Positions 1 to 61,232 of a stretch of DNA of 61,232 nucleotides are shown piece by piece. Made by a program: the position numbers and the translations under genes. Source of the DNA: Candidatus Poseidoniales archaeon (GTDB lineage: Archaea; Thermoplasmatota; Poseidoniia; Poseidoniales; Poseidoniaceae). Below the pieces are notes generated by a model. It was not told the DNA's origin. It did no database searches and saw only the letters and a list, made by a program, of their open reading frames with translations. Position 1 is the stretch's first letter. The number at the start of each line of letters is the position of its first letter. The stretch covers positions 5,297 to 66,528 of the forward strand of contig QQRW01000023.1 of NCBI GenBank assembly GCA_003602605.1. Direction: 5' to 3'.

Positions 1-53
1 CATATCTTGGACAAGCGCTTTGCAGCCAGAGCGAGTTGTTCGCTGATGTCCAT
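1..53 (-). CDS. Partial CDS running off the left edge (MDISEQLALAAKRLSKI...), product unknown
   Basis: ATG at 53-51 on the minus strand, open to the window edge, 86 nt downstream of the radical SAM gene stop; only 17 codons visible. Confidence 0.35.
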   Translation of the reverse strand, partial: MDISEQLALAAKRLSKI

Positions 54-139
54 GCTAACGGGAAGCAAAGGCGCTACATGGTTTTTCAGTTTTATTCGTA
101 TCGCATATATTTCCATTCAACCTGAGTGAAAAGGTGTTC

Positions 140-1915
140 TCAGTCGAAATAGAGTGAGTAATCCTCACTCCAATCGACGGACGTCGCCTTGAACCACTCT
201 TCGGCTGAATCAAACGCTTCGTTCTCAGGATTCTTTCTTTTACGCTTGGCTCGTTGTGAAATGAGTTTCCAAGCTGTTTTCTCACCGATGCCTGGAATGG
301 CTTCCAATTGCTTTTGAGAGACTTTTTCTGCTTGGAGACCGGTTTCAACTCCAGTAATCGAACGTGCCCCGTGTCCAGTGACGACGATGGTGGATTGGGT
401 TTCAAGTGGAATGTGGTATTCCACGCCAACTAGGATCGGGTAAGCACCGATTTGCCGACCGAATGTAATGCCAGGTTTACCCCTGCATGACTCCGCAGTG
501 TGTGCTTCTTCGAGATGTGCAGTGAGTCTTGTTCGACCGTCATGCGCCTCCCAATGCACATCGGATAATTCTTCACCCAAGGGGAATAATTCCTCGAGAA
601 GTGGACCATCAATCGTGTCACGGACATTGGTTTTGAACATGTTAAATGCTTTTTGAGGGATATCTTGGAATCCTTCGCCTTCGACCTGACGGATGTTTAT
701 TCGTCGTAACAAGAGACCTTCACGGCGGATGTCGTGAAGTAAATCAAGATTCATCTGGTAACTGGATTCAGTTTCTCCATTCAAACCAGCAATGAAATTG
801 AGTCCAGGTAGCAACTTTGGCAGGCCTCTCTCTCCACGGGCGGAGCCATACTTGTTGATCAGCCGAATCGCTGACTTAAGTTGTGAGGGGTCGCAATTGA
901 GCCAATTTGCTTCGTGAACTGAAGGATCTGCCGACTCAAGACCAAACGAAAGCACGGCTCCATCAGACAATGTTTCCACGAGCGTTTTGGTAATCGCTTC
1001 GGATTCTTCGAGGTTTTCAGCGATTATGGAAGGATTTCCGTTATCGGTATGAAGGATTCCTAGACGCTCATCATCACGTAATCCGTGTAAGAGCTGTGCA
1101 ATTGGCTCAGGGTTTGGGACTGGGTATTCCAGTTCCTTTACGCCGTCTGCCATGTAGGTGTAGGTGTCGGTCATTCCCCCGAGTCGAACGTGCTTAACGC
1201 CAACATCATGCGCTCGGCGTACTTCTTCAATGATATCTTCGGGTGTCCGCCATATTGGTACACCCTTCTTTGGTTCGATACAGAATTTACATCCACGCTT
1301 GTAGCGTACGCATCCTTGGTACACTTCCACTTCGTAAGTAAGTGGGCCTTTCTTTTCTTCAGTGCCAAGGTCTGGATGCGCAGTGACTGCTTTACTTGCA
1401 GCCCCAGCCTGTGCCCAATTTGTCCATTGTTCGGCATTTCTTCGAGTATGCTTCCATTCTCCAGTGTTGAGATATGTGTGCAGTGTAGCATCCGTGTCTT
1501 GAACAGCCAGGAAGAGATTCTTTCTCAACGGCGTCCAGCCTTGTTGCCTCCAACCGCGAATCGCCCATCCTCCAAAGAGTGCTGGGACGCCATGTGGAAG
1601 GTCTCGAATTAGGTTTCGAGTCTCCTTCAAGGACAACGGTGTTCCACGAAGATAGCGGCCCGGGACAACTGCACCTGCAATACAGGCAAAACCTTCCACC
1701 GTTGCAAGTCGATTCCTTGCCCAGCCGTCTCCATGCTGACGAATCAAGTCCCGCCATTGGTCGATGGTAAGATAGTCGTAGTCGATTTTCGCTTCTTCAA
1801 GGACACCGCAGAGATAACGGATATGAAATCCGACATAAGGTGGAACTCCAAATGCTGCAGGTTCATCTTCATAGCCGTCAAGAATCAGCCATTTGGGTGA
1901 ATGCTGTTCGACCAT
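140..1915 (-). CDS. Radical SAM protein with TRAM-like and C-terminal helix-hairpin-helix domains (COG1031-type)
   Basis: Cys cluster GCVRYKRGCKFC (CX6CX2C); GLESAD and NFIAGL rSAM barrel motifs; TRAM-like FGRQIGAYPILVGV...VVTGHGARSITG; HhH LEAIPGIGEKTA. Start moved from TTG 1945 to ATG 1915. Confidence 0.8.
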   Translation of the reverse strand: MVEQHSPKWLILDGYEDEPAAFGVPPYVGFHIRYLCGVLEEAKIDYDYLTIDQWRDLIRQHGDGWARNRLATVEGFACIAGAVVPGRYLRGTPLSLKETRNLIRDLPHGVPALFGGWAIRGWRQQGWTPLRKNLFLAVQDTDATLHTYLNTGEWKHTRRNAEQWTNWAQAGAASKAVTAHPDLGTEEKKGPLTYEVEVYQGCVRYKRGCKFCIEPKKGVPIWRTPEDIIEEVRRAHDVGVKHVRLGGMTDTYTYMADGVKELEYPVPNPEPIAQLLHGLRDDERLGILHTDNGNPSIIAENLEESEAITKTLVETLSDGAVLSFGLESADPSVHEANWLNCDPSQLKSAIRLINKYGSARGERGLPKLLPGLNFIAGLNGETESSYQMNLDLLHDIRREGLLLRRINIRQVEGEGFQDIPQKAFNMFKTNVRDTIDGPLLEELFPLGEELSDVHWEAHDGRTRLTAHLEEAHTAESCRGKPGITFGRQIGAYPILVGVEYHIPLETQSTIVVTGHGARSITGVETGLQAEKVSQKQLEAIPGIGEKTAWKLISQRAKRKRKNPENEAFDSAEEWFKATSVDWSEDYSLYFD

Positions 1916-1941
1916 GTTGGCTAACCTCGAGTCGGTTGCCT

Positions 1942-3369
1942 TCAATCCTTCTTCTCACGACGGCGACGGGGACGCTTCTTTGAATCCTCTTCCTCTTCAC
2001 GAAGTGCTTGGAGTTCACGAGGTGATTTGCCACCGGAATTGTCAGAGCCTCGCTTTCCTCGGTTGTTAGCGCCTTTCTTACCGCCTTGTGACACATCAAC
2101 CTTGATGCGCCTGCCGAGCAATTCAGTTCCGTTGAGTTTGGAGACGATTTCATCACCCTTGTCCGTTTCCTTGATGAAAGCAAACGCGAATCCCTTCGGT
2201 TTTCCGTCACCACTGGTGGCGATAACAAGGCCGTTGATGGTTGCAATACCGTCAAATAAGGCTCGAATGTTTTCTTCAGTTGCTTTGAACGGTAGGTTTC
2301 CGATGTAGAGTTTGAGCCCTTCAGGGTCCTTTCGCTTCTCTCGCTTGCCCTTCTTATCATCGCTGTCTGCATCTCGCACACCGATCTTACGACCGTTGAT
2401 TTTGTGACCATTGAGTTTTTCAGCAGCTGCATCTGCATGTGATTTTTCCGAGTAGGTGACGAAACCGAATCCTCGGTTGACACCGTTGTCATCGGTCAGC
2501 ACAATACAATCGGTCATATCGCCGAACTCAGCAAACAGGGCCCGGAGTTCTTCGGTTCCAACTTCACGTGGTAGGCCACCGACGAACAATCGGCAACCTG
2601 GGGCGTTTCGTGGACGACGACCTTTGCCACCGCTCTCGCCTTCGAATCGGAAATATGTGCGCTCACGGCCGTCTTCTCGGACATCTGCAGCGATGAAGGT
2701 TGCTCGACCAGCAGGGCCTTTTCCAAACATGGCTTCAGCAGCAGCACCCCAGCGCTTACCGGAGTTGTTGAGTGCACTTGCACCTTGCTCAAGTTCAGCC
2801 CATCCTGCGCCATAGTTGTCTGCAAGTGCTCGGTAGGATTGGTAATTACATGTCGGGCATCGGACGTTCCAGTCGCCGTCAAGGTCAGCGACCAACACAT
2901 CGCCACAGGGTGGGCAAATCGCATGAAGTACGCCGCAGTCATCACGGTCTCGGAAACTGATGCGAAGAACAGGAGTTGTTTCTTTGACTTCCGCTCGACA
3001 GACATCTCGTCGTCGAACAGCATCTGCAGTTTGATGCATGTATCGGTCGACAATTCCAGTAACATGGAATTGCCCGTAGAGGTGTTCAGGCAGAACGCTA
3101 CCAGGTTTACCTTCGATGCAAAGAACCTGAGCTTCTCCATTCTTTTCGTTGAGTTTGACAATTTCACAAAGCACGGTATCACCGACTTCTGGCGTGACAA
3201 TTTCCTTTTGAGCAGCAACGGTTGCGATGCCGTCTTGAATTGAAAACATGCCAGTTGCGGTTGCTAAAATCGATCCATTGACTTCAATGGTTCCATCTCC
3301 AGCCTCACATTCTGATGAGGTTGATACTTGTGTTCCGGGGGTGACGAGGCTCGGCGTCATATTTTTCAT
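1942..3369 (-). CDS. csl4: Exosome RNA-binding subunit Csl4 fused to two RRM domains and a Lys/Arg-rich tail
   Basis: N-terminal LVTPG..V..., S1 domain (PEVGDTVLCEIV), zinc ribbon CPPC..CPTC..RALADNY; RRM1 LFVGGL/RGFGFVTY; RRM2 LYIGNL/KGFAFAFI. Start ATG 3369 (alternative 3360). Confidence 0.85.
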   Translation of the reverse strand: MKNMTPSLVTPGTQVSTSSECEAGDGTIEVNGSILATATGMFSIQDGIATVAAQKEIVTPEVGDTVLCEIVKLNEKNGEAQVLCIEGKPGSVLPEHLYGQFHVTGIVDRYMHQTADAVRRRDVCRAEVKETTPVLRISFRDRDDCGVLHAICPPCGDVLVADLDGDWNVRCPTCNYQSYRALADNYGAGWAELEQGASALNNSGKRWGAAAEAMFGKGPAGRATFIAADVREDGRERTYFRFEGESGGKGRRPRNAPGCRLFVGGLPREVGTEELRALFAEFGDMTDCIVLTDDNGVNRGFGFVTYSEKSHADAAAEKLNGHKINGRKIGVRDADSDDKKGKREKRKDPEGLKLYIGNLPFKATEENIRALFDGIATINGLVIATSGDGKPKGFAFAFIKETDKGDEIVSKLNGTELLGRRIKVDVSQGGKKGANNRGKRGSDNSGGKSPRELQALREEEEDSKKRPRRRREKKD

Positions 3370-3470
3370 TCCTGTAGCAAACATGGCCTGATGTAGGTCG
3401 CATGTTGTTTCGCTTGATTGAACCGGTGTGTTCACCCCTTTTCAACCCCTCATACGCAGCAGCCGTGACC

Positions 3471-4124
3471 TCAATCTTCTTCATCGAGCAACTTCGCATC
3501 TCCTGGAAGATGGAAGCGCCAACACAGTACAGTGGTAGCAGCCTTGCGCTTTGTGTGGTGCTGATAGGTTGGTGGAAGGCGGAAATTTGTTTCAAGCATT
3601 GCTTCTGAATCGTAGCCATATTCTCTTCCAAGTGCTTGCAGATGTTTGGATTTTGAACTGTGAAGCACATGGACAACCGGGGCGCCGAGAGAAAAGGCGT
3701 ATTCAAGTAACGGCCTGTCTGCCTTCGGCGTTTGCACACCCCATGGAGGATTCATCACAATAAGATCTGGAATGGGCTCAACATGCCGCGTTTGTTTCGT
3801 CACATGTTCATTCATCACTTCGCCAGTGCCGTTGCATCGTTGGTTGACTCTATCAGTATTTACTCGTGCCACTTCCACGACCTTCGGGTCTGCTTCAATC
3901 ATCGTGACGTGTTCTGCTCCGAGAAACAAGCACCCACATCCAAGGATTCCATTGCCTGCGCCGAGGTCAAGAACCCTTTTTCCTTCCAGCCCATCAACTT
4001 GGTCGATACCAAGAAGCCAATATGACGCAAGGTCACCTTCGGTTGCGTATTGTTCGAGTTCAACAGAGGTGCAAGGGTGTGGGGATAATTTGGACAATTC
4101 TATGGCCAAATGTTTGGGACGCAT
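3471..4124 (-). CDS. METTL5-like (COG2263) SAM-dependent RNA methyltransferase
   Basis: LEQYATEGDLA, VLDLGAGNGILG (motif I), MNPPWG (NPPF/W amino-methyltransferase motif); lies next to csl4 as in the archaeal exosome gene neighbourhood. Confidence 0.85.
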   Translation of the reverse strand: MRPKHLAIELSKLSPHPCTSVELEQYATEGDLASYWLLGIDQVDGLEGKRVLDLGAGNGILGCGCLFLGAEHVTMIEADPKVVEVARVNTDRVNQRCNGTGEVMNEHVTKQTRHVEPIPDLIVMNPPWGVQTPKADRPLLEYAFSLGAPVVHVLHSSKSKHLQALGREYGYDSEAMLETNFRLPPTYQHHTKRKAATTVLCWRFHLPGDAKLLDEED

Positions 4125-4128
4125 TCAA

Positions 4129-4344
4129 TCACCAGCGGGGCTGTTGATTGTATTGGTTTTGCTGGTACTGCTGCTGTTGCTGTTGTTGCGCTAGTGCTTG
4201 CGCTTGTAGGCGCATGTAGTGAATTTGTTCGGCCTCGTGCCGAAGTCGAGCAAGCAACTGGTCTCCTGGTTGTTGGTTTCCACAAAATCTGCAGAAACGA
4301 ATGCCATCTTGGTGTTGTTGTCCGCAACTGATACAGAACCCCAT
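4129..4344 (-). CDS. Small zinc-ribbon protein (71 aa) with Gln-rich C-terminus
   Basis: MGFCISCG...FCRFCG double CxxC; GGAGG RBS-like sequence just upstream of ATG 4344; stop 4 nt from the next gene. Confidence 0.75.
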   Translation of the reverse strand: MGFCISCGQQHQDGIRFCRFCGNQQPGDQLLARLRHEAEQIHYMRLQAQALAQQQQQQQYQQNQYNQQPRW

Positions 4345-4390
4345 GTGCTTGCCTCCATACAGCCCTTGTGCCGAATCAACTTGAACCTTC

Positions 4391-5527
4391 TCATTGCATG
4401 GATGCCAATTGCAGGAACACAGGCCATGTTTCGAAGCCTTCAGCAGTTGCCCTTTCGTTGAGGTTTTCCCAACGAGGGTCATCCATGATATCAGACGCTG
4501 CTACACCTGCGGCTAACAGTCCCGTCACAAGTTCACGGAATTCACGCTCGACTTCAGACATTTCAGGTTCGGGTTCTGGTTCGGGATCTGGAATTGGTAT
4601 GCTCGTTGGAGATTCTTCAACCGATGATTCTACAGGTGAGTTCACCTCGTCGGGCGTCGGTTCTTTTTCAGTTGACTGGGCGCCAGGTGGGAGGGGTACA
4701 AAGGCGTGTTCAACAACAGTAGATTCCGTTTCCACTACGGGTTTAGTCGTAGGCAAATCTACTTGTTCAGTGTTTTCAATGCCCGCATCTTCAGTCATTT
4801 CAGCGAGCATGTTTGTTGAGAAATCATCCATCATTTCATCCATGTTCGCTTCGGATTCTTTCGCCTTAACCGGAGCGGTAATTGGGATGTCTTCGGGAGC
4901 AGCCTCTGTGATTTTCACCTTCTTTTGAAGACGTCCCACACCCAGAACTTCCGCTTGCTGTCGAGCAAGTTCAGCAGCTTGGCGCCGTGGGAGGCTGACG
5001 AAGCATTTCCCAGGTACAGAAGCCGGCGGGAAGGGGAGGTAATAGGTTTCGAGCGGTGGCAAAGACGGATGGCGGAAGCATAGAATCCTCTGTGACTCAA
5101 AGGCTCGTTGACTCGGCAAATTCATCGAGAAAGGAACAGGTGAGATCTGAATCGAACTGCGTAACCACTGCTCGTTGGTGATGAGGTGTTGCATCCATGG
5201 CCCTAAATCAGGGCTGGCTAAGTCGACGAATTGGAACGAAGCATCCCGTGGATTGAAGTTTTGCTTCTCGAGTAAAGGGGCTTCTTGTCGAGGTCGGTGG
5301 AATACGGTGAGAACAGGCTGACCATGTTCAACCATATCGCCGTGTAATTCCATGAGTTTGCGCTCCTTACGAGGGCACATGAGAAGAATGAGCATTCGAG
5401 CGGCGTTCTCATCCCAAATTTCCCCCCATCGAGTCTCAGCCTCGATGGTGAGTTGTCCAAGTGTCATGTCAGGAATCATTGCAGTAATACCCATGTCCGC
5501 ACCAAACCGAGGGTGCGGTCGGGGCAT
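4391..5527 (-). CDS. Hypothetical protein: globular N-terminal domain, acidic/Pro-rich linker, small helical C-terminal domain
   Basis: 378-codon ORF packed between asd and the zinc-ribbon gene; no recognised motif. Confidence 0.7.
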   Translation of the reverse strand: MPRPHPRFGADMGITAMIPDMTLGQLTIEAETRWGEIWDENAARMLILLMCPRKERKLMELHGDMVEHGQPVLTVFHRPRQEAPLLEKQNFNPRDASFQFVDLASPDLGPWMQHLITNEQWLRSSIQISPVPFSMNLPSQRAFESQRILCFRHPSLPPLETYYLPFPPASVPGKCFVSLPRRQAAELARQQAEVLGVGRLQKKVKITEAAPEDIPITAPVKAKESEANMDEMMDDFSTNMLAEMTEDAGIENTEQVDLPTTKPVVETESTVVEHAFVPLPPGAQSTEKEPTPDEVNSPVESSVEESPTSIPIPDPEPEPEPEMSEVEREFRELVTGLLAAGVAASDIMDDPRWENLNERATAEGFETWPVFLQLASMQ

Positions 5528-5553
5528 TTATGCCTACTGATGTTTCGTTACGG

Positions 5554-6639
5554 CTAGCCGAATCGTCCTTCGATGAGCGCGAGTTCAGCAAGCAGAAGTG
5601 TGCCTCCTGCAGCGCCACGAACAGTATTGTGTGAATAGCCTGAGAAGGTGAGAGTATTTGTTTGAACCAGTTCAATATCGCCAACCACAACTGCCATGCC
5701 GGTTTTCAAATCGAGACTCGGGTCCGGGCTGGATGCGAATTGGACGCCGTTGGACCACAGATGTTTGGAGACATCAATGTGTTCTACTACATGCAATGGA
5801 CGGAGTGGTGCGCTCGGACATGATTTGGTGATTCCATCCCAATCATGGGAATGAAACGATTGAGTAACCGATTCAATGGTCACAGGTTCCGACAATTCGA
5901 CCTCGACGAAGACTTGATGTCCGTCGGTTCGAGCAACTCTTTGACAGCTGATCTCGACATCAAAATCAGCAGGAATGACTTGTTCATGTTCCATTGTACC
6001 AAACACGTGAAGCAATTCTTCTCTCACTTTCTCAGCCTCACCTGGAATCTCTGGGTTGACATGACCAGCGTTCGCTTCTTGGTTGAACAGAAGCCTCCAG
6101 CCTGCTCCTGAAAGCGCTTGTTCACTTCTCATGGTCACTTTTTTAATGCCGAATTCACGAAGTGCAGCTAGTGGAACGGCCAATGGAATGAGGGTACAAT
6201 TGGTTCCGCAAGCATGGTTTCCCTTGCTTGTGCCAAATGTTGACAATTGATCGTGATTGATGTCAGGAATGACCAGTGGTATTCCGTCTTCAGCGCGATG
6301 GTGGCTTGCGTTAGAAAAAACGGCGATTCCAGCCTGTGTGAGCAAGGATTCGATTCGAGCAGCAACATCGGTTGGGAGGCAAGAAAAGGCAACTTCAATG
6401 CCTACATCAAGCATGTCTTGAACAAAAGAGGGGCTGAGTGCATCTGCGACAAGAAGTTCCGGAAGATCGGGACGTGGCTCTTCGAGACGCCAAGGGACCT
6501 GGCTCAGCAATGCACCAGCAGTTGACGCACTGCCGCTAACCGCCTTCAATTCAAACCAAGGGTGATTGTGCAAGCGTTGTTGCATTCGCTGCCCTACCAA
6601 TCCTGATGCTCCGAGAATGACAGTAGGTCTGCGCCGCAT
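5554..6639 (-). CDS. asd: Aspartate-semialdehyde dehydrogenase (archaeal type)
   Basis: ILGASGLVGQR Rossmann motif, FSNASHHR, catalytic Cys in GTNCT, QALSGAG, SHNTVRGAAGG. Confidence 0.88.
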   Translation of the reverse strand: MRRRPTVILGASGLVGQRMQQRLHNHPWFELKAVSGSASTAGALLSQVPWRLEEPRPDLPELLVADALSPSFVQDMLDVGIEVAFSCLPTDVAARIESLLTQAGIAVFSNASHHRAEDGIPLVIPDINHDQLSTFGTSKGNHACGTNCTLIPLAVPLAALREFGIKKVTMRSEQALSGAGWRLLFNQEANAGHVNPEIPGEAEKVREELLHVFGTMEHEQVIPADFDVEISCQRVARTDGHQVFVEVELSEPVTIESVTQSFHSHDWDGITKSCPSAPLRPLHVVEHIDVSKHLWSNGVQFASSPDPSLDLKTGMAVVVGDIELVQTNTLTFSGYSHNTVRGAAGGTLLLAELALIEGRFG

Positions 6640-6678
6640 GCTTTCCCCTCACTTCCAAATAATATGAGTCCTTGTCTC

Positions 6679-7413
6679 TTAGTGGATGTTGAGGTTACCT
6701 TCACCAAGTAGCGTTTGATGCGGTGTCGAAAAGAGTCGTCGAACCAAAAGTTTTCTGAAAATATTCCAGCCATCTTTGACTGAACCAAGTTTTGCTTCAC
6801 CCAGCCGTTTGCTGTAGCGGATTGAAATATGACTGATGTCCAAGTCTTCAGCTGCACATGAAGTGTACATTTCTGCTTCAATTTCAAATCGCATTGAGTT
6901 CAATTTTAACAGCGAAATGGCTTGTCTTGAAAATCCCCAGTAGCCTGAACAAAGGTCGTTCATAGGGACACCATAGAGAGCGACTGCAATCCATGTTAGT
7001 ATGTGGTTTCCGAAGTAATTTGTTCGAGTCATAGCATCTGGATCCATCGCTCCGCGTAATCGGTCTCCGATGACGACGTCAGCATCCTCAAGTTTCTTCA
7101 AAAAACGAGGAATCTCTTCGGGATGGTACGTTCCATCTGGGTCAAGCATGATGAGAGCATCATCACCGGATTGAAGGAATCTCAGAAATCCGAGTCGCAT
7201 AGCAGCTCCCTTCCCCTTGCCCTGCTGTTTGAGAACCGGATGCCCGTGATCTTGTGCCACCGACGTTGTCAAATCCTCGCTCCCACCATCGACGATGAGG
7301 ACATTTGCTTCCCATCCGAGCTCAGTCATCTTCGATATTGGCAAGCGAGGTAATACATCAGCCAACCCTTCCTCCTCGTTCAAGGTAGGAAGCAGTATCG
7401 TGACTCGCTTCAT
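6679..7413 (-). CDS. Glycosyltransferase family 2 (polyprenol/dolichol-phosphate sugar synthase-like)
   Basis: TILLPTLNEE, IVDGGSED.T, GKGAA, MLDPDGTY (DxD), VVIGDR, DLCSGYWGF, FEIEAEM, RLGEAKL. Start moved to ATG 7413. Confidence 0.9.
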   Translation of the reverse strand: MKRVTILLPTLNEEEGLADVLPRLPISKMTELGWEANVLIVDGGSEDLTTSVAQDHGHPVLKQQGKGKGAAMRLGFLRFLQSGDDALIMLDPDGTYHPEEIPRFLKKLEDADVVIGDRLRGAMDPDAMTRTNYFGNHILTWIAVALYGVPMNDLCSGYWGFSRQAISLLKLNSMRFEIEAEMYTSCAAEDLDISHISIRYSKRLGEAKLGSVKDGWNIFRKLLVRRLFSTPHQTLLGEGNLNIH

Positions 7414-7450
7414 ACATGGAGGATGCGCAGTTTGGTTTTCATGACTTCGC

Positions 7451-9790
7451 TCAATATTCAGCCAATGGCTTGGTTTCCAACCAATGCAGGCGTATTCCGC
7501 TTGAGTCCAACACCACATCGCCCCGTCCCGATAGCCCCAGTGGATTTAACCACAGTTGCGGTGATGCAGATTCGGACCATTCTACCTCAAGTGTGCCTGA
7601 AGAAACATTGATCTCTTCCTCAAAACAAACCGAATGCCACCCTGCTGCAAAAGACATCGAGATTGAGGTCGTATTTGTTGCATTGGATAACAGCAAGGTT
7701 ACTTCATCGAGATTTCCAATCGCTTCCAGTGCTAAACACGAACTTCCTTGGGCAGAATAAGTGGAAGAAAAAGATAATTCAGCGTTACTTCCTTCTGCAA
7801 TGTACGGGCGATAAGAGCCAAGATTGAGAGGGTCTCTGAACCGATGCGCAGACCAAGGGTCCGGCCGCAGTTCACATCCATCGACGCATGTCGATTGAGT
7901 GAAGGTCGCAAACGTCGAGACATCGGATGCACCAGCTGGGTCAAGTGCCCACAGCACGCTTCCTCGCACTTCGACGATCGGACTCCAGTACGGTGACTGC
8001 GACAAAAACCACCCAACTGTTCCAAGCGGTGAAGACAGTGCATGTGTGATGTTAAGTTTCTGTAGCGCTGCAATAGAATCCATGTAAACGGCTGTGGTTG
8101 CGTTGGCTTGTATGCTTGTCTCAATTTGAATCAAGCCAAGCGTTGGAATACTGGTCGTTGCAATGTTTGGTGGCGCAGCGTGAACATATCCCCAGTGCGA
8201 GTTTTCAGTGTAAACAATACTTCCATCCGGCAACAATTCCATTTCGGCATACAGCGCCGAATCACCTGCTGCGTAGGCTTTGAGTTCCTGATGTTCAGCA
8301 ACCTGCATGAGAATAATATTGCCGAACATGACCCCGAAGAGGAGTGCTATCGAAAGACCAGCAGTGAGGTATCGATGCATATGTGGGTCCCACCCAACGG
8401 TGAGCAGGTTGTGCTTCTCCTCGATTGATGTGAGGCAGGTGGTTTGACTCCACCACAACGCAACGAGTGCCGCTAAGGGGATATGGAAGGCATGAAGGCC
8501 CATTGAATACAGTGTGTATGAGAGCAACGAAAGCACGGGGATTTGTTCAAGCCCCTCAATTAGATGAATCGAAGTTAAAAGCCATAGTCCCGTGAACCAC
8601 ACTGCCAATAAGCGCCCCTCAATTGTTTGACGCAATTTCCAAGCGCTGCATAATCCGAGGACGAGGAGAATGCCGTTGTACATAAGCATTGGACGACCAC
8701 CTTGCCACCCATACTCTGCAAAGACAGCAGCGTCAAGCATGCGCGGAGCAAGAACCACAAGTGCAATCGCTGCAGCGATCGTAAGGAGTACGGAACTGGT
8801 AAGGAGGAGTTTTTTGATGTTCTCACCGTGCTTCTCACTCAAACTCAAACCAATCAAGAGATGCGCCAGCATGAGCATACCAAGGTACGTGGCACCCGTT
8901 GGATGTATCATCAGTACACAGAAAAACGCCATGACAAATCCAGTGGTGTGATGCTTTCCACGGGTAGAACTAGGCCTTAACAACACCAACAATCCAACGA
9001 CCAAACCAAGTTGACTTGCGACGGTTGGATAGCCTGAATCAAAGGTTTTTGCAAAGAGTCCTGCCCCCAATGCCATCGCCAATATTCCATTCGCACCGGC
9101 GCCGTGGCGGTCCATTGCACCCCCGATGCCGAGAAGAAGAACGGCGAGGGTGTAGTGCCCGAGCATGAACACGGATTCACTTGGAGCGAGGTTCAAGGAT
9201 TCCTGCATCCAAGCAGCGAGCGAAGGGAATCCGGGTGGATAGGTCCAAAATCCAGTGTTTGTGCCGGAGAGTGACAAATCGCCGACCGAAGAAATTTGAT
9301 GTGTAAGGGTCGAGAATCCAATCCAGTCAACTCCGAAGGGTGAATCCATCAGCAGCGGGAGCGTAAAGCAACTAAGAACGACTGTAGAGGCGAAAGCAAG
9401 CAACCATGGATTTCGCTGATTTTGCAACCATCGTTGTGCAGCAACTTCGTCGCTGATTGCTTCTTCAGGAGTGCCGTAGACCTCTCCATGCATAGCTCGT
9501 TCTAACTTTTGCCAAGATGTGAGTGTTCGGGCAACTTTTTTCCTTGAACGTAGTTGGGATATTGCGAGTGTGTTCAGCAGTAAAAATAGAGCACTCATCA
9601 ACCCCCAAGTCCATAACCCCGTCAGCAGGACAACGCCAGACAATCCATAGGCCAGAAGTAGTCCAAGTGCGGGTGCGAGCGTGAATTTCCGAAGTTTATC
9701 CGCACTCGCATCAAGTACTCTGCACAGGGCGTATCCGGGAAGGAATGTTACCGACAACAGGAGCGCCGCCGTCAGAAACACAGCGTTCAC
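7451..9790 (-). CDS. Multi-pass membrane protein with extracellular C-terminal domain; putative GT-C-fold glycosyltransferase
   Basis: About 14-15 hydrophobic helices; external-loop motif PFGVDW...H.I...YPPGF typical of GT-C enzymes; directly upstream of the GT2 gene. The product call is inference. Confidence 0.55.
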   Translation of the reverse strand: MNAVFLTAALLLSVTFLPGYALCRVLDASADKLRKFTLAPALGLLLAYGLSGVVLLTGLWTWGLMSALFLLLNTLAISQLRSRKKVARTLTSWQKLERAMHGEVYGTPEEAISDEVAAQRWLQNQRNPWLLAFASTVVLSCFTLPLLMDSPFGVDWIGFSTLTHQISSVGDLSLSGTNTGFWTYPPGFPSLAAWMQESLNLAPSESVFMLGHYTLAVLLLGIGGAMDRHGAGANGILAMALGAGLFAKTFDSGYPTVASQLGLVVGLLVLLRPSSTRGKHHTTGFVMAFFCVLMIHPTGATYLGMLMLAHLLIGLSLSEKHGENIKKLLLTSSVLLTIAAAIALVVLAPRMLDAAVFAEYGWQGGRPMLMYNGILLVLGLCSAWKLRQTIEGRLLAVWFTGLWLLTSIHLIEGLEQIPVLSLLSYTLYSMGLHAFHIPLAALVALWWSQTTCLTSIEEKHNLLTVGWDPHMHRYLTAGLSIALLFGVMFGNIILMQVAEHQELKAYAAGDSALYAEMELLPDGSIVYTENSHWGYVHAAPPNIATTSIPTLGLIQIETSIQANATTAVYMDSIAALQKLNITHALSSPLGTVGWFLSQSPYWSPIVEVRGSVLWALDPAGASDVSTFATFTQSTCVDGCELRPDPWSAHRFRDPLNLGSYRPYIAEGSNAELSFSSTYSAQGSSCLALEAIGNLDEVTLLLSNATNTTSISMSFAAGWHSVCFEEEINVSSGTLEVEWSESASPQLWLNPLGLSGRGDVVLDSSGIRLHWLETKPLAEY

Positions 9791-9852
9791 TTTCGGTCTT
9801 AGGTTTTGATTGTTCGGCTAACAATCAAATGAAAGTGGCCAGTCACAGAGGT

Positions 9853-10473
9853 ATGGTCAAACCACCGTTGGGCTTTCATCGGGTCATTGAGATCCCTGAT
9901 GAGTATTGGGTGTTTGACTTTTCCAAGGGCCCGCAAACAGATTTTGAAAATCCGTTTCTGTATTCGATTGGTAAATACGATGAGCGACGGCTTGGAATGT
10001 ACACAGCACCTCTATTTGGGGGGGTTAGAAACCATCACGTTGGCTTGGACATTGGTGCGCCGGTCCACACTCCGGTTTATGCCTTCAGCGATGGTATCAT
10101 TCATTCCTTTGGCGACAATGCTGAAGACGGCTCCTACGGGCCAACCATCATCACAGAGCACATCGTTGCCCTCCCATTGCATGTTGGTTCGGATCAGGTT
10201 GGGACGGCTGAGAAAATCTGGGTGCTTCATGGCCACCTCTCAAGAGAGAGTCTCGATGGCCTTGAAATCGGTCAGCGCATCGTTGCCGGTGAACAGATCG
10301 CTACACTGGGCGCTAAACATGAAAACGGAGGATGGGTTCCACACCTCCACTTGCAATTGTCTGTCTCCGAGCCTACTGAACATGATTTACCTGGAGTCGT
10401 TGATGAAGATGAAAGGTTGCAAGCCTTGTTGGACTATCCTGACCCGAGACTTATTGTTGGGCCGGTTTATTGA
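9853..10473 (+). CDS. M23 family metallopeptidase (peptidoglycan DD-endopeptidase-like)
   Basis: HVGLD (HxxxD), LHGHL, PHLHLQ (HxH), GAPVHTPVYAFSDG, YGPTIITEH. Start moved to ATG 9853, which follows AGAGGT. Confidence 0.88.
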   Translation: MVKPPLGFHRVIEIPDEYWVFDFSKGPQTDFENPFLYSIGKYDERRLGMYTAPLFGGVRNHHVGLDIGAPVHTPVYAFSDGIIHSFGDNAEDGSYGPTIITEHIVALPLHVGSDQVGTAEKIWVLHGHLSRESLDGLEIGQRIVAGEQIATLGAKHENGGWVPHLHLQLSVSEPTEHDLPGVVDEDERLQALLDYPDPRLIVGPVY

Positions 10474-11600
10474 ACCGATTCCAAGTGTGCTTTGAGTGCC
10501 GTAATTGGACCAATTGTAGCAGGATCTTTCCCGTGAAGGAAAGCGAGAGCAATCGAAATCCAATCCATCAAAATGCATAAGTGCAGCATTGATTCAAGCA
10601 ATGTGTTTCCTTCTCCAGCGATCTTCCAAGCAAAATCAGTCGTTGCGTGAGCGACCATCCAGTCCATACGCTTTGAAACTTGGCGATGCATGCCCTGCCA
10701 TGTGAGCAACATTAACACGTGATCTGAAGAAGACGCATCATGATCCGATCCTACTCCACCCCATGCCACACTTTCGTTGTGATTCATTTCAGGTATCACA
10801 CCAATTCGAGCAAACCGAGCGGAATTTTCGTTCAGTTGATTCTTGAATCGATTGAGAGCTGGTTGTAATTCAGTTGGGCCAAGCAATGCAATTGGCCGTT
10901 CGAGCATGCAGAGCGCCAACTGTGCAACATCCCCTTCCGGGTCATTCACAATGTCAAAGCCTTCTACTGCCAATTGGAGCCGGTCAAACATTGCATCATC
11001 TGAACCTTCTCTGGGCCGCGGCAAAACGCCAATGTTTCTTAGCAATCCGAGTTGGCGGCTGAATATATGTCCAAATGCAGTGCGCGGGGGCTGTCCTCCA
11101 ACGGAGGGTAGGAGGAAGCACTTGGGATAGATTTCCGGGAGACCAGATAGGATTCCACCGGTTGAAATAACAACGACTGTGGCATCAAGTTTCAGTGCTG
11201 TTTCAGTGGCTTCCAGTGCTTCTTCTGTGTTGCCACTGTGAGATGTAGATATGACCAACCATTCTGTATTCCACCATGACGGTAAAACATAATCGCGTTG
11301 AACGAGAATCGGTACAGTACCTTGGAAACTTGAAAGGGCCGAGATGAAATCTCCACCTGCGGCCGAACCGCCCATTCCTAAACAGAGAATCCCGCTCCAT
11401 TTGGTTTTTTCAATCTCATTCATCCAGGGGAAATGTTCTGCTGTTGCGTGAGAGATTCCACCTCGTAAGTCATTGACAAACGCTCGGGTAAGGTCGACAA
11501 TTCCTTGGTTGTCCAGCGCCTTTGCAAGGTCGGCTAGACTCAATTCCTGAGGGGGCTTATCGTTCTCCTGCATCGAATTGGGAGTTTCGTTCTTCTTCAT
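10467..11600 (-). CDS. pgi-pmi: Bifunctional phosphoglucose/phosphomannose isomerase (SIS domain)
   Basis: LGMGGSAAGG, STSHSGNTEE, ISTGG.L, QPPRTAF, RFKNQLNEN, PEMNHNE..W, GKDPATIGPI..LK. ATGA overlap with the nmd3 stop. Confidence 0.9.
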   Translation of the reverse strand: MKKNETPNSMQENDKPPQELSLADLAKALDNQGIVDLTRAFVNDLRGGISHATAEHFPWMNEIEKTKWSGILCLGMGGSAAGGDFISALSSFQGTVPILVQRDYVLPSWWNTEWLVISTSHSGNTEEALEATETALKLDATVVVISTGGILSGLPEIYPKCFLLPSVGGQPPRTAFGHIFSRQLGLLRNIGVLPRPREGSDDAMFDRLQLAVEGFDIVNDPEGDVAQLALCMLERPIALLGPTELQPALNRFKNQLNENSARFARIGVIPEMNHNESVAWGGVGSDHDASSSDHVLMLLTWQGMHRQVSKRMDWMVAHATTDFAWKIAGEGNTLLESMLHLCILMDWISIALAFLHGKDPATIGPITALKAHLESVQ

Positions 11601-12679
11601 ATCGACTTCCCCCCATTTTCTTCATCGCATCCGAGTTTGTGCAGTGCTAACCATTCTCCATCGATTCGAGCAAGTCGGAGTTTCTGTCGAGGGATATGGT
11701 CCCATGCGACCCGTACTTCGGCCATATTCCAACTGGTAGGGTCGAGGAATTCTGCAACCGAAGAATCTTCGTTGATGATGTCAGCGATAACATGGTCTTT
11801 CATTTGGGATACCACGCTCGACGATTCCAAATCCCTCCATGTTGCACCGGTCCTTTCTTGCCGATCGATGCGCGACATAATCGCTCCATCTTTCGTCCAA
11901 GTCGCCGGTCGCCAATATTTGTCCCTCCATCGCAAGACATCTCCAAGGTCGTAGCCTGGTTTGCGATAAAGCAAGGTCAGTCGAGTTACATCGATTCCGT
12001 CTTTACGCCCGACAGTTGAATTTGATTCTGCAACATGGCCTCCGTATTCACTAACTAAGTGACGCCCCCATGCTCGAGCGAGGCCTTTGCTGCCGAGGAC
12101 GACATCATACCCTCCGGTGACTGGGCCTTCTGAAGTGATGAAGAACATTGGGTCATCGGAAAGGTCTTCGATGACTTTGTCAAGTGTTTGCCGTAGTACA
12201 GTGAACTCTTCTTCAGAGAGGCGACGACCGGTTGAGCGTAATTGCACGGTTGCTTCGAAATAGTTGCCCGCCCGCCGTGTACAAGTGAGACATACACCGT
12301 TTGCCATTCGAGCACGCATGGTATGTTCTTCTTGGAATAAGAGATCTTCAATGACTCCTTCCACCTGTAAATGCAGTAGTGTGTGGCGGTCAGAAACGGT
12401 TCTTGTCTCCAAAGCTAAGCCAATGTCTTCCGCATTCTTGTGGAAGTGTACATGCCGTTGAATCAGTTCATCCCAAATTTCTTCTTCCGAGATGTGAACC
12501 CATTTCCCTTGAATCTCAACAATTCCACACCGTGCGCAACGTACCCATGGGATGTTTTCTGGGACTTGTACAAGTTTGATTCTTTTCCGAATGCACGGTT
12601 CACACATTCGATCGCCGTACAGTGGAGGGTCGGCTCCACAGACCAAACAGAAATCTCGTCCGAGTCCTTCGATAGCCAT
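11597..12679 (-). CDS. nmd3: NMD3 family ribosome biogenesis protein
   Basis: FCLVCG...MCEPC, CARCG..EIQGKW, CLTCTRRAGNYFEATVQLR, G.D...R.T.L.R.P signature. Confidence 0.9.
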   Translation of the reverse strand: MAIEGLGRDFCLVCGADPPLYGDRMCEPCIRKRIKLVQVPENIPWVRCARCGIVEIQGKWVHISEEEIWDELIQRHVHFHKNAEDIGLALETRTVSDRHTLLHLQVEGVIEDLLFQEEHTMRARMANGVCLTCTRRAGNYFEATVQLRSTGRRLSEEEFTVLRQTLDKVIEDLSDDPMFFITSEGPVTGGYDVVLGSKGLARAWGRHLVSEYGGHVAESNSTVGRKDGIDVTRLTLLYRKPGYDLGDVLRWRDKYWRPATWTKDGAIMSRIDRQERTGATWRDLESSSVVSQMKDHVIADIINEDSSVAEFLDPTSWNMAEVRVAWDHIPRQKLRLARIDGEWLALHKLGCDEENGGKSI

Positions 12680-12710
12680 CCCTCAAGTAGATGGGTGAAT
12701 CCATCCGCTT

Positions 12711-12914
12711 TCAATCTGTAGCATCATCTGATGTCCGAGCAACGGATTGCTCGGCCACATTATCTGCTTGTTCAGCATCCAATCCAATACTTGATTCAAC
12801 CGCTGCAAGTCGTTGCTCAATCGAGCGGCTGCGGACAACGACCGTCCAAGTCCAGATGGCAAGTCCGGCAATCATTCCAAGATAGGCGACGGTGAGATAG
12901 ACAGTTCCTTCCAA
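12711..12914 (-). CDS. Small single-TM protein, CcmD-like heme exporter subunit
   Basis: (M)EGTVYLTVAYLGMIAGLAIWTW followed by a charged coiled segment (RSIEQRLAAVE); TTG start 8 nt after GGAGG, immediately after the ccmC stop (alternative ATG 12929). Confidence 0.55.
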   Translation of the reverse strand: MEGTVYLTVAYLGMIAGLAIWTWTVVVRSRSIEQRLAAVESSIGLDAEQADNVAEQSVARTSDDATD

Positions 12915-12915
12915 G

Positions 12916-13620
12916 TTAATTTCCTCCATCAAGTGACTTTTGAACGCTCTCAAGCCGTTGCTCAAGGTGAGTAATCCGCATTGAAATGAGCATGTGACCG
13001 ATGATAAACACCGTGAATGACAGTGCTCCAATAAGCAAAACAAGGGACATTTCTGACTGTAGGGAGCCGCTGTCATCACCGGTAGCAATCACCGGCCCAG
13101 GGTGCCGAATTTGCCAGATTCTTGTCGCTATGTAGGTGAGCGGAACGAGCACAAAACCGAACAGGCCAAAGGTCGAAAACGTATCCCGAGTTTCAACACC
13201 ATCAGGTTGGCTTTGCCGACCGAGCACCAAGAATAAAGCAAGAAGGGTTAGCAATCCAAAGGTATTGAGTCGAACATCTGTCCAATCCCATGGAGTCCCC
13301 CATTCTGCAGCACCCCATACGCACCCTGACCAGACAGCCATTAGGCCACAGGCCAAACTTGCTTCTGTACCAGCAACATGCAGGCGCCACCCCATTGGGC
13401 TACGCTTGAAAAACCACAATGCAGAGCCAACAAAGAGAACGCCAAAGGCGATGAATGCAGCCCATGCTGATGGGACGTGCCAGTAGAATATTCGCTGTGC
13501 AGCAGGAGATTCAAAGGCATTGATTGAGACGCTGGGTGCCCAGTTCAAGCCGAGGTAGAGTGTGGTCATGATTCCGAGAAAACCCACGCCGAGCAACATT
13601 TCAGGAACTCGACCTCGCAT
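12916..13620 (-). CDS. ccmC: Cytochrome c biogenesis heme-handling protein CcmC
   Basis: RIFYWHVPSAW (His ligand 1), Trp-rich WWD-like WGAAEWGTPWDWTDVRL, RIWQIRHP (His ligand 2), about 6 TM. Start moved to ATG 13620. Confidence 0.85.
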   Translation of the reverse strand: MRGRVPEMLLGVGFLGIMTTLYLGLNWAPSVSINAFESPAAQRIFYWHVPSAWAAFIAFGVLFVGSALWFFKRSPMGWRLHVAGTEASLACGLMAVWSGCVWGAAEWGTPWDWTDVRLNTFGLLTLLALFLVLGRQSQPDGVETRDTFSTFGLFGFVLVPLTYIATRIWQIRHPGPVIATGDDSGSLQSEMSLVLLIGALSFTVFIIGHMLISMRITHLEQRLESVQKSLDGGN

Positions 13621-13658
13621 GGTAATCTCTCCGCGCTCTCCTTCTTGAACTTGGGTGT

Positions 13659-14873
13659 TTAGAGCGTTGCTGTGTATTCGGTTACCAAGGCCCAAGGAAG
13701 AATAAGGATCGGCAAAAGGAGCCGAAGGAATACGGCATTTGGTCGAGCAAGCCGTAGGGTGTTGATCTCAATGAAGCGGACAGAAGCCATCGTAAACCAA
13801 AGCACAAATGCGCCAATGAGCGTTACTTTCCAATCGAACTCTCCGAGAAAAACTACCGTTCCCATTGCCGTAAAGGCGATGCCCGTAAGCGGGGCAAACA
13901 AGTCTGCTGATGGCAAGCGTTGAACATTTGCTCTCCACCAATCCACTGCTCTCTGTTCCTTTAGCAAGTACAGCACAGGGTCGCCAGCAAGACCTGCCGC
14001 AAACGGGGCTGAAAGTGTGAGCCCCATAAGCAGTGTTCGGTCAGATATTGTGCTTGGGTCGATGAAAGCCATGATTGTGCCGAGGACAAGCAATGCAGTG
14101 AGTCCGTTACGGGCAATTCCTGCACGGGTTGAACGAAGATAGCGCTGACCTGTCTTGGATGCGACAAATGATTTCGGTACGGGTTGTCCGATTGCCGTCC
14201 AAGCCTCATTATCTGATGGTTTGTTCTCGACCTCTTCTTTGAGGTCATGCAGTCGAGTTGCGCACGCAAGCATTTCCGGATGATGAGATGCGATGAGGAA
14301 TCCATGGCCGGATTGACGCAGTTGACCGATGGTGGAAACCAGAGTGCGGACAGCTGATTGATCAAGGCCAGTTGCGGGTTCATCGAGTAAAACCAACCGA
14401 GGTTTATCTGAGAGCATGGCGGGTAAAAGTCCAGCAATCACGGCGACCTTTCTCGCCTGACCACCAGACAGTTGCGCGATACGGTCATGTCTTCGATGTG
14501 CAAGGCCATATGATTCAAGAATCGGTGCCAAATCTGTTGTCATTTGGGAGAGAGCACAAACGGTGTTGAGATGATTTTCAACCGTTTCATCTCCGACCAT
14601 TCCGTTGCTCTGCAAGGTGAGTCCGAAGGGATGGACTGGGCGATTTCGCCGCCCTTCATTGTCCACTACCAACGCCTCATGATGGGAAACTGAGCCCCTC
14701 TCCAAAGGCAAAAGCCGTGCACTGCATTCGATGACCGTCGACTTACCGGCGCCGTTTTCGCTGTGCAGTACTACGACATCACCAGGTTTGATTTCAAGGT
14801 TGAACGCAGACAAAACCTTGTTCATGCCCCGAGAGACCTCAAGGTCTTCGAGTCGAAGCAACGTTTCTGCCAT
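13659..14873 (-). CDS. ccmA: ABC ATPase (CcmA-like) fused to a C-terminal membrane domain (CcmB-like)
   Basis: Walker A variant HSENGAGKST, signature LSGGQ, Walker B LVLLDEP, H-loop ASHH; the last ~160 aa form about 5 TM helices; directly upstream of ccmC. Start moved to ATG 14873. Confidence 0.7.
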   Translation of the reverse strand: MAETLLRLEDLEVSRGMNKVLSAFNLEIKPGDVVVLHSENGAGKSTVIECSARLLPLERGSVSHHEALVVDNEGRRNRPVHPFGLTLQSNGMVGDETVENHLNTVCALSQMTTDLAPILESYGLAHRRHDRIAQLSGGQARKVAVIAGLLPAMLSDKPRLVLLDEPATGLDQSAVRTLVSTIGQLRQSGHGFLIASHHPEMLACATRLHDLKEEVENKPSDNEAWTAIGQPVPKSFVASKTGQRYLRSTRAGIARNGLTALLVLGTIMAFIDPSTISDRTLLMGLTLSAPFAAGLAGDPVLYLLKEQRAVDWWRANVQRLPSADLFAPLTGIAFTAMGTVVFLGEFDWKVTLIGAFVLWFTMASVRFIEINTLRLARPNAVFLRLLLPILILPWALVTEYTATL

Positions 14874-14962
14874 GGATGTCCGAGATTGCGAACCGACATC
14901 AAACCTCCCATTCATCCACAGATTCCCAATGGACTCAAATGAGTGGCCTTCCTAGCGTTTCC

Positions 14963-16000
14963 ATGAGCACCACGATGTCCTTGTTCGGCGCATCGGAATG
15001 GGTCTTGCTCTGTGTTTGGTTCATTGCCCTGTTTTGGCCTATTTTTTACGCCTTACGACACAAGACCTCTCTAGCTCTTTCCATAACCGTAAGCTTGCTT
15101 CTTGGATACCTCATCCAGTATTTTGTCGTCTTCGCAATCACGAGAGGTTGGATCGGTGGGTGGCTTTGGTGGGATTTTGTCCTCATACCGAACAGAGCAC
15201 TGGATTTAGCATGGTTTCACACGTTCTTTTCCGCAGGATTTCTTCACGGTGATGCACTGCATGTCCTGGGTAACATCCTCGTTATTGCCTTGGTTGGTGT
15301 TCCCCTTGAGCAGCGTTTGGGTGTTCGGCGATTTGCGACCGTTTATGCCATTGGATTGTTCGGTGGTTCATTTGCTTGGTATGTGTTCAATTCCGCATCA
15401 AGTACGCCCTCACTGGGTGCCTCTGGCGCAGCATTTGGCTTGTTCGGTGCATACCTAGCCGGGTGGCCGAAGGACGAGATACCCTTCCCCTTGATTCTGA
15501 TTCGCAAATGGCCGGTGCTCTACATCGCTATGTTTTATTTTGGGATGGAGATTTATCGTGCCTACACCACAATGGGGCTTAACCAAGCCAGCGATGTTGC
15601 CCATATGGCTCACCTTGGTGGCTTTCTAGCAGCATATTTGCTCCTGCCAATAATTGCTAAAAATGGCCCCTATGAACTCGGCGTCGAAGATGGTGGGCCA
15701 TCCTCTACAGGCAGTGAACGTTCGAGGCTGAATCGAATCAAGAGTTCGATGGTCGATATTTCGAAATTGCAAGATCCATGGACTTCTCGTGGATTGGACA
15801 TTCCACGTGCGGTGAGAGACCCGCTTCAAAGCCTCATGGCTTCTTCGGACGAACCCGAAACACGTATTGCTTGGATGGAGCATCTTGCAGATACTGCAGA
15901 GTGCCCAACTTGCAACGCACCACTAGGGGTTGTAGAGCGCAAAAACGGCCCTCAAATGCAATGTTCTATTGAACCTGAACATTTTCTTTGGCCGGAGTGA
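14963..16000 (+). CDS. Rhomboid intramembrane serine protease with C-terminal soluble Cys/His tail
   Basis: FLHGDALHVLGN, LEQRLG.RRF..VY, catalytic GASG, AHMAHLGG; tail CPTC...QC...EH. Start moved to ATG 14963. Confidence 0.9.
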   Translation: MSTTMSLFGASEWVLLCVWFIALFWPIFYALRHKTSLALSITVSLLLGYLIQYFVVFAITRGWIGGWLWWDFVLIPNRALDLAWFHTFFSAGFLHGDALHVLGNILVIALVGVPLEQRLGVRRFATVYAIGLFGGSFAWYVFNSASSTPSLGASGAAFGLFGAYLAGWPKDEIPFPLILIRKWPVLYIAMFYFGMEIYRAYTTMGLNQASDVAHMAHLGGFLAAYLLLPIIAKNGPYELGVEDGGPSSTGSERSRLNRIKSSMVDISKLQDPWTSRGLDIPRAVRDPLQSLMASSDEPETRIAWMEHLADTAECPTCNAPLGVVERKNGPQMQCSIEPEHFLWPE

Positions 16001-16069
16001 TGGTTGATGCCCCTTAGCCCCCATAGGGGGCTGTGAAGTGGACAGTTGAAGGATAGGCTCAAAGGAGTG

Positions 16070-19000
16070 ATGCTCGTGCATAATACGGAAGTGAGTCATT
16101 TGCAACAGTCATTGTCATGGAAATCTCGACGAGTTTCTTTCTTTTTGGTTCTTGTTTTTTTGATTGCAGACCTTGGTGTCTTGGCGAACGATACGGAGCA
16201 AAATGTCCTTGAGGAGTTGTCTCCCGAATTCGCAGAGCCCATCCTTGTTGACGGATTGCCACCTTTGATGTGTGGCGAGGATATCTGCCTTCGACCGGTT
16301 CGAGACATTGATCGCAACGGTCGCATCTCTGCAGAAGCAGACCAGTGGTGGCAATCCTATGGTCCGGATTTGGACTGGAATGGAATGGATGACCGTCTTC
16401 AGAGGGTTCTCGCTGGTGCTGAATCCGTCTCTCCAACTGCTATCATCGGGCCAGATGGGCGAAAAACCGTTGCCATTGTCGTCGATTACGCATGGCGAGC
16501 AAACGACGCAGAAATCGAGACGTTACGCTCTGTTCTTGATGCGCATGGTTGGGTTGGCGAAGACGGCGGTGCATGGTTTCAACAACTCGAAGACATTGAT
16601 TCTGTTGCAGTCGATAAGGTGCCAGTGTCAGCACTTATGGACCTTTATTCACTCCACGGAGTTGTCGTTATTGAAATGCAAAACGTCATGATTCCATCCA
16701 ACGATGTTGCTGCCAAGGCTGCACGTGCACGACCATCAGATGTCTATTCAGCAACCGCCTACGAGCGCGATTATACCGGTGATGGTGTTGTTATCGCCGT
16801 TCTTGATACCGGTGTTGATAATGAGCACGAATCACTCAATGATTTTGACGATGAAAACGATGCACCCGATGAAGATCCCCTCTCGTATAACGACCACAAA
16901 TGGGTGGCAGGATACGATGCCACTTCCTCAGCTTCAAGCATCGATGGTACACAAGATCCTGATGATGGAAACGGCCACGGAACGCATGTTGCAGGTTCTG
17001 CCCTCGGCACCGGAGACAGCAGTCGAATTCACATGGGTACGGCTCCGGGTTCGTACCTTGTCGACATCAAGGTCCTAACCGATTCGGGAGGCACGAATTC
17101 GCAAGCTTCACTCAATGGAATACAATGGCTGATCAACAATCAAAATACGGACTGGGGCCACAATTCTTCGACTCGAGGCATCCAAGTCGCTTCGATGTCG
17201 TTCGGCTCCGCTTCAACTCCTTTGAATCCCGGTGACCAAGGAGACAATGGTAGCGGTTCAGAAGCCCGTCTTGTCAACGATGCAGTCAACGCATCCATCG
17301 TTTGTGTTATTGCTATGGGCAACGATGGTTCGAACCGTGTTCCTTCTCCAGCGAGTGCTGACAGAGCAATTTCCGTCGGTGCTGCTACCGACCGTGGCAC
17401 CATCAACCGCACCAACGACAATGTTGCAGATTATTCAAACACCGGTCCTCGGATTGACGACAACGATGACGATGAATGGGACGAACTCAAACCGGACATC
17501 ACATCTTTCGGTTCTGGCATCATGTCAGCAACTGCACAAACCGGCGCCTCGTTCCCTGGGCAACCTGCGAGGCCTTTGGCAGGCTCTGATTACGACGAAA
17601 AAGACGGGACCAGCATGGCAACTCCAATCGCTTCTGGAATTGTGGCGCTCATGCTTCAGGCAGACCGCTCGCTTGAACCACAGGAAATCAAAGACATTTT
17701 GCGTAATTCCTCAGAGGCGCGTGGCTCTGCATCAGAACCAAGCATTTCCGACAGGTGGAACGACGAATGGGGCTTCGGGCTTATCGACGCATCATGTGCA
17801 ATTGACACTGTTCTCAACAAGGCTTGTACGCCACTCGAAGGCGGAGGTGGCCTCATCGACCCGCCACCATCAGGAAATGGAACCAGTTTCGACGTGGACA
17901 TGTCGAAGCCTAACAACGGTACGTGGTGGATTGAAGGTGACTTTGCCCGCATTGCTGGAACAACCGATGAAAACCAAGACGGAGATGAATATACTAAGGT
18001 ACAGGTTCGTATCGAACAGTACCTTGAATCAGGAACCGTTCGCGAACTTCTAAATTGGGTTGATGCAGGCGGCGACGTATCCTCATGGTATCTCGATGTT
18101 TCAGTGAAAGACAGTTGGGTTCGGCAAGATGAAGATTATGCTTTAGTCATTGCACGGGCTATTAACGATGAAGGAGAAGAATCCGCACTCGATGCACGCT
18201 GGATTAACATCGCTCGAATGGCGGTTACCATTGCAGGACCGGCTGTCGGCACTGCACTTCAAGGGACCGTCGATTTCAGCGGCACTGTCGAAGGTGTGGA
18301 ACACGACGTATTGGAATACAAAATCGACAACGGTGATTGGCTGGTTGGTGAGCAACTCGATTCAATTGAATACGGTACACAGGACTGGTCCTTTTCATGG
18401 AATTCAAACTCTGTAGACGACGGTTCGCATCGCGTCAACTTCCGAATGGTCAATGAAAGCGGTGTAGTGACCGATGAAATACGTCGAACTTACACGGTTG
18501 ACAACCAGCCTGCAGCCCCCGATTTCCAGTTCCAAGGCAGCGTCGAAATCATGGACCAAGACCTTCCGGTTTACTCTGCAGTCGCCGGTACAGTACTTGA
18601 AGTCGATTTCAGTGTGATCAACGTTGGCGATCTTGATGCAAACGATGTCTTTGTCCAACTCAACGCAGTGGGTAGTCAATCCGAAACATACCCTCGAGAG
18701 ACTCGAATTTCCACGCTTGCAGAAGGTGAAAGCCAACAGGTCACCCTGTATTGGTGGGCCACACAGGCAGGCACTCAAGATGTTACGATCACCATCGACC
18801 CCAACAATCAGCAAGGAGACCCAAACCCTTCCAACAACGTCTACACCTTTTCGTTTGAAGTCGAAGAACGCCCTGTCGAGGCAATGCTGAGGTTCCTACC
18901 TGGTGCGGTAACAACCGATCCAAGAATCCCTCTCCCGAATACACCATTCAACATCGATGTACGAATCGACAACCTTGGTCAAACAGAAGCAACACAACTC

Positions 19001-21037
19001 AATGTCCGTTTGGAACGCTGGACATCGAGCGGTTGGGACCAAATTGCTACCGACGAGATATCGTTCATTGTCGGTTCAGAAACCGACTCTGGTAACGCCT
19101 ATGTCGAATTCTCTGAAGTGGGGCACTCGATTGGAAGTGTAAAGTATCGTGTCGTGCTTGAAGGCAACGGTGTCGAACCAGAGTTTAGCGACCATCGTTT
19201 TACGGTCGTCATTGACGATGCAAGTTTAGGTGCCTTGGTAGGTATCTCCCTCTCACAAGGCGAAGTGCCAATCGATTTCATTGGAATGGCCGATGGCGGA
19301 TTGCTGTTTACGACCCGGGATGGAGAACTTCATGTGCGCTCAATCACCGATAAAATGGTTCTACAAGCTGATGTTATGCTCGAAGAAAAATGGGGTGGTG
19401 AATTAGCCACAACGCTCCGTGAAGACGGCCTTGTCCACGCAGTTTGGAATCGAAAAACCATCAGCCCTGACGGCTATACTCTTACCGATTTGTCACTTAC
19501 ATCACTGACACGTCTTGCTGAAACGACTCCAATCGTTCATCTAATGCCTCCAATCAAACTCTCCGAGGGTTCGTACTGGGGGCTTGCACTCACTGAATAC
19601 GACGGAGATATGATCCTCGCAGGATATCACCGAGACATTTCCACGGGTGGCTCCTGGCAAGACATAACTTCGATTTTCACAATCGTATCCGCAAATCCCG
19701 ACAGCCCCTCGTCATGGAACGCCCCGAACATTGTTCTTTCCGATATTGATATTCGTCCGTCTCAAGGAGATAACTTAGCCATTGGCATGGGTGAGGAAAA
19801 TATGCACATTTTGTATCAAGAAATTCGAGACGATGTGACTGGACTGGACCGAGTCGGTTTGATGTACACTCACGGCGACCCAACTTTGTCATCTTGGGGA
19901 TTCCAATCCTCTGTGGGTGACGAAGCTCAAAATGCTCGGATGATTGTTCTTACCAACGGTAGCGATGATGTCTTGGTGGCTGCTTGGATTGAAGGACGTG
20001 GCAAGAGTGCGGCTGTAGCGCACGTGGTAACCGATAATTCATGGTCGGATGATGCTGAACGCATCAACGCTCCAGGTGTTCAAAACATCGAGTTAAGTCC
20101 GACTTCCGACGGTGTTCAAATTTACTATGATGAGATTAACATTTACGGGCCAGTGACGCGTTATGGCTTACTTTCCGACGCTTCGAACGGCCAATCGATG
20201 GCTCTTTCCAACATTCTAGCCGAAGGCTTCCTGGAAGACCAAGCGGGACTCGAGTTTGATGGCATCTTGCTGCTCTCAAGTGCCAGTGGTTCCCTGAAGA
20301 TGCGCACGGTTGCTGATATCAGTAACAACAACAACGATGAAGAAGAATCAACAGGTTTACTTGATACGATTCTTGCACCACTCCCAGGCTCTAAAGATAC
20401 GAAAATAATGATACTTGCGGGTACCTCGACACTCTTTTTCATCTTCCTTCTCGTCATTATCGTCTCTGTTCGCTCTTCTCGAAAGAAAGAGGAAAAATTA
20501 CTCGCTGTGATTGATTCAAGCGATGAGATGGATGCAGATTCACTCGAGTTGATGATTTCACCAGTTGGTGACCAAGGACCTCTGTTGGCTATTGACACCG
20601 AAACAGAAGACCTCGTCGTTGAAATGGCAACTCCGGAAGTGGAAGTTGAAGACGAAATCAGTTTATCGGACTCTCTTGAGGCAAAGAGCGATGCTGGAGA
20701 AGGGAACTCTCGCCTTGAACGCCGTATGAAGCGTAAGCAACAACGAGAAGTTTCAGAGATGGTACAAAACCTCACTCTGCCTCCACTGCCAGCCGCCTCA
20801 CTCCCACCTCCCGCTGAACAACCTGCGGTGATTGTAGCTGAACTCGATCCAGTTTTACCTCCTCTACCAGCATTGGACGGATCGCTCCCACCGCTGCCAG
20901 GCATTTTGCCGTTACCGATGATTGCACCTCCGCAACGAGATGCAACATGTGCAGAGTGTCAAGCCAAGTTTACGGTGAAAGACATGACCTTGTCTCGAGT
21001 CAAATGTCCGATATGCTCGGCAAATGTACAGTTGTGA
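16070..21037 (+). CDS. Membrane-anchored S8 (subtilisin-like) serine protease with Ig-like/CARDB domains, TM helix, Pro-rich linker and C-terminal zinc ribbon
   Basis: Signal-like N-terminus; catalytic triad VLDTG, HGTHVAG, GTSMATP; oxyanion AMGN; CARDB-type V.N.G...A....V..TIDP.N.....N..NN; TM ILAGTSTLFFIFLLVIIVSV; CAEC...CPIC at the end. Confidence 0.92.
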   Translation: MLVHNTEVSHLQQSLSWKSRRVSFFLVLVFLIADLGVLANDTEQNVLEELSPEFAEPILVDGLPPLMCGEDICLRPVRDIDRNGRISAEADQWWQSYGPDLDWNGMDDRLQRVLAGAESVSPTAIIGPDGRKTVAIVVDYAWRANDAEIETLRSVLDAHGWVGEDGGAWFQQLEDIDSVAVDKVPVSALMDLYSLHGVVVIEMQNVMIPSNDVAAKAARARPSDVYSATAYERDYTGDGVVIAVLDTGVDNEHESLNDFDDENDAPDEDPLSYNDHKWVAGYDATSSASSIDGTQDPDDGNGHGTHVAGSALGTGDSSRIHMGTAPGSYLVDIKVLTDSGGTNSQASLNGIQWLINNQNTDWGHNSSTRGIQVASMSFGSASTPLNPGDQGDNGSGSEARLVNDAVNASIVCVIAMGNDGSNRVPSPASADRAISVGAATDRGTINRTNDNVADYSNTGPRIDDNDDDEWDELKPDITSFGSGIMSATAQTGASFPGQPARPLAGSDYDEKDGTSMATPIASGIVALMLQADRSLEPQEIKDILRNSSEARGSASEPSISDRWNDEWGFGLIDASCAIDTVLNKACTPLEGGGGLIDPPPSGNGTSFDVDMSKPNNGTWWIEGDFARIAGTTDENQDGDEYTKVQVRIEQYLESGTVRELLNWVDAGGDVSSWYLDVSVKDSWVRQDEDYALVIARAINDEGEESALDARWINIARMAVTIAGPAVGTALQGTVDFSGTVEGVEHDVLEYKIDNGDWLVGEQLDSIEYGTQDWSFSWNSNSVDDGSHRVNFRMVNESGVVTDEIRRTYTVDNQPAAPDFQFQGSVEIMDQDLPVYSAVAGTVLEVDFSVINVGDLDANDVFVQLNAVGSQSETYPRETRISTLAEGESQQVTLYWWATQAGTQDVTITIDPNNQQGDPNPSNNVYTFSFEVEERPVEAMLRFLPGAVTTDPRIPLPNTPFNIDVRIDNLGQTEATQLNVRLERWTSSGWDQIATDEISFIVGSETDSGNAYVEFSEVGHSIGSVKYRVVLEGNGVEPEFSDHRFTVVIDDASLGALVGISLSQGEVPIDFIGMADGGLLFTTRDGELHVRSITDKMVLQADVMLEEKWGGELATTLREDGLVHAVWNRKTISPDGYTLTDLSLTSLTRLAETTPIVHLMPPIKLSEGSYWGLALTEYDGDMILAGYHRDISTGGSWQDITSIFTIVSANPDSPSSWNAPNIVLSDIDIRPSQGDNLAIGMGEENMHILYQEIRDDVTGLDRVGLMYTHGDPTLSSWGFQSSVGDEAQNARMIVLTNGSDDVLVAAWIEGRGKSAAVAHVVTDNSWSDDAERINAPGVQNIELSPTSDGVQIYYDEINIYGPVTRYGLLSDASNGQSMALSNILAEGFLEDQAGLEFDGILLLSSASGSLKMRTVADISNNNNDEEESTGLLDTILAPLPGSKDTKIMILAGTSTLFFIFLLVIIVSVRSSRKKEEKLLAVIDSSDEMDADSLELMISPVGDQGPLLAIDTETEDLVVEMATPEVEVEDEISLSDSLEAKSDAGEGNSRLERRMKRKQQREVSEMVQNLTLPPLPAASLPPPAEQPAVIVAELDPVLPPLPALDGSLPPLPGILPLPMIAPPQRDATCAECQAKFTVKDMTLSRVKCPICSANVQL

Positions 21038-21046
21038 GGGCTAACT

Positions 21047-22867
21047 ATGTGTGGAATTTTTGGATACCTCGGACCCCGTCAAGCATCGCCAATACTTCTT
21101 GACGGATTACGGCGTCTAGAATACCGTGGCTACGATTCTACAGGAATTGCAGTCAAAAACGGGGCTATTCAAATCCACAAGAAAGTTGGAAAAGTGAGCG
21201 ACTTAGAATCCATACTGCCTGATGAAATCTCCGGCACGGAAGGCATCGCTCACACTCGATGGGCAACACACGGAGGAGTAACGGATTCGAATGCTCACCC
21301 TCACGAATCCGCTCAACGAAAGGTGGTCATCGTTCACAATGGAATTATCGAAAACACTCGGCAACTACGTACCTCGTTGACCGTTCAAGGCGTAGAACTC
21401 CAAAGCGATACAGATTCCGAGGCGCTCGCTCACATCATCGAAAGAGAGTTAGCCATTGATAACAATCCCGAGAATGCAGTGCGTCGAACATTGCATCAAG
21501 CCCGAGGCACATGGGGATTGTGTGCTCTGTTTTTGGAACATGATGTCATCGTTTGCGCCCGTAACGGTTCACCTCTCATTATTGGTAAAGGCGATGGCGA
21601 GATGTTTGTTTCCAGCGATCCACATGCGTTAACGCCATACACACAGCGTGTTGTCTTCCTTGAAGATGGAGAAATGGCGACTCTTACTCGTGAGTCAATG
21701 AAACTCTCGACGCTCAAAGGTAAGAATTTTAATGCGAACATCACTGTTTTGGAGCAAGGTTGGGGCGAGACAGAACTCGGCGAATTCCCACACTTCATGC
21801 TCAAAGAGATTTACGAACAGCCCGACGCTTTACGTCACTGCATCAGCGGTCGTCTCGACCGTGTTCGAGGAAACGGTCGTCTCGGCGGACTCAAGCTCGA
21901 ACCTCGAGATTTAGCAAACATACCACATGTACGCCTTCTTGGCTGTGGAACTGCCTACAACGCCGCTGAGATTGGGCAAATAATGATAGAGAAGATGGCT
22001 CGTATTCCTGCAGTCGCTCACATTTCCAGCGAATTCCGACATAACGATCCAGTGATTAATCCAAACGCCTTGCATTTCGCGGTAACCCAGTCTGGGGAAA
22101 CTGCTGATACATTGTCCGCAGTCAAAGAAATCCACCTTAAGGGGGGAAGTGTCTACGGCGTCGTCAATGTAGTTGGCTCTTCGATTGCTCGTGAGTGCGG
22201 TAAAGGCGTGTACATTCACTCCGGTCCCGAACAAGCCGTCGCTTCGACGAAAGCGTTCTCAAACATGGTCGCAGCGCTTTCGATGTTTGCTTTACAAGTT
22301 GGGCGCTCGAGAGCAACGAGTAAGGAACAGGGCCGTGATTTAATCAACGGACTTCAAGAGATTCCCCACCTCATTGAGGAGTATTTAGACAACCAAGGGC
22401 CTATTCTTGAGGCTGTGGAGATGATTAAAGATGCTAAGAGCGTGCTTTTCCTTGGAAGAGGTATTTCGGCACCGGTTGCCAAAGAGGGTGCTCTTAAGTT
22501 GATGGAAATCGCTTACATTCCTTGTTTGGCTTACCCTGCCGGAGAGATGAAACACGGGCCTATCGCTCTGCTTGAGGATGGAAGCCCGGTTGTTTTCATT
22601 GCTCCAAACGACCATGTCAAAGTCAAAACAATCTCTGCCATTCATGAATGTCGTGCACGTGGGGCGAAAATCATCCTCATCCACGAAGAAGGTGATGAAA
22701 TTGCTGAGGAAGCAGACATCAGTATTCCTGTGCCTCGAGTTCACTCGATGCTCTCGCCGCTGCTTACCGTCATTCCAACGCAATTGATTGCATACCACAC
22801 TGCACTTGCACGTGATTGTAATGTCGACCGCCCTCGCAATCTTGCGAAGTCGGTTACTGTGGAATGA
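21047..22867 (+). CDS. glmS: Glutamine-fructose-6-phosphate aminotransferase (isomerizing)
   Basis: MCGIFG, LEYRGYDS, HTRWATHG, VHNGIIEN, QSGETADT, ASTKAF, GEMKHGP, RNLAKSVTVE. Confidence 0.98.
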   Translation: MCGIFGYLGPRQASPILLDGLRRLEYRGYDSTGIAVKNGAIQIHKKVGKVSDLESILPDEISGTEGIAHTRWATHGGVTDSNAHPHESAQRKVVIVHNGIIENTRQLRTSLTVQGVELQSDTDSEALAHIIERELAIDNNPENAVRRTLHQARGTWGLCALFLEHDVIVCARNGSPLIIGKGDGEMFVSSDPHALTPYTQRVVFLEDGEMATLTRESMKLSTLKGKNFNANITVLEQGWGETELGEFPHFMLKEIYEQPDALRHCISGRLDRVRGNGRLGGLKLEPRDLANIPHVRLLGCGTAYNAAEIGQIMIEKMARIPAVAHISSEFRHNDPVINPNALHFAVTQSGETADTLSAVKEIHLKGGSVYGVVNVVGSSIARECGKGVYIHSGPEQAVASTKAFSNMVAALSMFALQVGRSRATSKEQGRDLINGLQEIPHLIEEYLDNQGPILEAVEMIKDAKSVLFLGRGISAPVAKEGALKLMEIAYIPCLAYPAGEMKHGPIALLEDGSPVVFIAPNDHVKVKTISAIHECRARGAKIILIHEEGDEIAEEADISIPVPRVHSMLSPLLTVIPTQLIAYHTALARDCNVDRPRNLAKSVTVE

Positions 22868-22870
22868 TGT

Positions 22871-23590
22871 TCAAAGAATTGAGAATCGCTGTTCTTCTTC
22901 TTTCCAGTTGAATGGCTTGTAACCTAGTCTGTGGTTGGTGTGACGCATCTTAACGACACCAAGTTTTCGAGCAACATCATCACCTGAGCGCTCCATCACC
23001 AAGTGGACAACACCGTCAGCGAGGTAATCCTCAACACCGTATTCTCCGAATTGCTTGTGGTCATCACCGGTCATTTCACAGATGAAGAACGAGGTGAGAC
23101 CAAGCCTTCGAACTGCTTCAAACAGTCGGAATATTTCGTCTCGGGGGTTCTCCATTTTTGTTAAGGTGAAGAATGCACCAAGCGAGTCAAATACGAGCAG
23201 TTCAAATCCAATGGATTCTCGGTACGATGTCAACTGTTTGATGAGTTGACCCATCCAATCAACACGGTTGCTCATTCCCTGCTCATCGAGTTGGACACGC
23301 AAATCCGACAAGTCAATAATCGCAATTCGGTTGCTAACTCGCTTGTCCTCGATGTTCATTCCCATGTTCGACATGTGTGATCTTAGCGATTCTTTCCCTT
23401 GCTCAAGCGTGACATAAATTCCACTCGTTTCACCGTACAAAACTGCATTGTAGAGCATGGAGAATGTGAGGCTTGATTTCATTGCACCGGACGCACCTGC
23501 GACAATACAAATGTGTCCTTCTGGAATGCCACCCTGCATATTTTCATCTAATCCTTCAATATGTGTTGGGATTCTTGCAATCTCGCTCAT
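22871..23590 (-). CDS. Single-domain KaiC/RAD55-like RecA-fold ATPase
   Basis: RIPTHIEGLDE...GGIPEG, Walker A GASGAMKSS, YVTLEQ, Walker B VFDSL, YLADGVV, GVVKMRHTNH. Start moved to ATG 23590. Confidence 0.88.
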   Translation of the reverse strand: MSEIARIPTHIEGLDENMQGGIPEGHICIVAGASGAMKSSLTFSMLYNAVLYGETSGIYVTLEQGKESLRSHMSNMGMNIEDKRVSNRIAIIDLSDLRVQLDEQGMSNRVDWMGQLIKQLTSYRESIGFELLVFDSLGAFFTLTKMENPRDEIFRLFEAVRRLGLTSFFICEMTGDDHKQFGEYGVEDYLADGVVHLVMERSGDDVARKLGVVKMRHTNHRLGYKPFNWKEEEQRFSIL

Positions 23591-23712
23591 GTCGGCACCG
23601 GTTGGGGGTATACCGTATGACTCTTCAACCTCACCCTTCGATTTGATGAAGAAGACCATACGGAGTGCAAAATCCTAAGACATTGTTTCATGTGGTGAAT
23701 TTGGGGAGATTC

Positions 23713-24288
23713 GTGAACGTATGGCTTGCATCACAATCTGAACGACGTGCTTCGATGCTTCAATCGCTTTTCACATCCCTAGAATGCAAAGGGTTTGAGG
23801 GACTCGATGAAACGCCGCTACCGGGTACCGTCGACCAACAAGTTCTGTCAATCTGTCGTAAAAAAGCGGCAGCAGTCAAGGATGGGCATGGCTACGACAT
23901 GGTCGTGGTGAGTGACACTTTGCTTGCAGATCCCGATGACATGGAACATACTTTGGGCAAGCCAGGTGATTCAGTAGAAGCAGCAATGATGCTTCACCGC
24001 CTATCTGGGCGGCGCCACCAAGTTTGGACGGCAACGGGTATCCAATTCATGGGTAATTGGAGTTTTTTTGTAGAGCACTCTATTGTTGAATTGGAAGACC
24101 TTTCTGATGAGCGTTTGGTCGAACTTGTACTCAACGAATCATGGAAAGGTAAGGCAGGTGGCTATGATTTGGCGGGTCCGATGGGCTCCCACGCCTCGCT
24201 CATAGAGGGTGAAGAATCGACCGTCTTAGGCATCGCTGGTGAAGCGATGGAACTCCTCAGCTCTCTTTCAAAGAGTCATCTACTCTAA
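23713..24288 (+). CDS. maf: Maf family nucleoside triphosphate pyrophosphatase
   Basis: WLASQSERRASML, VVSDT, LGKP, LSGRRHQVWT, GKAGGY, VLGI. GTG start 23713 after GGGGAG. Confidence 0.9.
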   Translation: MNVWLASQSERRASMLQSLFTSLECKGFEGLDETPLPGTVDQQVLSICRKKAAAVKDGHGYDMVVVSDTLLADPDDMEHTLGKPGDSVEAAMMLHRLSGRRHQVWTATGIQFMGNWSFFVEHSIVELEDLSDERLVELVLNESWKGKAGGYDLAGPMGSHASLIEGEESTVLGIAGEAMELLSSLSKSHLL

Positions 24289-24884
24289 TCCGAGAGCAGT
24301 GTTTGCAAGCCGAGTTCATGGCGGCCGACATCGACGACGACATCTTTGCCTGGTAAAAGGAGTAATTTATCTTCAGCGTCAAGGGCGAACACTCCAATTC
24401 CCGCTTCATTGCCCATTTGTTGCAACTCTCTTCGGCATACGTTCTGATGTGTATCCATGTGCACCATCGGGCGGAGGTCAACGATTATCGAATCGCCCTG
24501 ATGGACTCTTTTCGCCATCTCTCGGGTTGGAATGCGGTTCATTGTGTCGGGTGCAACGTACCGCAAGGCGCGCCGAGGTATGGCGTTTCGCAGACGTGTA
24601 TGGGCGCCAAGGTCATGAAACGGTTCACCTTCTGCAGTGACGGGTCCCTTCCAATTTGGAGGAGGTGATTTCACGCTCACATTCACGGATGCAGTATCTT
24701 CGAGTTCGTGTTTCAGTGGAGTCTGTGAAGGTGCAGCAGGTTGTTTAGCAACGGTAAGTTGAGGTGTTTTCTGCAAAGATGCAGGCGTTGGTGTCGATCC
24801 AGCAGGTGTTTGACGAGCAGGCTTCTTTTCTGTAGATGAACCGTCTGGATTTGGTAATCCAAAGAACTGCCACAAACTTGCCAT
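24285..24884 (-). CDS. sepF: Cell division protein SepF with long low-complexity N-terminal linker
   Basis: N-terminal amphipathic MASLWQFFGL; C-terminal SepF core (...VHQGDSIIVDLRPM...ELQQMGNEAGIGVFAL..DKLLLLPG.DVVV). Confidence 0.75.
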   Translation of the reverse strand: MASLWQFFGLPNPDGSSTEKKPARQTPAGSTPTPASLQKTPQLTVAKQPAAPSQTPLKHELEDTASVNVSVKSPPPNWKGPVTAEGEPFHDLGAHTRLRNAIPRRALRYVAPDTMNRIPTREMAKRVHQGDSIIVDLRPMVHMDTHQNVCRRELQQMGNEAGIGVFALDAEDKLLLLPGKDVVVDVGRHELGLQTLLSD

Positions 24885-24896
24885 ATACTTTCACAC

Positions 24897-27800
24897 TCAC
24901 AGGTCGAGATCATCAAGGAATCCTGACATATCTGTGCTTGCAGAAGTGCTTGGGGTATTGGTAGTTGTCGGCTGTGCAGATGCAGGTTGGCCCATTTGTG
25001 CAGACAAATACTGTTCACCGTAATGCTGCCATTGTTCCATTGTCCAGCCTTGTGGCAAACCACTTGCAGGTAGCGGTGGACCAGCTTGTGGGGCGGGTGC
25101 AGCAACGGGTTCTACGGGTTGTTGAGCGACCGGTTCTGAAAGGGCAGACAGTGCAGCTAGAGCGTCGCTGGCTTGTTGCGTTGGGGCTGGATTGTATGCA
25201 GCATAAGGATCGGCAGCTGGTTGTGCTGCATACGGGTCGGCAACTGGTTGTGCTGCGTACATGTCTGTTTGTACAGGTGCTTCAGCAGTGTAACTGGGTT
25301 GTTGGGCCGCATAGTCTGGCTGTGATGCTAGGCCTGGGGGCTCCATCGTTGGGACGGCAGTAAACGCAGAATATTTGTCTTCAACTTCTTCTTGTTTTGA
25401 GCGGGTGATGAGCAAGAATGCCGCCAACACCACGACGATGAACGCAAGGATGCCTAGGATGGCAGTAGGCACAGAGCCAATCGCCTCACTCACGGATTCA
25501 ATAAATCCGTCCGCTGGTTGTTCAGTGACGGTGAGCGTAATGCTCGAAGATGAAGTTTCACCGTCGTCATCGGTGACCGTCAGCGTGAATGTCCACTGTC
25601 CTGGCTCAAGATTTGTTAGCGTATATTCCATGCCGCTGTAATCAATTTCACCGGTCATCTGGCCATCGAGATCACTGTCAATCAAATCACTGTCCCAGTC
25701 GTATTGAAGATTGAGTTTGTCGCTTGCAGTTTCACGAGATGTTACACCTGAAAGTGTAATGTTGTCGCCTTCCATAAGTTCAAACACGTTTGATGAATTG
25801 GTAATCGTGGCTGTTGGACCAAGGTTCTGAACGCTCACATTCACTGATGCCAGTGCTTTAGCGCCGTCATCATCTGTTACGGTTGCCGTGATTTGGCGTA
25901 CGCCTCGAGTAGCCCACGACATGGTCATTTCAGTGCCTTGAGCTTCACAATCGTTGATCATGTTGCCATCGCTGTCACTGTCAATCATCGAATCCGTGTC
26001 CCAGCAAACTTCCAATGAATCGAGGTCTGATGCGGTATCGCTTACCTCTACACTGAGTGTGAGGTTGTCGTCCTCAAAGATTGGAATACTCGAGCCAAGT
26101 CCTGAAATTGTTGGCGCGACGTTGTTCACTTTGACCAAAGCAGTACGCACATCTGACCTTGCTCCATCGTTGTCGTATGCTGATACCTGAATGGTGTGGA
26201 CGCCTGAAAGAGGCCACGATACGGTTGCTGCGGAAGATGGTCCCTTGGTGACTTCACTCCAATTTTCGATTAAATCGGATGGAATCCATTCAATGTTCAA
26301 ATCGTCACGGTCGGAGAGAGTATCGCTTCCAACGATTCGCAGTAGAGCGACTTCGTCTTCGTTGAGTTCCCACATCCCTGCGGAATCTGGTGTCATGTTC
26401 ATTCCGCCGAGGTAGAGTTCGGGGTAGGCCAGTGTTGGGGCGATATTGAGGACATCAAGCGTGCTGTTGACGGTTGTTGTCGCTCCGTCATCGTCGGTTG
26501 CAACTGCAGTAATGAGGACCGGTCCTTCACCCATTGGAGTGAAGGTACATGTTGGTTGAGTCAAACCCTCTTGGCAATTGAGATTGGGCCATGTGATACT
26601 GACTTGTTGTCCTGATGGAGAAACGCTGTCGCTGTCACCGCTATCGGTAGCATCAATTGTGATTTCGGATTCAACGTCGATGCTGTCGAGCATGCTGAGG
26701 TTGAGGAACGGTGCTCGGTTGAGCACGGTAACGTTCATTTCAAGAATGTCTTCATCGAGTTCTTCATCGAAAACAATGACTTTGACCATCCAATCACCGT
26801 CATCGCTCCAGTTCCAGTGGGTGATACAATCCGGTGCATCAATGACTTCAATGAGCCCTGGCTTCGATTCAAGCTCGAAGCGACAGTCGACATCTCCACC
26901 GTCTTCATCGAAACTTTCTGTAGCGTTCAGGATGATGCTTTCAAAGGTGTATTTGCCCTCATCGTAGGTGAACGATGCAGTTGGGGCGCGACCGATGAAA
27001 ATATCCACACTTGCATCATTGTTTGACCTATTCGCGTCCTCTGTGACCAGTTCATCTGGGTCAACAGTAAACGATAGAGATTGGTTTCCAATTGCTGCAT
27101 CTGCTGGGACAGTCCAATCCACAACTATACGTTGTTCACTGTATGAAGGGATGGCTGGTACGGATTGACGGGAACTGGTGCCGTCGGGCGTAACGACTTC
27201 AATTTCGGTCGGCGGTGAAGAGAGAACACCACGGTTTTGTGCAGGTATCGAGAACGAGAGGATATCGCCAGGGAGTGCTCCATATCCAATCGCTTTGTTG
27301 AGAGTAGTGACATCATTACCACGTGTGCGGGTCACGATGATTGAATCGGATTGTGCAACTAAATCGATGGCAACCACATTCAAATCTATGACGACGGTTG
27401 TTGCTCCGATAATATCGTTAACGGGATCCCAAACAATGATTCCGTTACTGGAGTAATCATCACTCGACGGTGTAGAATCCATGCCGTCCGAAACATTGAG
27501 CGTGTAATTGATGACTCCAGAGCCGTCGGTGGTTGGACTGGCTAACAAGTTCGTAGACTCGTATCGAATCTGCATGTTCGTATTTCCTTGCGGTGTGCCA
27601 CTGGGCGAAGTTGCATAGGTTGCTGTTACAACCTGTTCAGAGTCTGGAAGTGTTGCTAAAAATTGCAGGTCGACATCAACTTCAATATTTCGTGTACCCG
27701 GCGAAGAACCGGTTGCAATCCCATACGAATCAGCCGGTGAATAACTCTTCAACAGCCAGTCAATGGTAAATCCTGCAGCGTTACTAACACGCATCCAAGA

Positions 27801-28625
27801 GTTGTATCGAACTGCGGGGCAGTACCAGTTGTAACCTTGTGAAACACCGGTTTCGTTCCATTCATTGATTTTGAATGAATCATCGCATCCGGAGTAAATA
27901 ATCGAGCTGGTTCCGTCGGTTGGGACGCCATCAGCAGTGATTTGCCAGCTGTTGTTTTCTGGTCCCTCATTATCGAATTCAGTCGGGTCAAAGTAATCCG
28001 AACTTCCTGAGACTCCTGTGCCGCTGTAGAATGGCATGTACCATTGGTCGCCAGTGTGGAGTGGGAAGTCGTACTTCTCCTTTGGTGGTGAATAATAGGT
28101 GTCAAAGGTTATTTCACCTATATCTTGTTCGAGGAAGCCGAGATTGAAAGGTCTGAACCGTACATCAAGCGTGAATTCGGAGTTGACAACCGCAAGGTCA
28201 CGAACTCGCACAAGATCTTCTCCTTCATATCCGATGTTGAGCCTTCCAGTCACTCCTTCAAGGGTCGCACCGTTGTTCCCAGATGTAAAATCGCCATCGA
28301 GGACGAGTTTGTACACAAGTGTCTGCGTACCGTCGAGAGTGATAAAGAGGATATCTTCGACTATGTAGGTTGTGTCACCTGTGAGGGTGTTCAGTGATGC
28401 GGAAACATTGGCTTGAGCAATCAGTTGAGCGACATCAAACTTGGTCTCATAGACCCACTCATCGCCAATACGCCATGTAGGTACATCGATGTCCTTGTTC
28501 CATCCCTCAGCATGCTGAACATTTTGTTCAGAGAGCTCTTGAGTTTGGTATGTTACCATACTGGATAACGGTGCTGCAAACATCAAAAATATCAATCCAA
28601 AGACGACGGGGTCAAAGCGATTCAT
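24897..28625 (-). CDS. Large secreted, C-terminally TM-anchored PKD/CARDB-domain surface protein (paralog B)
   Basis: Signal peptide, N-terminal PTWRIGDEWVY domain, CARDB (VDPDELVTEDANRSNN), repeated VT.TDDDG PKD motifs, DSDSDG Ca-binding inserts, TM ILGILAFIVVVLAAFLLI, P/A/Q-rich tail. Start moved to ATG 28625. Confidence 0.85.
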   Translation of the reverse strand: MNRFDPVVFGLIFLMFAAPLSSMVTYQTQELSEQNVQHAEGWNKDIDVPTWRIGDEWVYETKFDVAQLIAQANVSASLNTLTGDTTYIVEDILFITLDGTQTLVYKLVLDGDFTSGNNGATLEGVTGRLNIGYEGEDLVRVRDLAVVNSEFTLDVRFRPFNLGFLEQDIGEITFDTYYSPPKEKYDFPLHTGDQWYMPFYSGTGVSGSSDYFDPTEFDNEGPENNSWQITADGVPTDGTSSIIYSGCDDSFKINEWNETGVSQGYNWYCPAVRYNSWMRVSNAAGFTIDWLLKSYSPADSYGIATGSSPGTRNIEVDVDLQFLATLPDSEQVVTATYATSPSGTPQGNTNMQIRYESTNLLASPTTDGSGVINYTLNVSDGMDSTPSSDDYSSNGIIVWDPVNDIIGATTVVIDLNVVAIDLVAQSDSIIVTRTRGNDVTTLNKAIGYGALPGDILSFSIPAQNRGVLSSPPTEIEVVTPDGTSSRQSVPAIPSYSEQRIVVDWTVPADAAIGNQSLSFTVDPDELVTEDANRSNNDASVDIFIGRAPTASFTYDEGKYTFESIILNATESFDEDGGDVDCRFELESKPGLIEVIDAPDCITHWNWSDDGDWMVKVIVFDEELDEDILEMNVTVLNRAPFLNLSMLDSIDVESEITIDATDSGDSDSVSPSGQQVSITWPNLNCQEGLTQPTCTFTPMGEGPVLITAVATDDDGATTTVNSTLDVLNIAPTLAYPELYLGGMNMTPDSAGMWELNEDEVALLRIVGSDTLSDRDDLNIEWIPSDLIENWSEVTKGPSSAATVSWPLSGVHTIQVSAYDNDGARSDVRTALVKVNNVAPTISGLGSSIPIFEDDNLTLSVEVSDTASDLDSLEVCWDTDSMIDSDSDGNMINDCEAQGTEMTMSWATRGVRQITATVTDDDGAKALASVNVSVQNLGPTATITNSSNVFELMEGDNITLSGVTSRETASDKLNLQYDWDSDLIDSDLDGQMTGEIDYSGMEYTLTNLEPGQWTFTLTVTDDDGETSSSSITLTVTEQPADGFIESVSEAIGSVPTAILGILAFIVVVLAAFLLITRSKQEEVEDKYSAFTAVPTMEPPGLASQPDYAAQQPSYTAEAPVQTDMYAAQPVADPYAAQPAADPYAAYNPAPTQQASDALAALSALSEPVAQQPVEPVAAPAPQAGPPLPASGLPQGWTMEQWQHYGEQYLSAQMGQPASAQPTTTNTPSTSASTDMSGFLDDLDL
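25207..25260 (-). repeat. Two-copy 27-nt coding tandem repeat (YAAQP[V/A]ADP), followed by a partial third YAA
   Basis: ggatcggcagctggttgtgctgcatac / gggtcggcaactggttgtgctgcgtac. Confidence 0.8.
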
Positions 28626-28684
28626 AGTACTCCGATAGCGTCCTCCTACTTGAGAGGCTTGATTCTTCGTCCCGTAGGGACGAT

Positions 28685-31600
28685 TCAAGGATGAGATGCT
28701 TGCGCATCGAGGTATTGTTGCCCGTAATGCGACCATTGTTCCGCAGTCCATCCTTCTGGTATCCCGTTTTCAGGAATCGGCGGGCCTTGTTCGATGAGTG
28801 GTACATTGTCCGGTAGTTCTACAGCAGGGAGTGATGGAATTGGGTCGCTGATTGGAACAATCTCTTCTCCAGTCGAAAACATTTGAGTTGATGGGGGAGT
28901 AGCTGGGCGTCGGGATTGTACTTGGTCGAGGAGAGCCTGAGTTTCAAACTCACGTTCGGCAGGGTCTTCACCAGCCATTTCCGCATTTTGCCATGGATCG
29001 TCCGACTCCTTCTTTTTCCGTCGACGCGTCAAGAGTGCCAAAATGAACAATGCTGAAACCAGTAATCCAAGTTGGGCAAGAGGATTCGCGTCTTCGCCGA
29101 TGAATGCCGCACTCACTTCTTCGATTGAGGTTCGATCGGGTGGTGCTACAACGATGGACATGGTTGATTGCCCCGGACGCTCCGGGTTTTCATCCCATGC
29201 CATGGCTTTCACACGGACAGTCCCTGAATCACGGAAGGTATGGGTCACTGAAGAGCCAATTAAATCTGCATCGTTGTCTTTAATGCCGTCTCCATTGCTG
29301 TCAACGGTGATGTCTAAATCCCAAACAATGGTAAGTCCAGCGAGGTCATTCAGCGAATCAATGGTGCGGTCTGCACTCAGGTAACATTCTCTGTAAGCAA
29401 CGCATTCTGTGTTTTGTAATCGAACAATTGGTGGCATATTCAACACCTCGACGACAAGCACTTCGCTGGATTGTGCTCCGTCATCGTCAGTAACGTGATA
29501 GATGATGGTGTGCGAACCGCTTCTGTTCCAAGCATAGGTGAGAACATCACCAGCGATGTCACAATCATCGTCAGCACCGCCGATGTCATCGCTGTCGATG
29601 CCTGGGTCGATGTCCCAACATTTGACAAGAGAGTCAATGTCGCTTGCAGTATCTGTAGAATTGCCTTCAATCGTCACCGATTGTCCTTCAGCAATCGGGA
29701 GCAAGGACACCAGCGGTTGAATGACCGGTGGGACATTACGGATGTTAATCCAACGTTCCTCAATTGAACTGGCCTCTCCATCGTTATCACGAACTTCCAA
29801 GCGGATTGTGTGAAGTCCAGCAGTGTTCCACTGCATGGGGAACGTCGAGGTTCGTCCGCTGAACGTATACATCAACGATGGCTGCTCACCATCCGGCCAC
29901 CATGTATGCGTCAAAGATTCCAAATCATCAACAGAATCGAGAGCTTGCCCTTTGACCACAATGGTTTCATCTTCATCTAAGTGCCAAATTTGCTGTTCAT
30001 CACTTTCGAGGAATTGGTTGTTTTTCTGCAATGCAATGGAGGTTCCGTGAGGCGCTATATTTGAGAATTGAATCTCAATAGTGGCTGGTGTTATTGCGTA
30101 GTCATCATCTGTGGCTATGGCTGTAAATGTGTGCAAGCCTTCGGTCGGAGCAGTCGTGGTACATACTCGAGTGTAATATCCTTCGTCGCAGAGGGTATCT
30201 GGCCAGTGGACATCGACGGCTCCGGGCCACACATCTTCCGAATCGGAATCGTTGGCAAAGGCGTAGAGAGTAATTGGGTGTTCTACTTTCACCTCGGTTC
30301 TTGAACTGAGGATTTGAATTTCTGGATTTCTGTTGGCGATGAGGACATTCATGATTGCAGTTTGTTCATCTTTTTCTTCATCAATGACCGTGATTTCAAC
30401 AGGATAATTGCCATCATCAGTCCATGTCCAATTGACCGTACAGGAGGTGGAAGGAACGGTTTCCCACGCCCAGATTCGAGAACCATCATCATAGGGGATT
30501 TTGAATTCGCAGGACACAATACCTCCATCCTCGTCAAAGCTTTCATTGGCGGACAGTTGCAGTTCTTCCAATGTCATTGCGATTGGTTCGGTGAACACTG
30601 GTGTTGGTAGTCGCCCAACAAACATGGAGATGAGTGCTTGATTGTTGGTTGAGTTCGCATCTGCACTGTTGATACCACTTGGGTCTGCTTGCCATGATAC
30701 CGGTACAATGCCAATTGCTTGCTCGCTCGGGACCGTCCAAGTAAAGTTCACTTTGTGAGCCTCATAGGTCGCCAGCGCAGGCAGTGGGTGAGATGAGGTC
30801 TGTCCGTCAGGATGTGTAATTGACATTGTTGTCGGGGTACTGGATGAAAGTCCTCTGTTTTGCACTGCCACTTCGATAAGCAGGTCATCGCCCGGCAATA
30901 TATTCCAACCGGAAAGGGAATTCAATTCAGTAAGAACTCCACTTCGATTTCTCAGAACTTTGCCAAAATCCTCGCTTGCAATCAAATCAAGTCCAATCAG
31001 GTATTCATCGAGTGTGATTGTGGTCGAGCCAACAGATGTTCCAAACGAGGAAGCAGCACTGGGCTGGATTCTTGCGACGATGCCGTGACTTGCCCAATCA
31101 AATGCCGACTCTGAAGCGTCTTTGTCATCACCCATATCTATCACAAAAAATGCACTACCGTTGCTTTCGGTAGTCGCTAATTGCACAAGACCAGTTGCTT
31201 CATGATGAACTTCAACCGGGATGCCGCTCGCAGTTGTAAAGCAGTTTGCGGATGCATTGACCCAAACGCCAATCGGTGTGTTGAGTGCGGTGATTTCGCT
31301 TTCCAATTCGACCATCAAGCATTCGTCCCGAGTTCCAGGATTGGTATACTGGTCAACTCCTGTCGAATCAAGCGGAATGTATTGCTTCAGACGGAAATCA
31401 ATGACAAGGCCAATATCGTCTTCAGTGTGCAACCAAGCAAAGTTTCTGGCCTCAGGGCAATACCAACGGTAACCACTTGCCTCGCCATTGCTGTTGATCG
31501 AAGTCAGTTCGTAGGAGGCGTTGCATCCTCCGTAGCCGATGGTTTGTCCATAGTCGTTACGCGGTTTTCCTGTGTTGGTGACTTCCCAAGTGGTGCTGTT

Positions 31601-32266
31601 GGTGTCGGTTGTCGGGACTGGAAACGGCGTAATGTAATCGCTTGAGCCGGACCAAGCAGTCGATGAAGTCGTGGTTGTAGTCCATTGTTCGTTCGCTCGA
31701 ATCGGGAAGTCATAGACTTCGTTTACCGGACTGTATGTACTGGTTATGGTGATGTCACCAAGTATTTGAGCGAGGCTTGAAAGGCCGTAAGGGACGAATC
31801 GGATGTACAATTCAAGATCACTGCGCATTGATGAAAGGTCGCTTACTCTGAGGTATTCAGTTTGCTTGAATGTAATGAACACGTTTCCGCTGTATCCGTC
31901 AAGTGAGACTCCAGACTTGTCAAAGTTTGCGGATGTCTGCAGAGTGTACGCTAGGACAGACATATTGTCGACTGAGCGTTCAGTAATGGCCATCACTTGC
32001 GCAGTTGTATCACCATAGATCTCTCCTACTGTGGCTTGTACACCAGAATCGGTGACAAGTTTGGTTGGATCAAAGGTTCCCGAGTATATCCATTTGTCAC
32101 CGACTTTCCATGTTGGTACATCACTCACTCCAGGGTTTTCAGATGAAAACTTTGGCGAATCTGCCTCTTCCAACAACGGTTGATTCAGCAGAGGTTGAGT
32201 TGTTGCTAAGCACAGCAAGGCCACGAGCATCAATGGAGATGCCAATCGGAGCGGACGCGTGCCCAT
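28685..32266 (-). CDS. Large secreted, C-terminally TM-anchored PKD/CARDB-domain surface protein (paralog A)
   Basis: Same architecture as the neighbour: PTWKVGDKWIY domain, CARDB, VTDDDG/DNDG motifs, DSNGDGIKDND insert, TM LGLLVSALFILALL+RRRKKK. Start moved to ATG 32266. Confidence 0.85.
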   Translation of the reverse strand: MGTRPLRLASPLMLVALLCLATTQPLLNQPLLEEADSPKFSSENPGVSDVPTWKVGDKWIYSGTFDPTKLVTDSGVQATVGEIYGDTTAQVMAITERSVDNMSVLAYTLQTSANFDKSGVSLDGYSGNVFITFKQTEYLRVSDLSSMRSDLELYIRFVPYGLSSLAQILGDITITSTYSPVNEVYDFPIRANEQWTTTTTSSTAWSGSSDYITPFPVPTTDTNSTTWEVTNTGKPRNDYGQTIGYGGCNASYELTSINSNGEASGYRWYCPEARNFAWLHTEDDIGLVIDFRLKQYIPLDSTGVDQYTNPGTRDECLMVELESEITALNTPIGVWVNASANCFTTASGIPVEVHHEATGLVQLATTESNGSAFFVIDMGDDKDASESAFDWASHGIVARIQPSAASSFGTSVGSTTITLDEYLIGLDLIASEDFGKVLRNRSGVLTELNSLSGWNILPGDDLLIEVAVQNRGLSSSTPTTMSITHPDGQTSSHPLPALATYEAHKVNFTWTVPSEQAIGIVPVSWQADPSGINSADANSTNNQALISMFVGRLPTPVFTEPIAMTLEELQLSANESFDEDGGIVSCEFKIPYDDGSRIWAWETVPSTSCTVNWTWTDDGNYPVEITVIDEEKDEQTAIMNVLIANRNPEIQILSSRTEVKVEHPITLYAFANDSDSEDVWPGAVDVHWPDTLCDEGYYTRVCTTTAPTEGLHTFTAIATDDDYAITPATIEIQFSNIAPHGTSIALQKNNQFLESDEQQIWHLDEDETIVVKGQALDSVDDLESLTHTWWPDGEQPSLMYTFSGRTSTFPMQWNTAGLHTIRLEVRDNDGEASSIEERWINIRNVPPVIQPLVSLLPIAEGQSVTIEGNSTDTASDIDSLVKCWDIDPGIDSDDIGGADDDCDIAGDVLTYAWNRSGSHTIIYHVTDDDGAQSSEVLVVEVLNMPPIVRLQNTECVAYRECYLSADRTIDSLNDLAGLTIVWDLDITVDSNGDGIKDNDADLIGSSVTHTFRDSGTVRVKAMAWDENPERPGQSTMSIVVAPPDRTSIEEVSAAFIGEDANPLAQLGLLVSALFILALLTRRRKKKESDDPWQNAEMAGEDPAEREFETQALLDQVQSRRPATPPSTQMFSTGEEIVPISDPIPSLPAVELPDNVPLIEQGPPIPENGIPEGWTAEQWSHYGQQYLDAQASHP

Positions 32267-32321
32267 GGTGGGCCACACTCGCAATAGGACATCAAGACTT
32301 CTCTCGAACTCTTTGACAAAC

Positions 32322-32936
32322 TCAGAGAAGGTCAGCCAATTCGTCCTTGATAATTTCGACGGCTTCGAGGATTTCGTCCTTGTGCCGTGCACCGGTAATA
32401 ACCATCTTACCACTGCCGAAAATCAAGCAGACTACCTTTGGATAGTCAAGTCGGTAAATCAAACCAGGGAATTGTTCTGGTTCGTACTCGACCTTATCGA
32501 AGGGCAAGTGGAAAGTAAGGTTGTTGAGGTTGAGTTTACGAGGAACGCCAGCGAGTGGTTCGTTGGTAAATTTGTCGTTTCCATCGTAGTCTTCAGGGTA
32601 GTGAAGTGCGTAGGTTGCAACCATGTTTTGAACCTCGATTTCGACTTGGTCCAAATCCCAAGTTTCAATTCCAGCATCACGAAGGTCAGCAATCATTCTC
32701 TCGATTCCAGTTTCAATATTTGCTTCGTCTTTACCACCGGTACAAACCGCACGGCCTGATCGGAACATGAGGATTGCAAGTTTTGGATCGGTGACTCGGT
32801 AAACAACACCTGGGAATTGTTCTGGTTCGTATTCACAGTTGAGCTGGATTGCAATATCCGGCAAATCGAGTTCTTCTGCGACACGGGTGCTCGCAACAAC
32901 ATTCACTACAGTTAGACGTTCTTCATCGGTTGTCAT
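32322..32936 (-). CDS. tbp: TATA-box-binding protein
   Basis: Two repeats NVVAS...YEPEQFPGVVYR...FRSGRAVCTG and NMVAT...YEPEQFPGLIYR...FGSGKMVITG. Start moved to ATG 32936. Confidence 0.97.
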   Translation of the reverse strand: MTTDEERLTVVNVVASTRVAEELDLPDIAIQLNCEYEPEQFPGVVYRVTDPKLAILMFRSGRAVCTGGKDEANIETGIERMIADLRDAGIETWDLDQVEIEVQNMVATYALHYPEDYDGNDKFTNEPLAGVPRKLNLNNLTFHLPFDKVEYEPEQFPGLIYRLDYPKVVCLIFGSGKMVITGARHKDEILEAVEIIKDELADLL

Positions 32937-32945
32937 GATAGGCCC

Positions 32946-32967
32946 ATATATAACGACTATATAAAAA
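32946..32967 (-). promoter_or_regulatory. TATA box(es) upstream of tbp
   Basis: Minus strand reads TTTTTATATA (32967-32958), ending 21 nt before the ATG, then a second TTATATAT (32953-32946); strongly AT-rich against a ~50% GC background. Confidence 0.65.
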
Positions 32968-33019
32968 GAAGGCAGGCACCTTACCTCATTCCACCAGCAA
33001 AAAAAGCGTACTGCGACGG

Positions 33020-34204
33020 TTATTCTTGACCTGTCGCCCACAAAGGCATATTCTCGCACTCGTCAACCGTTAAGCCAGCGTTACCAAACTTGGAAATAAG
33101 TGTCCGGCCCCCGGCCAATTCAATCGCCTCACTGGTTTGTTTTGGGTGTCGTGTGAGTGCAACCATGCACCCTCCTCCACCAGCCCCGGTGAGTTTAGCA
33201 CCGAGTGAAGTGGGCGCTGCCGCCCGAATCAGTGTTTCGAGTTCGGGACATGACACGCCAAGGCCTTGAAGCATAATCTGATTCTCGGACATAGCCCTTC
33301 CCACCGCTTCATAGTCGCCTTCTTTGAGCGCTTGAATCCCTCGTCGTGCAATCACTCCAATGGTTTGAATCTCTTTGATACGTTCGGGTTTTGCAGCGAT
33401 GGCAGCAGCGACTTTTGCCACCTGATTTGATGTAGGAGCGTAAACGCCTGTGTTTCCGATAACCAAATACAGGTCATCGGTAGTTTTTGGTAAGTGAACC
33501 GAATGAAGATTCCACGTTCGTTCTCCATCCTCCATACTTAGCTTGCGTGTGTACAGATACTCGACATCATTCTCAACAGTATCACTGAGCAGTACTACAC
33601 CTCCATGAGCACATGTTGAGGCATCCATCGGTGAAGCTCTGCCTGCTTGTGCCACTGCTTCAACAGCGTGAGCGAGTAGGGCGCATTCGTCGAGAGAAAT
33701 GATTTGTTTGCCGTGAACATAATGATTCATCGGTGATCCGGCTTGTAAGGGTGAAAGTTCGCGATTTCCTGCAATGTACACCTCACTGTTGTCGATTGAA
33801 CTCGCATATCCTTCTGCCCATGTCGCTGGATTTTGCAAGTCATCGACCGAAGTGTACCATCGTCCACGAGCGCATCGCAACGCCGCACTTGCGGCAACTG
33901 AAAGTGCGGCTGATGAGCCGAGACCGGATGCAGGAGGAATATCTCCTTTGACTTGGATTGTTATTCCAGGTGCGCCCTGGGACGTCTGCCACAATCGATT
34001 ACGTAGCGCCTGAACATGGGGGTGTTTTCTCGAATCGAAATGCATCCCGTCAATCTTCCACGGTGTTTCACCGGACTGAACGGATTCGAGCGTCACAGAA
34101 ATACGTTGCTCGATTGCCACCGCAACCGCAGGCTCGCCATACACCACTGCATGTTCGCCGAACAGGATACATTTCCCCGGCGCGCTTGCTGTAACTCGGC
34201 CCAT
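33020..34204 (-). CDS. mvk: Mevalonate kinase (GHMP family) with internal insertion
   Basis: SAPGKCILFGEHAVVYGEPAVAVAI, PPASGLGSSAA, GRASPMD, GAKLTGAGGGGC. Start moved to ATG 34204. Confidence 0.88.
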   Translation of the reverse strand: MGRVTASAPGKCILFGEHAVVYGEPAVAVAIEQRISVTLESVQSGETPWKIDGMHFDSRKHPHVQALRNRLWQTSQGAPGITIQVKGDIPPASGLGSSAALSVAASAALRCARGRWYTSVDDLQNPATWAEGYASSIDNSEVYIAGNRELSPLQAGSPMNHYVHGKQIISLDECALLAHAVEAVAQAGRASPMDASTCAHGGVVLLSDTVENDVEYLYTRKLSMEDGERTWNLHSVHLPKTTDDLYLVIGNTGVYAPTSNQVAKVAAAIAAKPERIKEIQTIGVIARRGIQALKEGDYEAVGRAMSENQIMLQGLGVSCPELETLIRAAAPTSLGAKLTGAGGGGCMVALTRHPKQTSEAIELAGGRTLISKFGNAGLTVDECENMPLWATGQE

Positions 34205-34348
34205 GGTATCCCCTTGGTGTTCACGAGGAACGTTCGCTTCATATCCCTTGTTCTTCATTCACTGCCATTGAACGAGAATTGTCGGTGCATTGAAGGGATG
34301 AGCGCGTCTGCCATTACCTGCGGGAATCCCCCCTTGAGATGAGTTATC

Positions 34349-36388
34349 ATGGAACATCCTTTGACAATGAGTTATGGCCCAGTTTCTGGATGGATACTTC
34401 TTTTGCTTCTCGGAGGTATTTCGGGAGGTTTCTTCCTCTATCAAGTCGTCAAGGCTTCACGTTTGGTTCTCAAGGGAGCGCCTGACAACCGCTTTGACAA
34501 CTGGGGTGCTCGAATCATGGAAGTCATCACGGGATGGCTCGGTCAAAAGAAAGTACTCAAGGACCGCATCGCTGGCGGAATCCACGTCCTCATGTTTTGG
34601 GGCTTTCTCATGCTTTCAACCGATATGTTCGACCTTGCCACAGCGAATTGGTTTTCTCACAATGTTCTTCCCGATCTCGTTCGAGGTCCGTGGAATCTTA
34701 TTGTTGAAACGGGATACACCATTGCACTGGTTGGTTGCGTCGCTGCATTAACTCGCCGTGTAGCGTTCACTCCAGAGAAACTCAAAGGAAAGTCGCAACT
34801 TGAAGGAAACGCTATCCTGTTGCTCATCATGACCATTACAGTTACATCGTTCTTCGTCGAAGCTGGCGAATCAACGGTTTCCAAGACTTGGGAACCAATT
34901 GGCTATTGGGTTGCTACTACCATTGTGCCTACAACATCAATTGTCGTAGGTGCTTACTGGATGCATATGCTTGCAATATCGACGTTTTTGTTTTTGATTC
35001 CGCTGTCAAAACACATGCACTTGGTTATGGCGTTCCCGAATGTATTCTTCCACGACATGCGTCCAATGGGGACGATGGAGCCTCTCGCAAGAGGCGAGGA
35101 CGGCAAGGCAGTTTCGCTTGATGAACTCGACATCGAATCCTTTGGCACGGTCAACTACACTGACTTGACGTGGCGAAATCTCATCGATGGTTGGGCTTGC
35201 ACATCATGTGCCCGTTGTCAAGATGTCTGTCCAGCGTATGCCTCCGGTAAAGCACTCAACCCGATGCAAATCATCCATGATGTACGCCATTATGCCAATG
35301 ACAATTCCACTGCTCTTCTCGCCGGTGAAACTCCTGAGCAGGACATTATTGCAAGGTTCGGTGAAGACGCAATTTGGGCGTGCACAACCTGTCATGCATG
35401 CGTCGAAGCCTGTCCTATATACATCGATCATGTTCCTAAGTTGACCGACGCTCGCCGTCATTTGATGATGGAGAGAATGGAGTTTGACGAATCCGTAGAG
35501 GAGACGGTCATGCCTCTCATGGCTACCATCGAGAACTTGGAGTCCGACTCGAACCCGTACGGTCTGCCTGCTCACGAGCGTGGCGATTGGGCTGCAGATT
35601 TGGACGTCAAGGTTGCAGAACCAGCAGAATACATCTACTTCGCAGGATGCGCTGCTTCGTTTGACGAACGCAACAAAAAGGTGGCTAGAGATACCATCAG
35701 TGTGATGAAAGAAGCTGGTTTAGATGTCGGTATTCTCGGTATGCAAGAAGGATGCAGCGGTGATGCTGCACGCCGTGCTGGAAACGAATATCTTTTCCAG
35801 ATGCTGGCTGAGACGAACCTTGAGACATTCGAAGAAATTGGCGTAAAGAAGATTGTAGCATCCTGCCCACACTGTTTCCATACTCTTGGTAAAGAATACA
35901 AGGACTACGGTGGCGAAGACATTGAAGTTATGCACCACTCGCAACTCATTAACCACTTGCAGAAGGAAGGAAAGTTACCTCAGCCAAAACATGATGGTTC
36001 AGTTACCTATCACGATCCGTGCTACCTTGGCCGAATTGGCGGTGAACTTGATGCTCCTCGTGATGCTATCGGTGGCGTTGCGGTTGAGGCTGAACGCCAC
36101 GGCATGAATTCGTTCTGTTGCGGTGCAGGTGGCGCTCAAATGTGGATGGAAGAACACGTCGATGACGATCATGACCGAGTGAATATCATTCGCTCAAAGG
36201 AACTGGCACAGACCGGTGCGGAAACCGTTGCAGTCGGTTGCCCATTCTGTTCAACAATGGTTACAGATGGTCTCAGTGCCATCGGTTCTGAAATGGAAGT
36301 CAAAGATATTGCAGAAATCGTTTGGGAACAAATTAAAGCGAACGATGCAGCAATTGAAGCTAAAAAAGCCGAAACTGCCGACGCCTGA
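34349..36388 (+). CDS. Membrane Fe-S oxidoreductase (FadF / HdrD-GlpC-like): TM domain, 2x[4Fe-4S], two CCG domains
   Basis: About 5 TM with H..MFWGF and KHMH; CTSCARCQDVCP and CTTCHACVEACP; YFAGC, GCSGD..RRAG, SCPHC, YHDPCYLGR, CCGAGG, GCPFC. Confidence 0.9.
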   Translation: MEHPLTMSYGPVSGWILLLLLGGISGGFFLYQVVKASRLVLKGAPDNRFDNWGARIMEVITGWLGQKKVLKDRIAGGIHVLMFWGFLMLSTDMFDLATANWFSHNVLPDLVRGPWNLIVETGYTIALVGCVAALTRRVAFTPEKLKGKSQLEGNAILLLIMTITVTSFFVEAGESTVSKTWEPIGYWVATTIVPTTSIVVGAYWMHMLAISTFLFLIPLSKHMHLVMAFPNVFFHDMRPMGTMEPLARGEDGKAVSLDELDIESFGTVNYTDLTWRNLIDGWACTSCARCQDVCPAYASGKALNPMQIIHDVRHYANDNSTALLAGETPEQDIIARFGEDAIWACTTCHACVEACPIYIDHVPKLTDARRHLMMERMEFDESVEETVMPLMATIENLESDSNPYGLPAHERGDWAADLDVKVAEPAEYIYFAGCAASFDERNKKVARDTISVMKEAGLDVGILGMQEGCSGDAARRAGNEYLFQMLAETNLETFEEIGVKKIVASCPHCFHTLGKEYKDYGGEDIEVMHHSQLINHLQKEGKLPQPKHDGSVTYHDPCYLGRIGGELDAPRDAIGGVAVEAERHGMNSFCCGAGGAQMWMEEHVDDDHDRVNIIRSKELAQTGAETVAVGCPFCSTMVTDGLSAIGSEMEVKDIAEIVWEQIKANDAAIEAKKAETADA

Positions 36389-36407
36389 GCACCATTGAGG
36401 TGGCACA

Positions 36408-37361
36408 GTGAGTAAACGCCTGTCTCACAGCGCCCTTCTTGCTTGGTATGCTGAATCAAAAAGGGATTTACCTTGGAGGCACACCACCGATCCATGGAAG
36501 ATTCTCCTTTCTGAAATACTTCTTCAGCAAACACAAGTGAGCCGAGGCATACACTACTGGGAGATGCTTGTTGAACGTTTTCCGACGCCCCAATCCATGG
36601 CGAATGCCGACGTCGATGTAGTGTTGCACCTTTGGCAGGGAGCAGGTTACTACAGCAGAGCACGCCGACTGCACGCTCTTTCTGTTCAGGTATGCATGCC
36701 GATAGTGGATGGCGGATTTGGAGGTAACCTACCCAAAACTGCTGCTGAATTGCTGACATTACCTGGCGTTGGCCCATACACTGCAGCAGCAGTTGCAAGT
36801 ATTGCTCACGGAGAGTCCGTCGCATGCGTCGACGGTAACATCCGACGGGTGATGGCTCGCCAGACAAAAAGTGTTGAACCCACAATGAAGGAGGTTGAAA
36901 TCTGGGCGAATGACATTCTCTACCAAGACGATGCAGGGGACTGGAATCAAGCTTTGATGGAACTTGGAGCAACCGTTTGTACACCGAAACGCCCGTTGTG
37001 CGAGCAGTGTCCAGTATCTTCTTCTTGCACCGGAATGAGCGAACCGCTTCGCTATCCGCAACCAAAGAAAGTCAAGCGAAAACGACTTGACCTCAAATGC
37101 GCCCTTCGCTATGATGCCAATGGCTTGCCAGAGTTGGTGCAACGAGGGAGTGACGGTATTCTTGCAGGGATGTGGGGGCCGCCGATGGACGAGAATCTCG
37201 ATATCACTGGACTGGAACTGATTGGCATTGTTGAACACACACTTTCTCACCGTGATATCTTTGTCGAAGTGTGGCACGGTTCATGCCATCGAGGAACTGA
37301 ACCATCAGATGTCGCAATTTCATCACTCGATCGTAAAATATTGGCTTTACGAGGGAACTAA
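36408..37361 (+). CDS. mutY: A/G-specific adenine DNA glycosylase MutY
   Basis: RDLPWR, SEILLQQTQV, GAGYYSRARRL, HhH LPGVGPYTA, VDGNIRRV, QALMELGA, Fe-S cluster CX6CX2CX5C; shortened C-terminal domain. Confidence 0.93.
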   Translation: MSKRLSHSALLAWYAESKRDLPWRHTTDPWKILLSEILLQQTQVSRGIHYWEMLVERFPTPQSMANADVDVVLHLWQGAGYYSRARRLHALSVQVCMPIVDGGFGGNLPKTAAELLTLPGVGPYTAAAVASIAHGESVACVDGNIRRVMARQTKSVEPTMKEVEIWANDILYQDDAGDWNQALMELGATVCTPKRPLCEQCPVSSSCTGMSEPLRYPQPKKVKRKRLDLKCALRYDANGLPELVQRGSDGILAGMWGPPMDENLDITGLELIGIVEHTLSHRDIFVEVWHGSCHRGTEPSDVAISSLDRKILALRGN

Positions 37362-37381
37362 ATGCACATTCTCATTGAAAA

Positions 37382-38080
37382 TCAATTCTTTTGTAAATCT
37401 CTACCAATCGAAGCAAGTGACACCATCAAGCCTACGATAAGCAGGTATTCAGCAGGTGCTGCAATGTTAATGGCTGGTTGAATCTGGTTAAGTATCTCAA
37501 ACTGGGGGTTTACAAGATCTAAACTCTCCCTTTTCCAGAAGATATATCCTCCCAAAGAGAGGTTCATCGTAAGAATCCCCATACCAGTCATCCATAATCC
37601 TGCCTTGCGTAGTTTTGAGGTTTGAGATACAACGTTTGAATGCATTATATGCATCGATACTCCCCAAATGAATCCTCCAACGAATACGAGAACTGTCGTG
37701 ATGGTGTGAAGCAGGAGTGCATCGTACATGTTCGCAAAAGCAAGAACAGACAGCGATAGACCAGATAAGATGCCAAAAGGAAGTGAGATTCGCTTCAATT
37801 TGGAATCCTGTTCTCTAACCATGAGGCTCAATCGGTAGGCAAGAATACATATGACAACGCCCGTGATTGCTAAACCAGTGGTGAAAACCATTCGCTCAGG
37901 CCCAGGATAATCCGATTCCGACACGAAGAAGGGGATTGCTCTTGCATTGCCGCTGAATGCGTGAATCGTCATGGACGTAACGACAGTCGTCAAGGGGAGC
38001 AGCCATCCAAGGCGAATGAGCATTGAATCGGAAACTTCCATCCCTGCGATTTTAATCCCGTTTTCCGTATTCATACTCAC
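37382..38080 (-). CDS. Frag1/DRAM/Sfk1-like six-TM membrane protein
   Basis: About 6 TM; IPFFVSESDYPGPER..F, HTITTVLVFVGG and terminal A.AEY resemble the family's P.IS..G..PE, H...A..FF and ..EW motifs. Confidence 0.6.
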   Translation of the reverse strand: MSMNTENGIKIAGMEVSDSMLIRLGWLLPLTTVVTSMTIHAFSGNARAIPFFVSESDYPGPERMVFTTGLAITGVVICILAYRLSLMVREQDSKLKRISLPFGILSGLSLSVLAFANMYDALLLHTITTVLVFVGGFIWGVSMHIMHSNVVSQTSKLRKAGLWMTGMGILTMNLSLGGYIFWKRESLDLVNPQFEILNQIQPAINIAAPAEYLLIVGLMVSLASIGRDLQKN

Positions 38081-39081
38081 TTTAGGAACTCCTCCACAGT
38101 ATCTTGAATACAGGCTTCAAATGACTCCCACTCGATTCCGAGAATATCTGTTGCCTTCTTTGATGAGAAATTTGCATCTCCTTCAAAATAACCTTTGACA
38201 GCCTTACGGGTCATGCGGCGCTGTGCACCAAACAGACCCATCAACCAATCCTGAAACACCACGATAAACATGAGTGAACGGGGAATTGCTCTTCGAGATG
38301 CCTTGGTTTGTGGGTATTGATTTTTGATCGCCTTGCAGACCTCGGCAATGGTTTTGTTTTTGTGCGGTGCTACGATGAATCGCCCTTCTGCTTCATCGAT
38401 TTCAAAGGCGAGTCGGTGAGCCTTTGCCACATCTCGCACGTGTACAATTGGAATTGGTATTTTCGGAACGACTGGGAACTTACCTGCCATAGCATCGGGG
38501 AAGTAATCAATACTCGGCGTGGGTTTGACAAATCCACCACCCAAAACGCCTCCTGGGTTGATGACTCGCAAATCGATTTCAAACTGCTTCGCCAGTTCCC
38601 AAGCCCGTTTTTCAGATTCTGTCTTGGCAACGGTATACGGGGAATAGCTACCTGTTTGCCAATCGTCTTCGTTTTTCTCACGTCCTTTAGGAGTACTTCC
38701 AATTGCAGCAACACTCGATGTATAGACGATACGAGGGATTTTTGCTTCGTGGGCAGCATGGAGCAGGTGTGTCGTCCCCTTGACAGCAGTGTCAATGATG
38801 ATGTCGGCCTTCTCCGAGTTTGAGTAGACTGTAGCGGTGTGGAACAGTGCGTCGCACCCGATTATCGCCTCCTTCCATACATCAGCATCCAATACATCGG
38901 CTTGCACCAGCTCAAGTCGATCTTCACAATTCAAGTCCACTGCATGTTGACGAACATGATCGACTTTAGAGGGATCATCCAAATCGCGAACAGAGCCGAT
39001 GACGTTGTAGCCGTGCTCAAGCAAATCTCGCACAATGTGATTTCCAACATGACCGTTCACGCCGGTGACGAAAATCTTCAT
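38077..39081 (-). CDS. NAD-dependent epimerase/dehydratase (extended SDR, dihydroflavonol/aldehyde reductase-like)
   Basis: VTGVNGHVG, FHTA, YTSSVAA, YTVAK (YxxxK), INPG.V.G, VHVRDVAKAH. Start moved to ATG 39081. Confidence 0.9.
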   Translation of the reverse strand: MKIFVTGVNGHVGNHIVRDLLEHGYNVIGSVRDLDDPSKVDHVRQHAVDLNCEDRLELVQADVLDADVWKEAIIGCDALFHTATVYSNSEKADIIIDTAVKGTTHLLHAAHEAKIPRIVYTSSVAAIGSTPKGREKNEDDWQTGSYSPYTVAKTESEKRAWELAKQFEIDLRVINPGGVLGGGFVKPTPSIDYFPDAMAGKFPVVPKIPIPIVHVRDVAKAHRLAFEIDEAEGRFIVAPHKNKTIAEVCKAIKNQYPQTKASRRAIPRSLMFIVVFQDWLMGLFGAQRRMTRKAVKGYFEGDANFSSKKATDILGIEWESFEACIQDTVEEFLK

Positions 39082-39174
39082 CGAAGACGCGGGCTTGACT
39101 CCTGCCATACCTACCGGACATGAGATTTGGACTTAACTTTGAAGTGAGGCTGTTCACACCGTTGGTTGAATCCC

Positions 39175-40665
39175 ATGCCAATTCGCCTGTACGATACTCG
39201 GAGGAGAGACAAAGTCGAATTCTCAACCATGGAGCCTGGAAAAGTCTCGATGTATGTTTGCGGCGTAACCGTCTATGACCGATGTCATCTTGGCCATGCT
39301 CGCTGTTACCTCGCCTTCGATTTGATTCATAGATGGTTAGAAAAATCAGGATATGATGTTCACTATGTTCAAAATTTTACCGACATTGATGACAAAATCA
39401 TTCAGAGAGCGAACGAAACGGGTGGTGATTGGAAGGTACTGGTTGACCAAAACATTGCGACTTACTACGAAGACATGGATGCATTGAACATTCTACGAGC
39501 GGACGATTACCCTCGTTGTACCGAATATGTCGATGACATGATTCGAATTACTCAAGACCTCATCGATAAGGGTCATGCCTACCAAACCGATGAGGGTGTC
39601 TACTTCCACATCGATTCAGCGCCAGAGAAATACGGCATGCTTACGGGCCAAAACATCGAGGCAGTCCGCTCTGGTGCGGGCGGCAGAGTTGACGCAACAG
39701 GATCTTCAAAGAGGGATCACAAAGATTTCGCTTTGTGGAAATCAGCAAAACCCGATGAACCGACATGGGAATCGCCTTGGGGTCCAGGTCGACCAGGGTG
39801 GCACATCGAATGTACCGCAATGTCGATGGATTACTTTGGTGCGCAATTTGACATTCACGGTGGTGGACATGATTTGCGGTTCCCGCATCATGAAGCAGAA
39901 ATTTTCCAGGGTGAATGCCATACTGGATGCAGTCCCGTTGTCCATCACTGGTTGCACAACGGATTTGTCAACATCGATGGCGAGAAAATGAGCAAATCCT
40001 TAGGTAATTTCTGGACCATACGCGACATTCTTGAGAAAGTCGATGCTATGGTGCTTCGTTTCTCGCTCATTAACGCTCATTACCGTTCACCCATCGACAT
40101 GAACGAAACCTTACTGAAAGATGCTGAAAGGAACTACAACCGGCTGCTTGAGACGTACGTCCGAGTCCTGAAAGTGGCTTCAAATTCTCCAAATCCAGTT
40201 GACCTTCCTCACGCTGACATCACCAGTCAACAGCCTTTCTCCCGTTCACTCGGCCTGCTGGAAAAGATGGGCGAGGGATTTGCGCAGGCCATGGATGATG
40301 ATTTCAATAGCCGTGACGCCATAGGAAAGGTACTCAGTGCTGTTCGCCAAATGGCGAAAACCATGGACAGTGGCCTTGATGATGTGGACCAACACGCTTT
40401 TGCTCACTATGCCGTTGACTGGCTTGAAGAAACAGCAGGTTCAGTTTTGGGAGTGCTTCCTAGCCGTGAGATGGCACTGGCTGAACCAGTGGAAGACCCA
40501 CGTCGAGCTGAGGTTGCCGAACAGGTCGAAATGTTACTTGTTGCCCGAAGTGAAGCGCGTTCAACCAAAGATTGGGGCAAGGCCGATGAAATACGGGATC
40601 AACTCAACTCGATGGGCGTCGTGGTCGTCGATACTCCTGACGGACCATCGTGGAAGCTTGCGTGA
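39175..40665 (+). CDS. cysS: Cysteine--tRNA ligase
   Basis: [64 protein letters not shown]. Confidence 0.98.
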
Positions 40666-40667
40666 AC

Positions 40668-43373
40668 TCACTCTTCTTCCTTCGCCATAGAACTCGACTT
40701 GTAATCCATCGGAGGTGGGGCCGGTACAAACCCTGTCGACTCCTTTTCTGTATTTACAGCGCCATCGAGTGCGTCGTCATCCCACATCTTTTCGATGTAA
40801 GCTTCTTGACTCAAGTTCAGTTCATCGCCACCGTTTCGACTGAGGAAAAACAGTCCTCCAACAATCACGGCAAGAACTCCAACAAGCAAGTATTTCGCAT
40901 TGCTTTCATCAGAATCTCCGGAGGTTGAATCTGCGTCGGAGTCACCTGATGCATCGGTGGTATCTGTGTTATCCGTCGTATCTGTTCCATCGGTTGTGTC
41001 TGTGCCATCCGTCGTGTCAGTTCCGTCGGTTGTATCTGTGCCGCCTGTATTGTCTGTGCCATCGGTCGCACCGCCGCTGTTGCCGCTGTTGCCGCTGTTG
41101 CCGCCTGTATTGCCAGCGTTCGATGGGTCTGTTGTCAAGTCGACATTGACACCGTTACGGTCGCCATCTGCATCCATTGAGATGTCATAGTAGGCGTAGA
41201 GTTTGGACAAGTCGACGTGTGTGTTGGCCCATGTCGAGCGGTTGATGACATCGAAGTAGCGATCATCCCCAGTGGTGAAAATTGGGTCAACTGTCATATT
41301 CTTCAATTGAGAAACTCCAGTGTTGGCAGCGTTCTTTCCATCGAATTCAGTATCGAGGTACGCTTGAACATCTGCATCGGTTTCCCATGCGACGTTATCT
41401 GGCGCAGACCAGTGTTGGCGAATATCAGAGACATCGTTTCGCATTGCCATAGCCATTCCAGATTGGATGCTTTCCCAAGTTTGGGATCCGTCAACTTCAG
41501 ACATCGAAGTCACATCGACAGCCTTTGAGACGCCTCCACCAGTAATTGGTTCCCAATCGTCTTGGTTTATGGCAGTCATGATATCCGTGTCTCCGAAGAC
41601 AGCTTTCCCTTGAACCACAGTCAGTCGGACATCAGCATCGATCGCTTCAATCAAATTACGGTAAGGATCCTCGTGGAAGGTGTCCATCACAACGATGTCT
41701 GCGTACATTCCAGCCTTGAGTTGCCCTACAAAGGAGCCCCAATTTGCTGCTTTTGCAGGATTGCTTGTGACCATTGCAGCTAGTTCGTAATCGGTAAAGT
41801 AGGTGTTCATCACGTCTTTGTTCCAAAGATCAGCCACTTTGAGCTCGTGAAGGTTGTTCTTCGAACCGCTTGGACCCCAGTCGGGTGCCAGGGATATGGT
41901 GACGCCTGCAGCATCTGCGGCTCGGACATTGGTCGTGTTCCCGTAGAGGAGGAGGTTCGAAATTGGCGACCATACCAAGTCTGCTCCGACCGTCGCCATC
42001 TTGTCAAATTGTGAGCGGTCAAGTGCAGTTCCGTGAATGACAACGGTTTCATCCATGATGAGCCCCTTATCCCATAGAGCGTCAAATTCGGACTTACTGC
42101 TGCTGTCCACACCTTCTGCCAAATGCACAAACCAAGCGTTCAATGAGCCAGATTGGTTTTGAGATATCAAGTGACTTCCAGTGTAGTCGTCATCAGCAGC
42201 ACCGCACACAGCACATGTTGATATGCCATCTTGGCCAAAATTGTACAACTCGACGTTGCGAGCCAACATGCTGTCCCAAGCGGAAGTTCCTGAGCCTGGT
42301 GAGCCTTGTATTGCAGTCACTCCACCGGCTACGGCTTGTACTTCTGCATACTTCATTTGTTCACTTGCCATTCCCCATCGGTTGTTTTGTTGAACGTTGT
42401 TCTTCATCCAGGTGATACTTGGGCCGTAATCGTAGTTGTTGCCCCACTGGTATCGGTTGGTGTATCCACCTTCGTCAGAGCGTTGACTTTCACTCAAGTG
42501 GACATCGAAATCCCACAATGGGATGTGGTTGTAATGGACATGGTTGTGCAAGTCAATGAGACCAGGGTAGATGGTCCCGTTGGTTTCGATGATGACCGCG
42601 TTGGTAAGGTCGGCGGTAACAGGAACCGAGGAACTCGATGACCAAACGCCTTCGATCTTCCCGTCACGAACCAACACATTGCCTTGGTTGAGGACGCTGT
42701 TTTCGTTTTCCATGGTGACGACTCGGCCTTTGAGAATGTAAGCATCTGAACCAGCTTCCTGCACTTTGAAGCATTTTACGATATTGAGAGCGACGGTAGA
42801 ATCTGCGTCACCTGGGCCCCAGCCTGGCGTAGGGTCAACTTGGATTGCGTTTCCTGAGGAATCAATAACAATCGAATTGCCGTAGAATCCGAATTCTTTA
42901 GGAATCGTCATCGAGTTGACAAGTGTGTTTGAAGTATCGGTAATCGAGACAGTTTCTTCTTCGAAATAATTGAGTACAATGTCGGAATCTGCACTGAATA
43001 CCACGATTCTCTGATCGGGGTCGATTACTGTATTCCATGCGAGTTGACATGGTGGACTGCCCGAGGTTGAACTGAGAACCCAATCAGACACATTCACCGG
43101 TGATGAACCGGTGTTCCACAATTCGATGAATTGGTCGGAATACTTGCCGTAGTCCCCATCGTTGTTCCAGTCAACAGCATTGTAGATGTTCGCATTGGTT
43201 GCGTTGGATTTGAGTTGGTTCGGGCTTCTGAAGAGTTCAGAGACCACGATGTCGGAATTTCGAGCCTCAACTTCGGCGACGTTGGCTTGTTCAAGTGAAC
43301 TTCCATCGGCTGGAATCAAGGGTGCAAGAAACAAAACGAGGACAAGTAATGTCGTCAGTCGGGCTAGGCGCAT
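40668..43373 (-). CDS. Secreted, C-terminally anchored amidohydrolase (deaminase-like) with N-terminal lamin-tail-like domain
   Basis: Signal peptide; IVVSEL...DQFIELWNTGSSPVNVSDWVL (LTD); YPGLIDLHNH (HxH), FVHLAEG, VIHGTA, WSPISN..LYG, LAPDW; T/D-rich stalk; TM YLLVGVLAVIVGGLFFL. Start moved to ATG 43373. Confidence 0.85.
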   Translation of the reverse strand: MRLARLTTLLVLVLFLAPLIPADGSSLEQANVAEVEARNSDIVVSELFRSPNQLKSNATNANIYNAVDWNNDGDYGKYSDQFIELWNTGSSPVNVSDWVLSSTSGSPPCQLAWNTVIDPDQRIVVFSADSDIVLNYFEEETVSITDTSNTLVNSMTIPKEFGFYGNSIVIDSSGNAIQVDPTPGWGPGDADSTVALNIVKCFKVQEAGSDAYILKGRVVTMENENSVLNQGNVLVRDGKIEGVWSSSSSVPVTADLTNAVIIETNGTIYPGLIDLHNHVHYNHIPLWDFDVHLSESQRSDEGGYTNRYQWGNNYDYGPSITWMKNNVQQNNRWGMASEQMKYAEVQAVAGGVTAIQGSPGSGTSAWDSMLARNVELYNFGQDGISTCAVCGAADDDYTGSHLISQNQSGSLNAWFVHLAEGVDSSSKSEFDALWDKGLIMDETVVIHGTALDRSQFDKMATVGADLVWSPISNLLLYGNTTNVRAADAAGVTISLAPDWGPSGSKNNLHELKVADLWNKDVMNTYFTDYELAAMVTSNPAKAANWGSFVGQLKAGMYADIVVMDTFHEDPYRNLIEAIDADVRLTVVQGKAVFGDTDIMTAINQDDWEPITGGGVSKAVDVTSMSEVDGSQTWESIQSGMAMAMRNDVSDIRQHWSAPDNVAWETDADVQAYLDTEFDGKNAANTGVSQLKNMTVDPIFTTGDDRYFDVINRSTWANTHVDLSKLYAYYDISMDADGDRNGVNVDLTTDPSNAGNTGGNSGNSGNSGGATDGTDNTGGTDTTDGTDTTDGTDTTDGTDTTDNTDTTDASGDSDADSTSGDSDESNAKYLLVGVLAVIVGGLFFLSRNGGDELNLSQEAYIEKMWDDDALDGAVNTEKESTGFVPAPPPMDYKSSSMAKEEE
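40951..41112 (-). repeat. Coding tandem repeats forming the stalk: (TDTTDG) x about 5 and (GNS) x3
   Basis: Degenerate 18-nt units; perfect ccgctgttg x3 at 41074-41100. Confidence 0.85.
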
Positions 43374-43463
43374 AAATTGGCCTTTTGCAGTGAGCACATG
43401 AACTCGTCGCTTTGGTGGTTTGGAACGAACATGTTGAAGTAGCGCCGATTTTGAAGAGGAAAT

Positions 43464-43847
43464 ATGGCCACAGTAGAGATTCTTGAACCGAACTTTTCCG
43501 ACATAATCGACAACAATTCACTCGTTCTTCTCGACTTCTGGGCGGAATGGTGTGGGCCATGCAAAGCCTACGGTCCCGTGTACGAGCGAGTATCCGAAGA
43601 ATTCCCAGATGTTGTTTTTGGTAAAATTGACACTGAAGCAGAGCCAATGCTCTCTCAATCGTTCAACATTCGCTCTATTCCAACAACGGTTGCTTTCAAA
43701 GATGGTATCGGTGTTTTCATGCAGCCGGGGGCTCTTCCTGAAGATGCTCTACGTGATTTGGTCGTCAAACTTGGAGAACTGGATATGGACGAAGTCCGTG
43801 CCGAAATGGAAGCCCAAAGGGCGGCCCAAGAAACTGAATCTGAGTGA
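43464..43847 (+). CDS. trxA: Thioredoxin
   Basis: LDFWAEWCGPCK, FNIRSIPT. Confidence 0.95.
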   Translation: MATVEILEPNFSDIIDNNSLVLLDFWAEWCGPCKAYGPVYERVSEEFPDVVFGKIDTEAEPMLSQSFNIRSIPTTVAFKDGIGVFMQPGALPEDALRDLVVKLGELDMDEVRAEMEAQRAAQETESE

Positions 43848-43906
43848 TTTAGCTGCCGATTCAAACAGCCGGTGTGTTCAAGAAACATACCCTGTCCCGT
43901 AGTATC

Positions 43907-45715
43907 ATGAACTTCCGCCCGTGGCTGATTTTGTTCGTAATGTTGACAACGAGTTTGTCCGGCTGTTTCGGCGAACAACAGATTGACGTAGGCGGTACTG
44001 AACCATCGTACGATGTTTATCCTGAACCATGGGATCGCAGTCAAATGCAATACGATGACTCAGACATTTATTCTCGGGTGACGCAAAACGGCTCGTACCC
44101 AATCGACACTGTACAGTCGGTCTATGTTGCAGTTCCTAGCATCACCGCTGCTGACGGGGGATCTGGCTTGACCGGGGGTGCAGAGGTCCACCTCGGACTT
44201 TGGATGCCTGTGATTGATGGGTGCGACTGGGCTGCTGCCAATCTTTCATCGGAATGTCAAATCCCAGTCATTGCTGAAGTCGGACCGTACTACAACGATG
44301 GAGATGTCGACGCTCTCACTCCTGCTGACCGACTTGGTAAATTCCTCATTGAGAACTATGTTCCTCACGGATACGGAGTTGCACAAGTCTCCGTGTTCGG
44401 AACCGGAGAATCAAACCACTGCATGGACCTTATGGGAACCGACGAACAGCGTGGTATCGATGCAGCGGTTACATGGCTCGGAACTCAACCATGGTCCAAC
44501 GGTAAAGTCGGAATGATTGGAAAATCATACGATGGCTCCACGCCTTGGCAAGCCGCAACGTTTGGCAATCCTCATTTGGCTACCATTGTTCCAATGTCGG
44601 GACTCATTGGTGTTCACGAACTCATGTGGCGCAACGGTAGTATGGAAGCCCGTGGTATGATTATGCACAACGGTGTCTACGGCTCTTTTGGTGTCGATGG
44701 TGATGCCGAAGATCCAGAGAATCTCTGTGAAGGATATCTGGAAGGCTATGTCAACGGACCTGCAGCGTATCTTTCTGGCGGAATGGTGGACTATGCTGGA
44801 AACACCTACTGGACTGAACGTTCCTTCCTCGATCGAGTTATTGAGAACTACCAGGGTTCAATCTACATCATTCAAGGTATGCAGGATTGGAATGTTGACC
44901 CGCACATGGCTTTCCCAACGCACCAATTGGTCGAAGCGGCAGGTATCGAAACCAAGACACTTGCAGGCCAGTGGGCCCACGATTATCCTGACCGCAAGTC
45001 GGGGCATGAAGCACTTCCATCAGGCGAAGGAGCGGAAGCTTACCCCTACACCCTACGCTGGGATTGGGCCGATGAGATGCTCTACTGGTTTGACTGGTAC
45101 CTCAAGGGCGAGGGTCGTGCGCCAACCTTGGGAGTTGAAATGCAAGACAACCGAGGTGGCTGGAGATTTGAGGCGACCTATCCTGCTGAAGATACCTTCT
45201 ACATGGAAATCGGAGCTGCAGACATGAACCCAAGCGGTGCTTCGATGGTTACGACCACAGAAACCATCACACTTTCCTACGGTCCGTTCGAAGATGATGT
45301 TTACATCGCTGGTATGCCCACCTTCCACATTCCAATTACGACGCATTCAACCAACGGGGCTCACGCCTATTTGGAAATGAGCGACGATTCTGGAATGCGC
45401 CTTGGTCATGCCGTTATGGATTTCCGATTCGCTGACGGTGGCCGTGATGGAGACGTCGCTCTCGGTGCATTTGTTTCAGTGACAGGCCTCATGGAATTCA
45501 TGCCAATGGATATCTTCCTCTCTGCGGGGGAATCCATCCAAATTACAATGTCACAAACCGGCCAGGATTACGTTCCTTCTCCAGGTGCCATTGGTGGATA
45601 TTCAGTCAATTGGGCGGGCGCTACGCTAACTCTTCCGTTGGTGAACAGGACTTGTGCCGATCTCTTCCAGGCTCCAATGCATGATTATTCGGTCGATGCA
45701 GCACGCTTGTGCTAA
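43907..45715 (+). CDS. CocE/NonD (peptidase S15-like) alpha/beta hydrolase, lipoprotein-like
   Basis: Lipobox-like LSGCFG; GKSYDG nucleophile elbow; QGMQDWNVD; GQWAHDYP. Start moved to ATG 43907. Confidence 0.88.
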   Translation: MNFRPWLILFVMLTTSLSGCFGEQQIDVGGTEPSYDVYPEPWDRSQMQYDDSDIYSRVTQNGSYPIDTVQSVYVAVPSITAADGGSGLTGGAEVHLGLWMPVIDGCDWAAANLSSECQIPVIAEVGPYYNDGDVDALTPADRLGKFLIENYVPHGYGVAQVSVFGTGESNHCMDLMGTDEQRGIDAAVTWLGTQPWSNGKVGMIGKSYDGSTPWQAATFGNPHLATIVPMSGLIGVHELMWRNGSMEARGMIMHNGVYGSFGVDGDAEDPENLCEGYLEGYVNGPAAYLSGGMVDYAGNTYWTERSFLDRVIENYQGSIYIIQGMQDWNVDPHMAFPTHQLVEAAGIETKTLAGQWAHDYPDRKSGHEALPSGEGAEAYPYTLRWDWADEMLYWFDWYLKGEGRAPTLGVEMQDNRGGWRFEATYPAEDTFYMEIGAADMNPSGASMVTTTETITLSYGPFEDDVYIAGMPTFHIPITTHSTNGAHAYLEMSDDSGMRLGHAVMDFRFADGGRDGDVALGAFVSVTGLMEFMPMDIFLSAGESIQITMSQTGQDYVPSPGAIGGYSVNWAGATLTLPLVNRTCADLFQAPMHDYSVDAARLC

Positions 45716-47716
45716 TCAGTCGAACATCGTTAGAATCTCGCGGAACAGCGTTTGAGCATGTCCTTCACTGCGCTCAACCAACCGCTTGACAATGAGTTCT
45801 GGCGTGGAACGAGCAAGGTGGTTTCGCTTCGGTGTTCGGTCAACCATGAGTTCTAAATTGGCATCTAAGCCTGTAGCTTCAATTCCGTCGACTCTCAAGT
45901 CGTTACGTCCCGTTGCCTTGAGAATAGCTGGTGCGAGGTGGGTTACCAACAACATTGTCGTGTCGTCTTGGGCTTCTGCAGCAAGTAACATTCCTGCGAT
46001 GATACGAGCGCCAGCACCCGGTTCAGTGATCGCTTCCAGTTCATCAGCAAGAATCAGTTTCGGTGTTGGGTCACTGACCACATTGGCCAGTTCTACGAGG
46101 GTTTGTTCCAGTGCGCCAGCACTTTGAGTTCCACCGGCCTTGGCAAGAATATGCATGGCATCGACCTGCCCAACACGCGCAGATTTCGCAGGAACTGGAA
46201 GTCCCATGTGTGCAAGAATGCAAGTGTGTCCGAGCAGTTCAAGCAACGTTGTTTTCCCACCGGAATTTGCACCAGTTAGAAGTGCGAGAGACTGTTGGTC
46301 TCCGTTTTCACCGGCGCCTCCTAATCCGTAGGTGACAGGGTCAGGCTCACACCCGAGTAACAAATGCCGTCCTTCTTCTATGTAGATTCCATGTTCGACA
46401 AAATCTGGAAGAACACATTCCCTTGCCTTGGCCCAAAGGGCGATACAAACCCACTGATCGAATCCGATAAGAGCACGAACCGCATCTTCACATCGAGAAC
46501 GGAGTGGACCAAGTTTTTTTGCGAGCAGGAGCATGTGTTCAGTTTCTCCAGTCTTGAGTTTTTGCTCAAGTGCTTGGTCAATTTCATCAATGACTTTCCT
46601 GTTTATTTTTGCCGGCCATTGTGAGGCAAAGATATCGTACGGGCATCGGACTCCTGTGCCTTCTAATGTTTCAACCATCGATTGTTTCGCCTTCTGCATT
46701 GCCTCTGTGATGACATCACTGGTTGCTTCCTGTAATTTTCTCTGGAAGGCAGCTCCATCCGAGAGTGCTTCGAGCAGTTCTGCCCCACTCAAGTTCATTT
46801 TGGCATCATCCATCGCTTTGGCTACTTCATCGTTCACTTGTTCTTCCAGTCCTTTAGCGACTTTCCAAAGCGTGTCTTTCACTTCTGCAATAATTTCAAG
46901 ATCTCCTTGGTCATCTATACTTTCTAGAATCTCAGGCAAGTGTTCAAGGCCAGTCACAATTGAGAATAATTCATCAATAAAGGGGTGAGATTCTGTCGAT
47001 GTGCGGGCCATTTTCACCACATCTGCAACGACCGTAAGAGTGCGAAGGTTTTGGCGGAACCAGTCAATCGTTCGTTCGGGAAGAATCAATTCGCTTGATG
47101 CTGTTTTTGGGAGGATAACCCATCCATCTGGTGCTTCGTCTGGAGCGCCCGAACCAATCCATGTTACCGATTTGAAGACGGTGTAATCCTTCCATGTTTC
47201 CCCTTCCCCAGGTTGCAAGACTCTGCACCATTTCTTGAACATGTCCAACGGCTCTTTGCTGACGATCACTCGCTCATACCTCTCGTTTGCAAACCGGGTT
47301 TGACGCAAATTGTGGAATAGACCCGATAGTGTAGTCATGCGCTCGCTGTTTTGCAGCTGATACTGCATAGAATGGCTAACTTTGAGACGCCGTTCTGCAG
47401 GGTTCTCAACTGGCATCAAAAGTTGCATTCGTTCACGCGTAGCGGCACACGAAGCAAAGGCGACTATGTCTTGTAGCAGCGCACGGTGAAGTTTCTCCGC
47501 TTCTTTCGTGGCAAGAAAAGAACCTGATTGACCCGCAATCATTCTTGCAAGACTCAATGCCCTTTTTGGCGATACGCCATCGATTTCCGCAATACGGGCA
47601 ATGTCGCCTGATTTTAGTGATGCAATTGCTTCTTCTTCACCACCGAAGTGATCGGTGATTTTTTGCGCCAGTCGTTCGCCGACACCGGGCAGTTTACTGA
47701 GAACCATACGCGTCAT
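45716..47716 (-). CDS. MutS-family ATPase with N-terminal HhH motifs (archaeal MutS5-like)
   Basis: HhH LPGVGERLA and IDGVSPKRA; Walker A LTGANSGGKTT; Walker B LADELEAITEPG; VTHL; ARSTPELI; no mismatch-recognition domain I and no Smr domain visible. Confidence 0.85.
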   Translation of the reverse strand: MTRMVLSKLPGVGERLAQKITDHFGGEEEAIASLKSGDIARIAEIDGVSPKRALSLARMIAGQSGSFLATKEAEKLHRALLQDIVAFASCAATRERMQLLMPVENPAERRLKVSHSMQYQLQNSERMTTLSGLFHNLRQTRFANERYERVIVSKEPLDMFKKWCRVLQPGEGETWKDYTVFKSVTWIGSGAPDEAPDGWVILPKTASSELILPERTIDWFRQNLRTLTVVADVVKMARTSTESHPFIDELFSIVTGLEHLPEILESIDDQGDLEIIAEVKDTLWKVAKGLEEQVNDEVAKAMDDAKMNLSGAELLEALSDGAAFQRKLQEATSDVITEAMQKAKQSMVETLEGTGVRCPYDIFASQWPAKINRKVIDEIDQALEQKLKTGETEHMLLLAKKLGPLRSRCEDAVRALIGFDQWVCIALWAKARECVLPDFVEHGIYIEEGRHLLLGCEPDPVTYGLGGAGENGDQQSLALLTGANSGGKTTLLELLGHTCILAHMGLPVPAKSARVGQVDAMHILAKAGGTQSAGALEQTLVELANVVSDPTPKLILADELEAITEPGAGARIIAGMLLAAEAQDDTTMLLVTHLAPAILKATGRNDLRVDGIEATGLDANLELMVDRTPKRNHLARSTPELIVKRLVERSEGHAQTLFREILTMFD

Positions 47717-47885
47717 GGTTTGTCAAGGGCTTTTGAGGATATTGCTCAAACGGCATTGAGATTGTCGAAATTAGGGCACCTGCCACCGGTGGTCAATCGC
47801 TCGTTAACCTCAAAAGTTGCAGGGCACAGGGGCTGACTGGTGCAAGGTATTGAATCAAGCCGGTTCAGAGGATCAAGGTCGCTCA

Positions 47886-49721
47886 ATGTTTGAGTTCAAC
47901 ATTGTGTTGAGTTCAACAGTAGCCGTTTCCTTGGTTTTCCTTTTTGTTTCCGCAGTATACAGCGGTGCGGTTATTGAAATCGTCGAAGATGACGACCCAC
48001 TTTCAGCGATCCGTGTTCCGGTTTGGGAGCGAAATACTTTGCCTTACCAGACCGCTGGTGAGTTTGGGGTTGCTCTTGAAGTTGGGCCATATGAATTGCT
48101 ACCAACTGAAAACGAATGGAGTTCAACACACCATTTTGTCGAGTATGCACTTCCAATTGAAGAAGGCGGAGCTGCTCCTGATGATGCGGTTATCAGCCTC
48201 GCTGTGTGGCGACCCAATGTTCCTGATGGCGTAAAGGTGCCAGTTATTGCAGAATTTGGCCCTTATTTCCAAGAAGCATCGGTCGAGACGCCAAGCATCG
48301 AAGTCCCAGGTACTTGGCTCGGTGAGATGATTATCGATCAGATTCTCCCGCACGGTTTTGCATTCGCTCAAGTTTCTGTTTCGGGCACCGGACGTTCGAA
48401 CCATTGCATGGATTTGATGGGTAATGCTGAGCAGCTTGGCAACGATGCTGCAGTACGATGGCTTGCCGAACAGAATTGGTCAAACGGTGCAGTTGGAATG
48501 ATTGGAAAATCCTACGATGGAAGTACCCCTTGGCAAGCAGCCATGTTCGGCGCTGAGCACGATTATCTCAAGACCATTGTACCGATTTCTGGATTGATTG
48601 GTGTTAAGGAATTAATGTGGCGCAACGGTTCTTCCGAAGCGAGAGCTCCAATCATGCACAACGGTGTTTACGGTTCATACGGGTTGGATGGCGATGAAGA
48701 GGATTACCAAAACATCTGTCCAGATTACATTCTCGGGCCGGGTACTGGTGTCAGTGCGTACATGTTCGGCTCGGAAGTGGCTGGCGATTACTGGGCTGAA
48801 CGATACTTCCTTGAACGGGTTTTGGACAATTACAAAGGCAGCGTATATTTGATTCAAGGTATGCATGACTGGAATGTCGACCCACATATGGCGGTGCCGA
48901 CGATGAATGCTCTCAAAGACGCTGGAATCGATGCCAAGGGGTTGTTTGGCCAGTGGGACCATGACTATCCAGACCGTCCAGTTCAGCTGGATGACAGGTC
49001 GGATTTAGGTGGCCGTGGCGGAGAAGCGTTCCCCGAAATGATTCGCTATGATTGGATGCAAGATCTCCTCGAATGGTTCGATTTCTATCTACGTGATGTC
49101 GGCGAACAACCGGGCCTTTACATCGAGATTCAGTCCAATCAGGGCTCATGGAGACTTGAAGAGAGGTATCCTCCAAGTGACACGGTAGAAATCACCTTCG
49201 ATTTAGGCGGCTCCTTGGAGAACGTAGGAGGGGGGACGACCGTATTCCCTGATGCCAATACTGGACCGGTTTGGCAATCGGCTCCCCTAACAGAGACAAT
49301 GTATGTTGCAGGCACACCTCGACTGCATGTTGATGTCACCACAGCATCCGTCGGCGGACAACTGTATGCTTTGCTCGAAGAATGTGATGATTCAGATAAT
49401 TGTATTCATATCGGTCATGCAATTATGGATTTGAGGTACTACGCCGGCGGCGATGATATTCAATCATGGACGCCCGTTGTTGAAACGATCAATGCAAAGA
49501 TGGAGTTCATGCCTCTCGATGCGGAGATTCTTGAAGGCCATACACTCCGATTGAGTTTACTCTCAACGGGTGAAGATTACCTGCCAGCAAGTACCTCATC
49601 TGTCGTGTTTATCCAAGAAGGTGATTCGTCCACGCTGCAAATGGATACGTTCGTACCTGCCGATAAAATCTATTTCACACCGCCAGAATGCCTTCACGAA
49701 CGCTGTGTTACCGTTGAATGA
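47886..49721 (+). CDS. CocE/NonD (peptidase S15-like) alpha/beta hydrolase, paralog 2
   Basis: N-terminal hydrophobic anchor; GKSYDGSTPWQAA, MHNGVYGS.G, QGMHDWNVD, GQWDHDYP, closely similar to 43907-45715. Start moved to ATG 47886. Confidence 0.88.
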   Translation: MFEFNIVLSSTVAVSLVFLFVSAVYSGAVIEIVEDDDPLSAIRVPVWERNTLPYQTAGEFGVALEVGPYELLPTENEWSSTHHFVEYALPIEEGGAAPDDAVISLAVWRPNVPDGVKVPVIAEFGPYFQEASVETPSIEVPGTWLGEMIIDQILPHGFAFAQVSVSGTGRSNHCMDLMGNAEQLGNDAAVRWLAEQNWSNGAVGMIGKSYDGSTPWQAAMFGAEHDYLKTIVPISGLIGVKELMWRNGSSEARAPIMHNGVYGSYGLDGDEEDYQNICPDYILGPGTGVSAYMFGSEVAGDYWAERYFLERVLDNYKGSVYLIQGMHDWNVDPHMAVPTMNALKDAGIDAKGLFGQWDHDYPDRPVQLDDRSDLGGRGGEAFPEMIRYDWMQDLLEWFDFYLRDVGEQPGLYIEIQSNQGSWRLEERYPPSDTVEITFDLGGSLENVGGGTTVFPDANTGPVWQSAPLTETMYVAGTPRLHVDVTTASVGGQLYALLEECDDSDNCIHIGHAIMDLRYYAGGDDIQSWTPVVETINAKMEFMPLDAEILEGHTLRLSLLSTGEDYLPASTSSVVFIQEGDSSTLQMDTFVPADKIYFTPPECLHERCVTVE

Positions 49722-49729
49722 CTTTCAAT

Positions 49730-50038
49730 TCACTTGATGAAACGCCTGGCAAGGTAGAATCCAGCGAAAGCAGATAATCCAAACGAACTGGTTTCCAAGA
49801 GCGCATTTAGCATTGAATCTACTTGTTGAATCAAATCGGTTTCTTCCAGTAATCCAAAAGTAAGTCGATGCCAATCGACAATGACAATTCCTCGTACTTC
49901 GAGCCATTTCAGCAGTAGAAATTGTGTGACAAAAAAGAACTTGATGGTGGTACTTGCGATTTTGAAAAGGAAGGCAGCTATGACCCCTAGGACGAGTCCC
50001 TGCAGGGCAGAATTACCGAGTTCGACCGCTTCAATCAT
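49730..50038 (-). CDS. FUN14-family small membrane protein
   Basis: ELGNSALQGLVLG..., LLKWLEVRGIVIVDWHRL, GLSAFAGFYLA match the FUN14 pattern (G...G/L..L...G.I.V.W). Confidence 0.7.
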   Translation of the reverse strand: MIEAVELGNSALQGLVLGVIAAFLFKIASTTIKFFFVTQFLLLKWLEVRGIVIVDWHRLTFGLLEETDLIQQVDSMLNALLETSSFGLSAFAGFYLARRFIK

Positions 50039-50087
50039 GCAGGTAAATTAGGCTCACAGTACATTTCCTTTCCGATGGATAATGTCT

Positions 50088-51494
50088 TCACGAAGAGTAC
50101 GGTAATTCTAGTTCGACCGCAAACAATGGGTCGGGGTCGGTTGAATCATGGTATGCGACAACGACTCCACCGTCGTTGAGGATACCGAGGGAGGCGAAGT
50201 CAAAACGGATGTCGTTTCCTGCTCCAGAGGTTGAGTCAAGGTCGCCTTGACCAATGTAAGTCAGGGTATCCGGTGACATATCTTCAGAGTATCCTCGAAC
50301 ATGGTAAATCATGTCGATATCTGGGCCCCCTGTGCTTTGGTATCGCACATTCAATACGAAGAGGTCTAATTCACCGTTGGCTTGGAATTCCCATTCTTCG
50401 ATAGATGACGATACCGAACCCATGTCATAGGTGTGGTTTTGCCATGTTAGTGCACCGTCGGTCGACATGTAGTGGGTGAATGAGGTTCCGGAATTGGCAA
50501 CGCAATGCAAGGCTCCTGCGGAGTCAAAGTGGCAGTATTCCGATGGAAATTGAACTTCTAATTCATTCCAAGATAATGTCGTGTCCATGTAAGCAGCGTT
50601 GCCGTTGTTGTAGTAACTCGGGAAAATGAGGCCGCCACTCGGCATTGGGAAGGCTCGCATTTCTTTGTGAGGTTTATTGACATCGTAATACGAAGACAAA
50701 CCTTCTGCAGTGAAATCAAGATCGAGTTCAATTGTCGGGTCGTTGGAGTCTCGGCCAGTGAATTGGAATGGGACGTAATTGAGTCCATCAACGCTTATCT
50801 GGCCTCCTGCATCAAGCGATTGATGCCAGAAATTAGAGACAACAATGCTTGCCCAATCACCGTTGCCGATTGTGGAAGTAATAGGGCCAACAACCTCAAC
50901 TTGCCATGAGCGATCATAGAACGGCTCAGTCAAGCGGTTATAGCACCATTTCCATTCGTCTTCTGACTCATCATAGAGGATAGCATAGAATTTGTCGATT
51001 TTCCCATCCGCTCCAATGTATGGGAACCACGACATCGAGATGATGTCACCGTTGGTAGCTTGGACAATACTGCCTTCTCCAAGTCCTTCTTGTCCAGGGT
51101 TAGTAGGTACGGCAGTAACGCACTGGCCAAGTGCAGGTAAGACTCCGGGGATGTATGTGTCCCAAGTATGGCCTCGGTCCTCACTGAAGACTGGATACTC
51201 TCCACCAATGTTGAGTATTTGTCCTTCAATGGTCGTGGCAAGGTAATGTTCACAACAGTTGCCGCCCTTTGAAGCATCGAAAACAGCCCAAGAAGTGTTG
51301 GTGGTTTCATTGGTTCTCAAATCGACGGTGACGAACATGCGTGCATCTTCATGGGCCACACTGTCGATGAGTTGGTAGGACTCCCAAATGGAACTCATTT
51401 GAGACTCGTTGTCGATAATCTCTTCACCGCCACCAAAACAACCAGCCAAGACCGTGGAGGCGACCAACAGAACAGAGAGCAACCCTCTTCGCAT
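50088..51494 (-). CDS. Secreted lipoprotein-like protein with Asp-box (BNR) motifs, probable beta-propeller
   Basis: Lipobox-like VLAGCFG; SEDRGHTW and STDGALTW Asp-boxes; vicinal GNCCEH. Start moved to ATG 51494. Confidence 0.65.
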   Translation of the reverse strand: MRRGLLSVLLVASTVLAGCFGGGEEIIDNESQMSSIWESYQLIDSVAHEDARMFVTVDLRTNETTNTSWAVFDASKGGNCCEHYLATTIEGQILNIGGEYPVFSEDRGHTWDTYIPGVLPALGQCVTAVPTNPGQEGLGEGSIVQATNGDIISMSWFPYIGADGKIDKFYAILYDESEDEWKWCYNRLTEPFYDRSWQVEVVGPITSTIGNGDWASIVVSNFWHQSLDAGGQISVDGLNYVPFQFTGRDSNDPTIELDLDFTAEGLSSYYDVNKPHKEMRAFPMPSGGLIFPSYYNNGNAAYMDTTLSWNELEVQFPSEYCHFDSAGALHCVANSGTSFTHYMSTDGALTWQNHTYDMGSVSSSIEEWEFQANGELDLFVLNVRYQSTGGPDIDMIYHVRGYSEDMSPDTLTYIGQGDLDSTSGAGNDIRFDFASLGILNDGGVVVAYHDSTDPDPLFAVELELPYSS

Positions 51495-51556
51495 GGAGAA
51501 CCGTAACGGCACATTGCTTTGAAGCCGTCGATGAGGTGTTAAGACACGATTAAGCA

Positions 51557-54500
51557 TCATTGAACGGTGAACCAAACGGCTGTTCCATCCACTTCAAAAT
51601 GTTCTGCATTTGATGGTGCATCGCTCGACTCCGAATGGAATACAGCTGCAGCAGCACGTGTTTCAGTGACAATCCATTGCTTGTCTTGTTCGAACATTTC
51701 CGGAGCACTTTTTGTCCATATTTCCAAATCAATTGTTGCCTCAATGGCTAGGTTGAGGTCTTTACGCATAGCTTGTATGCGACGAGTGATGTCTCTTGCA
51801 AGGCCCTTCGACAGCAAATCCGGAGTATCGTTCATGTCGAGAACCAAACTGATTTGTCGTGCTTCACCACCTTGACCTACGGTTACGGTTGAGGCGGCAA
51901 AACCTTCTTTCTCAATACGTCGAACTTCAACATCACTTTCTTCGATAGCAACGCCAAGAATCTCACAGTTTCCTGCTTGAATGGATGCTAGCATTGCTGT
52001 CGGGTCTTTGGCATTCTTGATTTCTCCGGCTACGGCGTTAACTTCACTGCGGGCTTTCGGAGCCAATGCTCGGAAGTTCGGTGCCAATTCAATTTGCTGG
52101 AATCGGTCAAGGTCACTTTCGACTTCGATGGATTCAACATTGAGTTCTTCGGCCAAGATGTCATGGAATTCGGCCATATCTGGGCCAGATACAATCCATC
52201 CCTGTGCGCACGGAAGACGTTGGCGCCGTCCGTTTTCAACACGAATGCGTCGGCCAACTTCGGCGAGTTCACGAACCAAAGCCATTGTTGACTCAAGCAA
52301 GGCATCTTGTGGTGGCAAGTTAGCGGTAGCAGCAGCGGCTTCTTCATCCCAGTTGTCTGCAGTAGCACCGTCAAGGGATCCGGGTATACCGAGTGGCCAT
52401 GCTGCCTGATGTACCGTTTTTCCAGTCAAGTTTCGGTGGATCACATCAACCATGAAAGGGCTCACAGGGGCGACCAGTCGGCAGACGGTGGTGAGTATCT
52501 CGTGAAGTGTGTGCTGGCAAGCTACCTTGTCACTGGTTTCCGCATCGTCCCATAATCTGCGACGGCTTCGTCGCACATACCAATTCGATACATCGTTCAC
52601 GATGAATTCTTCAAGGTCACGGCATGCCTTGTGGAAGTTCCACTGCTTGAAGTCAGCGTGGTAATTCTTAGCAGTGCTCGCCAATCGGGAGAGTATCCAT
52701 CGGTCGAGTGATGAGCGAGATGCTACATCTGATGTTGATTTTTCAGGATCGAATCCGTCAAGGGCAGCATAATCGGCATGGAACTTGTAGACGTTCCATA
52801 GCGTCAGGAACATCTTTGCATAGGTTTCACGAACACCGTTCGAATCAAATTTCAAAGGGTTCCATGGTGCTCCAGCAGTGACCATGTACCATCGTGTTGC
52901 ATCTGCACCTTCACGGTTGAAGTGGTCCCATGGGTCTACAATATTGCCGCGAGATTTCGACATTTTCTTACCCTCGGCATCAAGAATCAAACCGAGACTT
53001 AAGCAACGCTTGTATGCAGGTTGGTCAAACACGGTCGTGGAAACGGCAAGCAGCGTATAGAACCAGCCGCGAGTTTGGTCGACACCTTCGCAGATGTAAT
53101 CGACAGGGAATGAGGCATCGAATGTTTCCTTTCCTTCAAACGGATGATGCCATTGAGCGAAAGGTGCACAGCCAGAATCAAACCAGCAGTCCATCACAAA
53201 AGGTTCTCTGTGCATCGGTTTTCCGTCGTCAGAAACGAGAGTATATCCGTCGACGACTGGACGATGCAGGTCAACATCATCAGGGCATTCGGGGTTTTCG
53301 AAGCCCGCAGCAACAGCCTTTGCAACTTCACTTTGAAGTTCAGCAATTGAGCCGATGCATTTCATGTTGCCTTCATCGTCTCGCCAAACAGGCAGCGGTG
53401 TGCCCCAGTAGCGTTCACGGGAAATAGCCCAGTCTTTGACGTTGCGCAGCCACTCACCAAATCGACCTTCGCCGACCCAGTCGGGTGCCCATTCGACGCC
53501 ATCGTTGAATTGCAACAACCGTTCCTTAACAGCAGTCATTCGAACAAACCATGAATCCATGGCGTAGTAGAGCAACGGGTGGTCTGTTCTCCAGCAGTGC
53601 GGATAATCGTGGAGGTAGGATTTCTCTCTGTACAGCAGCCCACTTTCAGGGCCTTTGCCATTGCTTCCGCCCTTGGCAGAAAGCAATTCAATAACGGTTT
53701 GATCGCATTCTTTGACGTAACGTCCGTCGAGTTGCGGATGCGTTCCGGCGAGGAACGCACCGTCCATGCCGACGGTATGGTGGGCAGGAAGGCCTGCAGC
53801 CATTCCAAGGTTGTAGTCGTCTTCACCGTACATGACAGCGGTATGAACTACGCCAGTACCGTCGGTTGTGGTGACCCAATCAGCTTCGAGAACGGTCCAT
53901 GCAGTTGTAGATTCACCTCGGGGGACGGCGTCCGGGAACAGCGGTTCATAGGATCGACCGACTAAGGATGAACCAGGGAATTCCTCGATAATTTCTACAT
54001 TGTGTCGTAGAACATCTTTCATCAAATCTTTTGCCAGTATCACTTCTTCGCCATCGGATGCGCCTCCAGCACCGATCCAGTTTTCGGCTTGTTCAGTAAT
54101 GCGAACTCGAACATAGGTGACTTCGGGTCCTACTGCTAGACCGACGTTACCCGGTAGTGTCCATGGCGTTGTTGTCCAAGCAAGAATACTAGCATCATCA
54201 TCGCTGAGTTTGAATTTCACATAAACGGAAGGCTCCTCGACTTCCTTGTATCCCAGAGCGACTTCGTGGCTTGAATAGGAAGTACCGGTCTGGGGGCAAT
54301 ACGGTAGAACTTTGTGTCCTCTGTACAACAGTCCTTTGTCAAACATTTGTTTCATTGCCCACCAACACGATTCAACGTAGTTATTGTCAAGTGTGACGTA
54401 AGGATTGTCGAGGTCAACCCAGTAAGCCATTCGCTCAGTCATTTCTCTCCATGCTGATTCATAGGTCCAAACGGAGTCACGGCAGGCTTGGTTGAAGTTG

Positions 54501-54916
54501 TCCATTCCATAAGCCTCGATTGCTTCATTCGACATCAAGTCCATTCGCTTCTGAACTTCGATTTCAACGGGCAAACCATGAGTATCCCAGCCGCCTTTTC
54601 GCTCGACACGGAAGCCTTCCATTGTCTTCCACCGGCATACAAGGTCTTTGTATGCTCGAGCTACGACGTGGTGAATACCGGGTTTTCCATTCGCCGTAGG
54701 AGGTCCTTCGAGGAAGATGAAAGGAGCGCCGTCACCGTTGGAATCGATTGAAGCACGGAATGCATTTTCTTGCTTCCATGTTTCCAATAACGCAGTCTCG
54801 AGTGCAACAGCATCGAGTTCACCTGCCGAATGAGGACGTGCCATAGCCATGCGAGAAGCCTTTTTGTCTTGAACCTCACCCCTCTCAAAGGTGGCATGTT
54901 GAGTTTCCTTTTCCAC
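51557..54916 (-). CDS. ileS: Isoleucine--tRNA ligase (archaeal/eukaryote-type)
   Basis: LEGPPTANGKPGIHH, GWDTHGLPVE, AWTTTPWTLPGN, GTGVVH, DWAISRERYWGTP, DCWFDSG, EGVDQTRGWFY, KMSKSRGN. Confidence 0.98.
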   Translation of the reverse strand: MEKETQHATFERGEVQDKKASRMAMARPHSAGELDAVALETALLETWKQENAFRASIDSNGDGAPFIFLEGPPTANGKPGIHHVVARAYKDLVCRWKTMEGFRVERKGGWDTHGLPVEIEVQKRMDLMSNEAIEAYGMDNFNQACRDSVWTYESAWREMTERMAYWVDLDNPYVTLDNNYVESCWWAMKQMFDKGLLYRGHKVLPYCPQTGTSYSSHEVALGYKEVEEPSVYVKFKLSDDDASILAWTTTPWTLPGNVGLAVGPEVTYVRVRITEQAENWIGAGGASDGEEVILAKDLMKDVLRHNVEIIEEFPGSSLVGRSYEPLFPDAVPRGESTTAWTVLEADWVTTTDGTGVVHTAVMYGEDDYNLGMAAGLPAHHTVGMDGAFLAGTHPQLDGRYVKECDQTVIELLSAKGGSNGKGPESGLLYREKSYLHDYPHCWRTDHPLLYYAMDSWFVRMTAVKERLLQFNDGVEWAPDWVGEGRFGEWLRNVKDWAISRERYWGTPLPVWRDDEGNMKCIGSIAELQSEVAKAVAAGFENPECPDDVDLHRPVVDGYTLVSDDGKPMHREPFVMDCWFDSGCAPFAQWHHPFEGKETFDASFPVDYICEGVDQTRGWFYTLLAVSTTVFDQPAYKRCLSLGLILDAEGKKMSKSRGNIVDPWDHFNREGADATRWYMVTAGAPWNPLKFDSNGVRETYAKMFLTLWNVYKFHADYAALDGFDPEKSTSDVASRSSLDRWILSRLASTAKNYHADFKQWNFHKACRDLEEFIVNDVSNWYVRRSRRRLWDDAETSDKVACQHTLHEILTTVCRLVAPVSPFMVDVIHRNLTGKTVHQAAWPLGIPGSLDGATADNWDEEAAAATANLPPQDALLESTMALVRELAEVGRRIRVENGRRQRLPCAQGWIVSGPDMAEFHDILAEELNVESIEVESDLDRFQQIELAPNFRALAPKARSEVNAVAGEIKNAKDPTAMLASIQAGNCEILGVAIEESDVEVRRIEKEGFAASTVTVGQGGEARQISLVLDMNDTPDLLSKGLARDITRRIQAMRKDLNLAIEATIDLEIWTKSAPEMFEQDKQWIVTETRAAAAVFHSESSDAPSNAEHFEVDGTAVWFTVQ

Positions 54917-54979
54917 TGATTCGCTGCAGTGTCTCCGAATTAGGCTTGGGTATGTTTCAAATCGTTAGACCGCTACGGG

Positions 54980-57900
54980 ATGCTGATGTCGGCAGGGTAT
55001 CGGTTGAAATTGCTATGTTTTCTCATACTTTTCTTGATGTTGACCGGGCCACTGAGTACTTTTCTTGCCTCTACAGCAGAAATGGATACATCCGGTGAAC
55101 TCGAGGAATCTCTCGTTTCATCAGCATCCGGCGGTGACCCAGCCTCACAGTTGTTTTTAGACGGCTCAGGCCTCTACAGTGACGAGTTGACGCTCGATGT
55201 CCCTTCATCGCAACCTGTGACTGATGTCCATCTCTCAATGTCCCCTGGGATCGAGGCTTCATCGAACGGCTTGACGTGGAGTGGTGCTTCGGCGTGGGGG
55301 CACAGCGATGCTGTCAGTGACGGTGCTTCAATCGACGCAGACGGTTACTTGACTGGTTCTCGTGCAGGCACTCTTTGGGATTTTAACACTGGGTTACAAG
55401 GTTGGACTGTATCAAGCTCCTCTTATGTTGGCCTGTATTCGAACACATGCGGTGTCAACGGAACTTCAGGAAGTTCAATCAAAACACAAGCCCCCTCTGC
55501 CTCATCTTCTGAGCATGCAACCTCTCCATCGATCAATCTAGCAGGTGCAAACACCGTTCCGATTCACGTTTGGGTTCGCCAAGGTACTTCCAGTTGCGGA
55601 GAAGAACCGGATACGAACGAAGATCTTCAACTGCGATTCAAGACCGCTTCTGGCTCTTGGACAACGCTCCACACATGGTCTGGCAGCACCTTCAATCAAC
55701 CTCCACAACAATGGTCCGGGACGTTACCTGCAGCTGCATTGCATTCAAGCACTCAAATCCGTATGTTGCAAACCGGTGGTACCGGTTCATCCTACGATTA
55801 CTGGTTCTTTGACGATGTTCGTATCGCTTCCCCTCCGGTATCAAACTGGACAAGTCCGAGTATTGGATGGTCTTCCTCGTCCTCCTTCCAAGTTGCAAAA
55901 ACGATCTACGCACCAATGAACATCGACGCCTATGTACCTGCAGGTGCATCACTTAACTGGACAGTGCTCGATGACAACGGTGTGGAAATTCCAGGCTTTA
56001 CAGGCTCGAATACTTTCGTAGTTCCGCTCCATCTCATCGATGAGTCAGTCCATGATTCGATCCGCATTCGCCTCTCTCTTTCGGCCGGTTCAAATGGAAT
56101 ACTTCCTCTTGTCTATTCGTTGACGGGTGATGGAACAATGTCAACCAGGTATTCCGATTGGCAAAACCTCGGGAATTCTGAGTCGATGTGCGGAATGAAC
56201 GGCCAATTCTCCGCTTATGGCTCCGCCACAACAGTTGATGTTCTCGATCCCGGATGGGCTTACCTTGCTTCTTCTACGGCCGCAACAAACAGTTCACATG
56301 GCACCGGTTTAACCCTTCAAACCAGCCCTTCGCCTTACATTTTAGATGAAGTTGACGGACTATCAAACATCACTTCTGTAGGTTCTTTGTACAGCACTAC
56401 CAGTAACGCCAGAGCGACCAGCGGTGGTAACGGTACTGGCTTGACAGTGTCTACGACAGCTACCTCCGTTACTTCAGGAATCGTGGACGGTTCAAGCCTT
56501 TCAGCGGGAGGCACAGGATACACTTCACAAATCATCTCACCGAGCGGCGGAAGCGGCTCGGGTCTACAGATTCAAACGACTGCTACGCCAATCACTGGTT
56601 CTGGCGCAGTATCTCTCTATTCCTCTTTGAATGGCGGTTCTGGATACACTTCCTCGAACGACGTCGCATTGAGCGGCGGCAACGGTAGCGGTTTGAAAAT
56701 CGACTATACCGCAAGCCCGATTCTCACTGGAATTCCGACCAGTTATTCACTTCTTAACGGTGGAACAAATTACTCGACAACGAGCTTTGCTTTCACAAGC
56801 GGCGGTTCTGGCTCGGGTCTGCGCGTCAGTATTGATTCAGTTTCAGGTGGCGCAGTCACTTCAATTACCATCATTAGCGGTGGTTCAGGTTACGGTTTCT
56901 TCGACAAACTCTACATCTCAGGTGGGGATGCTGACGCATACTTTTACACGACTGGACTCACTGAATCTGGTGGCGTAATCACTTCGATTTCATTCAGCAC
57001 ACCGGGGCTCAACTACGACGTTGGCGATACTCTCAACATACCCGGAGGTGACAGCAATGCCAACTTCACCGTGCTCGATACAAACCGGCAAGGTGGTACC
57101 ATAACCGGTTACACCGTTCTCAGCAACGGCTCGGGGTATGCGGTGAACGATCTTATCGCTCTCTCCGGAGGAGATTTCAACGCTCGTGTGGAAATCGACT
57201 CAGTCTACGCCATTGGTGGCAACCTCACTTCGGTGTCGATTGTCGACCGAGGCTCAGGATATTCAGTGGGTGATCAAATCAATGTATCCGGTGGAAACGG
57301 TGGAATGTTTACGGTTCAATCTGTGCGGAACTGGGGCGGAGAAATACTTTCTCCTCTCGTTCAAGACGGTGGACAATTGTATTCCATCGGCGACGAGGTG
57401 GCAGTGGATGGTGGTGCGCAAAACGCTACAGTTGTCGTCACAGAAATCGATATTGAAGGCTACCGAGGTGATTCTACTTGCTCTGTCACTATGGATTCTC
57501 GACAATTGGTGGCACCAGCATCTCGAGTCACCGGTAGCGTTACAGGTACCAATGTGGAACTCCAGATGTGGGATACTGTGAATGCATCTTGGACGGTTGT
57601 ACCAAACATGGGTGCTTTCGATGTTTCTTCAACGGTACCGATGTATGACCTTCAGTTCCGCCTGGTTCCGTTGAACTCAAGCCTTACCTATTGGACTGTT
57701 GAATCCTTTGAGACCCAAGTTCATTATGGGGAAGTCGCTAGCAATCCACGCTTTGATTTCAACGATGATGGTGATTTTGAATGGGGTGCAGATTTCTCAA
57801 ACATCGGCACTTGGGGCTGGCAGGATGTTTTCTCAAACGGTAACAAGAGCATTTCTGAAACGGTTGGCTCGTCAGGATACGCAACGACCAAAATTCTCGT

Positions 57901-60900
57901 CCCTCTCACCGATCTCCACTCCTTTTCGTTTGGTGTTACGAACGCAGATGCTTCCATTACCGGCTATACCATGATGTATCAGTCACAGATTCTTGCCTCC
58001 GAAACGATGAATGAGACATCACTCATGCATGTTGAACTGAACCAGACAACTCGAGACTACATCGAGCAATCGATTGCTGGCCAAGGCGGTTTGAACCATC
58101 TCGGCACACGGTTTGTGGAAGTCGACATTGAAGTTTATGCATCATCCTCCGTTCAGTTTAGTGGTCTCTTGGTCACCTACGCCGCTCAAGCGTCACAAGC
58201 ATTTGAATCGGATTCTACTTTTGTACTCAATCTTAACGATGCAAGAAGTCTTCTGCCTTTGGTCGGCGGTATGCATGAGATTCCGCTGCCTCTCACTTCC
58301 ACTCAAAAGGGTGGTCTTATCGTCGAAGTACTCGGTCTCAATTCCTCTGCAGTCGTTGTCTTGAACACTGCTACCATTGACCCTGAGGTGGATGTCCTTA
58401 CACCAAGTCAACGGTGGAGAACCATCAGTATGTCGTACTCGGTGATTGGTGTCGCTCCAAGTTCCATCCGTCTTGATGTTCTTGATGATGATCACCATGC
58501 AACATGGACCGTTCCAGTCTCAGGAGCAACACCCTTTGGAACCGGTGATTTTGAACTGATAGAACTGCACCCGACAGAGTCAATCTCTTTGAATCAATCT
58601 GGAACGAGTGTTCTTGTCGATGTGAAATTTAGAATTTTGCCGTTATGGGACGATACGGATACCATGAGAATCACGACAAGGCTCCAACTTTCGAACACCG
58701 TGTACTCCATGCCGAGCACTTTCACATACGGCGTTTTCGGCAACCAAGCCTATGAGAATGATTTGACACTGAACATCATGACCTTCACGAACGCTGACGA
58801 AAACAAAATTTTGGATTCTTCGGACTACTATCTTCTCCCGTACACTAAACTCAACATTTCTGCCTTTGTCGGATTCGAAAACGTCTCTACGATTGACGCT
58901 TTCATGGACGGAGAAGGAATGCTTTCACTTTACAGAGGTGATGTTCTCGTTGCCAACACAACAACACTTGATCAGAATACTTGGGCCTATCAAGATACGG
59001 TTCCGTTTACATTCGGACCACTGACATGGCGCATCGAACTCACCTCTGAAAACGGTTCAGTCCATCCGGATTTCGCCTCTCTCGAACGAACGTTCCACAT
59101 CGACACCATTTCTCCTCGTGTGCTTGAGGTCAACATGGACCGCTACGACCATCGTATGCCGTCAACAACTCAGACGGTCCAAATTCAAATTTCGGACCAA
59201 CCAATTCTTCCAACCAACATTCAAGCCATGGTTTGGCGAGAATGGTTCGATGATGCCAATTCGAATCAGTGGCCAGATGAGGGCGAGTATCAACCCATGT
59301 CGTTGTTCACCCCGAACGATTTGAGCCCACTCATTGGCCAGTACACATTCATGATGGATGATACTGGAGGAAGTCTTGGACAGAAAGTTTCAGTGTATTT
59401 GACTGGCACTGACGAGGCAGGTCATCCTTTGGAATATGGGGGCTCAGATGTCAACGATGGGCACCTGTTCATGTATCAACTCGCAGTCGATGGGGCCCCG
59501 AGTGTGGCACCGAATGCCTATTCCTATACCGACGGAAAGAACCCCTGGCTTCACCCTCAGATGCCCTACACTTTTGATGTTGAACTCACCGAACCAAACG
59601 GTGGTTCTGACCTCACGACAGTCATCGTTGAACTTGCCTCAAACCAAGGTAGTGATCCGTTACCGATTCGTTGGGATTTTGCGACTGGAAATTGTACGAC
59701 GACCAGCCCTCACGTCTTGATTGAAGACTGTCAAATGCTTGGTGCCGATGGTCCAGCCGATCCTTATGAAACCGCTTTGACGCTCAATGTCGATTTCAAG
59801 CTCGCTTGGACAACCCCAGATCTCGGTGAGACACGCAGAGAGCCTGGAATCCGCATGATTGACCGAGCAGGACAGGAAGTTTTCCGTGCGTTCCCTGAAC
59901 ATCGATGGCGTTTCTCCGCTGCTCTTGAAGTTCCGGAAGAAAGCGTTTCGCTTATTCTCTCTCAGGGTGCATTGCTCGGAGATGGTGCCCGTATAGCGCC
60001 AAGCAGTCCGTTCGAAATCGCAGGAAATGTCGTCTTCTCGGAAACGGGAACCGTTCCTGACTTTGATTGTCAAATAGATCTGTTGTTCTCTGGCTCTTCA
60101 TCTTCAGCCAATTCACTTGATGGAGTATGGTCAGTAGCATTACAAGCTCCGTCGACAACCCAGACTATTCCACTCACATGGAAAGTCGGGTGTCTTGAAG
60201 GTCAAGGCATCGATTCCACAGACCTTACCAACGCTGTTCGCTGGATAATTGTTGATGGAACAGGTCCTGAACCCGTAGAAGTTTCGAATCCTCGGCCGTT
60301 TTCAGTACTCGAACCGGAGTCTCACGAAGTGAAAATACTGCTGTCTGAGGCCGGAGGTTTGGACGTCGAATCTCTCGAACTTGTTTGGTGGGTCGAAGAG
60401 AAAGCGACAGGTGACCGACTTCGTAACGGGGTTGAACCATTGAGTTTACTCGGCACAGATCTCTCAGGATTACGACTCGAAGTAATCGGCTCTTTTGACC
60501 TCAGCGAAATTACCAACGAAATGCTAGAGAACAGACTTTCTGTGCACATTTATGTCTCTGGGCGTGACCTTGCAGGAAATGAAGTCCTCGGTATAAACGG
60601 TGCCGAACCTGGCACTCCAGTTGCTGTCTGGGACATGATTTGGCTGAAGCCTGAGTTTGAATTACAGAGCACTTCCATTACGTATTCACGATATTTAATC
60701 GAACTTGGACAAACTTCTATCGTTACCGCCTATGTTGAAAATACAGGCACTCTCGATGGCTCGGTTGAGGTGATTTTCACCGAAGTACAAGCCACAGGTG
60801 AACGCTCAAATCTACAACGGATTACCGTTGAAGTGCCTCTTGGAGGCATAGTACCGGTTGCTACGGACTGGAACCCTTCACAAACTGGTTTGCAATGGAT

Positions 60901-61232
60901 CGAAGTTCAAATCGAGGGAGATTCAAGTTCGATTGGTCCATCCATCGATGTTCGCCCATCGCGCGAAGTCTCATTTTCTGAGCAAATGTTTGGTGATGTA
61001 CACCCGTTGCTGGGTAGTTTAGCGGCGTTACTCTTCGTTTCCATCATTATTACCGGTCTTCTCTGGGCCCGTCGAAAGACTCTCAATCGCGGTTCTAAAG
61101 CTGAATACGATTGGGATGAATACTCCTCTGAACTCGAATATGAAGACGAAGAGGAAGAATACGATGATGAAGATGACGACGACACTGTTCCGGAGTCGAC
61201 GACTCAGGCTGCAGCAGCAACCGTCGCAGTAA
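54980..61232 (+). CDS. Giant (>2080 aa, partial) secreted surface protein with reelin-like module, phage-structural-type repeats, Ig-like/CARDB domains, TM helix and acidic tail
   Basis: ATG 54980 with signal peptide (RLKLLCFLILFLMLTGPLS). Hand translation of the start, middle and end stays in one frame, and the ORF track lists no terminated ORF in that frame. TM LLGSLAALLFVSIIITGLLWARRK at about 61005-61075, then EYEDEEEEYDDEDDDD; runs off the window. Confidence 0.88.
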   Translation, partial: MLMSAGYRLKLLCFLILFLMLTGPLSTFLASTAEMDTSGELEESLVSSASGGDPASQLFLDGSGLYSDELTLDVPSSQPVTDVHLSMSPGIEASSNGLTWSGASAWGHSDAVSDGASIDADGYLTGSRAGTLWDFNTGLQGWTVSSSSYVGLYSNTCGVNGTSGSSIKTQAPSASSSEHATSPSINLAGANTVPIHVWVRQGTSSCGEEPDTNEDLQLRFKTASGSWTTLHTWSGSTFNQPPQQWSGTLPAAALHSSTQIRMLQTGGTGSSYDYWFFDDVRIASPPVSNWTSPSIGWSSSSSFQVAKTIYAPMNIDAYVPAGASLNWTVLDDNGVEIPGFTGSNTFVVPLHLIDESVHDSIRIRLSLSAGSNGILPLVYSLTGDGTMSTRYSDWQNLGNSESMCGMNGQFSAYGSATTVDVLDPGWAYLASSTAATNSSHGTGLTLQTSPSPYILDEVDGLSNITSVGSLYSTTSNARATSGGNGTGLTVSTTATSVTSGIVDGSSLSAGGTGYTSQIISPSGGSGSGLQIQTTATPITGSGAVSLYSSLNGGSGYTSSNDVALSGGNGSGLKIDYTASPILTGIPTSYSLLNGGTNYSTTSFAFTSGGSGSGLRVSIDSVSGGAVTSITIISGGSGYGFFDKLYISGGDADAYFYTTGLTESGGVITSISFSTPGLNYDVGDTLNIPGGDSNANFTVLDTNRQGGTITGYTVLSNGSGYAVNDLIALSGGDFNARVEIDSVYAIGGNLTSVSIVDRGSGYSVGDQINVSGGNGGMFTVQSVRNWGGEILSPLVQDGGQLYSIGDEVAVDGGAQNATVVVTEIDIEGYRGDSTCSVTMDSRQLVAPASRVTGSVTGTNVELQMWDTVNASWTVVPNMGAFDVSSTVPMYDLQFRLVPLNSSLTYWTVESFETQVHYGEVASNPRFDFNDDGDFEWGADFSNIGTWGWQDVFSNGNKSISETVGSSGYATTKILVPLTDLHSFSFGVTNADASITGYTMMYQSQILASETMNETSLMHVELNQTTRDYIEQSIAGQGGLNHLGTRFVEVDIEVYASSSVQFSGLLVTYAAQASQAFESDSTFVLNLNDARSLLPLVGGMHEIPLPLTSTQKGGLIVEVLGLNSSAVVVLNTATIDPEVDVLTPSQRWRTISMSYSVIGVAPSSIRLDVLDDDHHATWTVPVSGATPFGTGDFELIELHPTESISLNQSGTSVLVDVKFRILPLWDDTDTMRITTRLQLSNTVYSMPSTFTYGVFGNQAYENDLTLNIMTFTNADENKILDSSDYYLLPYTKLNISAFVGFENVSTIDAFMDGEGMLSLYRGDVLVANTTTLDQNTWAYQDTVPFTFGPLTWRIELTSENGSVHPDFASLERTFHIDTISPRVLEVNMDRYDHRMPSTTQTVQIQISDQPILPTNIQAMVWREWFDDANSNQWPDEGEYQPMSLFTPNDLSPLIGQYTFMMDDTGGSLGQKVSVYLTGTDEAGHPLEYGGSDVNDGHLFMYQLAVDGAPSVAPNAYSYTDGKNPWLHPQMPYTFDVELTEPNGGSDLTTVIVELASNQGSDPLPIRWDFATGNCTTTSPHVLIEDCQMLGADGPADPYETALTLNVDFKLAWTTPDLGETRREPGIRMIDRAGQEVFRAFPEHRWRFSAALEVPEESVSLILSQGALLGDGARIAPSSPFEIAGNVVFSETGTVPDFDCQIDLLFSGSSSSANSLDGVWSVALQAPSTTQTIPLTWKVGCLEGQGIDSTDLTNAVRWIIVDGTGPEPVEVSNPRPFSVLEPESHEVKILLSEAGGLDVESLELVWWVEEKATGDRLRNGVEPLSLLGTDLSGLRLEVIGSFDLSEITNEMLENRLSVHIYVSGRDLAGNEVLGINGAEPGTPVAVWDMIWLKPEFELQSTSITYSRYLIELGQTSIVTAYVENTGTLDGSVEVIFTEVQATGERSNLQRITVEVPLGGIVPVATDWNPSQTGLQWIEVQIEGDSSSIGPSIDVRPSREVSFSEQMFGDVHPLLGSLAALLFVSIIITGLLWARRKTLNRGSKAEYDWDEYSSELEYEDEEEEYDDEDDDDTVPESTTQAAAATVAV
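56225..57460 (+). repeat. About 10 degenerate ~40-aa coding repeats, consensus GG.VTS.T....GGSGY.VGD.I..SGG.G.G..V
   Basis: Examples: GGAVTSITIISGGSGYGFFDKLYISGG; GGTITGYTVLSNGSGYAVNDLIALSGG; GGNLTSVSIVDRGSGYSVGDQINVSGG; SGGNGTGLTV; SGGSGSGLQI; SGGNGSGLKI; SGGSGSGLRV. Confidence 0.85.

What the first reader, a model, noticed from the sequence alone, without database searches (positions are those of the whole stretch)
1942..3369. Archaeal exosome cap subunit Csl4 fused to tandem RRM domains and a basic disordered tail
Seen: one ORF with Csl4 (N-terminal domain, S1, CPPC/CPTC zinc ribbon), a G/R-rich linker, two complete RRMs (RNP2/RNP1 LFVGGL/RGFGFVTY and LYIGNL/KGFAFAFI) and a K/R-rich tail (GGKKGANNRGKRG...RPRRRREKKD). 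Known: archaeal Csl4 is normally about 190 aa and recruits DnaG; canonical RRMs are uncommon in archaea, and eukaryotes deliver RNA to the exosome via separate RRM adaptors such as RBM7 in NEXT. Inference: this is a hard-wired substrate adaptor on an archaeal exosome, a eukaryote-like RNA surveillance/targeting design, possibly undescribed.
Basis: partly seen in the sequence, partly recalled or inferred. Interest (0 to 1): 0.8.

Follow-up and report, generated by a model that had tools for sequence, protein, structure and literature searches.

The report
Exosome cap Csl4 with built-in RRMs
In the abundant ocean archaea Poseidoniales (Marine Group II), the only gene for Csl4, a lid subunit of the RNA-degrading exosome, always carries extra RNA-binding modules (here two RRM domains and a basic tail); the gene is real, found across the order and strongly conserved, is filed in databases simply as 'Csl4', and I found no paper describing it.

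Summary
Window 1942-3369 (-) is one uninterrupted ORF. It holds a full-length Csl4 (NCBIfam equivalog, above cut-off), a conserved linker, two canonical RRM_1 domains and a basic tail.

It is not an assembly artefact. All 98 Poseidoniales genomes with a Csl4 hit have it in a 407-598 aa frame. All 34 genomes of the sister lineages have a 185-294 aa Csl4.

It is the only Csl4 and holds the only RRMs in a genome that also encodes Rrp41, Rrp42, Rrp4 and DnaG. It sits in the same methyltransferase-csl4 gene pair as unfused csl4 elsewhere.

Every segment is under purifying selection (dN/dS 0.02-0.14). All RNP1/RNP2 aromatic residues are kept.

The extension is modular across relatives: RRM+RRM here, zinc finger+RRM+RGG in the sister family, and 2 zinc fingers+RGG in one metagenomic relative. 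This points to selection for extra RNA binding on the exosome cap.

The best reading is a hard-wired substrate-capturing arm. An engineered Csl4-DnaG-NTD fusion gives experimental precedent.

The 'eukaryote-like' label is analogy only, because the origin of the RRMs is unresolved. No paper was found. I class it as a new variant of a known kind; its function is untested.

The parts
1942..3369 (-). Whole csl4-RRM gene (475 aa from the ATG at 3369; stop codon 1942-1944). The open frame reaches up to the GTG at 3435, and conservation begins at the ATG at 3360.
2803..3369 (-). Csl4 core, aa 1-189: N-terminal domain, S1 domain and Zn-ribbon.
   Evidence: NF034126 scores 101-104 bits over model 2-179/180 at window 2809-3348. 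The PDB match 2ba1_A has E 9e-15. Foldseek gives TM 0.64. pLDDT is 82-94.
2845..2916 (-). Zn-ribbon cysteines CPPC...CPTC (aa 152-175).
   Evidence: CxxC...CxxC is present in 121 of 121 cluster representatives of the family. C152 and C171 are invariant, and C155 and C174 are at least 90% conserved.
2704..2802 (-). Structured start of the extension (aa 190-222) with the order-wide signature LN..G.RW...AE. W207 is invariant.
   Evidence: It is conserved in both Poseidoniales families and in the divergent cluster representatives. Helices are predicted at 197-201, 209-216 and 219-222 with pLDDT 72-84.
2596..2703 (-). Segment predicted disordered but nearly invariant within the family (aa 223-258: GRATFIAADVREDGRERTYFRFEG, then a G/R-rich stretch).
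   Evidence: pLDDT is below 50. dN/dS of the linker is 0.046. Alignment.
2368..2595 (-). RRM1 (aa 259-334), with RNP2 [RK]LF[VI]GGL and RNP1 RGFGFVT[YF].
   Evidence: RRM_1 hit at window 2383-2589, 74.9 bits. The motifs are kept in 121 of 121 representatives. dN/dS is 0.028. The canonical fold is predicted.
2320..2367 (-). Lysine-rich spacer between the RRMs (aa 335-350).
   Evidence: Predicted disordered. dN/dS is 0.021.
2089..2319 (-). RRM2 (aa 351-427), with RNP2 K[LIF]Y[IV]GNL and RNP1 KGF[AG]F. It aligns with the single RRM of the sister family.
   Evidence: RRM_1 hit at window 2101-2310, 45.9 bits.. dN/dS is 0.054.
1945..2088 (-). Basic tail (aa 428-475, pI 10.6). It holds a conserved helix motif SPRELQALREEEE (about aa 450-463, window 1981-2022) and ends in ...KKD.
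   Evidence: The motif is in 116 of 121 representatives and also in clusters only 35-51% identical. It occurs once in the whole genome. A helix is predicted at 450-463 with pLDDT about 71.
3471..4124 (-). Context: upstream small-domain (METTL5-like) methyltransferase gene, the conserved partner of csl4.
   Evidence: Pfam MTS, Cons_hypoth95 and PrmA. The same MT-csl4 pair stands next to unfused csl4 in the sister order and in another Thermoplasmatota genome.
140..1945 (-). Context: downstream radical SAM gene (601 aa from a TTG that overlaps the csl4 stop).
   Evidence: Pfam Radical_SAM. It is next to csl4 in most Poseidoniales sampled. It is absent from the sister lineages and present elsewhere in the phylum.

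Best explanation
This is the Csl4 cap subunit of the archaeal RNA exosome with a built-in RNA-binding arm.

Shown:
- The N-terminal 189 residues are an orthologous, full-length Csl4, single-copy and at the ancestral chromosomal position.
- The genome encodes the rest of the exosome (Rrp41, Rrp42, Rrp4, DnaG).
- A 286-residue, net-basic extension carries two intact RRMs on flexible linkers plus a conserved C-terminal helix.
- The whole extension is kept by purifying selection throughout the order.

Inferred:
- The Csl4 core sits on the Rrp41-Rrp42 ring as in canonical exosomes, with its S1 domain at the pore.
- The extension begins at the Zn-ribbon, which lies at the periphery of the cap in solved structures. 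It should therefore swing outside the cap.
- The RRMs and the basic tail capture single-stranded RNA and raise its local concentration. They probably add some sequence preference, and they hand 3' ends to the pore for phosphorolytic 3'-5' decay or for A-rich tailing.
- With up to three Csl4 per cap, one exosome could carry up to six RRMs.
- The invariant disordered stretch (aa 223-246) and the C-terminal helix probably dock a partner that is not yet identified.
For: - Csl4 identity and completeness.
- It is the only Csl4 and holds the only RRMs in the genome.
- Exosome set present: Rrp41 325.6 bits (cut-off 318.7), Rrp42, Rrp4, and DnaG 364 bits (cut-off 300). Rrp41 is present in 13 of 13 sampled Poseidoniales.
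- Census: the Csl4 frame is 407-598 aa in 61 of 61 genomes of this family and 37 of 37 of the sister family that had a hit. It is 185-294 aa in 33 of the 34 genomes of the sister lineages that had a hit; the 34th is a 90-aa fragment cut by a contig end.
- More than 300 full-length homologues on independent contigs, including 1.6-2.06 Mb single contigs.
- Positional orthology: the asd-...-MT-csl4 order is kept, and the MT-csl4 pair also holds unfused csl4.
- Purifying selection on 11 unsaturated pairs: Csl4 0.056, linker 0.046, RRM1 0.028, spacer 0.021, RRM2 0.054, tail 0.135.
- RNP1/RNP2 aromatic residues are kept in 121 of 121 representatives.
- Modules are interchangeable: RRM+RRM, zinc finger+RRM+RGG, 2 zinc fingers+RGG, and a single RRM. 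All of these are module types generally held to bind nucleic acids (family knowledge, not tested here).
- Poseidoniales have no stand-alone RRM gene, whereas the sister order has one.
[quoted passage not shown] Natural exosomes gain RNA-binding capacity through Csl4-bound DnaG (PMC3672285).
Against: - There is no biochemical or transcript evidence for this protein; the lineage is uncultured.
- The Csl4 part scores lower against the family model (80-128 bits) than unfused relatives do (126-200 bits). It has diverged, and assembly on the ring is assumed.
- RRMs can also mediate protein-protein contacts.
- DnaG is retained, so an additional adaptor is not obviously needed.
- The position of the Csl4 C-terminus at the cap periphery comes from my knowledge of PDB 2BA1/3M7N. 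It was not measured here.
- AlphaFold gives no information on how the arm sits relative to the ring.
Confidence: 0.65

Rival explanations
1. The arm has taken over, or re-wired, the role of DnaG. In other archaea DnaG docks on Csl4 through its C-terminal domain and supplies RNA binding. In Poseidoniales the fused RRMs would supply it instead, and DnaG would have loosened or changed its docking.
For: In 13 of 13 Poseidoniales, DnaG scores only 319-352 bits against NF003108. In 11 of them the match stops at about model position 280 of 419. Eight other Thermoplasmatota and five genomes of the sister order match full-length at 477-534 bits. The S. solfataricus C-terminal domain is important for exosome binding (PMC4227792).
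Against: The C-terminal domain is still present and alignable (26 bits, E 5e-6, model 303-415). The whole DnaG sits on a long branch: N-terminal+TOPRIM identity to outgroups is 47%, against 60% between the outgroups. The ratio of C-terminal to core identity is 0.45-0.50, against 0.54 between outgroups. A divergence specific to the C-terminal domain is therefore not shown. Exosome-less relatives keep a full-length match.
Confidence: 0.12
2. The extension mainly mediates protein contacts, localisation or condensate formation rather than substrate choice. It could, for example, tether the exosome to ribosomes, the membrane or another RNA-processing enzyme.
For: An invariant stretch predicted to be disordered (aa 223-246) and a conserved C-terminal helix look like docking peptides. 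RGG-rich and K/R-rich tails are typical of multivalent assemblies.
Against: The RNA-contacting aromatic residues of both RRMs are invariant. The modules that replace an RRM in relatives are themselves nucleic-acid binders. The tail motif is found nowhere else in the genome, so there is no shared docking code.
Confidence: 0.12
3. The protein acts apart from the exosome, as a free RNA chaperone or regulator in the manner of small bacterial RRM proteins, with the Csl4 part re-purposed.
For: The Csl4 domain has diverged from the family model. Small stand-alone RRM proteins exist in related archaea, and the fusion may have absorbed their role.
Against: No second Csl4 exists in any genome examined, while Rrp41, Rrp42 and Rrp4 are kept. 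The Csl4 core is under strong constraint (dN/dS 0.056) and matches the model end to end. The conserved MT-csl4 gene pair is kept.
Confidence: 0.08
4. Artefact: a chimeric assembly, or a missed stop or frameshift between two genes.
For: A few database entries show the RRM part as a separate 190-290 aa protein.
Against: Those entries are contig-end fragments, an adapter-truncated contig, or frameshifted long-read assemblies whose upstream frame continues the same gene. In all 98 Poseidoniales genomes with a hit, Csl4 lies in one 407-598 aa frame without stops, and where checked the RRM hit lies in that same frame. The junction region is itself conserved and under purifying selection.
Confidence: 0.01

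Closest known systems
Canonical archaeal Csl4 (for example Archaeoglobus fulgidus AF_0206, PDB 2BA1/3M7N/3M85; NCBIfam NF034126)
   Same: It has the same three domains (N-terminal, S1, four-cysteine Zn-ribbon). It matches the equivalog model end to end. It is single-copy, co-occurs with Rrp41/Rrp42/Rrp4/DnaG, and has the same methyltransferase neighbour.
   Different: It is 2.5 times longer. A 286-residue C-terminal extension adds a structured linker, two RRMs and a basic tail with a conserved helix. The core has diverged (101-104 bits, against 126-200 bits in unfused relatives).
Engineered Csl4-DnaG-NTD fusion and native Csl4-bound DnaG of Sulfolobus solfataricus (PMC4227792, PMC3672285)
   Same: An RNA-binding domain is held on the exosome cap through Csl4. 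[quoted passage not shown]
   Different: Here the fusion is natural and fixed across a whole order. The added domains are RRMs (zinc finger and RGG in relatives), not the DnaG N-terminal domain. DnaG is still encoded.
Eukaryotic exosome adaptors with RRMs (RBM7 in NEXT; also Nab3/Nrd1, Mpp6-type cofactors)
   Same: An RRM delivers RNA to an exosome whose cap includes Csl4.
   Different: Those are separate proteins bridged by the Mtr4 helicase and scaffold proteins. There is no covalent link to Csl4. No specific sequence kinship was found: the best PDB matches are PABP, hnRNP A1 and nucleolin.
Small stand-alone prokaryotic RRM proteins (cyanobacterial-type Rbp; NCBIfam NF058537 'Rbp_regulator'), including those of other Thermoplasmatota
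   Same: They share the single-domain RRM fold with canonical RNP1/RNP2. The fused RRMs score 83-93 bits against that bacterial model. Such genes occur in the sister order but not in Poseidoniales.
   Different: Those are 80-155 aa free proteins. Identity to the fused RRMs is only 32-40% on average, and the tree does not place the fused RRMs inside them (AU p 0.054).
Bacterial PNPase
   Same: It is a phosphorolytic RNase PH-type ring with RNA-binding domains (KH, S1) fused in the same polypeptide to catch substrate.
   Different: The fused domains and the subunit organisation differ, and there is no RRM.

Membership tests
Archaeal exosome cap subunit Csl4 (NCBIfam NF034126, equivalog) | Whole-protein score above the curated cut-off, with the model matched end to end | tested here: met
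   101.3 bits against a cut-off of 90, model 2-179 of 180; 104.4 bits on the genome
Archaeal exosome cap subunit Csl4 (NCBIfam NF034126, equivalog) | N-terminal domain + S1 + Zn-ribbon fold with four cysteines | tested here: met
   AlphaFold pLDDT 82-94 for aa 10-180. Foldseek best match 2ba1_A, TM 0.64. CxxC...CxxC in 121 of 121 relatives.
Archaeal exosome cap subunit Csl4 (NCBIfam NF034126, equivalog) | Single orthologue that co-occurs with Rrp41, Rrp42, Rrp4 (and DnaG) | tested here: met
   Rrp41 is in 13 of 13 Poseidoniales sampled.
Archaeal exosome cap subunit Csl4 (NCBIfam NF034126, equivalog) | Conserved chromosomal position next to the small-domain methyltransferase gene | tested here: met
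   The MT-csl4 pair is in this window, in the sister family, in the sister order and in another Thermoplasmatota genome.
Archaeal exosome cap subunit Csl4 (NCBIfam NF034126, equivalog) | Physical assembly on the Rrp41-Rrp42 hexamer, and DnaG docking | not testable with these tools
   This needs co-expression and pull-down, or a multimer structure prediction. Only single chains could be folded here.
RNA recognition motif (Pfam PF00076 RRM_1) | Profile match above the gathering score, two copies | tested here: met
   112.4 bits in total; 74.9 and 45.9 bits per copy against a cut-off of 20.7
RNA recognition motif (Pfam PF00076 RRM_1) | RNP2 and RNP1 motifs with their aromatic residues, and a beta-alpha-beta-beta-alpha-beta fold | tested here: met
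   The motifs are kept in 121 of 121 representatives. The predicted secondary structure is canonical for both copies.
RNA recognition motif (Pfam PF00076 RRM_1) | Binds single-stranded RNA | not testable with these tools
   This needs a gel-shift, SELEX or RNA Bind-n-Seq experiment with the purified RRM pair.
Eukaryotic NEXT-type exosome adaptor (RBM7-ZCCHC8-Mtr4) | The RRM protein is a separate subunit that reaches the exosome through a helicase and a scaffold | tested here: not met
   The RRMs are in the same polypeptide as Csl4, in one frame without stops.
Eukaryotic NEXT-type exosome adaptor (RBM7-ZCCHC8-Mtr4) | Specific sequence kinship of the RRM with RBM7 or another eukaryotic family | tested here: inconclusive
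   The best PDB matches are PABP, hnRNP A1 and nucleolin; RBM7 is not among the best 60. The tree is unresolved. Mean identity to every group is 32-40%.
CxxC-x17-CxxC zinc finger (TIGR04272 / PF23477) | Profile match in the extension | tested here: not met
   It is absent from this genome and from 7 of 7 genomes of this family. It is present in the Csl4 extension of 6 of 6 sister-family genomes.

The most novel reading that the evidence does not exclude
Poseidoniales have rebuilt the exosome cap. A modular, lineage-specific arm on Csl4 would be the main selector of exosome substrates. The arm consists of a structured adaptor helix bundle, interchangeable RRM, zinc-finger and RGG modules, and a C-terminal docking helix. 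It would partly displace DnaG and recruit a partner not yet identified. This would be the first prokaryotic exosome with hard-wired, sequence-selective RNA targeting, reached independently of the eukaryotic adaptor solution.
Probability: 0.2. Interest if true: 0.8.

Novelty: new variant of a known kind. Interest (0 to 1): 0.6.

Why it matters
How the archaeal exosome chooses its substrates is poorly understood. Known selectivity comes from Rrp4 and from DnaG docked on Csl4. This gene shows that a globally abundant, uncultured archaeal order fixed a different solution: RNA-binding modules built into the cap subunit itself, in several interchangeable versions.

This gives a natural experiment on cap-mediated targeting that can be tested with recombinant proteins. 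It is also a parallel to eukaryotic RRM adaptors.

It also shows a gap in annotation. Databases name this 475-aa protein plainly 'Csl4', which hides a 286-residue conserved extension.

Tried and rejected
I used independent assemblies instead.

2. Natural split genes. Proteins of 190-290 aa holding only the RRMs turned out to be contig-end fragments, an adapter-truncated contig, or frameshifted long-read contigs. I found no evidence of a naturally separate RRM-RRM gene.

3. Origin of the RRMs. A maximum-likelihood tree of 70 RRM domains (88 columns) resolves RRM1, RRM2 (apart from one divergent sequence) and the sister-family RRM as separate clades, but not their relations. Group identities are all 32-40%. 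The AU test for a single archaeal clade gives p 0.054, which is borderline and not decisive. RRM1 and RRM2 are only 32% identical, so they are not a recent tandem duplication.

4. DnaG C-terminal domain loss. The profile match is truncated at about position 280 in most Poseidoniales. However, the domain is present and the whole protein sits on a long branch. A specific loss is not shown.

5. Shared docking motif. The tail motif occurs only in this protein in the genome.

6. Rfam and tRNA scans of the window found nothing. The bacterial-type promoter and terminator scan was at chance level.

7. Literature. Six searches on Csl4, RRM, archaea, Marine Group II, Poseidoniales and prokaryotic RRM found no description. 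A Poseidoniales metatranscriptome paper does not mention the exosome or RNA-binding proteins.
Full report
**The observation.** The frame on the minus strand of the window is open from 3435 to the stop at 1942-1944.
- NCBIfam's equivalog model for the archaeal exosome subunit Csl4 (NF034126) matches residues 8-187 over model positions 2-179 of 180, at 101.3 bits against a cut-off of 90.
- Pfam RRM_1 matches twice, 112.4 bits in all.
- Against PDB sequences, the N-terminal part matches the A. fulgidus exosome Csl4 (2ba1_A, E 9e-15). The C-terminal part matches tandem-RRM proteins such as PABP, hnRNP A1 and nucleolin.
- Two AlphaFold2 runs (mean pLDDT 69.5 and 77.2) fold the three Csl4 domains and two canonical RRMs.
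- Foldseek returns 2ba1_A as the best PDB match (TM 0.64 on the target), followed by Sxl, HuD, HuR and hnRNP A1/A2 RRM pairs.

**It is not an artefact.** A search of 5.8 billion proteins returned more than 300 full-length relatives. The best 120 are 66-96% identical, on many independent contigs from NCBI, JGI, ENA, Logan and Tara. They are named 'exosome complex RNA-binding protein Csl4 [Euryarchaeota / Candidatus Poseidonia]', or 'nucleolin' by JGI.
- A census of 146 genomes of the class shows Csl4 in a 407-598 aa frame without stops in 61 of 61 genomes of the window's family and 37 of 37 of the sister family that had a hit.
- These include single-contig genomes of 2.06 and 1.6 Mb.
- The 34 genomes of the other lineages of the class that had a hit carry a 185-294 aa Csl4; one further hit is truncated by a contig end.
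- Database entries that show only the RRM half are contig-end fragments, an adapter-truncated contig, or frameshifted long-read assemblies.

**Genomic setting.** The window is contig C16:5297-66528 of a 2.02 Mb, 86% complete genome.
- Its only RRMs are the two in this gene, and this is its only Csl4.
- One run on contig C33 encodes Rrp4, Rrp41 (TIGR02065, 325.6 bits, above cut-off) and Rrp42. DnaG (NF003108, 364 bits, above cut-off) is on C13. A bacterial-type RNase PH is on C43.
- Rrp41 is present in all 13 Poseidoniales sampled.
- The gene order asd - hypothetical - small-domain methyltransferase - csl4 - radical SAM recurs in both families and on metagenomic contigs.
- The methyltransferase-csl4 pair, often with a 4-nt overlap, also holds the unfused csl4 of the sister order and of another Thermoplasmatota genome.
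- The fused gene is therefore the positional orthologue of ordinary csl4.

**Anatomy of the extension.** The alignments and the models divide residues 190-475 as follows.
- Residues 190-222 form a short helical unit with the signature LN..G.RW...AE. W207 is invariant in every relative. pLDDT is 72-84 with the more diverse alignment.
- Residues 223-258 are predicted disordered, yet GRATFIAADVREDGRERTYFRFEG is nearly invariant within the family.
- RRM1 spans 259-334.
- A lysine-rich spacer follows.
- RRM2 spans 351-427.
- The tail is basic (pI 10.6). It holds a conserved helix, SRELQALREEE, and ends in KKD. The helix motif is in 116 of 121 representatives and KKD ends nearly all of them.
- That helix motif is unique in the genome.

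**Selection.** Nei-Gojobori estimates were pooled over 11 unsaturated pairs with whole-gene dS between 0.1 and 1.0.
- dN/dS is 0.056 for the Csl4 core, 0.046 for the linker, 0.028 for RRM1, 0.021 for the spacer, 0.054 for RRM2 and 0.135 for the tail.
- The wider set of pairs is saturated in dS but gives the same ranking.
- The RNP2 and RNP1 motifs, with the aromatic residues that stack on RNA bases in known RRMs, are kept in all 121 cluster representatives.

**A modular family.**
- In the sister family of the order, the extension is a CxxC-x17-CxxC treble-clef zinc finger (TIGR04272, 40-50 bits against a cut-off of 36; PF23477), then one RRM and an RGG tail. The zinc finger sits where RRM1 sits here.
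- A profile-free search of 1.84 billion cluster representatives found about ten 50%-identity clusters of extended Csl4. Several are RRM+RRM and only 35-51% identical to this one. One has a single RRM.
- One, on a 3.0 Mb contig with the same synteny, has two zinc fingers and a long RGG tract but no RRM.
- All share the LN..G.RW linker.
- All except the sister family share the C-terminal RE..A..EEG helix.
- The zinc finger occurs as small stand-alone proteins elsewhere in the phylum. Within Poseidoniales it occurs only inside Csl4.
- Stand-alone ~90-aa RRM genes occur in the sister order and in other Thermoplasmatota, but not in Poseidoniales.
- What is conserved is therefore 'extra nucleic-acid-binding modules on Csl4', not the RRM as such.

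**Origin of the RRMs.** A tree of 70 RRM domains resolves RRM1, the bulk of RRM2 and the sister-family RRM as separate clades, but not their relations.
- Mean identities between all groups are 32-40%, and RRM1 against RRM2 is 32%.
- A single archaeal clade is disfavoured but not rejected (AU p 0.054).
- The closest unfused relatives I could place are ~100-155 aa RRM proteins on contigs with bacterial hallmarks: a PEP-CTERM domain, CcdA/CcdB, or a prepilin N-methylation signal.
- 'Eukaryote-like' is therefore an analogy of design, not shown ancestry.

**Mechanism.** In S. solfataricus, DnaG needs Csl4 to bind the exosome and strengthens its interaction with A-rich RNA (PMC3672285).
[quoted passage not shown] A Csl4 carrying an extra RNA-binding domain can therefore work in the complex and change its behaviour.
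- I infer that the Poseidoniales Csl4 core caps the Rrp41-Rrp42 ring. Its flexible arm then catches single-stranded RNA and feeds 3' ends to the S1 pore for phosphorolysis or tailing.
- Assembly, RNA binding and specificity are all untested.

**The DnaG lead.** In all 13 Poseidoniales, DnaG scores only 319-352 bits against its model, and in 11 of them the match covers only positions 1 to about 280. Elsewhere in the phylum it matches full-length at 477-534 bits. The S. solfataricus C-terminal domain is the part important for exosome binding.
- However, the domain is still present (26 bits; alignment).
- The whole protein is on a long branch.
- Exosome-less relatives keep a full-length match.
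- I keep 'the arm replaces DnaG' only as a minor rival.

**Novelty.** Six literature searches and two paper look-ups found no description of this architecture.
- Three earlier agents of this scan reached the same reading on other Poseidoniales genomes. I treat that as agreement, not as independent proof.
- Also new are the structured start of the extension, the per-segment selection estimates, the test of RRM origin and the DnaG comparison.

**Verdict.** This is a new variant of a known kind: a real and interesting domain architecture of a well-known subunit, with a plausible mechanism that has experimental precedent but has not been tested.

Noticed in passing
loci L020-L025, L035, L036 (sister family of the order); protein P0240: The sister family's Csl4 carries a CxxC-x17-CxxC treble-clef zinc finger (TIGR04272/PF23477), then one RRM and an RGG tail. 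The zinc finger sits where RRM1 lies in this window. It is the only copy of that zinc finger in those genomes.
   Followed up: yes
L089:5001-6383 (protein P0260, on a 3.0 Mb metagenomic contig): This extended Csl4 has two CxxC-x17-CxxC zinc fingers and a long RGG tract, has no RRM, and ends in the same RE..A..EEG motif. It has the same asd-MT-csl4 synteny. Its taxonomic place is not determined.
   Followed up: partly
window 140-1945 (-): A 601-aa radical SAM gene starts at or just after the csl4 stop. It is next to csl4 in most Poseidoniales sampled and absent from the sister lineages. Homologues 38-48% identical occur elsewhere in the phylum, including exosome-less genomes. Another note of this scan (e1-5236687) covers it.
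   Followed up: partly
own genome, contig C43:54404-54793 (outside the window): A bacterial-type RNase PH (TIGR01966, 245 bits, above cut-off) is encoded alongside the exosome's Rrp41 and Rrp42.
   Followed up: no
genomes G019 and G077 (other families of the phylum): These genomes have no Rrp41 and no Csl4, but do have PNPase-sized RNase PH frames (752 and 796 aa). They appear to be exosome-less Thermoplasmatota that still keep a full-length DnaG and stand-alone RRM and zinc-finger genes.
   Followed up: partly
own genome C13:15828-16664 and DnaG loci L067-L083: Poseidoniales DnaG has an acidic insert after the TOPRIM domain and a strongly diverged C-terminal domain. The canonical DG[IV]ITQRL motif reads NGPVSER in this genome (FNG/FAG/YNG in most Poseidoniales). 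The family model therefore usually aligns only to about position 280 of 419.
   Followed up: yes
window 4391-5527 (-): A 378-aa protein between asd and the methyltransferase has an acidic, proline-rich C-terminal half and no Pfam or NCBIfam match. A gene of similar size holds this position in relatives.
   Followed up: no
L066:7685-8468: A bacterial-looking contig carries two adjacent small RRM genes. One of them (P0194) is the sister of RRM1 in the tree (98/91 support, on a long branch).
   Followed up: partly
L058 and L060 (polished long-read assemblies): Frameshifts split csl4-RRM into two or more called genes in these contigs. Such entries make the RRM half look like a separate protein in databases.
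   Followed up: yes

What the first reader, a model, noticed from the sequence alone, without database searches (positions are those of the whole stretch)
25005..28786. Shared cytoplasmic C-terminal W-rich motif GPP(L/I)P..G(L/I)P.GWT.EQW.HYG.QYL on two surface proteins
Seen: GPPLPASGLPQGWTMEQWQHYGEQYL (25005-25082) and GPPIPENGIPEGWTAEQWSHYGQQYL (28709-28786). The motif is far better conserved than the divergent low-complexity tails around it, and both copies lie after the TM helix, so are cytoplasmic. The opening LPxGW resembles the start of a WW domain, and the tails contain Pro-rich and DPY/YAAQP repeats. I know of no assigned function. Inference: a lineage-specific mini-domain acting as a sorting, secretion or polar-localisation tag or as a scaffold-binding module for a whole class of envelope proteins.
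Basis: partly seen in the sequence, partly recalled or inferred. Interest (0 to 1): 0.7.

Follow-up and report, generated by a model that had tools for sequence, protein, structure and literature searches.

The report
Shared cytoplasmic tail module, Poseidoniales
Many unrelated cell-surface proteins of the abundant ocean archaea Poseidoniales (Marine Group II) end inside the cell in the same, nearly invariant, undescribed ~26-residue proline- and tryptophan-rich piece on a floppy tether, which most likely acts as a common docking handle for a still unknown partner.

Summary
Both peptides are at the stated coordinates, on the minus strand, at the C-terminal ends of two tandem paralogous PKD/CARDB surface proteins of 1284 and 1242 aa.

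The motif is not confined to these two paralogues. This genome has 10 carriers, at least 8 with unrelated ectodomains. All share one layout: signal peptide, large ectodomain, one TM helix followed by Arg/Lys, a poorly conserved linker, then (G/A)PPLPxxGLPxGWTxEQWxxYGxxYL within 7-39 residues of the stop.

The profile hit every Poseidoniales genome sampled (1-12 copies). It hit none of 45 genomes from sister orders and none of 155 other genomes of the phylum. Pfam, NCBIfam, PDB and the papers searched hold nothing like it.

Synonymous sites differ between paralogous copies, so the conservation reflects selection, not gene conversion. AlphaFold2 gives a confident Pro-rich segment followed by an aromatic-faced helix. 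It is not a WW domain and not a sorting signal.

My best reading (about 55%) is a tethered docking mini-domain for a shared cytoplasmic partner, which remains unidentified. The only genomic lead is an order-specific SepF-fold gene directly downstream of the carrier pair. That carrier also ends in a second peptide, LLDDLD[LF]. This peptide does not resemble the Poseidoniales FtsZ tails.

The parts
28685..32413 (-). Carrier 'B': a type-I membrane-anchored surface protein. The longest ORF is 1242 aa. The likely true start is the Met at 32266, just before the signal peptide MGTRPLRLASPLMLVALLCLATT.
   Evidence: ORF. PKD_4, PKD and CARDB domains. It is 33% identical to the downstream paralogue.
29027..29083 (-). 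Single C-terminal TM helix of carrier B (PLAQLGLLVSALFILALLT), followed by RRRKKK.
   Evidence: The orientation follows from the positive-inside rule (inference).
28787..29026 (-). Acidic and Pro-rich low-complexity cytoplasmic linker of carrier B (about 80 aa).
   Evidence: It is essentially unalignable with the paralogue's linker.
28709..28786 (-). Tail module copy 2: GPPIPENGIPEGWTAEQWSHYGQQYL, 8 residues before the stop.
   Evidence: The profile scores it at 59.0 bits. In AF2, pLDDT is 77-88 across the module and residues AEQWSHYGQQYLDAQA form a helix.
24897..28751 (-). Carrier 'A': a type-I membrane-anchored surface protein. The longest ORF is 1284 aa. The likely true start is the Met at 28625, just before the signal peptide MNRFDPVVFGLIFLMFAAPLSS.
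   Evidence: ORF. PKD, K319L-like PKD and CARDB domains.
25407..25463 (-). Single C-terminal TM helix of carrier A (AILGILAFIVVVLAAFLLI), followed by TRSKQ.
25083..25406 (-). Low-complexity cytoplasmic linker of carrier A, with DPYAAQP-type repeats.
   Evidence: Linker identity within orthogroups is 0.17-0.46, against 0.76-0.85 for the module.
25005..25082 (-). Tail module copy 1: GPPLPASGLPQGWTMEQWQHYGEQYL.
   Evidence: The profile scores it at 60.9 bits.
24900..24920 (-). Second, terminal peptide FLDDLDL-COOH. It lies 35 residues after the module, behind a Pro/Thr/Ser-rich spacer.
   Evidence: [LF]LDDLD[LFI]-type ends are conserved in 21 of 95 carriers, all orthologues of carrier A, and in metagenome proteins.
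24285..24884 (-). Gene for a SepF-fold protein, 13 nt downstream of carrier A on the same strand. It has an N-terminal amphipathic MASLWQFFGL, a roughly 100-aa disordered linker, a conserved WxGPxTxxGExFHDLG segment and a SepF-like core. It is a candidate associated gene only; the link to the module is inferred.
   Evidence: No Pfam or PDB sequence hit. The AF2 core has pLDDT above 90. The Foldseek top 12 are all SepF structures, TM 0.61-0.82 normalised to the target. It sits next to carrier A in 21/21 loci. It is single-copy in 79/80 Poseidoniales genomes and in 0/21 genomes of sister orders.

Best explanation
The motif is a self-contained C-terminal cytoplasmic module of about 26-30 residues, with consensus (G/A)PPLPxxGLPxGWT(M)EQWx(H/Y)YGxx(Y/W)L. 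Poseidoniales attach it to many otherwise unrelated type-I membrane-anchored surface proteins, including PKD/CARDB adhesin-like proteins, an S8 subtilase, cadherin-like, thrombospondin-repeat and beta-propeller proteins, and at least one minimal TM-only protein.

It sits at the end of a fast-evolving disordered tether of 24-136 residues on the cytoplasmic side of the single TM helix. It probably folds as a proline-rich (polyproline-II-like) arm laid against a short helix whose one face is W, Y, Y/W and L.

Most likely it works as a tethered docking handle. One conserved cytoplasmic partner or scaffold would recognise the same handle on all these proteins and so position, cluster, anchor or regulate the surface coat. 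The principle would be the same as the conserved C-terminal peptide of FtsZ, or the NWETF pentapeptide of chemoreceptors, each at the end of a flexible linker.

Shown: existence, layout, distribution, selection and absence from libraries. Inferred: cytoplasmic location, fold and docking function. Unknown: the partner.
For: - **Ten carriers in this genome**, always 7-39 residues from the stop. Only the two window proteins are full-length paralogues; the other ectodomains are unrelated by BLASTP and Pfam.
- **Uniform topology:** signal peptide, ectodomain, one TM helix, Arg/Lys cluster, linker, module. Across 95 carriers from 80 public loci, a TM helix was found upstream in 92, the median linker is 62 aa, and the module is 10 residues or fewer from the end in 74. 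The other 21 carry the extra LLDDLD[LF] end.
- **Order-wide and order-restricted:** 41/41 relatives, 76/76 Poseidoniales against 0/45 sister-order genomes, and 46/46 against 0/155 across the phylum. The library of 1.84 billion representatives holds 645 distinct 50%-identity clusters with the motif.
- **Strong purifying selection on the module only.** Identity within orthogroups is 0.76-0.85 for the module, 0.17-0.46 for the linker, 0.24-0.43 for the TM helix and 0.30-0.54 for the ectodomain. P-11, P-8, G-5, Y+8 and G+9, which were not part of the search pattern, are invariant in 95/95.
- **Not gene conversion.** The 10 paralogous copies share the same codon at only 36% of identical residues.
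- **Confident fold prediction.** AF2 gives the module pLDDT 77-88, with a helix at AEQWSHYGQQYLDAQA and a confident non-regular Pro-rich arm.
- **A minimal carrier exists** (136 aa or fewer: TM helix, tail and module, with no ectodomain). The module therefore has a role that does not depend on any particular ectodomain.
- **Sequence character.** Near-invariance, an invariant Glu and Gly, and no basic residues fit a specific protein contact better than generic membrane binding (inference).
Against: - No partner has been identified.
- No neighbouring gene family is shared between different carrier orthogroups.
- The SepF-fold gene is adjacent to only one orthogroup, and not in the streamlined Thalassarchaeaceae genera.
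- I could not inspect the packing of the Pro-rich arm on the helix, and Foldseek finds no structural analogue.
- The organisms are uncultured, so nothing has been measured.
- The high conservation would also fit self-association or a biogenesis or turnover signal.
Confidence: 0.55

Rival explanations
1. Tail-tail association. The modules bind each other, or bind the other tail-end modules of this genome (for example the Trp-rich beta-type ends on other giants). This would cluster different surface proteins into patches or a sub-membrane mesh without a separate scaffold protein.
For: - The module combines a PPLP-type proline arm with an aromatic helical face. This is the architecture of small self-associating folds such as the pancreatic-polypeptide fold (from memory; only the helix plus arm prediction comes).
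- This genome has about 85 type-I proteins whose tails end in a few recurrent module classes.
- A degenerate tandem double copy exists in C32_38288.
Against: - No test of binding was possible.
- The Trp-rich ends give no WW or other Pfam hit.
- Strict invariance across paralogues is also what a single external partner would impose.
- Streamlined genomes keep only 1-3 carriers, which is few for building a mesh.
Confidence: 0.15
2. Biogenesis, turnover or signalling tag. A cytoplasmic factor would read the C-terminal module during or after membrane insertion. Candidates are a targeting or holding chaperone for very large Sec substrates, a quality-control protease acting on a degron, or a reader of tails released by intramembrane proteolysis.
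For: - The position at the extreme C-terminus is typical of recognition tags.
- All carriers are very large secreted ectoproteins with a single anchor.
- An earlier first-reader note (e1-5236690; not verified here) places a rhomboid gene upstream of a TM-anchored subtilase in the window. That particular subtilase ends in a Zn ribbon, not this module.
Against: - The N-terminal signal peptides imply co-translational Sec targeting before the C-terminus is even made.
- Known prokaryotic sorting tags abut or include the TM helix, whereas this module lies 24-136 residues away.
- Most type-I proteins of the genome lack it, so it is not a general insertion requirement.
- Degrons are usually short and far less conserved.
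Confidence: 0.12
3. Membrane-interface element. The aromatic amphipathic helix folds back onto the cytoplasmic leaflet, for instance to sense or shape membrane curvature or to restrain the tail.
For: - Trp and Tyr favour membrane interfaces (general knowledge).
- The predicted helix has one aromatic face: W+5, Y+8, Y/W+12, L+13.
Against: - Membrane-targeting helices tolerate wide sequence variation and usually carry Lys or Arg. This module has none, has an invariant Glu and Gly, and has an invariant proline arm of no obvious use for lipid binding.
- A tether of 24-136 residues is unnecessary just to reach the membrane that the protein is already in.
Confidence: 0.1
4. No function. The similarity would simply be inherited from a recent duplication, or homogenised by gene conversion among paralogues.
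For: The two window proteins are tandem paralogues.
Against: - Eight further carriers have unrelated ectodomains.
- Synonymous sites are scrambled: only 36% of identical residues use the same codon.
- The module is present in every genome of an old order and is far better conserved than its flanks.
Confidence: 0.02

Closest known systems
Conserved C-terminal docking peptides on flexible linkers. Examples are the FtsZ C-terminal peptide, which binds SepF, FtsA and ZipA (M. smithii peptide NEDQLDDFIDGIF, PMC8178401), and the chemoreceptor NWETF pentapeptide, which tethers CheR and CheB.
   Same: - Position at or near the extreme C-terminus.
- A fast-evolving disordered tether before it.
- High conservation of the terminal piece only.
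- The logic of one handle for one reader.
   Different: - Those peptides each belong to one protein family. This module is shared by many unrelated surface proteins.
- It is longer (about 26 aa) and probably folded.
- It has no sequence similarity to them.
- Its partner is unknown.
WW domain (Pfam PF00397)
   Same: The segment (P)LPxGW(T/E)M resembles the first strand of WW domains. Proline-rich PPLP stretches are typical WW ligands.
   Different: - The two Trp are 5 residues apart, not about 20-22.
- There is no conserved Pro after the second Trp.
- The region is predicted helical, not a three-stranded sheet.
- There is no Pfam hit even at E up to 10.
- It is not a member.
Prokaryotic C-terminal sorting signals (PGF-CTERM/archaeosortase A, PEF-CTERM, PEP-CTERM/exosortase, LPXTG/sortase)
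   Same: A short conserved C-terminal element shared by many otherwise unrelated surface proteins of one lineage.
   Different: - Those signals are a motif, then a TM helix, then a short basic end, and they are cleaved at the membrane.
- This module lies 24-136 residues beyond the TM helix on the cytoplasmic side.
- No NCBIfam sorting-signal model hits.
Polyproline-helix plus alpha-helix mini-folds (pancreatic polypeptide/NPY 'PP-fold', Trp-cage)
   Same: A proline-rich arm (PPLP..LP), then a turn (G-W), then a short helix with an aromatic face. The local pattern T-x-E-Q-aromatic-x-x-Y recalls PP-fold hormones (from memory).
   Different: - There is no Pfam hit, including to Hormone_3.
- The helix is shorter.
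- The context is intracellular and archaeal.
- At most this is a structural analogy.
Eukaryotic adhesion-receptor tails (integrin beta NPxY-talin, cadherin-catenin)
   Same: Single-pass surface adhesins with short cytoplasmic tails that carry a conserved adaptor-binding element.
   Different: - There is no homology.
- No adaptor or cytoskeleton link has been demonstrated.
- This is an analogy of logic only.

Membership tests
WW domain (PF00397) | Match to the family profile | tested here: not met
   hmmscan of six tail ends against Pfam-A at E up to 10 gave no WW hit. The full-length proteins show only PKD, CARDB, S8 and similar domains.
WW domain (PF00397) | Two signature Trp about 20-22 residues apart, on a three-stranded antiparallel sheet | tested here: not met
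   The Trp lie at positions 0 and +5 in 95/95 carriers. AF2 predicts a helix from +2 to +17 and no strands.
C-terminal sorting signals (PGF-CTERM, PEF-CTERM, PEP-CTERM, LPXTG) | A signature motif immediately before a C-terminal TM helix, with a short basic end | tested here: not met
   The module lies 24-136 residues (median 62) after the TM helix, at the very end of the protein.
C-terminal sorting signals (PGF-CTERM, PEF-CTERM, PEP-CTERM, LPXTG) | Match to NCBIfam/TIGRFAM sorting-signal models | tested here: not met
   No NCBIfam family matched at E up to 10.
PP-fold (pancreatic polypeptide family, PF00159) | Profile match, and a polyproline-II arm packed on an amphipathic helix | tested here: inconclusive
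   No Pfam hit. AF2 gives a confident Pro-rich non-regular arm plus a helix, but contacts could not be inspected and Foldseek found no PDB match.
SepF family (for the neighbouring gene 24285-24884) | SepF core fold | tested here: met
   The AF2 core has pLDDT above 90. The Foldseek top 12 hits are all SepF (3zie, 3zig, 3zih/3zii, 8hzt, 6scp, 7al1), with probability 1.00, TM 0.61-0.82 normalised to the target, and rmsd 2.1-3.7 A over about 82 residues.
SepF family (for the neighbouring gene 24285-24884) | Match to Pfam PF04472 above its cut-off | tested here: not met
   This protein has no hit. A Thalassarchaeaceae paralogue that matches it weakly (E 3e-4) scores 24.1 bits on PF04472, below the cut-off of 27.
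SepF family (for the neighbouring gene 24285-24884) | N-terminal amphipathic membrane-targeting helix followed by a flexible linker | tested here: inconclusive
   A conserved M(A/G)xLWxFFGLPDP N-terminus and a linker with pLDDT below 50 are visible. Membrane binding was not tested.
FtsZ-CTD-type SepF ligand (for the terminal LLDDLD[LF] peptide) | Resemblance to the organism's own FtsZ C-terminal peptides | tested here: not met
   Poseidoniales FtsZ-a ends ...QLRALRNxxIEFVN and FtsZ-b ends ...LGDAL...QRFD. The M. smithii FtsZ CTD NEDQLDDFIDGIF (PMC8178401) shares only LDD[FL].
FtsZ-CTD-type SepF ligand (for the terminal LLDDLD[LF] peptide) | Physical binding to SepF | not testable with these tools
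   This needs ITC, SPR or co-crystallisation, or a multimer prediction. Only single-chain prediction was available.

The most novel reading that the evidence does not exclude
Poseidoniales may wire their whole coat of membrane-anchored enzymes and adhesins to the cell interior through a modular 'tail code', in a eukaryote-like way.

- The PPLP-GLPxGW-helix handle would be the universal adaptor site.
- Other tail ends would be further code words: Trp-rich beta modules, Zn ribbons and the acidic LLDDLD[LF] terminus.
- The hub would be the divergent, order-specific SepF-fold protein encoded directly behind the conserved carrier pair, or a scaffold built with it.

Such a system would couple the surface coat to a membrane-bound polymer, and possibly to cell division. 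In a wall-less or lightly walled planktonic archaeon, that would be a prokaryotic counterpart of integrin or cadherin-adaptor coupling.
Probability: 0.15. Interest if true: 0.85.

Novelty: new variant of a known kind. Interest (0 to 1): 0.62.

Why it matters
Poseidoniales are among the most abundant archaea in surface oceans. They are uncultured, and their large surface proteins are thought to mediate particle attachment and the breakdown of proteins and polymers.

A strictly conserved cytoplasmic handle, shared by roughly 3-12 unrelated surface proteins in nearly every genome sampled (one had a single copy), implies an unknown intracellular system. That system would organise, anchor or regulate the cell surface. 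I know of no such system described for prokaryotes, where shared C-terminal elements on surface proteins are sorting signals rather than cytoplasmic modules.

Practical consequences:
- The module is a ready-made bait for finding that system, by peptide pull-down or an in-silico multimer screen.
- It is a clean marker for annotating Poseidoniales surface proteins. It merits a new Pfam or NCBIfam model, since 645 distinct 50%-identity clusters already exist.
- It is a possible entry point to how these cells divide, given its link to an unusual SepF-fold gene.

Tried and rejected
1. **Family libraries.** Pfam and NCBIfam scans of the tail ends at E up to 10 found nothing. Pfam also found nothing for the other tail-end classes.
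2. **Structural analogue.** Foldseek of the 45-aa model against PDB returned 0 matches, so no analogue could be named.
3. **Viral carriers.** The 5 IMG/VR matches are internal chance similarities in large proteins of 720-876 aa, not C-terminal modules.
4. **Shared neighbour genes as partner candidates.** Clustering 653 ORFs from 80 loci found no family that neighbours more than one carrier orthogroup.
5. **Small soluble carriers.**
   - The 108-aa frame in G009 is the frameshifted end of a 939-aa ORF.
   - The short hits in the representative library match what contig-end fragments would look like. I read only those whose motif lies far from the C-end, and these end in LLDDLD[LIF] or appear frameshifted.
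   - Only one real minimal carrier was found (G019), and it is still membrane-anchored.
6. **Other architectures.** A word-index homologue search with the tail of the 377-aa carrier returned only its orthologues.
7. **The 'FtsZ-tail mimic' idea for LLDDLD[LF].** The Poseidoniales FtsZ-a and FtsZ-b tails look different, so I do not adopt it.
8. **Homology with the helical 'GW' tail ends.** These are tail ends such as FPQWTQDEIQGYFDQGW... in C32_16884 and C21_128810. hhalign gives probability 18%, so homology is not established.
9. **Canonical SepF in this genome.** PF04472 gives no hit above its cut-off.
10. **Gene conversion or recent duplication.** Rejected on codon usage.
11. **Contigs titled Verrucomicrobiales (L051) and Yoonia (L095).** L051 has the same B-A-SepF-Maf-GlmS synteny as Poseidoniales. 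I read both as mis-binned contigs, not as spread of the module outside the order.

Full report
**Observation**

The two peptides exist exactly where stated, but on the minus strand.
- Window 25005-25082(-) reads GPPLPASGLPQGWTMEQWQHYGEQYL and 28709-28786(-) reads GPPIPENGIPEGWTAEQWSHYGQQYL. The plus strand is meaningless.
- They belong to two adjacent same-strand ORFs, 24897-28751 (1284 aa) and 28685-32413 (1242 aa). Both are PKD/CARDB proteins.
- The two proteins are tandem paralogues, 33% identical over about 1190 residues. Their tails barely align except at the motif, which is 17/25 identical.
- Each protein has a signal-peptide-like N-terminus and a single hydrophobic helix near the C-terminus, at 25407-25463 and 29027-29083. 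Basic residues follow the helix, then a low-complexity linker, then the motif.
- The cytoplasmic location follows from this topology. It is an inference.

**Not just two paralogues**

- A six-frame scan and a profile search of the whole 2.02-Mb assembly found 10 ORFs carrying the motif, at 44-61 bits. The next best ORF has E 0.07.
- In every carrier the motif lies 7-39 residues from the stop, behind one TM helix and a linker.
- The carriers are 377-1848 aa. They include an S8 subtilase and CARDB/NPCBM-type, cadherin-like, thrombospondin-repeat and beta-propeller-like proteins, plus three with no Pfam domain.
- Apart from the window pair and a shared repeat between two others, their ectodomains have no BLASTP similarity.
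- An eleventh protein (C32_38288) carries a degenerate tandem double version.
- The truncated giant protein at 54980- is complete on the contig at 2129 aa. It ends in a different Trp-rich sequence, not this motif.

**Distribution**

| Sample | Genomes with the motif |
|---|---|
| Nearest relatives | 41 of 41 |
| Class sample, genomes of the order | 76 of 76 |
| Class sample, sister-order genomes | 0 of 45 |
| Phylum sample, genomes of the order | 46 of 46 |
| Phylum sample, other genomes | 0 of 155 |

- Copy number is 5-12 in the window's family and 1-8 in the other large family.
- Record titles of 80 loci fetched from public genomes name Candidatus Poseidoniales (Poseidoniaceae and Thalassarchaeaceae) or generic euryarchaeote MAGs. 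Two contigs with bacterial titles look mis-binned.
- In those loci I found 95 carriers. A TM helix lies upstream in 92, the linker is 24-136 residues (median 62), and the module is within 10 residues of the end in 74.
- The library of 1.84 billion representatives holds 645 clusters with the motif at E up to 1e-3.
- Viral contigs hold none.
- The DNA stretch is present near-identically in marine metagenomes from at least six studies. Metatranscriptome contigs from relatives cover the motif-coding piece and the neighbouring gene. This is weak evidence of expression.

**Conservation and selection**

- Anchored on the first Trp, the consensus is G-P-P-L-P-x-x-G-L-P-x-G-W-T-M-E-Q-W-x-(H/Y)-Y-G-x-Q-(Y/W)-L.
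- The positions that were not part of the search pattern (P-11, P-8, G-5, Y+8, G+9) are invariant in 95/95 carriers.
- Mean pairwise identity within three orthogroups:

| Region | Identity |
|---|---|
| Module | 0.76-0.85 |
| Ectodomain | 0.30-0.54 |
| TM helix | 0.24-0.43 |
| Linker | 0.17-0.46 |

- This comparison is partly biased, because the loci were selected with a pattern.
- The ten paralogous copies of this genome are 63% identical in protein and 63% in DNA. They use the same codon at only 36% of identical residues. The similarity is therefore maintained by selection on the peptide, not by recent duplication or gene conversion.

**Structure**

- AlphaFold2 on a 48-row alignment of tail ends gives mean pLDDT 77. 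Values are 77-88 across the module and 56 for the preceding linker. There is a helix at AEQWSHYGQQYLDAQA, and the Pro-rich part is confident but non-regular.
- On a helical wheel, W+5, Y+8, Y/W+12 and L+13 share one face (my calculation from the consensus).
- A confident proline arm, an invariant G-W turn and an invariant Gly in mid-helix suggest a compact arm-on-helix mini-fold, like PP-fold or Trp-cage peptides. I could not inspect contacts, and Foldseek found no PDB match, so this stays an inference.

**What it is not**

- It matches no Pfam or NCBIfam family at E up to 10.
- It is not a WW domain. The Trp spacing is 5 and the region is predicted helical.
- It is not a PGF-CTERM-type sorting signal, because it lies far beyond the TM helix on the cytoplasmic side.
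- No paper in the library contains the peptide strings or describes such tails in Marine Group II.

**Search for a partner**

- Clustering all neighbouring ORFs of the 80 loci found no family shared by different carrier orthogroups.
- There is one strong link. The window's pair (B then A) is followed, 13 nt downstream, by a 199-aa gene (24285-24884) in 21 of 21 loci.
- That protein has no Pfam or PDB sequence match. Its AF2 core (pLDDT above 90) matches SepF structures in the top 12 Foldseek ranks, with TM 0.61-0.82.
- It has a conserved amphipathic N-terminus and a long disordered linker.
- It is single-copy in 79 of 80 Poseidoniales genomes and absent from 21 of 21 sister-order genomes. No canonical SepF is detectable in this genome.
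- Adjacency to a carrier holds in Poseidoniaceae and three Thalassarchaeaceae genera, but not in four streamlined genera.
- Carrier A alone carries a second terminal peptide, [LF]LDDLD[LFI]-COOH, about 30-60 residues after the module.
- I tested whether that peptide mimics an FtsZ tail. The Poseidoniales FtsZ-a (…QLRALRNxxIEFVN) and FtsZ-b (…QRFD) tails do not resemble it. The M. smithii SepF-binding peptide NEDQLDDFIDGIF (PMC8178401) shares only LDD[FL]. The SepF link is therefore a lead for carrier A, not an explanation for the module on all carriers.

**Mechanism**

The anatomy is an invariant, probably folded end-piece on a variable flexible leash, attached to many unrelated membrane proteins and kept by selection in every member of an old order. 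A minimal TM-plus-tail carrier also exists.
- This anatomy best fits a tethered docking handle read by one conserved cytoplasmic partner (about 55%).
- The alternatives are tail-tail association (about 15%), a biogenesis, turnover or signalling tag (about 12%) and a membrane-interface helix (about 10%).
- A non-functional relic is excluded.
- Binding, fold, topology and partner all remain to be shown.

**Verdict**

The finding is real, order-wide and undescribed in the libraries and papers searched. The WW analogy and the guess about the giant protein do not.

Earlier notes of this scan from other genomes reached the same general reading. I arrived at mine before reading them, and I treat them as leads only. 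New here are:
- the codon-level test against gene conversion;
- the Foldseek confirmation of the SepF fold;
- the phyletic match of that gene with the module;
- the loss of adjacency in streamlined genera;
- the negative result on FtsZ-tail mimicry.

Noticed in passing
window 24285-24884 (-): An unannotatable 199-aa gene, 13 nt downstream of carrier A, is a divergent SepF-fold protein. It has no Pfam or PDB sequence hit, but the Foldseek top 12 are all SepF. It has an amphipathic N-terminus, a roughly 100-aa disordered linker and an extra conserved WxGPxTxxGExFHDLG segment. It is single-copy and order-specific, and no canonical SepF (PF04472) is detectable in this genome.
   Followed up: yes
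window 24900-24920 (-): A second conserved terminal peptide, [LF]LDDLD[LFI]-COOH, follows the module on carrier A and its orthologues only (21 of 95 carriers). It does not resemble the Poseidoniales FtsZ-a or FtsZ-b tails.
   Followed up: yes
whole genome; in the window: 54980-61232+ (+) and 16046-21037 (+): About 85 type-I anchored proteins in this genome have cytoplasmic tails whose ends fall into recurrent classes besides the module:
- Trp-rich beta-hairpin-like ends. One example is the window's giant protein, which is complete on the contig at 2129 aa and ends ...YWWYHDKEANEWWYKNAEGEIVQHK. Others are C21_3184 and C37_33615.
- Helical 'QGW/QGY' ends (C32_16884, C21_128810, C38_2382).
- Zn-ribbon ends. 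One example is the window's S8 subtilase, which ends CAECQAKF...CPICSANVQL. Others are C10_10919, C10_3002 and C40_7031.
- Acidic-hydrophobic termini.

None of the sampled Trp-rich or helical ends hits Pfam; the Zn-ribbon and acidic ends were not scanned separately. hhalign does not link the helical class to the module.
   Followed up: partly
L097 2513-2923 (-) (genome G019, same genus): A minimal carrier of 136 aa or fewer. It consists of an N-terminal TM helix with almost no ectodomain, a linker and the module.
   Followed up: partly
L012 (own genome C37:22086-23219, +): The smallest carrier of this genome (377 aa) has the sequence QCGGACHGD near its N-terminus. This looks like a CX3CH variant of a heme-c binding site. 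The window also holds a Ccm heme-handling cassette, according to another note of this scan. I did not test this.
   Followed up: no
L108-L143 (FtsZ loci of relatives); own genome C35:29928-31109: Poseidoniales have two FtsZ paralogues with conserved but non-canonical C-terminal tails: FtsZ-a ends ...QLRALRNxxIEFVN and FtsZ-b ends ...LGDAL...QRFD. Neither has the archaeal 'GID' motif described in PMC8178401. FtsZ-b is missing from this 86%-complete assembly. A third, short FtsZ-like gene lies at C38:19524-20441.
   Followed up: partly
L051 (NZEQ01000049.1, titled Verrucomicrobiales) and L095 (CAXRJJ010000014.1, titled Yoonia): Two contigs filed under bacterial MAGs carry the module. L051 has the full Poseidoniales B-A-SepF-Maf-GlmS synteny. 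Both are probably mis-binned archaeal contigs.
   Followed up: partly
window 61000-61232 and beyond (own genome C16, tail of the giant protein): A run of N (read as X) interrupts the cytoplasmic tail of the giant protein, so about 20 residues of that tail are unknown.
   Followed up: no

Follow-up and report, generated by a model that had tools for sequence, protein, structure and literature searches.

The window, by which we mean the whole stretch of DNA that was analysed, is 61,232 nucleotides of a contig from a Candidatus Poseidoniales archaeon, a member of the Poseidoniaceae (Marine Group II), and its right-hand end lies within the gene for a giant surface protein. This gene (54980..61232, forward strand), recognized by its open frame and by its positional orthologues, contributes 2084 codons to the window, where the frame (54980..61231) is open throughout with no in-frame stop. 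A further 45 codons follow outside the window before the frame stops at contig position C16:66665, 137 nt past the last letter of the window, so that the product is 2129 aa long. An earlier, sequence-only reading had described a membrane-anchored protein of more than 2080 aa. That description is borne out: the frame is intact on the contig, no stop splits it, and a transmembrane helix can be read from the translation.

The gene product is made up of a series of modules, all encoded on the forward strand. A hydrophobic, signal-like segment at the N terminus (aa 9-31, 55004..55072), read directly rather than with a dedicated predictor, is followed by a head module (aa ~35-395, 55082..56164) with 33-50% identity to orthologues that lack the repeat block described below. 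Within the head lies a Reelin-subrepeat-B-like β-sandwich (aa 177-282, 55508-55825), matched by Pfam family PF21471 with an E value of 4.8e-6 and 26.8 bits (cut-off 27). After a lineage-specific insert comes the long conserved body, or stalk, of the ectodomain (aa ~831-2009, 57470..61006), which retains 30-60% identity in block-less orthologues (measured over aa ~830-2050). The C-terminal transmembrane helix (aa 2010-2029, 61007..61066) is directly followed by a basic stop-transfer segment and then by an acidic tail (aa 2042-2068, 61103-61183), all three read from the sequence. The predicted topology is that of a surface-anchored protein in which a repeat array lies between the anchor and a distal head. 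A Pfam scan of the 2084 aa revealed no baseplate or virion domain outside the repeats, and no Por_Secre_tail sorting domain.

The gene lies in a thoroughly cellular setting. Its divergent upstream neighbour (51557..54916, reverse strand), identified from its translation and useful as a synteny marker, encodes isoleucyl-tRNA synthetase (IleRS), and downstream are genes for NAD synthetase (NadE) and a rhodanese-like protein. Positional orthologues in the order IleRS, giant gene, NadE were found in 43-46 of the 49 loci examined (IleRS is adjacent in 43), and this arrangement is identical in genomes with and without the block. No viral genes occur upstream, downstream or in the syntenic loci, where all neighbours are cellular, as had been claimed from the window alone. 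A relative of the host protein, in its form of about 1700 aa, is present in 103 of 151 Poseidoniales genomes. The host protein is a conserved, vertically inherited, C-terminally membrane-anchored surface protein of the Poseidoniales. Its conservation throughout the order, its C-terminal anchor and its enrichment in sequons are hints that it may be an abundant, lattice-forming, N-glycosylated envelope protein of the S-layer type. No account of either this protein or its 41-aa repeat was found in the literature.

The insert (aa ~396-830, 56165..57469, forward strand) was delimited by BLAST alignment maps, by alignment of the junctions and by presence or absence across 249 genomes of the family. 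It begins with a leader (aa 396-460, 56165..56359) that holds one degenerate unit, placed by the junction alignment and by a hidden Markov model (HMM) of the unit, which detects a unit in this region in orthologues P0010 and P0011. Nine clear repeat units of about 41 aa follow (aa 461-827, 56360..57460), defined by unit alignment and by the HMM; they start at 56360, 56480, 56606, 56732, 56852, 56975, 57098, 57221 and 57341. Each is 40-42 aa long, with the consensus ..TS.S...GGSGY...D....SGG.G....V......GG and invariant Gly, Tyr and Gly-Gly positions, and all nine are scored by the HMM with independent E values from 5e-8 to 5e-16. Units 1-4 belong to a Thr-rich subtype with the motif SGGxGxGL, and units 5-9 to a second subtype, GYxVGDxIxVxGGDxNA. 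The sequence-only reading had counted about 10 degenerate units of some 40 aa; this is correct because a tenth, degenerate unit lies at aa ~425-460 (GWAYLASSTAATNSSHGTGLTLQTS). It had also placed the block at 56225-57460, of which the end stands but the start falls in the non-repeat part of the leader. Pairwise identity among units is 22-49%, and Tandem Repeats Finder detected no periodicity in the DNA of the array: the units are old and diverged. The GC content of the insert equals that of its flanks, and its composition is not foreign. No NCBIfam family covers the repeat, and a sequence search of the PDB with the block returned a single antibody match, which arose by chance.

The probability that the block is an assembly chimera, or comes from a mis-joined contig, is vanishingly small, and nothing was found in favour of it. 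Single contigs from two independent studies cover 55700-57900, crossing both insert junctions without differences, and no fewer than 19 marine metagenome runs, belonging to 6 or more studies, contain the stretch. The same architecture recurs in eight genomes and in many metagenome proteins, with the frame intact and under purifying selection.

Comparison of orthologues shows the block to be discrete, and present in some and absent from others, in agreement with what had been supposed from the window. Most orthologues are 1700-1740 aa long, with about 95-130 aa at the corresponding place against 520 aa in the window protein, and block-less forms have only a linker of about 25 aa where the insert would be. 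The unit HMM found no units in 38 block-less orthologues, nine in each of nine carriers (from eight genomes) in the window's own genus, g1, and five or six in two genomes of a second genus, g4, where a shortened array occupies the same head/body junction. On a tree of the body, the carriers fall into two clades that lie apart from each other, each surrounded by non-carriers, and a single origin of all carriers was rejected (AU p 1.6e-7 for the tree that keeps them together). The block is a lineage-specific insertion with a limited, non-monophyletic distribution. At the same junction, genomes G080 and G110 carry seven and three copies, respectively, of an unrelated Cys-containing unit of about 117 aa.

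These data bear on the possibility that the last shared ancestor of the Poseidoniaceae genera had the array, which was later precisely deleted from most lineages. The blocks of g1 and g4 occupy one and the same junction, correspond to each other unit for unit in a colinear way and show 37-38% identity, much like the 36-41% of the flanking protein, and a divergent orthologue fragment, P0012 (27% identity overall), has a longer block at that site too, all of which would fit such an ancestry. The body tree, however, demands roughly ten independent scar-free deletions, and the deep branches (genera g3 and g5-g8 and the sister family) are all without units. Furthermore, other lineages acquired a different array at the head/body junction, and thus gains do occur there. 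We therefore regard ancestral presence as quite improbable.

The array is under purifying selection: its dN/dS ratio is 0.11-0.13, compared with 0.05-0.10 for the head and about 0.05 for the body. The suggestion that the block might be a cassette variable among strains is only half correct: lineages differ in whether they have it, but every carrier down to 54% identity has nine copies, a fixed number. Another idea is that of a decoy or receptor mimic, in which the array would imitate a phage or host surface structure and thereby hamper the adsorption of viruses or the recognition of the cell by grazers. Indirectly in its favour, the insert is membrane-distal, its repeat type is common to proteins of the phage adsorption apparatus, and its density of N-x-S/T sequons is high, at 23 per 1000 aa compared with 12 for the whole giant protein and a background of 5.4. 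Against this, a dN/dS of about 0.12 gives no sign of diversifying selection, close relatives lack hypervariability in copy number or sequence, and island-like polymorphism was not seen in four metagenome runs. Such a function seems very unlikely.

Resemblance of the repeats to virion proteins of marine T4-like phages had been proposed in the sequence-only reading, and it is upheld by several lines of evidence. The block matches the PHROG families phrog_26741 (1.2e-11), phrog_701 (9e-11), phrog_460 (1e-10), phrog_19630 (1.4e-9), phrog_6005 (4.7e-8) and phrog_708 (2.7e-5), which are virion-structural and baseplate-wedge families, and the matches are confined to the repeats. Searches with tblastn located the block in tail sheaths of Synechococcus phages S-CAM1 and S-CAM3, the former with four units that reproduce the two subtypes of the archaeal block and their order. 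All 19 Foldseek matches to BFVD at E<=1e-3 are phage structural proteins. One relative, of 2848 aa, is encoded between the gp25/gp6 and gp8 genes, the position of a gp7-like protein. Giant gp7-like baseplate-wedge and other virion proteins of T4-like marine myoviruses (compared through PHROGs 701, 6005, 19630, 708, 438 and 460, with Pfam PF23786 as context) share the unit, in runs with a period of about 39-41 aa scattered through 1300-3500 aa. The likeness is limited to the repeats, and the archaeal protein has neither their baseplate domains nor viral neighbours.

The best curated family for the block is also from phage. Pfam PF22639 (Gp18_dom_I) scores below its gathering threshold of 27 bits, units 6-8 coming closer to it, at 25.9 bits (E 9.5e-6), than the whole block, at 18.3 bits (E 0.0023); it was found at E<0.01 in 20 of 48 relatives, always over only profile positions ~5-24, or about 20 of the 93. 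AlphaFold models of the block are all-β, with about three strands per unit, at moderate confidence (pLDDT 66 and pTM 0.35 for the whole block; pLDDT 78 and pTM 0.56 for three units). In a Foldseek search of the PDB, the three-unit model gave T4 gp18 as its top matches (3foa, 3j2m and 3fo8; probability 1.00, TM 0.45-0.48, 21% identity), at E values of 0.07-0.1, which are not significant, and the whole-block model had no match below E 0.05. What the array has in common with gp18 domain I, as seen in 3foa and 3fo8 and in the expanded domain-I region of cyanophage sheaths such as that of S-CAM1, is a short G-x-G-Y-x-V-G-D...G-G motif and, as predicted for the array, a small, all-β, solvent-exposed architecture. 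They differ in that the archaeal motif recurs nine to ten times over, in tandem and with a length of 41 aa, and in that its host is not a contractile sheath but a membrane-anchored cellular protein encoded between IleRS and NadE. The units belong to a widespread, uncurated extracellular repeat family, which is probably a distant relation of domain I, the outer and solvent-exposed part of gp18 in myoviruses.

The family is by no means restricted to phages. Eight of the ten closest relatives of about 900 aa are Bacteroidota-type cargo of the type 9 secretion system (T9SS), with Por_Secre_tail and often with PA or discoidin domains. Outside the archaea, the relatives that score best are T9SS surface proteins of Bacteroidota, extracellular proteins that resemble adhesins or hydrolases; they carry 3-8 near-perfect units of the form GYxVGDxITIxGGxxDATFxV, and one of them, P0059, has a Reelin-subrepeat-B-like domain beside its repeats, as does the archaeal head. 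They belong, however, to another domain of life, are anchored through a T9SS sorting domain instead of a transmembrane helix, and differ in the rest of the protein. A home-made HMM of the T9SS C-terminal domain flagged 14 of 150 representatives among the matches listed, most of the others being classed neither as viral nor as cellular. Closer to home, the unit occurs in other proteins in 95 of 151 Poseidoniales genomes, from both families, in giants of about 2400-2700 aa and in small open reading frames of about 220 aa. The genome of the window itself encodes a 2718-aa thrombospondin-type-3-repeat protein with two units. Rinke et al. 2018 (PMC6461757) treated thrombospondin-type genes of the Poseidoniales as adhesion genes. 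Such thrombospondin-repeat giants share with the protein described here their organisms, their size and surface location and 2-3 units of the same repeat, but those units are embedded among calcium-binding DxDxDG repeats, and the proteins are not orthologous to the host protein. The repeat is thus common to phage virion proteins, Bacteroidota T9SS cargo and other giant adhesin-like proteins of the Poseidoniales.

It is in the light of both sets of relatives that the proposal of a virus-derived module must be judged. According to this, a tailed virus, either a myovirus of the cyanophage kind or one that infects Marine Group II archaea, was the source of the array, which the cell then put to use as a stalk or adhesin. 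All curated or annotated relatives are indeed phage proteins (the PHROGs, Gp18_dom_I and the BFVD matches); one lies in the gene context gp25-gp6-[gp7-like]-gp8, and the four units of the cyanophage sheaths follow the subtype order of the archaeal block. A scan of IMG/VR with a degenerate DNA motif, furthermore, confirmed the unit in 81 of 120 motif-picked loci among the matches listed, although the unit is equally common in cells, where the corresponding scan confirmed it in 91 of 120 loci among the matches listed, mostly of Flavobacteriales (73 of the 91 from Bacteroidota), the viral and cellular densities not being comparable. A scan of IMG/VR with the block as a single protein gave 12 pattern matches, none of which was confirmed, and in the phage collection no record named as an archaeal virus had a match. 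In a unit-by-unit nearest-neighbour comparison, which included a small Poseidoniales sample, the best scores for viral, Bacteroidota and T9SS units were about equal, at 36-45 bits, and no source stood out as donor. The absence of viral genes near the locus and the unremarkable composition of the insert likewise tell against capture from a virus. Viral origin is unproven because Bacteroidota T9SS cargo and other giant proteins of the Poseidoniales have the repeat just as phages do; we judge it unlikely, and the earlier designation of the block as virus-derived is not supported. The likelihood of a cellular source, for instance the organism's own thrombospondin-repeat giant with its two units, is no lower than that of a viral one.

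On balance, we think it reasonably probable that the array was inserted by domain shuffling into a junction of a surface protein, where it would serve as a spacer, an adhesive module or both, its donor being cellular at least as likely as viral. Shuffling would have placed the array in one sub-clade of the window's genus, and a shortened, colinear form in one sub-clade of the second genus, in each case where the membrane-distal head meets the long body, a junction that is permissive. The array may be pictured as a semi-rigid string of small β-barrel-like beads that would make the ectodomain about one quarter longer, so that the head would be held further from the membrane. It may also, or instead, add weak, multivalent adhesion to glycans or particles. 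By analogy, stalk extension or an adhesive module would be the likeliest roles, of the kind that decoration modules of this sort presumably have on the tails of phages and on adhesins secreted by bacteria.

The array can also be compared with bacterial stalk adhesins of variable length, reportedly named periscope proteins by Whelan et al. 2021. In classical length-variable stalk proteins, it is copy number that varies. As in periscope proteins, the archaeal array is situated between a membrane- or wall-proximal anchor and a distal functional head, lineages differ in array content and one junction takes different arrays. Unlike them, it varies by presence, absence and type between species and genera and not by unit number among strains, and its units are old and diverged, not near-identical, with no tandem repeat detected in the DNA.

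A bolder extension would see the 41-aa unit as a mobile surface bead, exchanged between marine phage virions and the surface proteins of bacteria and archaea. Some Poseidoniaceae would have taken a whole array from a virus, and their main surface protein would display it at its tip, either to engage the ligands of phage tails or to hinder phage adsorption. We consider this rather improbable. If true, it would represent a cross-domain exaptation, from virus to cell, of a tail-decoration domain.

The repeat has no curated family, in spite of being common in cyanophage structural, Bacteroidota secreted and Poseidoniales adhesin-like proteins. A definition of the family, whose nearest solved relative is gp18 domain I, would allow better annotation of many 'virion structural proteins' and 'hypothetical' giants. 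It also provides a caution, in that the 'phage-like' look of a repeat carried by a cellular protein does not, alone, amount to evidence that it came from a virus. Few uncultured plankton are as abundant as the Marine Group II archaea, whose cell surface is almost uncharacterised. This locus, where a conserved and syntenic giant protein accepts different arrays at its distal junction according to lineage, constitutes a natural experiment in the diversification of their envelope.

The giant surface-protein gene occupies positions 54980-61231 of the window (forward strand) as one unbroken frame of 2084 codons, which runs past the window to a nearby stop and amounts to 2129 aa on contig C16 of the 2.02-Mb assembly; there, a run of N (X in translation) of ~20 codons within aa 2085-2104, which may be a scaffold gap or a withheld stretch, breaks the C-terminal tail. 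As read from the sequence, the protein has a hydrophobic signal-like N terminus (aa 9-31), a long ectodomain rich in Ser, Thr and Gly, and a single hydrophobic helix near the C terminus (aa 2010-2029), after which come RRK and a tail that is strongly acidic. The head (aa ~35-395), which includes a Reelin-subrepeat-B-like β-sandwich, is separated from the body (aa ~831-2009) by an insert at aa ~396-830 (window 56165-57469). A divergent IleRS gene (51557-54916) lies upstream, and genes for an NAD synthetase and a rhodanese-like protein lie downstream. Close relatives of the protein carry the source names Candidatus Poseidoniaceae, Poseidoniales or Euryarchaeota archaeon, which places the window in Marine Group II. 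The same genome also encodes a 1689-aa paralogue of the body (G000:C9:9850-13344; 26% identity to aa 885-2030), which most genomes in the family also have at a comparable length.

Nine units, each 40-42 aa long, can be aligned within the insert at aa 461-827 (window 56360-57460), and their G, Y, GG and G positions do not vary. The HMM derived from these units detects each of them at i-E values of 5e-8 to 5e-16, and a degenerate tenth unit sits before the array, within a leader of ~65 aa. The open frame and these units confirm the repeat array that the sequence-only reading had placed in a giant surface protein. Units 1-4 form a Thr-rich subtype (…GGxGY…SGGxGxGL.V.T.A.PIT.G) and units 5-9 a second (…GxGYxVGDxIxVxGGDxNAxFxV…GG). 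Because identity between units is just 22-49%, and Tandem Repeats Finder detected no repeat in the array DNA, the array is old and is not undergoing homogenization. N-x-S/T sequons are enriched in the insert, where 10 occur in 435 aa (23 per 1000; long ORFs of the same genome have 5.4 per 1000). Heavy N-glycosylation would fit this density, although an N/S/T/G-rich composition may be enough to explain it.

The main result is that the block is a lineage-specific insertion. Whole-protein searches find a relative in 103 of 151 Poseidoniales genomes, nearly all matches spanning just aa ~1-400 and ~830-2083, in frames of 1700-1740 aa. When the block alone was searched against 249 genomes of the family, it was found in full in eight genomes of the window's own genus (54-91% identity; one has two copies) and as a shorter form, 37-38% identical across ~350 aa, in two genomes from a second genus. 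Among 49 full-length orthologues, the unit HMM finds nine units in each of the nine own-genus carriers, 5-6 in both carriers of the second genus, and none in the remaining 38; query residues 385-905 span 520 aa, against ~95-130 aa for the equivalent stretch of block-less proteins. All versions are positional orthologues, since they are located between IleRS and NadE, flanks kept at 43 and 46 of the 49 loci, respectively. In the junction alignment, the blocks of both genera fall at one and the same point, flanked by the head's final stretch ('…SGDG…F…W') and a small domain that starts '…TSPWF'. The block is discrete and present or absent among orthologues, as had been proposed; the accompanying suggestion of strain-level variability is not supported, as copy number is fixed at nine in every own-genus carrier, down to 54% identity. 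The assembly G208 holds two full block-bearing giant genes, one on C54 (L033; 92.6% identity to the query) and one on C60 (L034; 85.6%), both flanked by an IleRS and a NadE of their own; they probably represent a mixed-population bin, not a duplication.

The block is genuine and maintained, and its composition is not that of foreign DNA. It was found in independent assemblies from at least six studies, and both of its junctions are crossed, with zero differences, by single contigs of two studies. Its GC and GC3 are the same as those of its flanks, and dN/dS against five close orthologues is 0.11-0.13 for the block, 0.05-0.10 for the head and about 0.05 for the body.

The maximum-likelihood body tree splits the carriers into two clades, and each of these is nested within non-carriers from the same genus. 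A body tree uniting all carriers was rejected (lnL difference 709, AU p 1.6e-7). Parsimony on the body tree requires two changes for the block; an old insertion would have to be followed by about ten clean losses and is the less parsimonious history. The colinearity of the two blocks, together with a divergence close to that of their flanks, suggests one original array, moved early between lineages or derived from a common donor. Furthermore, P0012, a divergent metagenome orthologue fragment (27% overall identity), carries a still longer block at the same junction, and two genomes of a third genus have at exactly this point an unrelated array of ~117-aa units, in seven copies (L048, G080:C53, ORF aa ~440-1240) and three (L049, G110:C48, ORF aa ~430-740). 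Each of these units contains two Cys (C.VHA…F.G…C…W.L…SG…W.N…G.Y…W.N..T..W). Repeat arrays have thus been accepted repeatedly at the head/body junction, which is a permissive site.

With regard to relatives of the repeat, no Pfam or NCBIfam model matches the block at threshold, nor does a PDB sequence search with it give a match. The likeness to phage virion repeats that had been proposed is nonetheless borne out. PHROG families of virion structural, baseplate-wedge and tail-fibre proteins match the block (E 1e-11 to 2e-4), as do, by tblastn, the tail sheaths of Synechococcus phages S-CAM1 and S-CAM3. In the 806-aa S-CAM1 sheath (L314, CDS 2185-4605), four units at aa ~200-355 occupy the place of domain I in T4 gp18, the Thr-rich subtype first and a GD…DATF subtype second, which is the order of the archaeal block. 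The gene of a 2848-aa relative lies in the gp7 position, with gp25/gp6 on one side and gp8 on the other, and another relative adjoins gp8-like and Peptidase_S74 genes. All 19 Foldseek matches of the block model in BFVD at E ≤ 1e-3 are phage structural proteins, headed by one of Synechococcus phage ACG-2014e (1.2e-12). The sole curated family to give a signal is Pfam Gp18_dom_I (18.3 bits for the block and 25.9 for units 6-8, with a cut-off of 27), which is also detected at E < 0.01 in 20 of 48 diverse three-unit relatives. An AlphaFold model of three units (48-sequence alignment; pLDDT 78, pTM 0.56) is all-β, and its best PDB matches are T4 gp18 structures (probability 1.00, TM 0.45-0.48, E 0.07-0.1). 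The likeness gains a candidate structural anchor in gp18 domain I, and a remote relationship between the repeat and the outer, exposed domain of myovirus sheaths is credible but unproven.

The unit is also widespread in cellular proteins. When 1.84 billion representatives were searched exhaustively, 526 clusters matched at E ≤ 1e-3. Eight of the ten best ~900-aa matches have a T9SS sorting domain, which marks them as Bacteroidota-type secreted surface proteins, and several have PA or discoidin domains. In P0059, a 917-aa metagenome bacterial protein with a T9SS sorting domain and repeats at aa ~64-376, a weak Reelin-subrepeat-B-like domain (aa 452-548, E 0.0046) lies beside the repeats, the two modules being adjacent in the archaeal protein as well. 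Among the 120 IMG/VR and 120 cellular loci listed by a degenerate motif scan, the unit is present in 81 and 91, respectively, the 91 cellular ones including 73 from Bacteroidota and 9 from Poseidoniales-type archaea. A broader three-unit profile finds it in other proteins of 95 of 151 Poseidoniales genomes, in both families: giants of ~2700 aa in Poseidoniaceae and ~2400 aa in the sister family, and ORFs of ~220 aa. In the rest of the window's own genome, the unit HMM detects just two weak units (…SGGLNYIAGTGVATSGVNGVGLTVDTT…GEILTATLASGGYGYSVGDDISILGGNSGAAIIV), both in a 2718-aa ORF outside the window (C37:1081-9234; relatives L022-L031). This ORF is packed with thrombospondin-type-3-like DxDxDG repeats, and its conserved family keeps a length of ~2700 aa throughout Poseidoniaceae; the sister family has a counterpart of ~2400 aa. 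The thrombospondin-type class was discussed as adhesion genes by Rinke et al. 2018 (PMC6461757). Many Poseidoniales genomes also have small ORFs of ~215-270 aa that contain about two units (for example, G082:C2:78237-78503, L328; G060:C14:30738-30974, L327; G054:C25:80637-80837), several of them located ~19 kb from the giant gene on its downstream side. Similar ORFs, ~230-260 aa long and with 1-2 units, are very common in Flavobacterium (L197-L313). Unit by unit, the best nearest-neighbour scores are similar for viral, Bacteroidota and T9SS units, and slightly lower for Poseidoniales units, of which the sample is much smaller. Given the unit's presence in T9SS cargo, cellular loci and other Poseidoniales proteins, the proposal that the module is virus-derived is not supported.

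Because the anchor is predicted at the C terminus, the N-terminal head would be distal, and the array would insert about 435 residues of β 'beads' between it and the 1200-residue body. The scaffold residues of the unit (Gly, Tyr and alternating hydrophobics) are conserved under purifying selection, and the unit is common to phage tails, secreted bacterial surface proteins and thrombospondin-repeat giant proteins; other lineages, moreover, have an unrelated array at this site. The most economical reading is of a stalk extension, possibly with weak multivalent adhesion. A decoy or mimic, as had also been envisaged, is conceivable, but nothing points to it: both diversifying selection and hypervariability are absent from the block. 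The array is a variant of repeat-module shuffling in surface proteins, a phenomenon of a known kind, and its interest lies mainly in the envelope biology of Marine Group II and in the definition of an uncurated repeat family.
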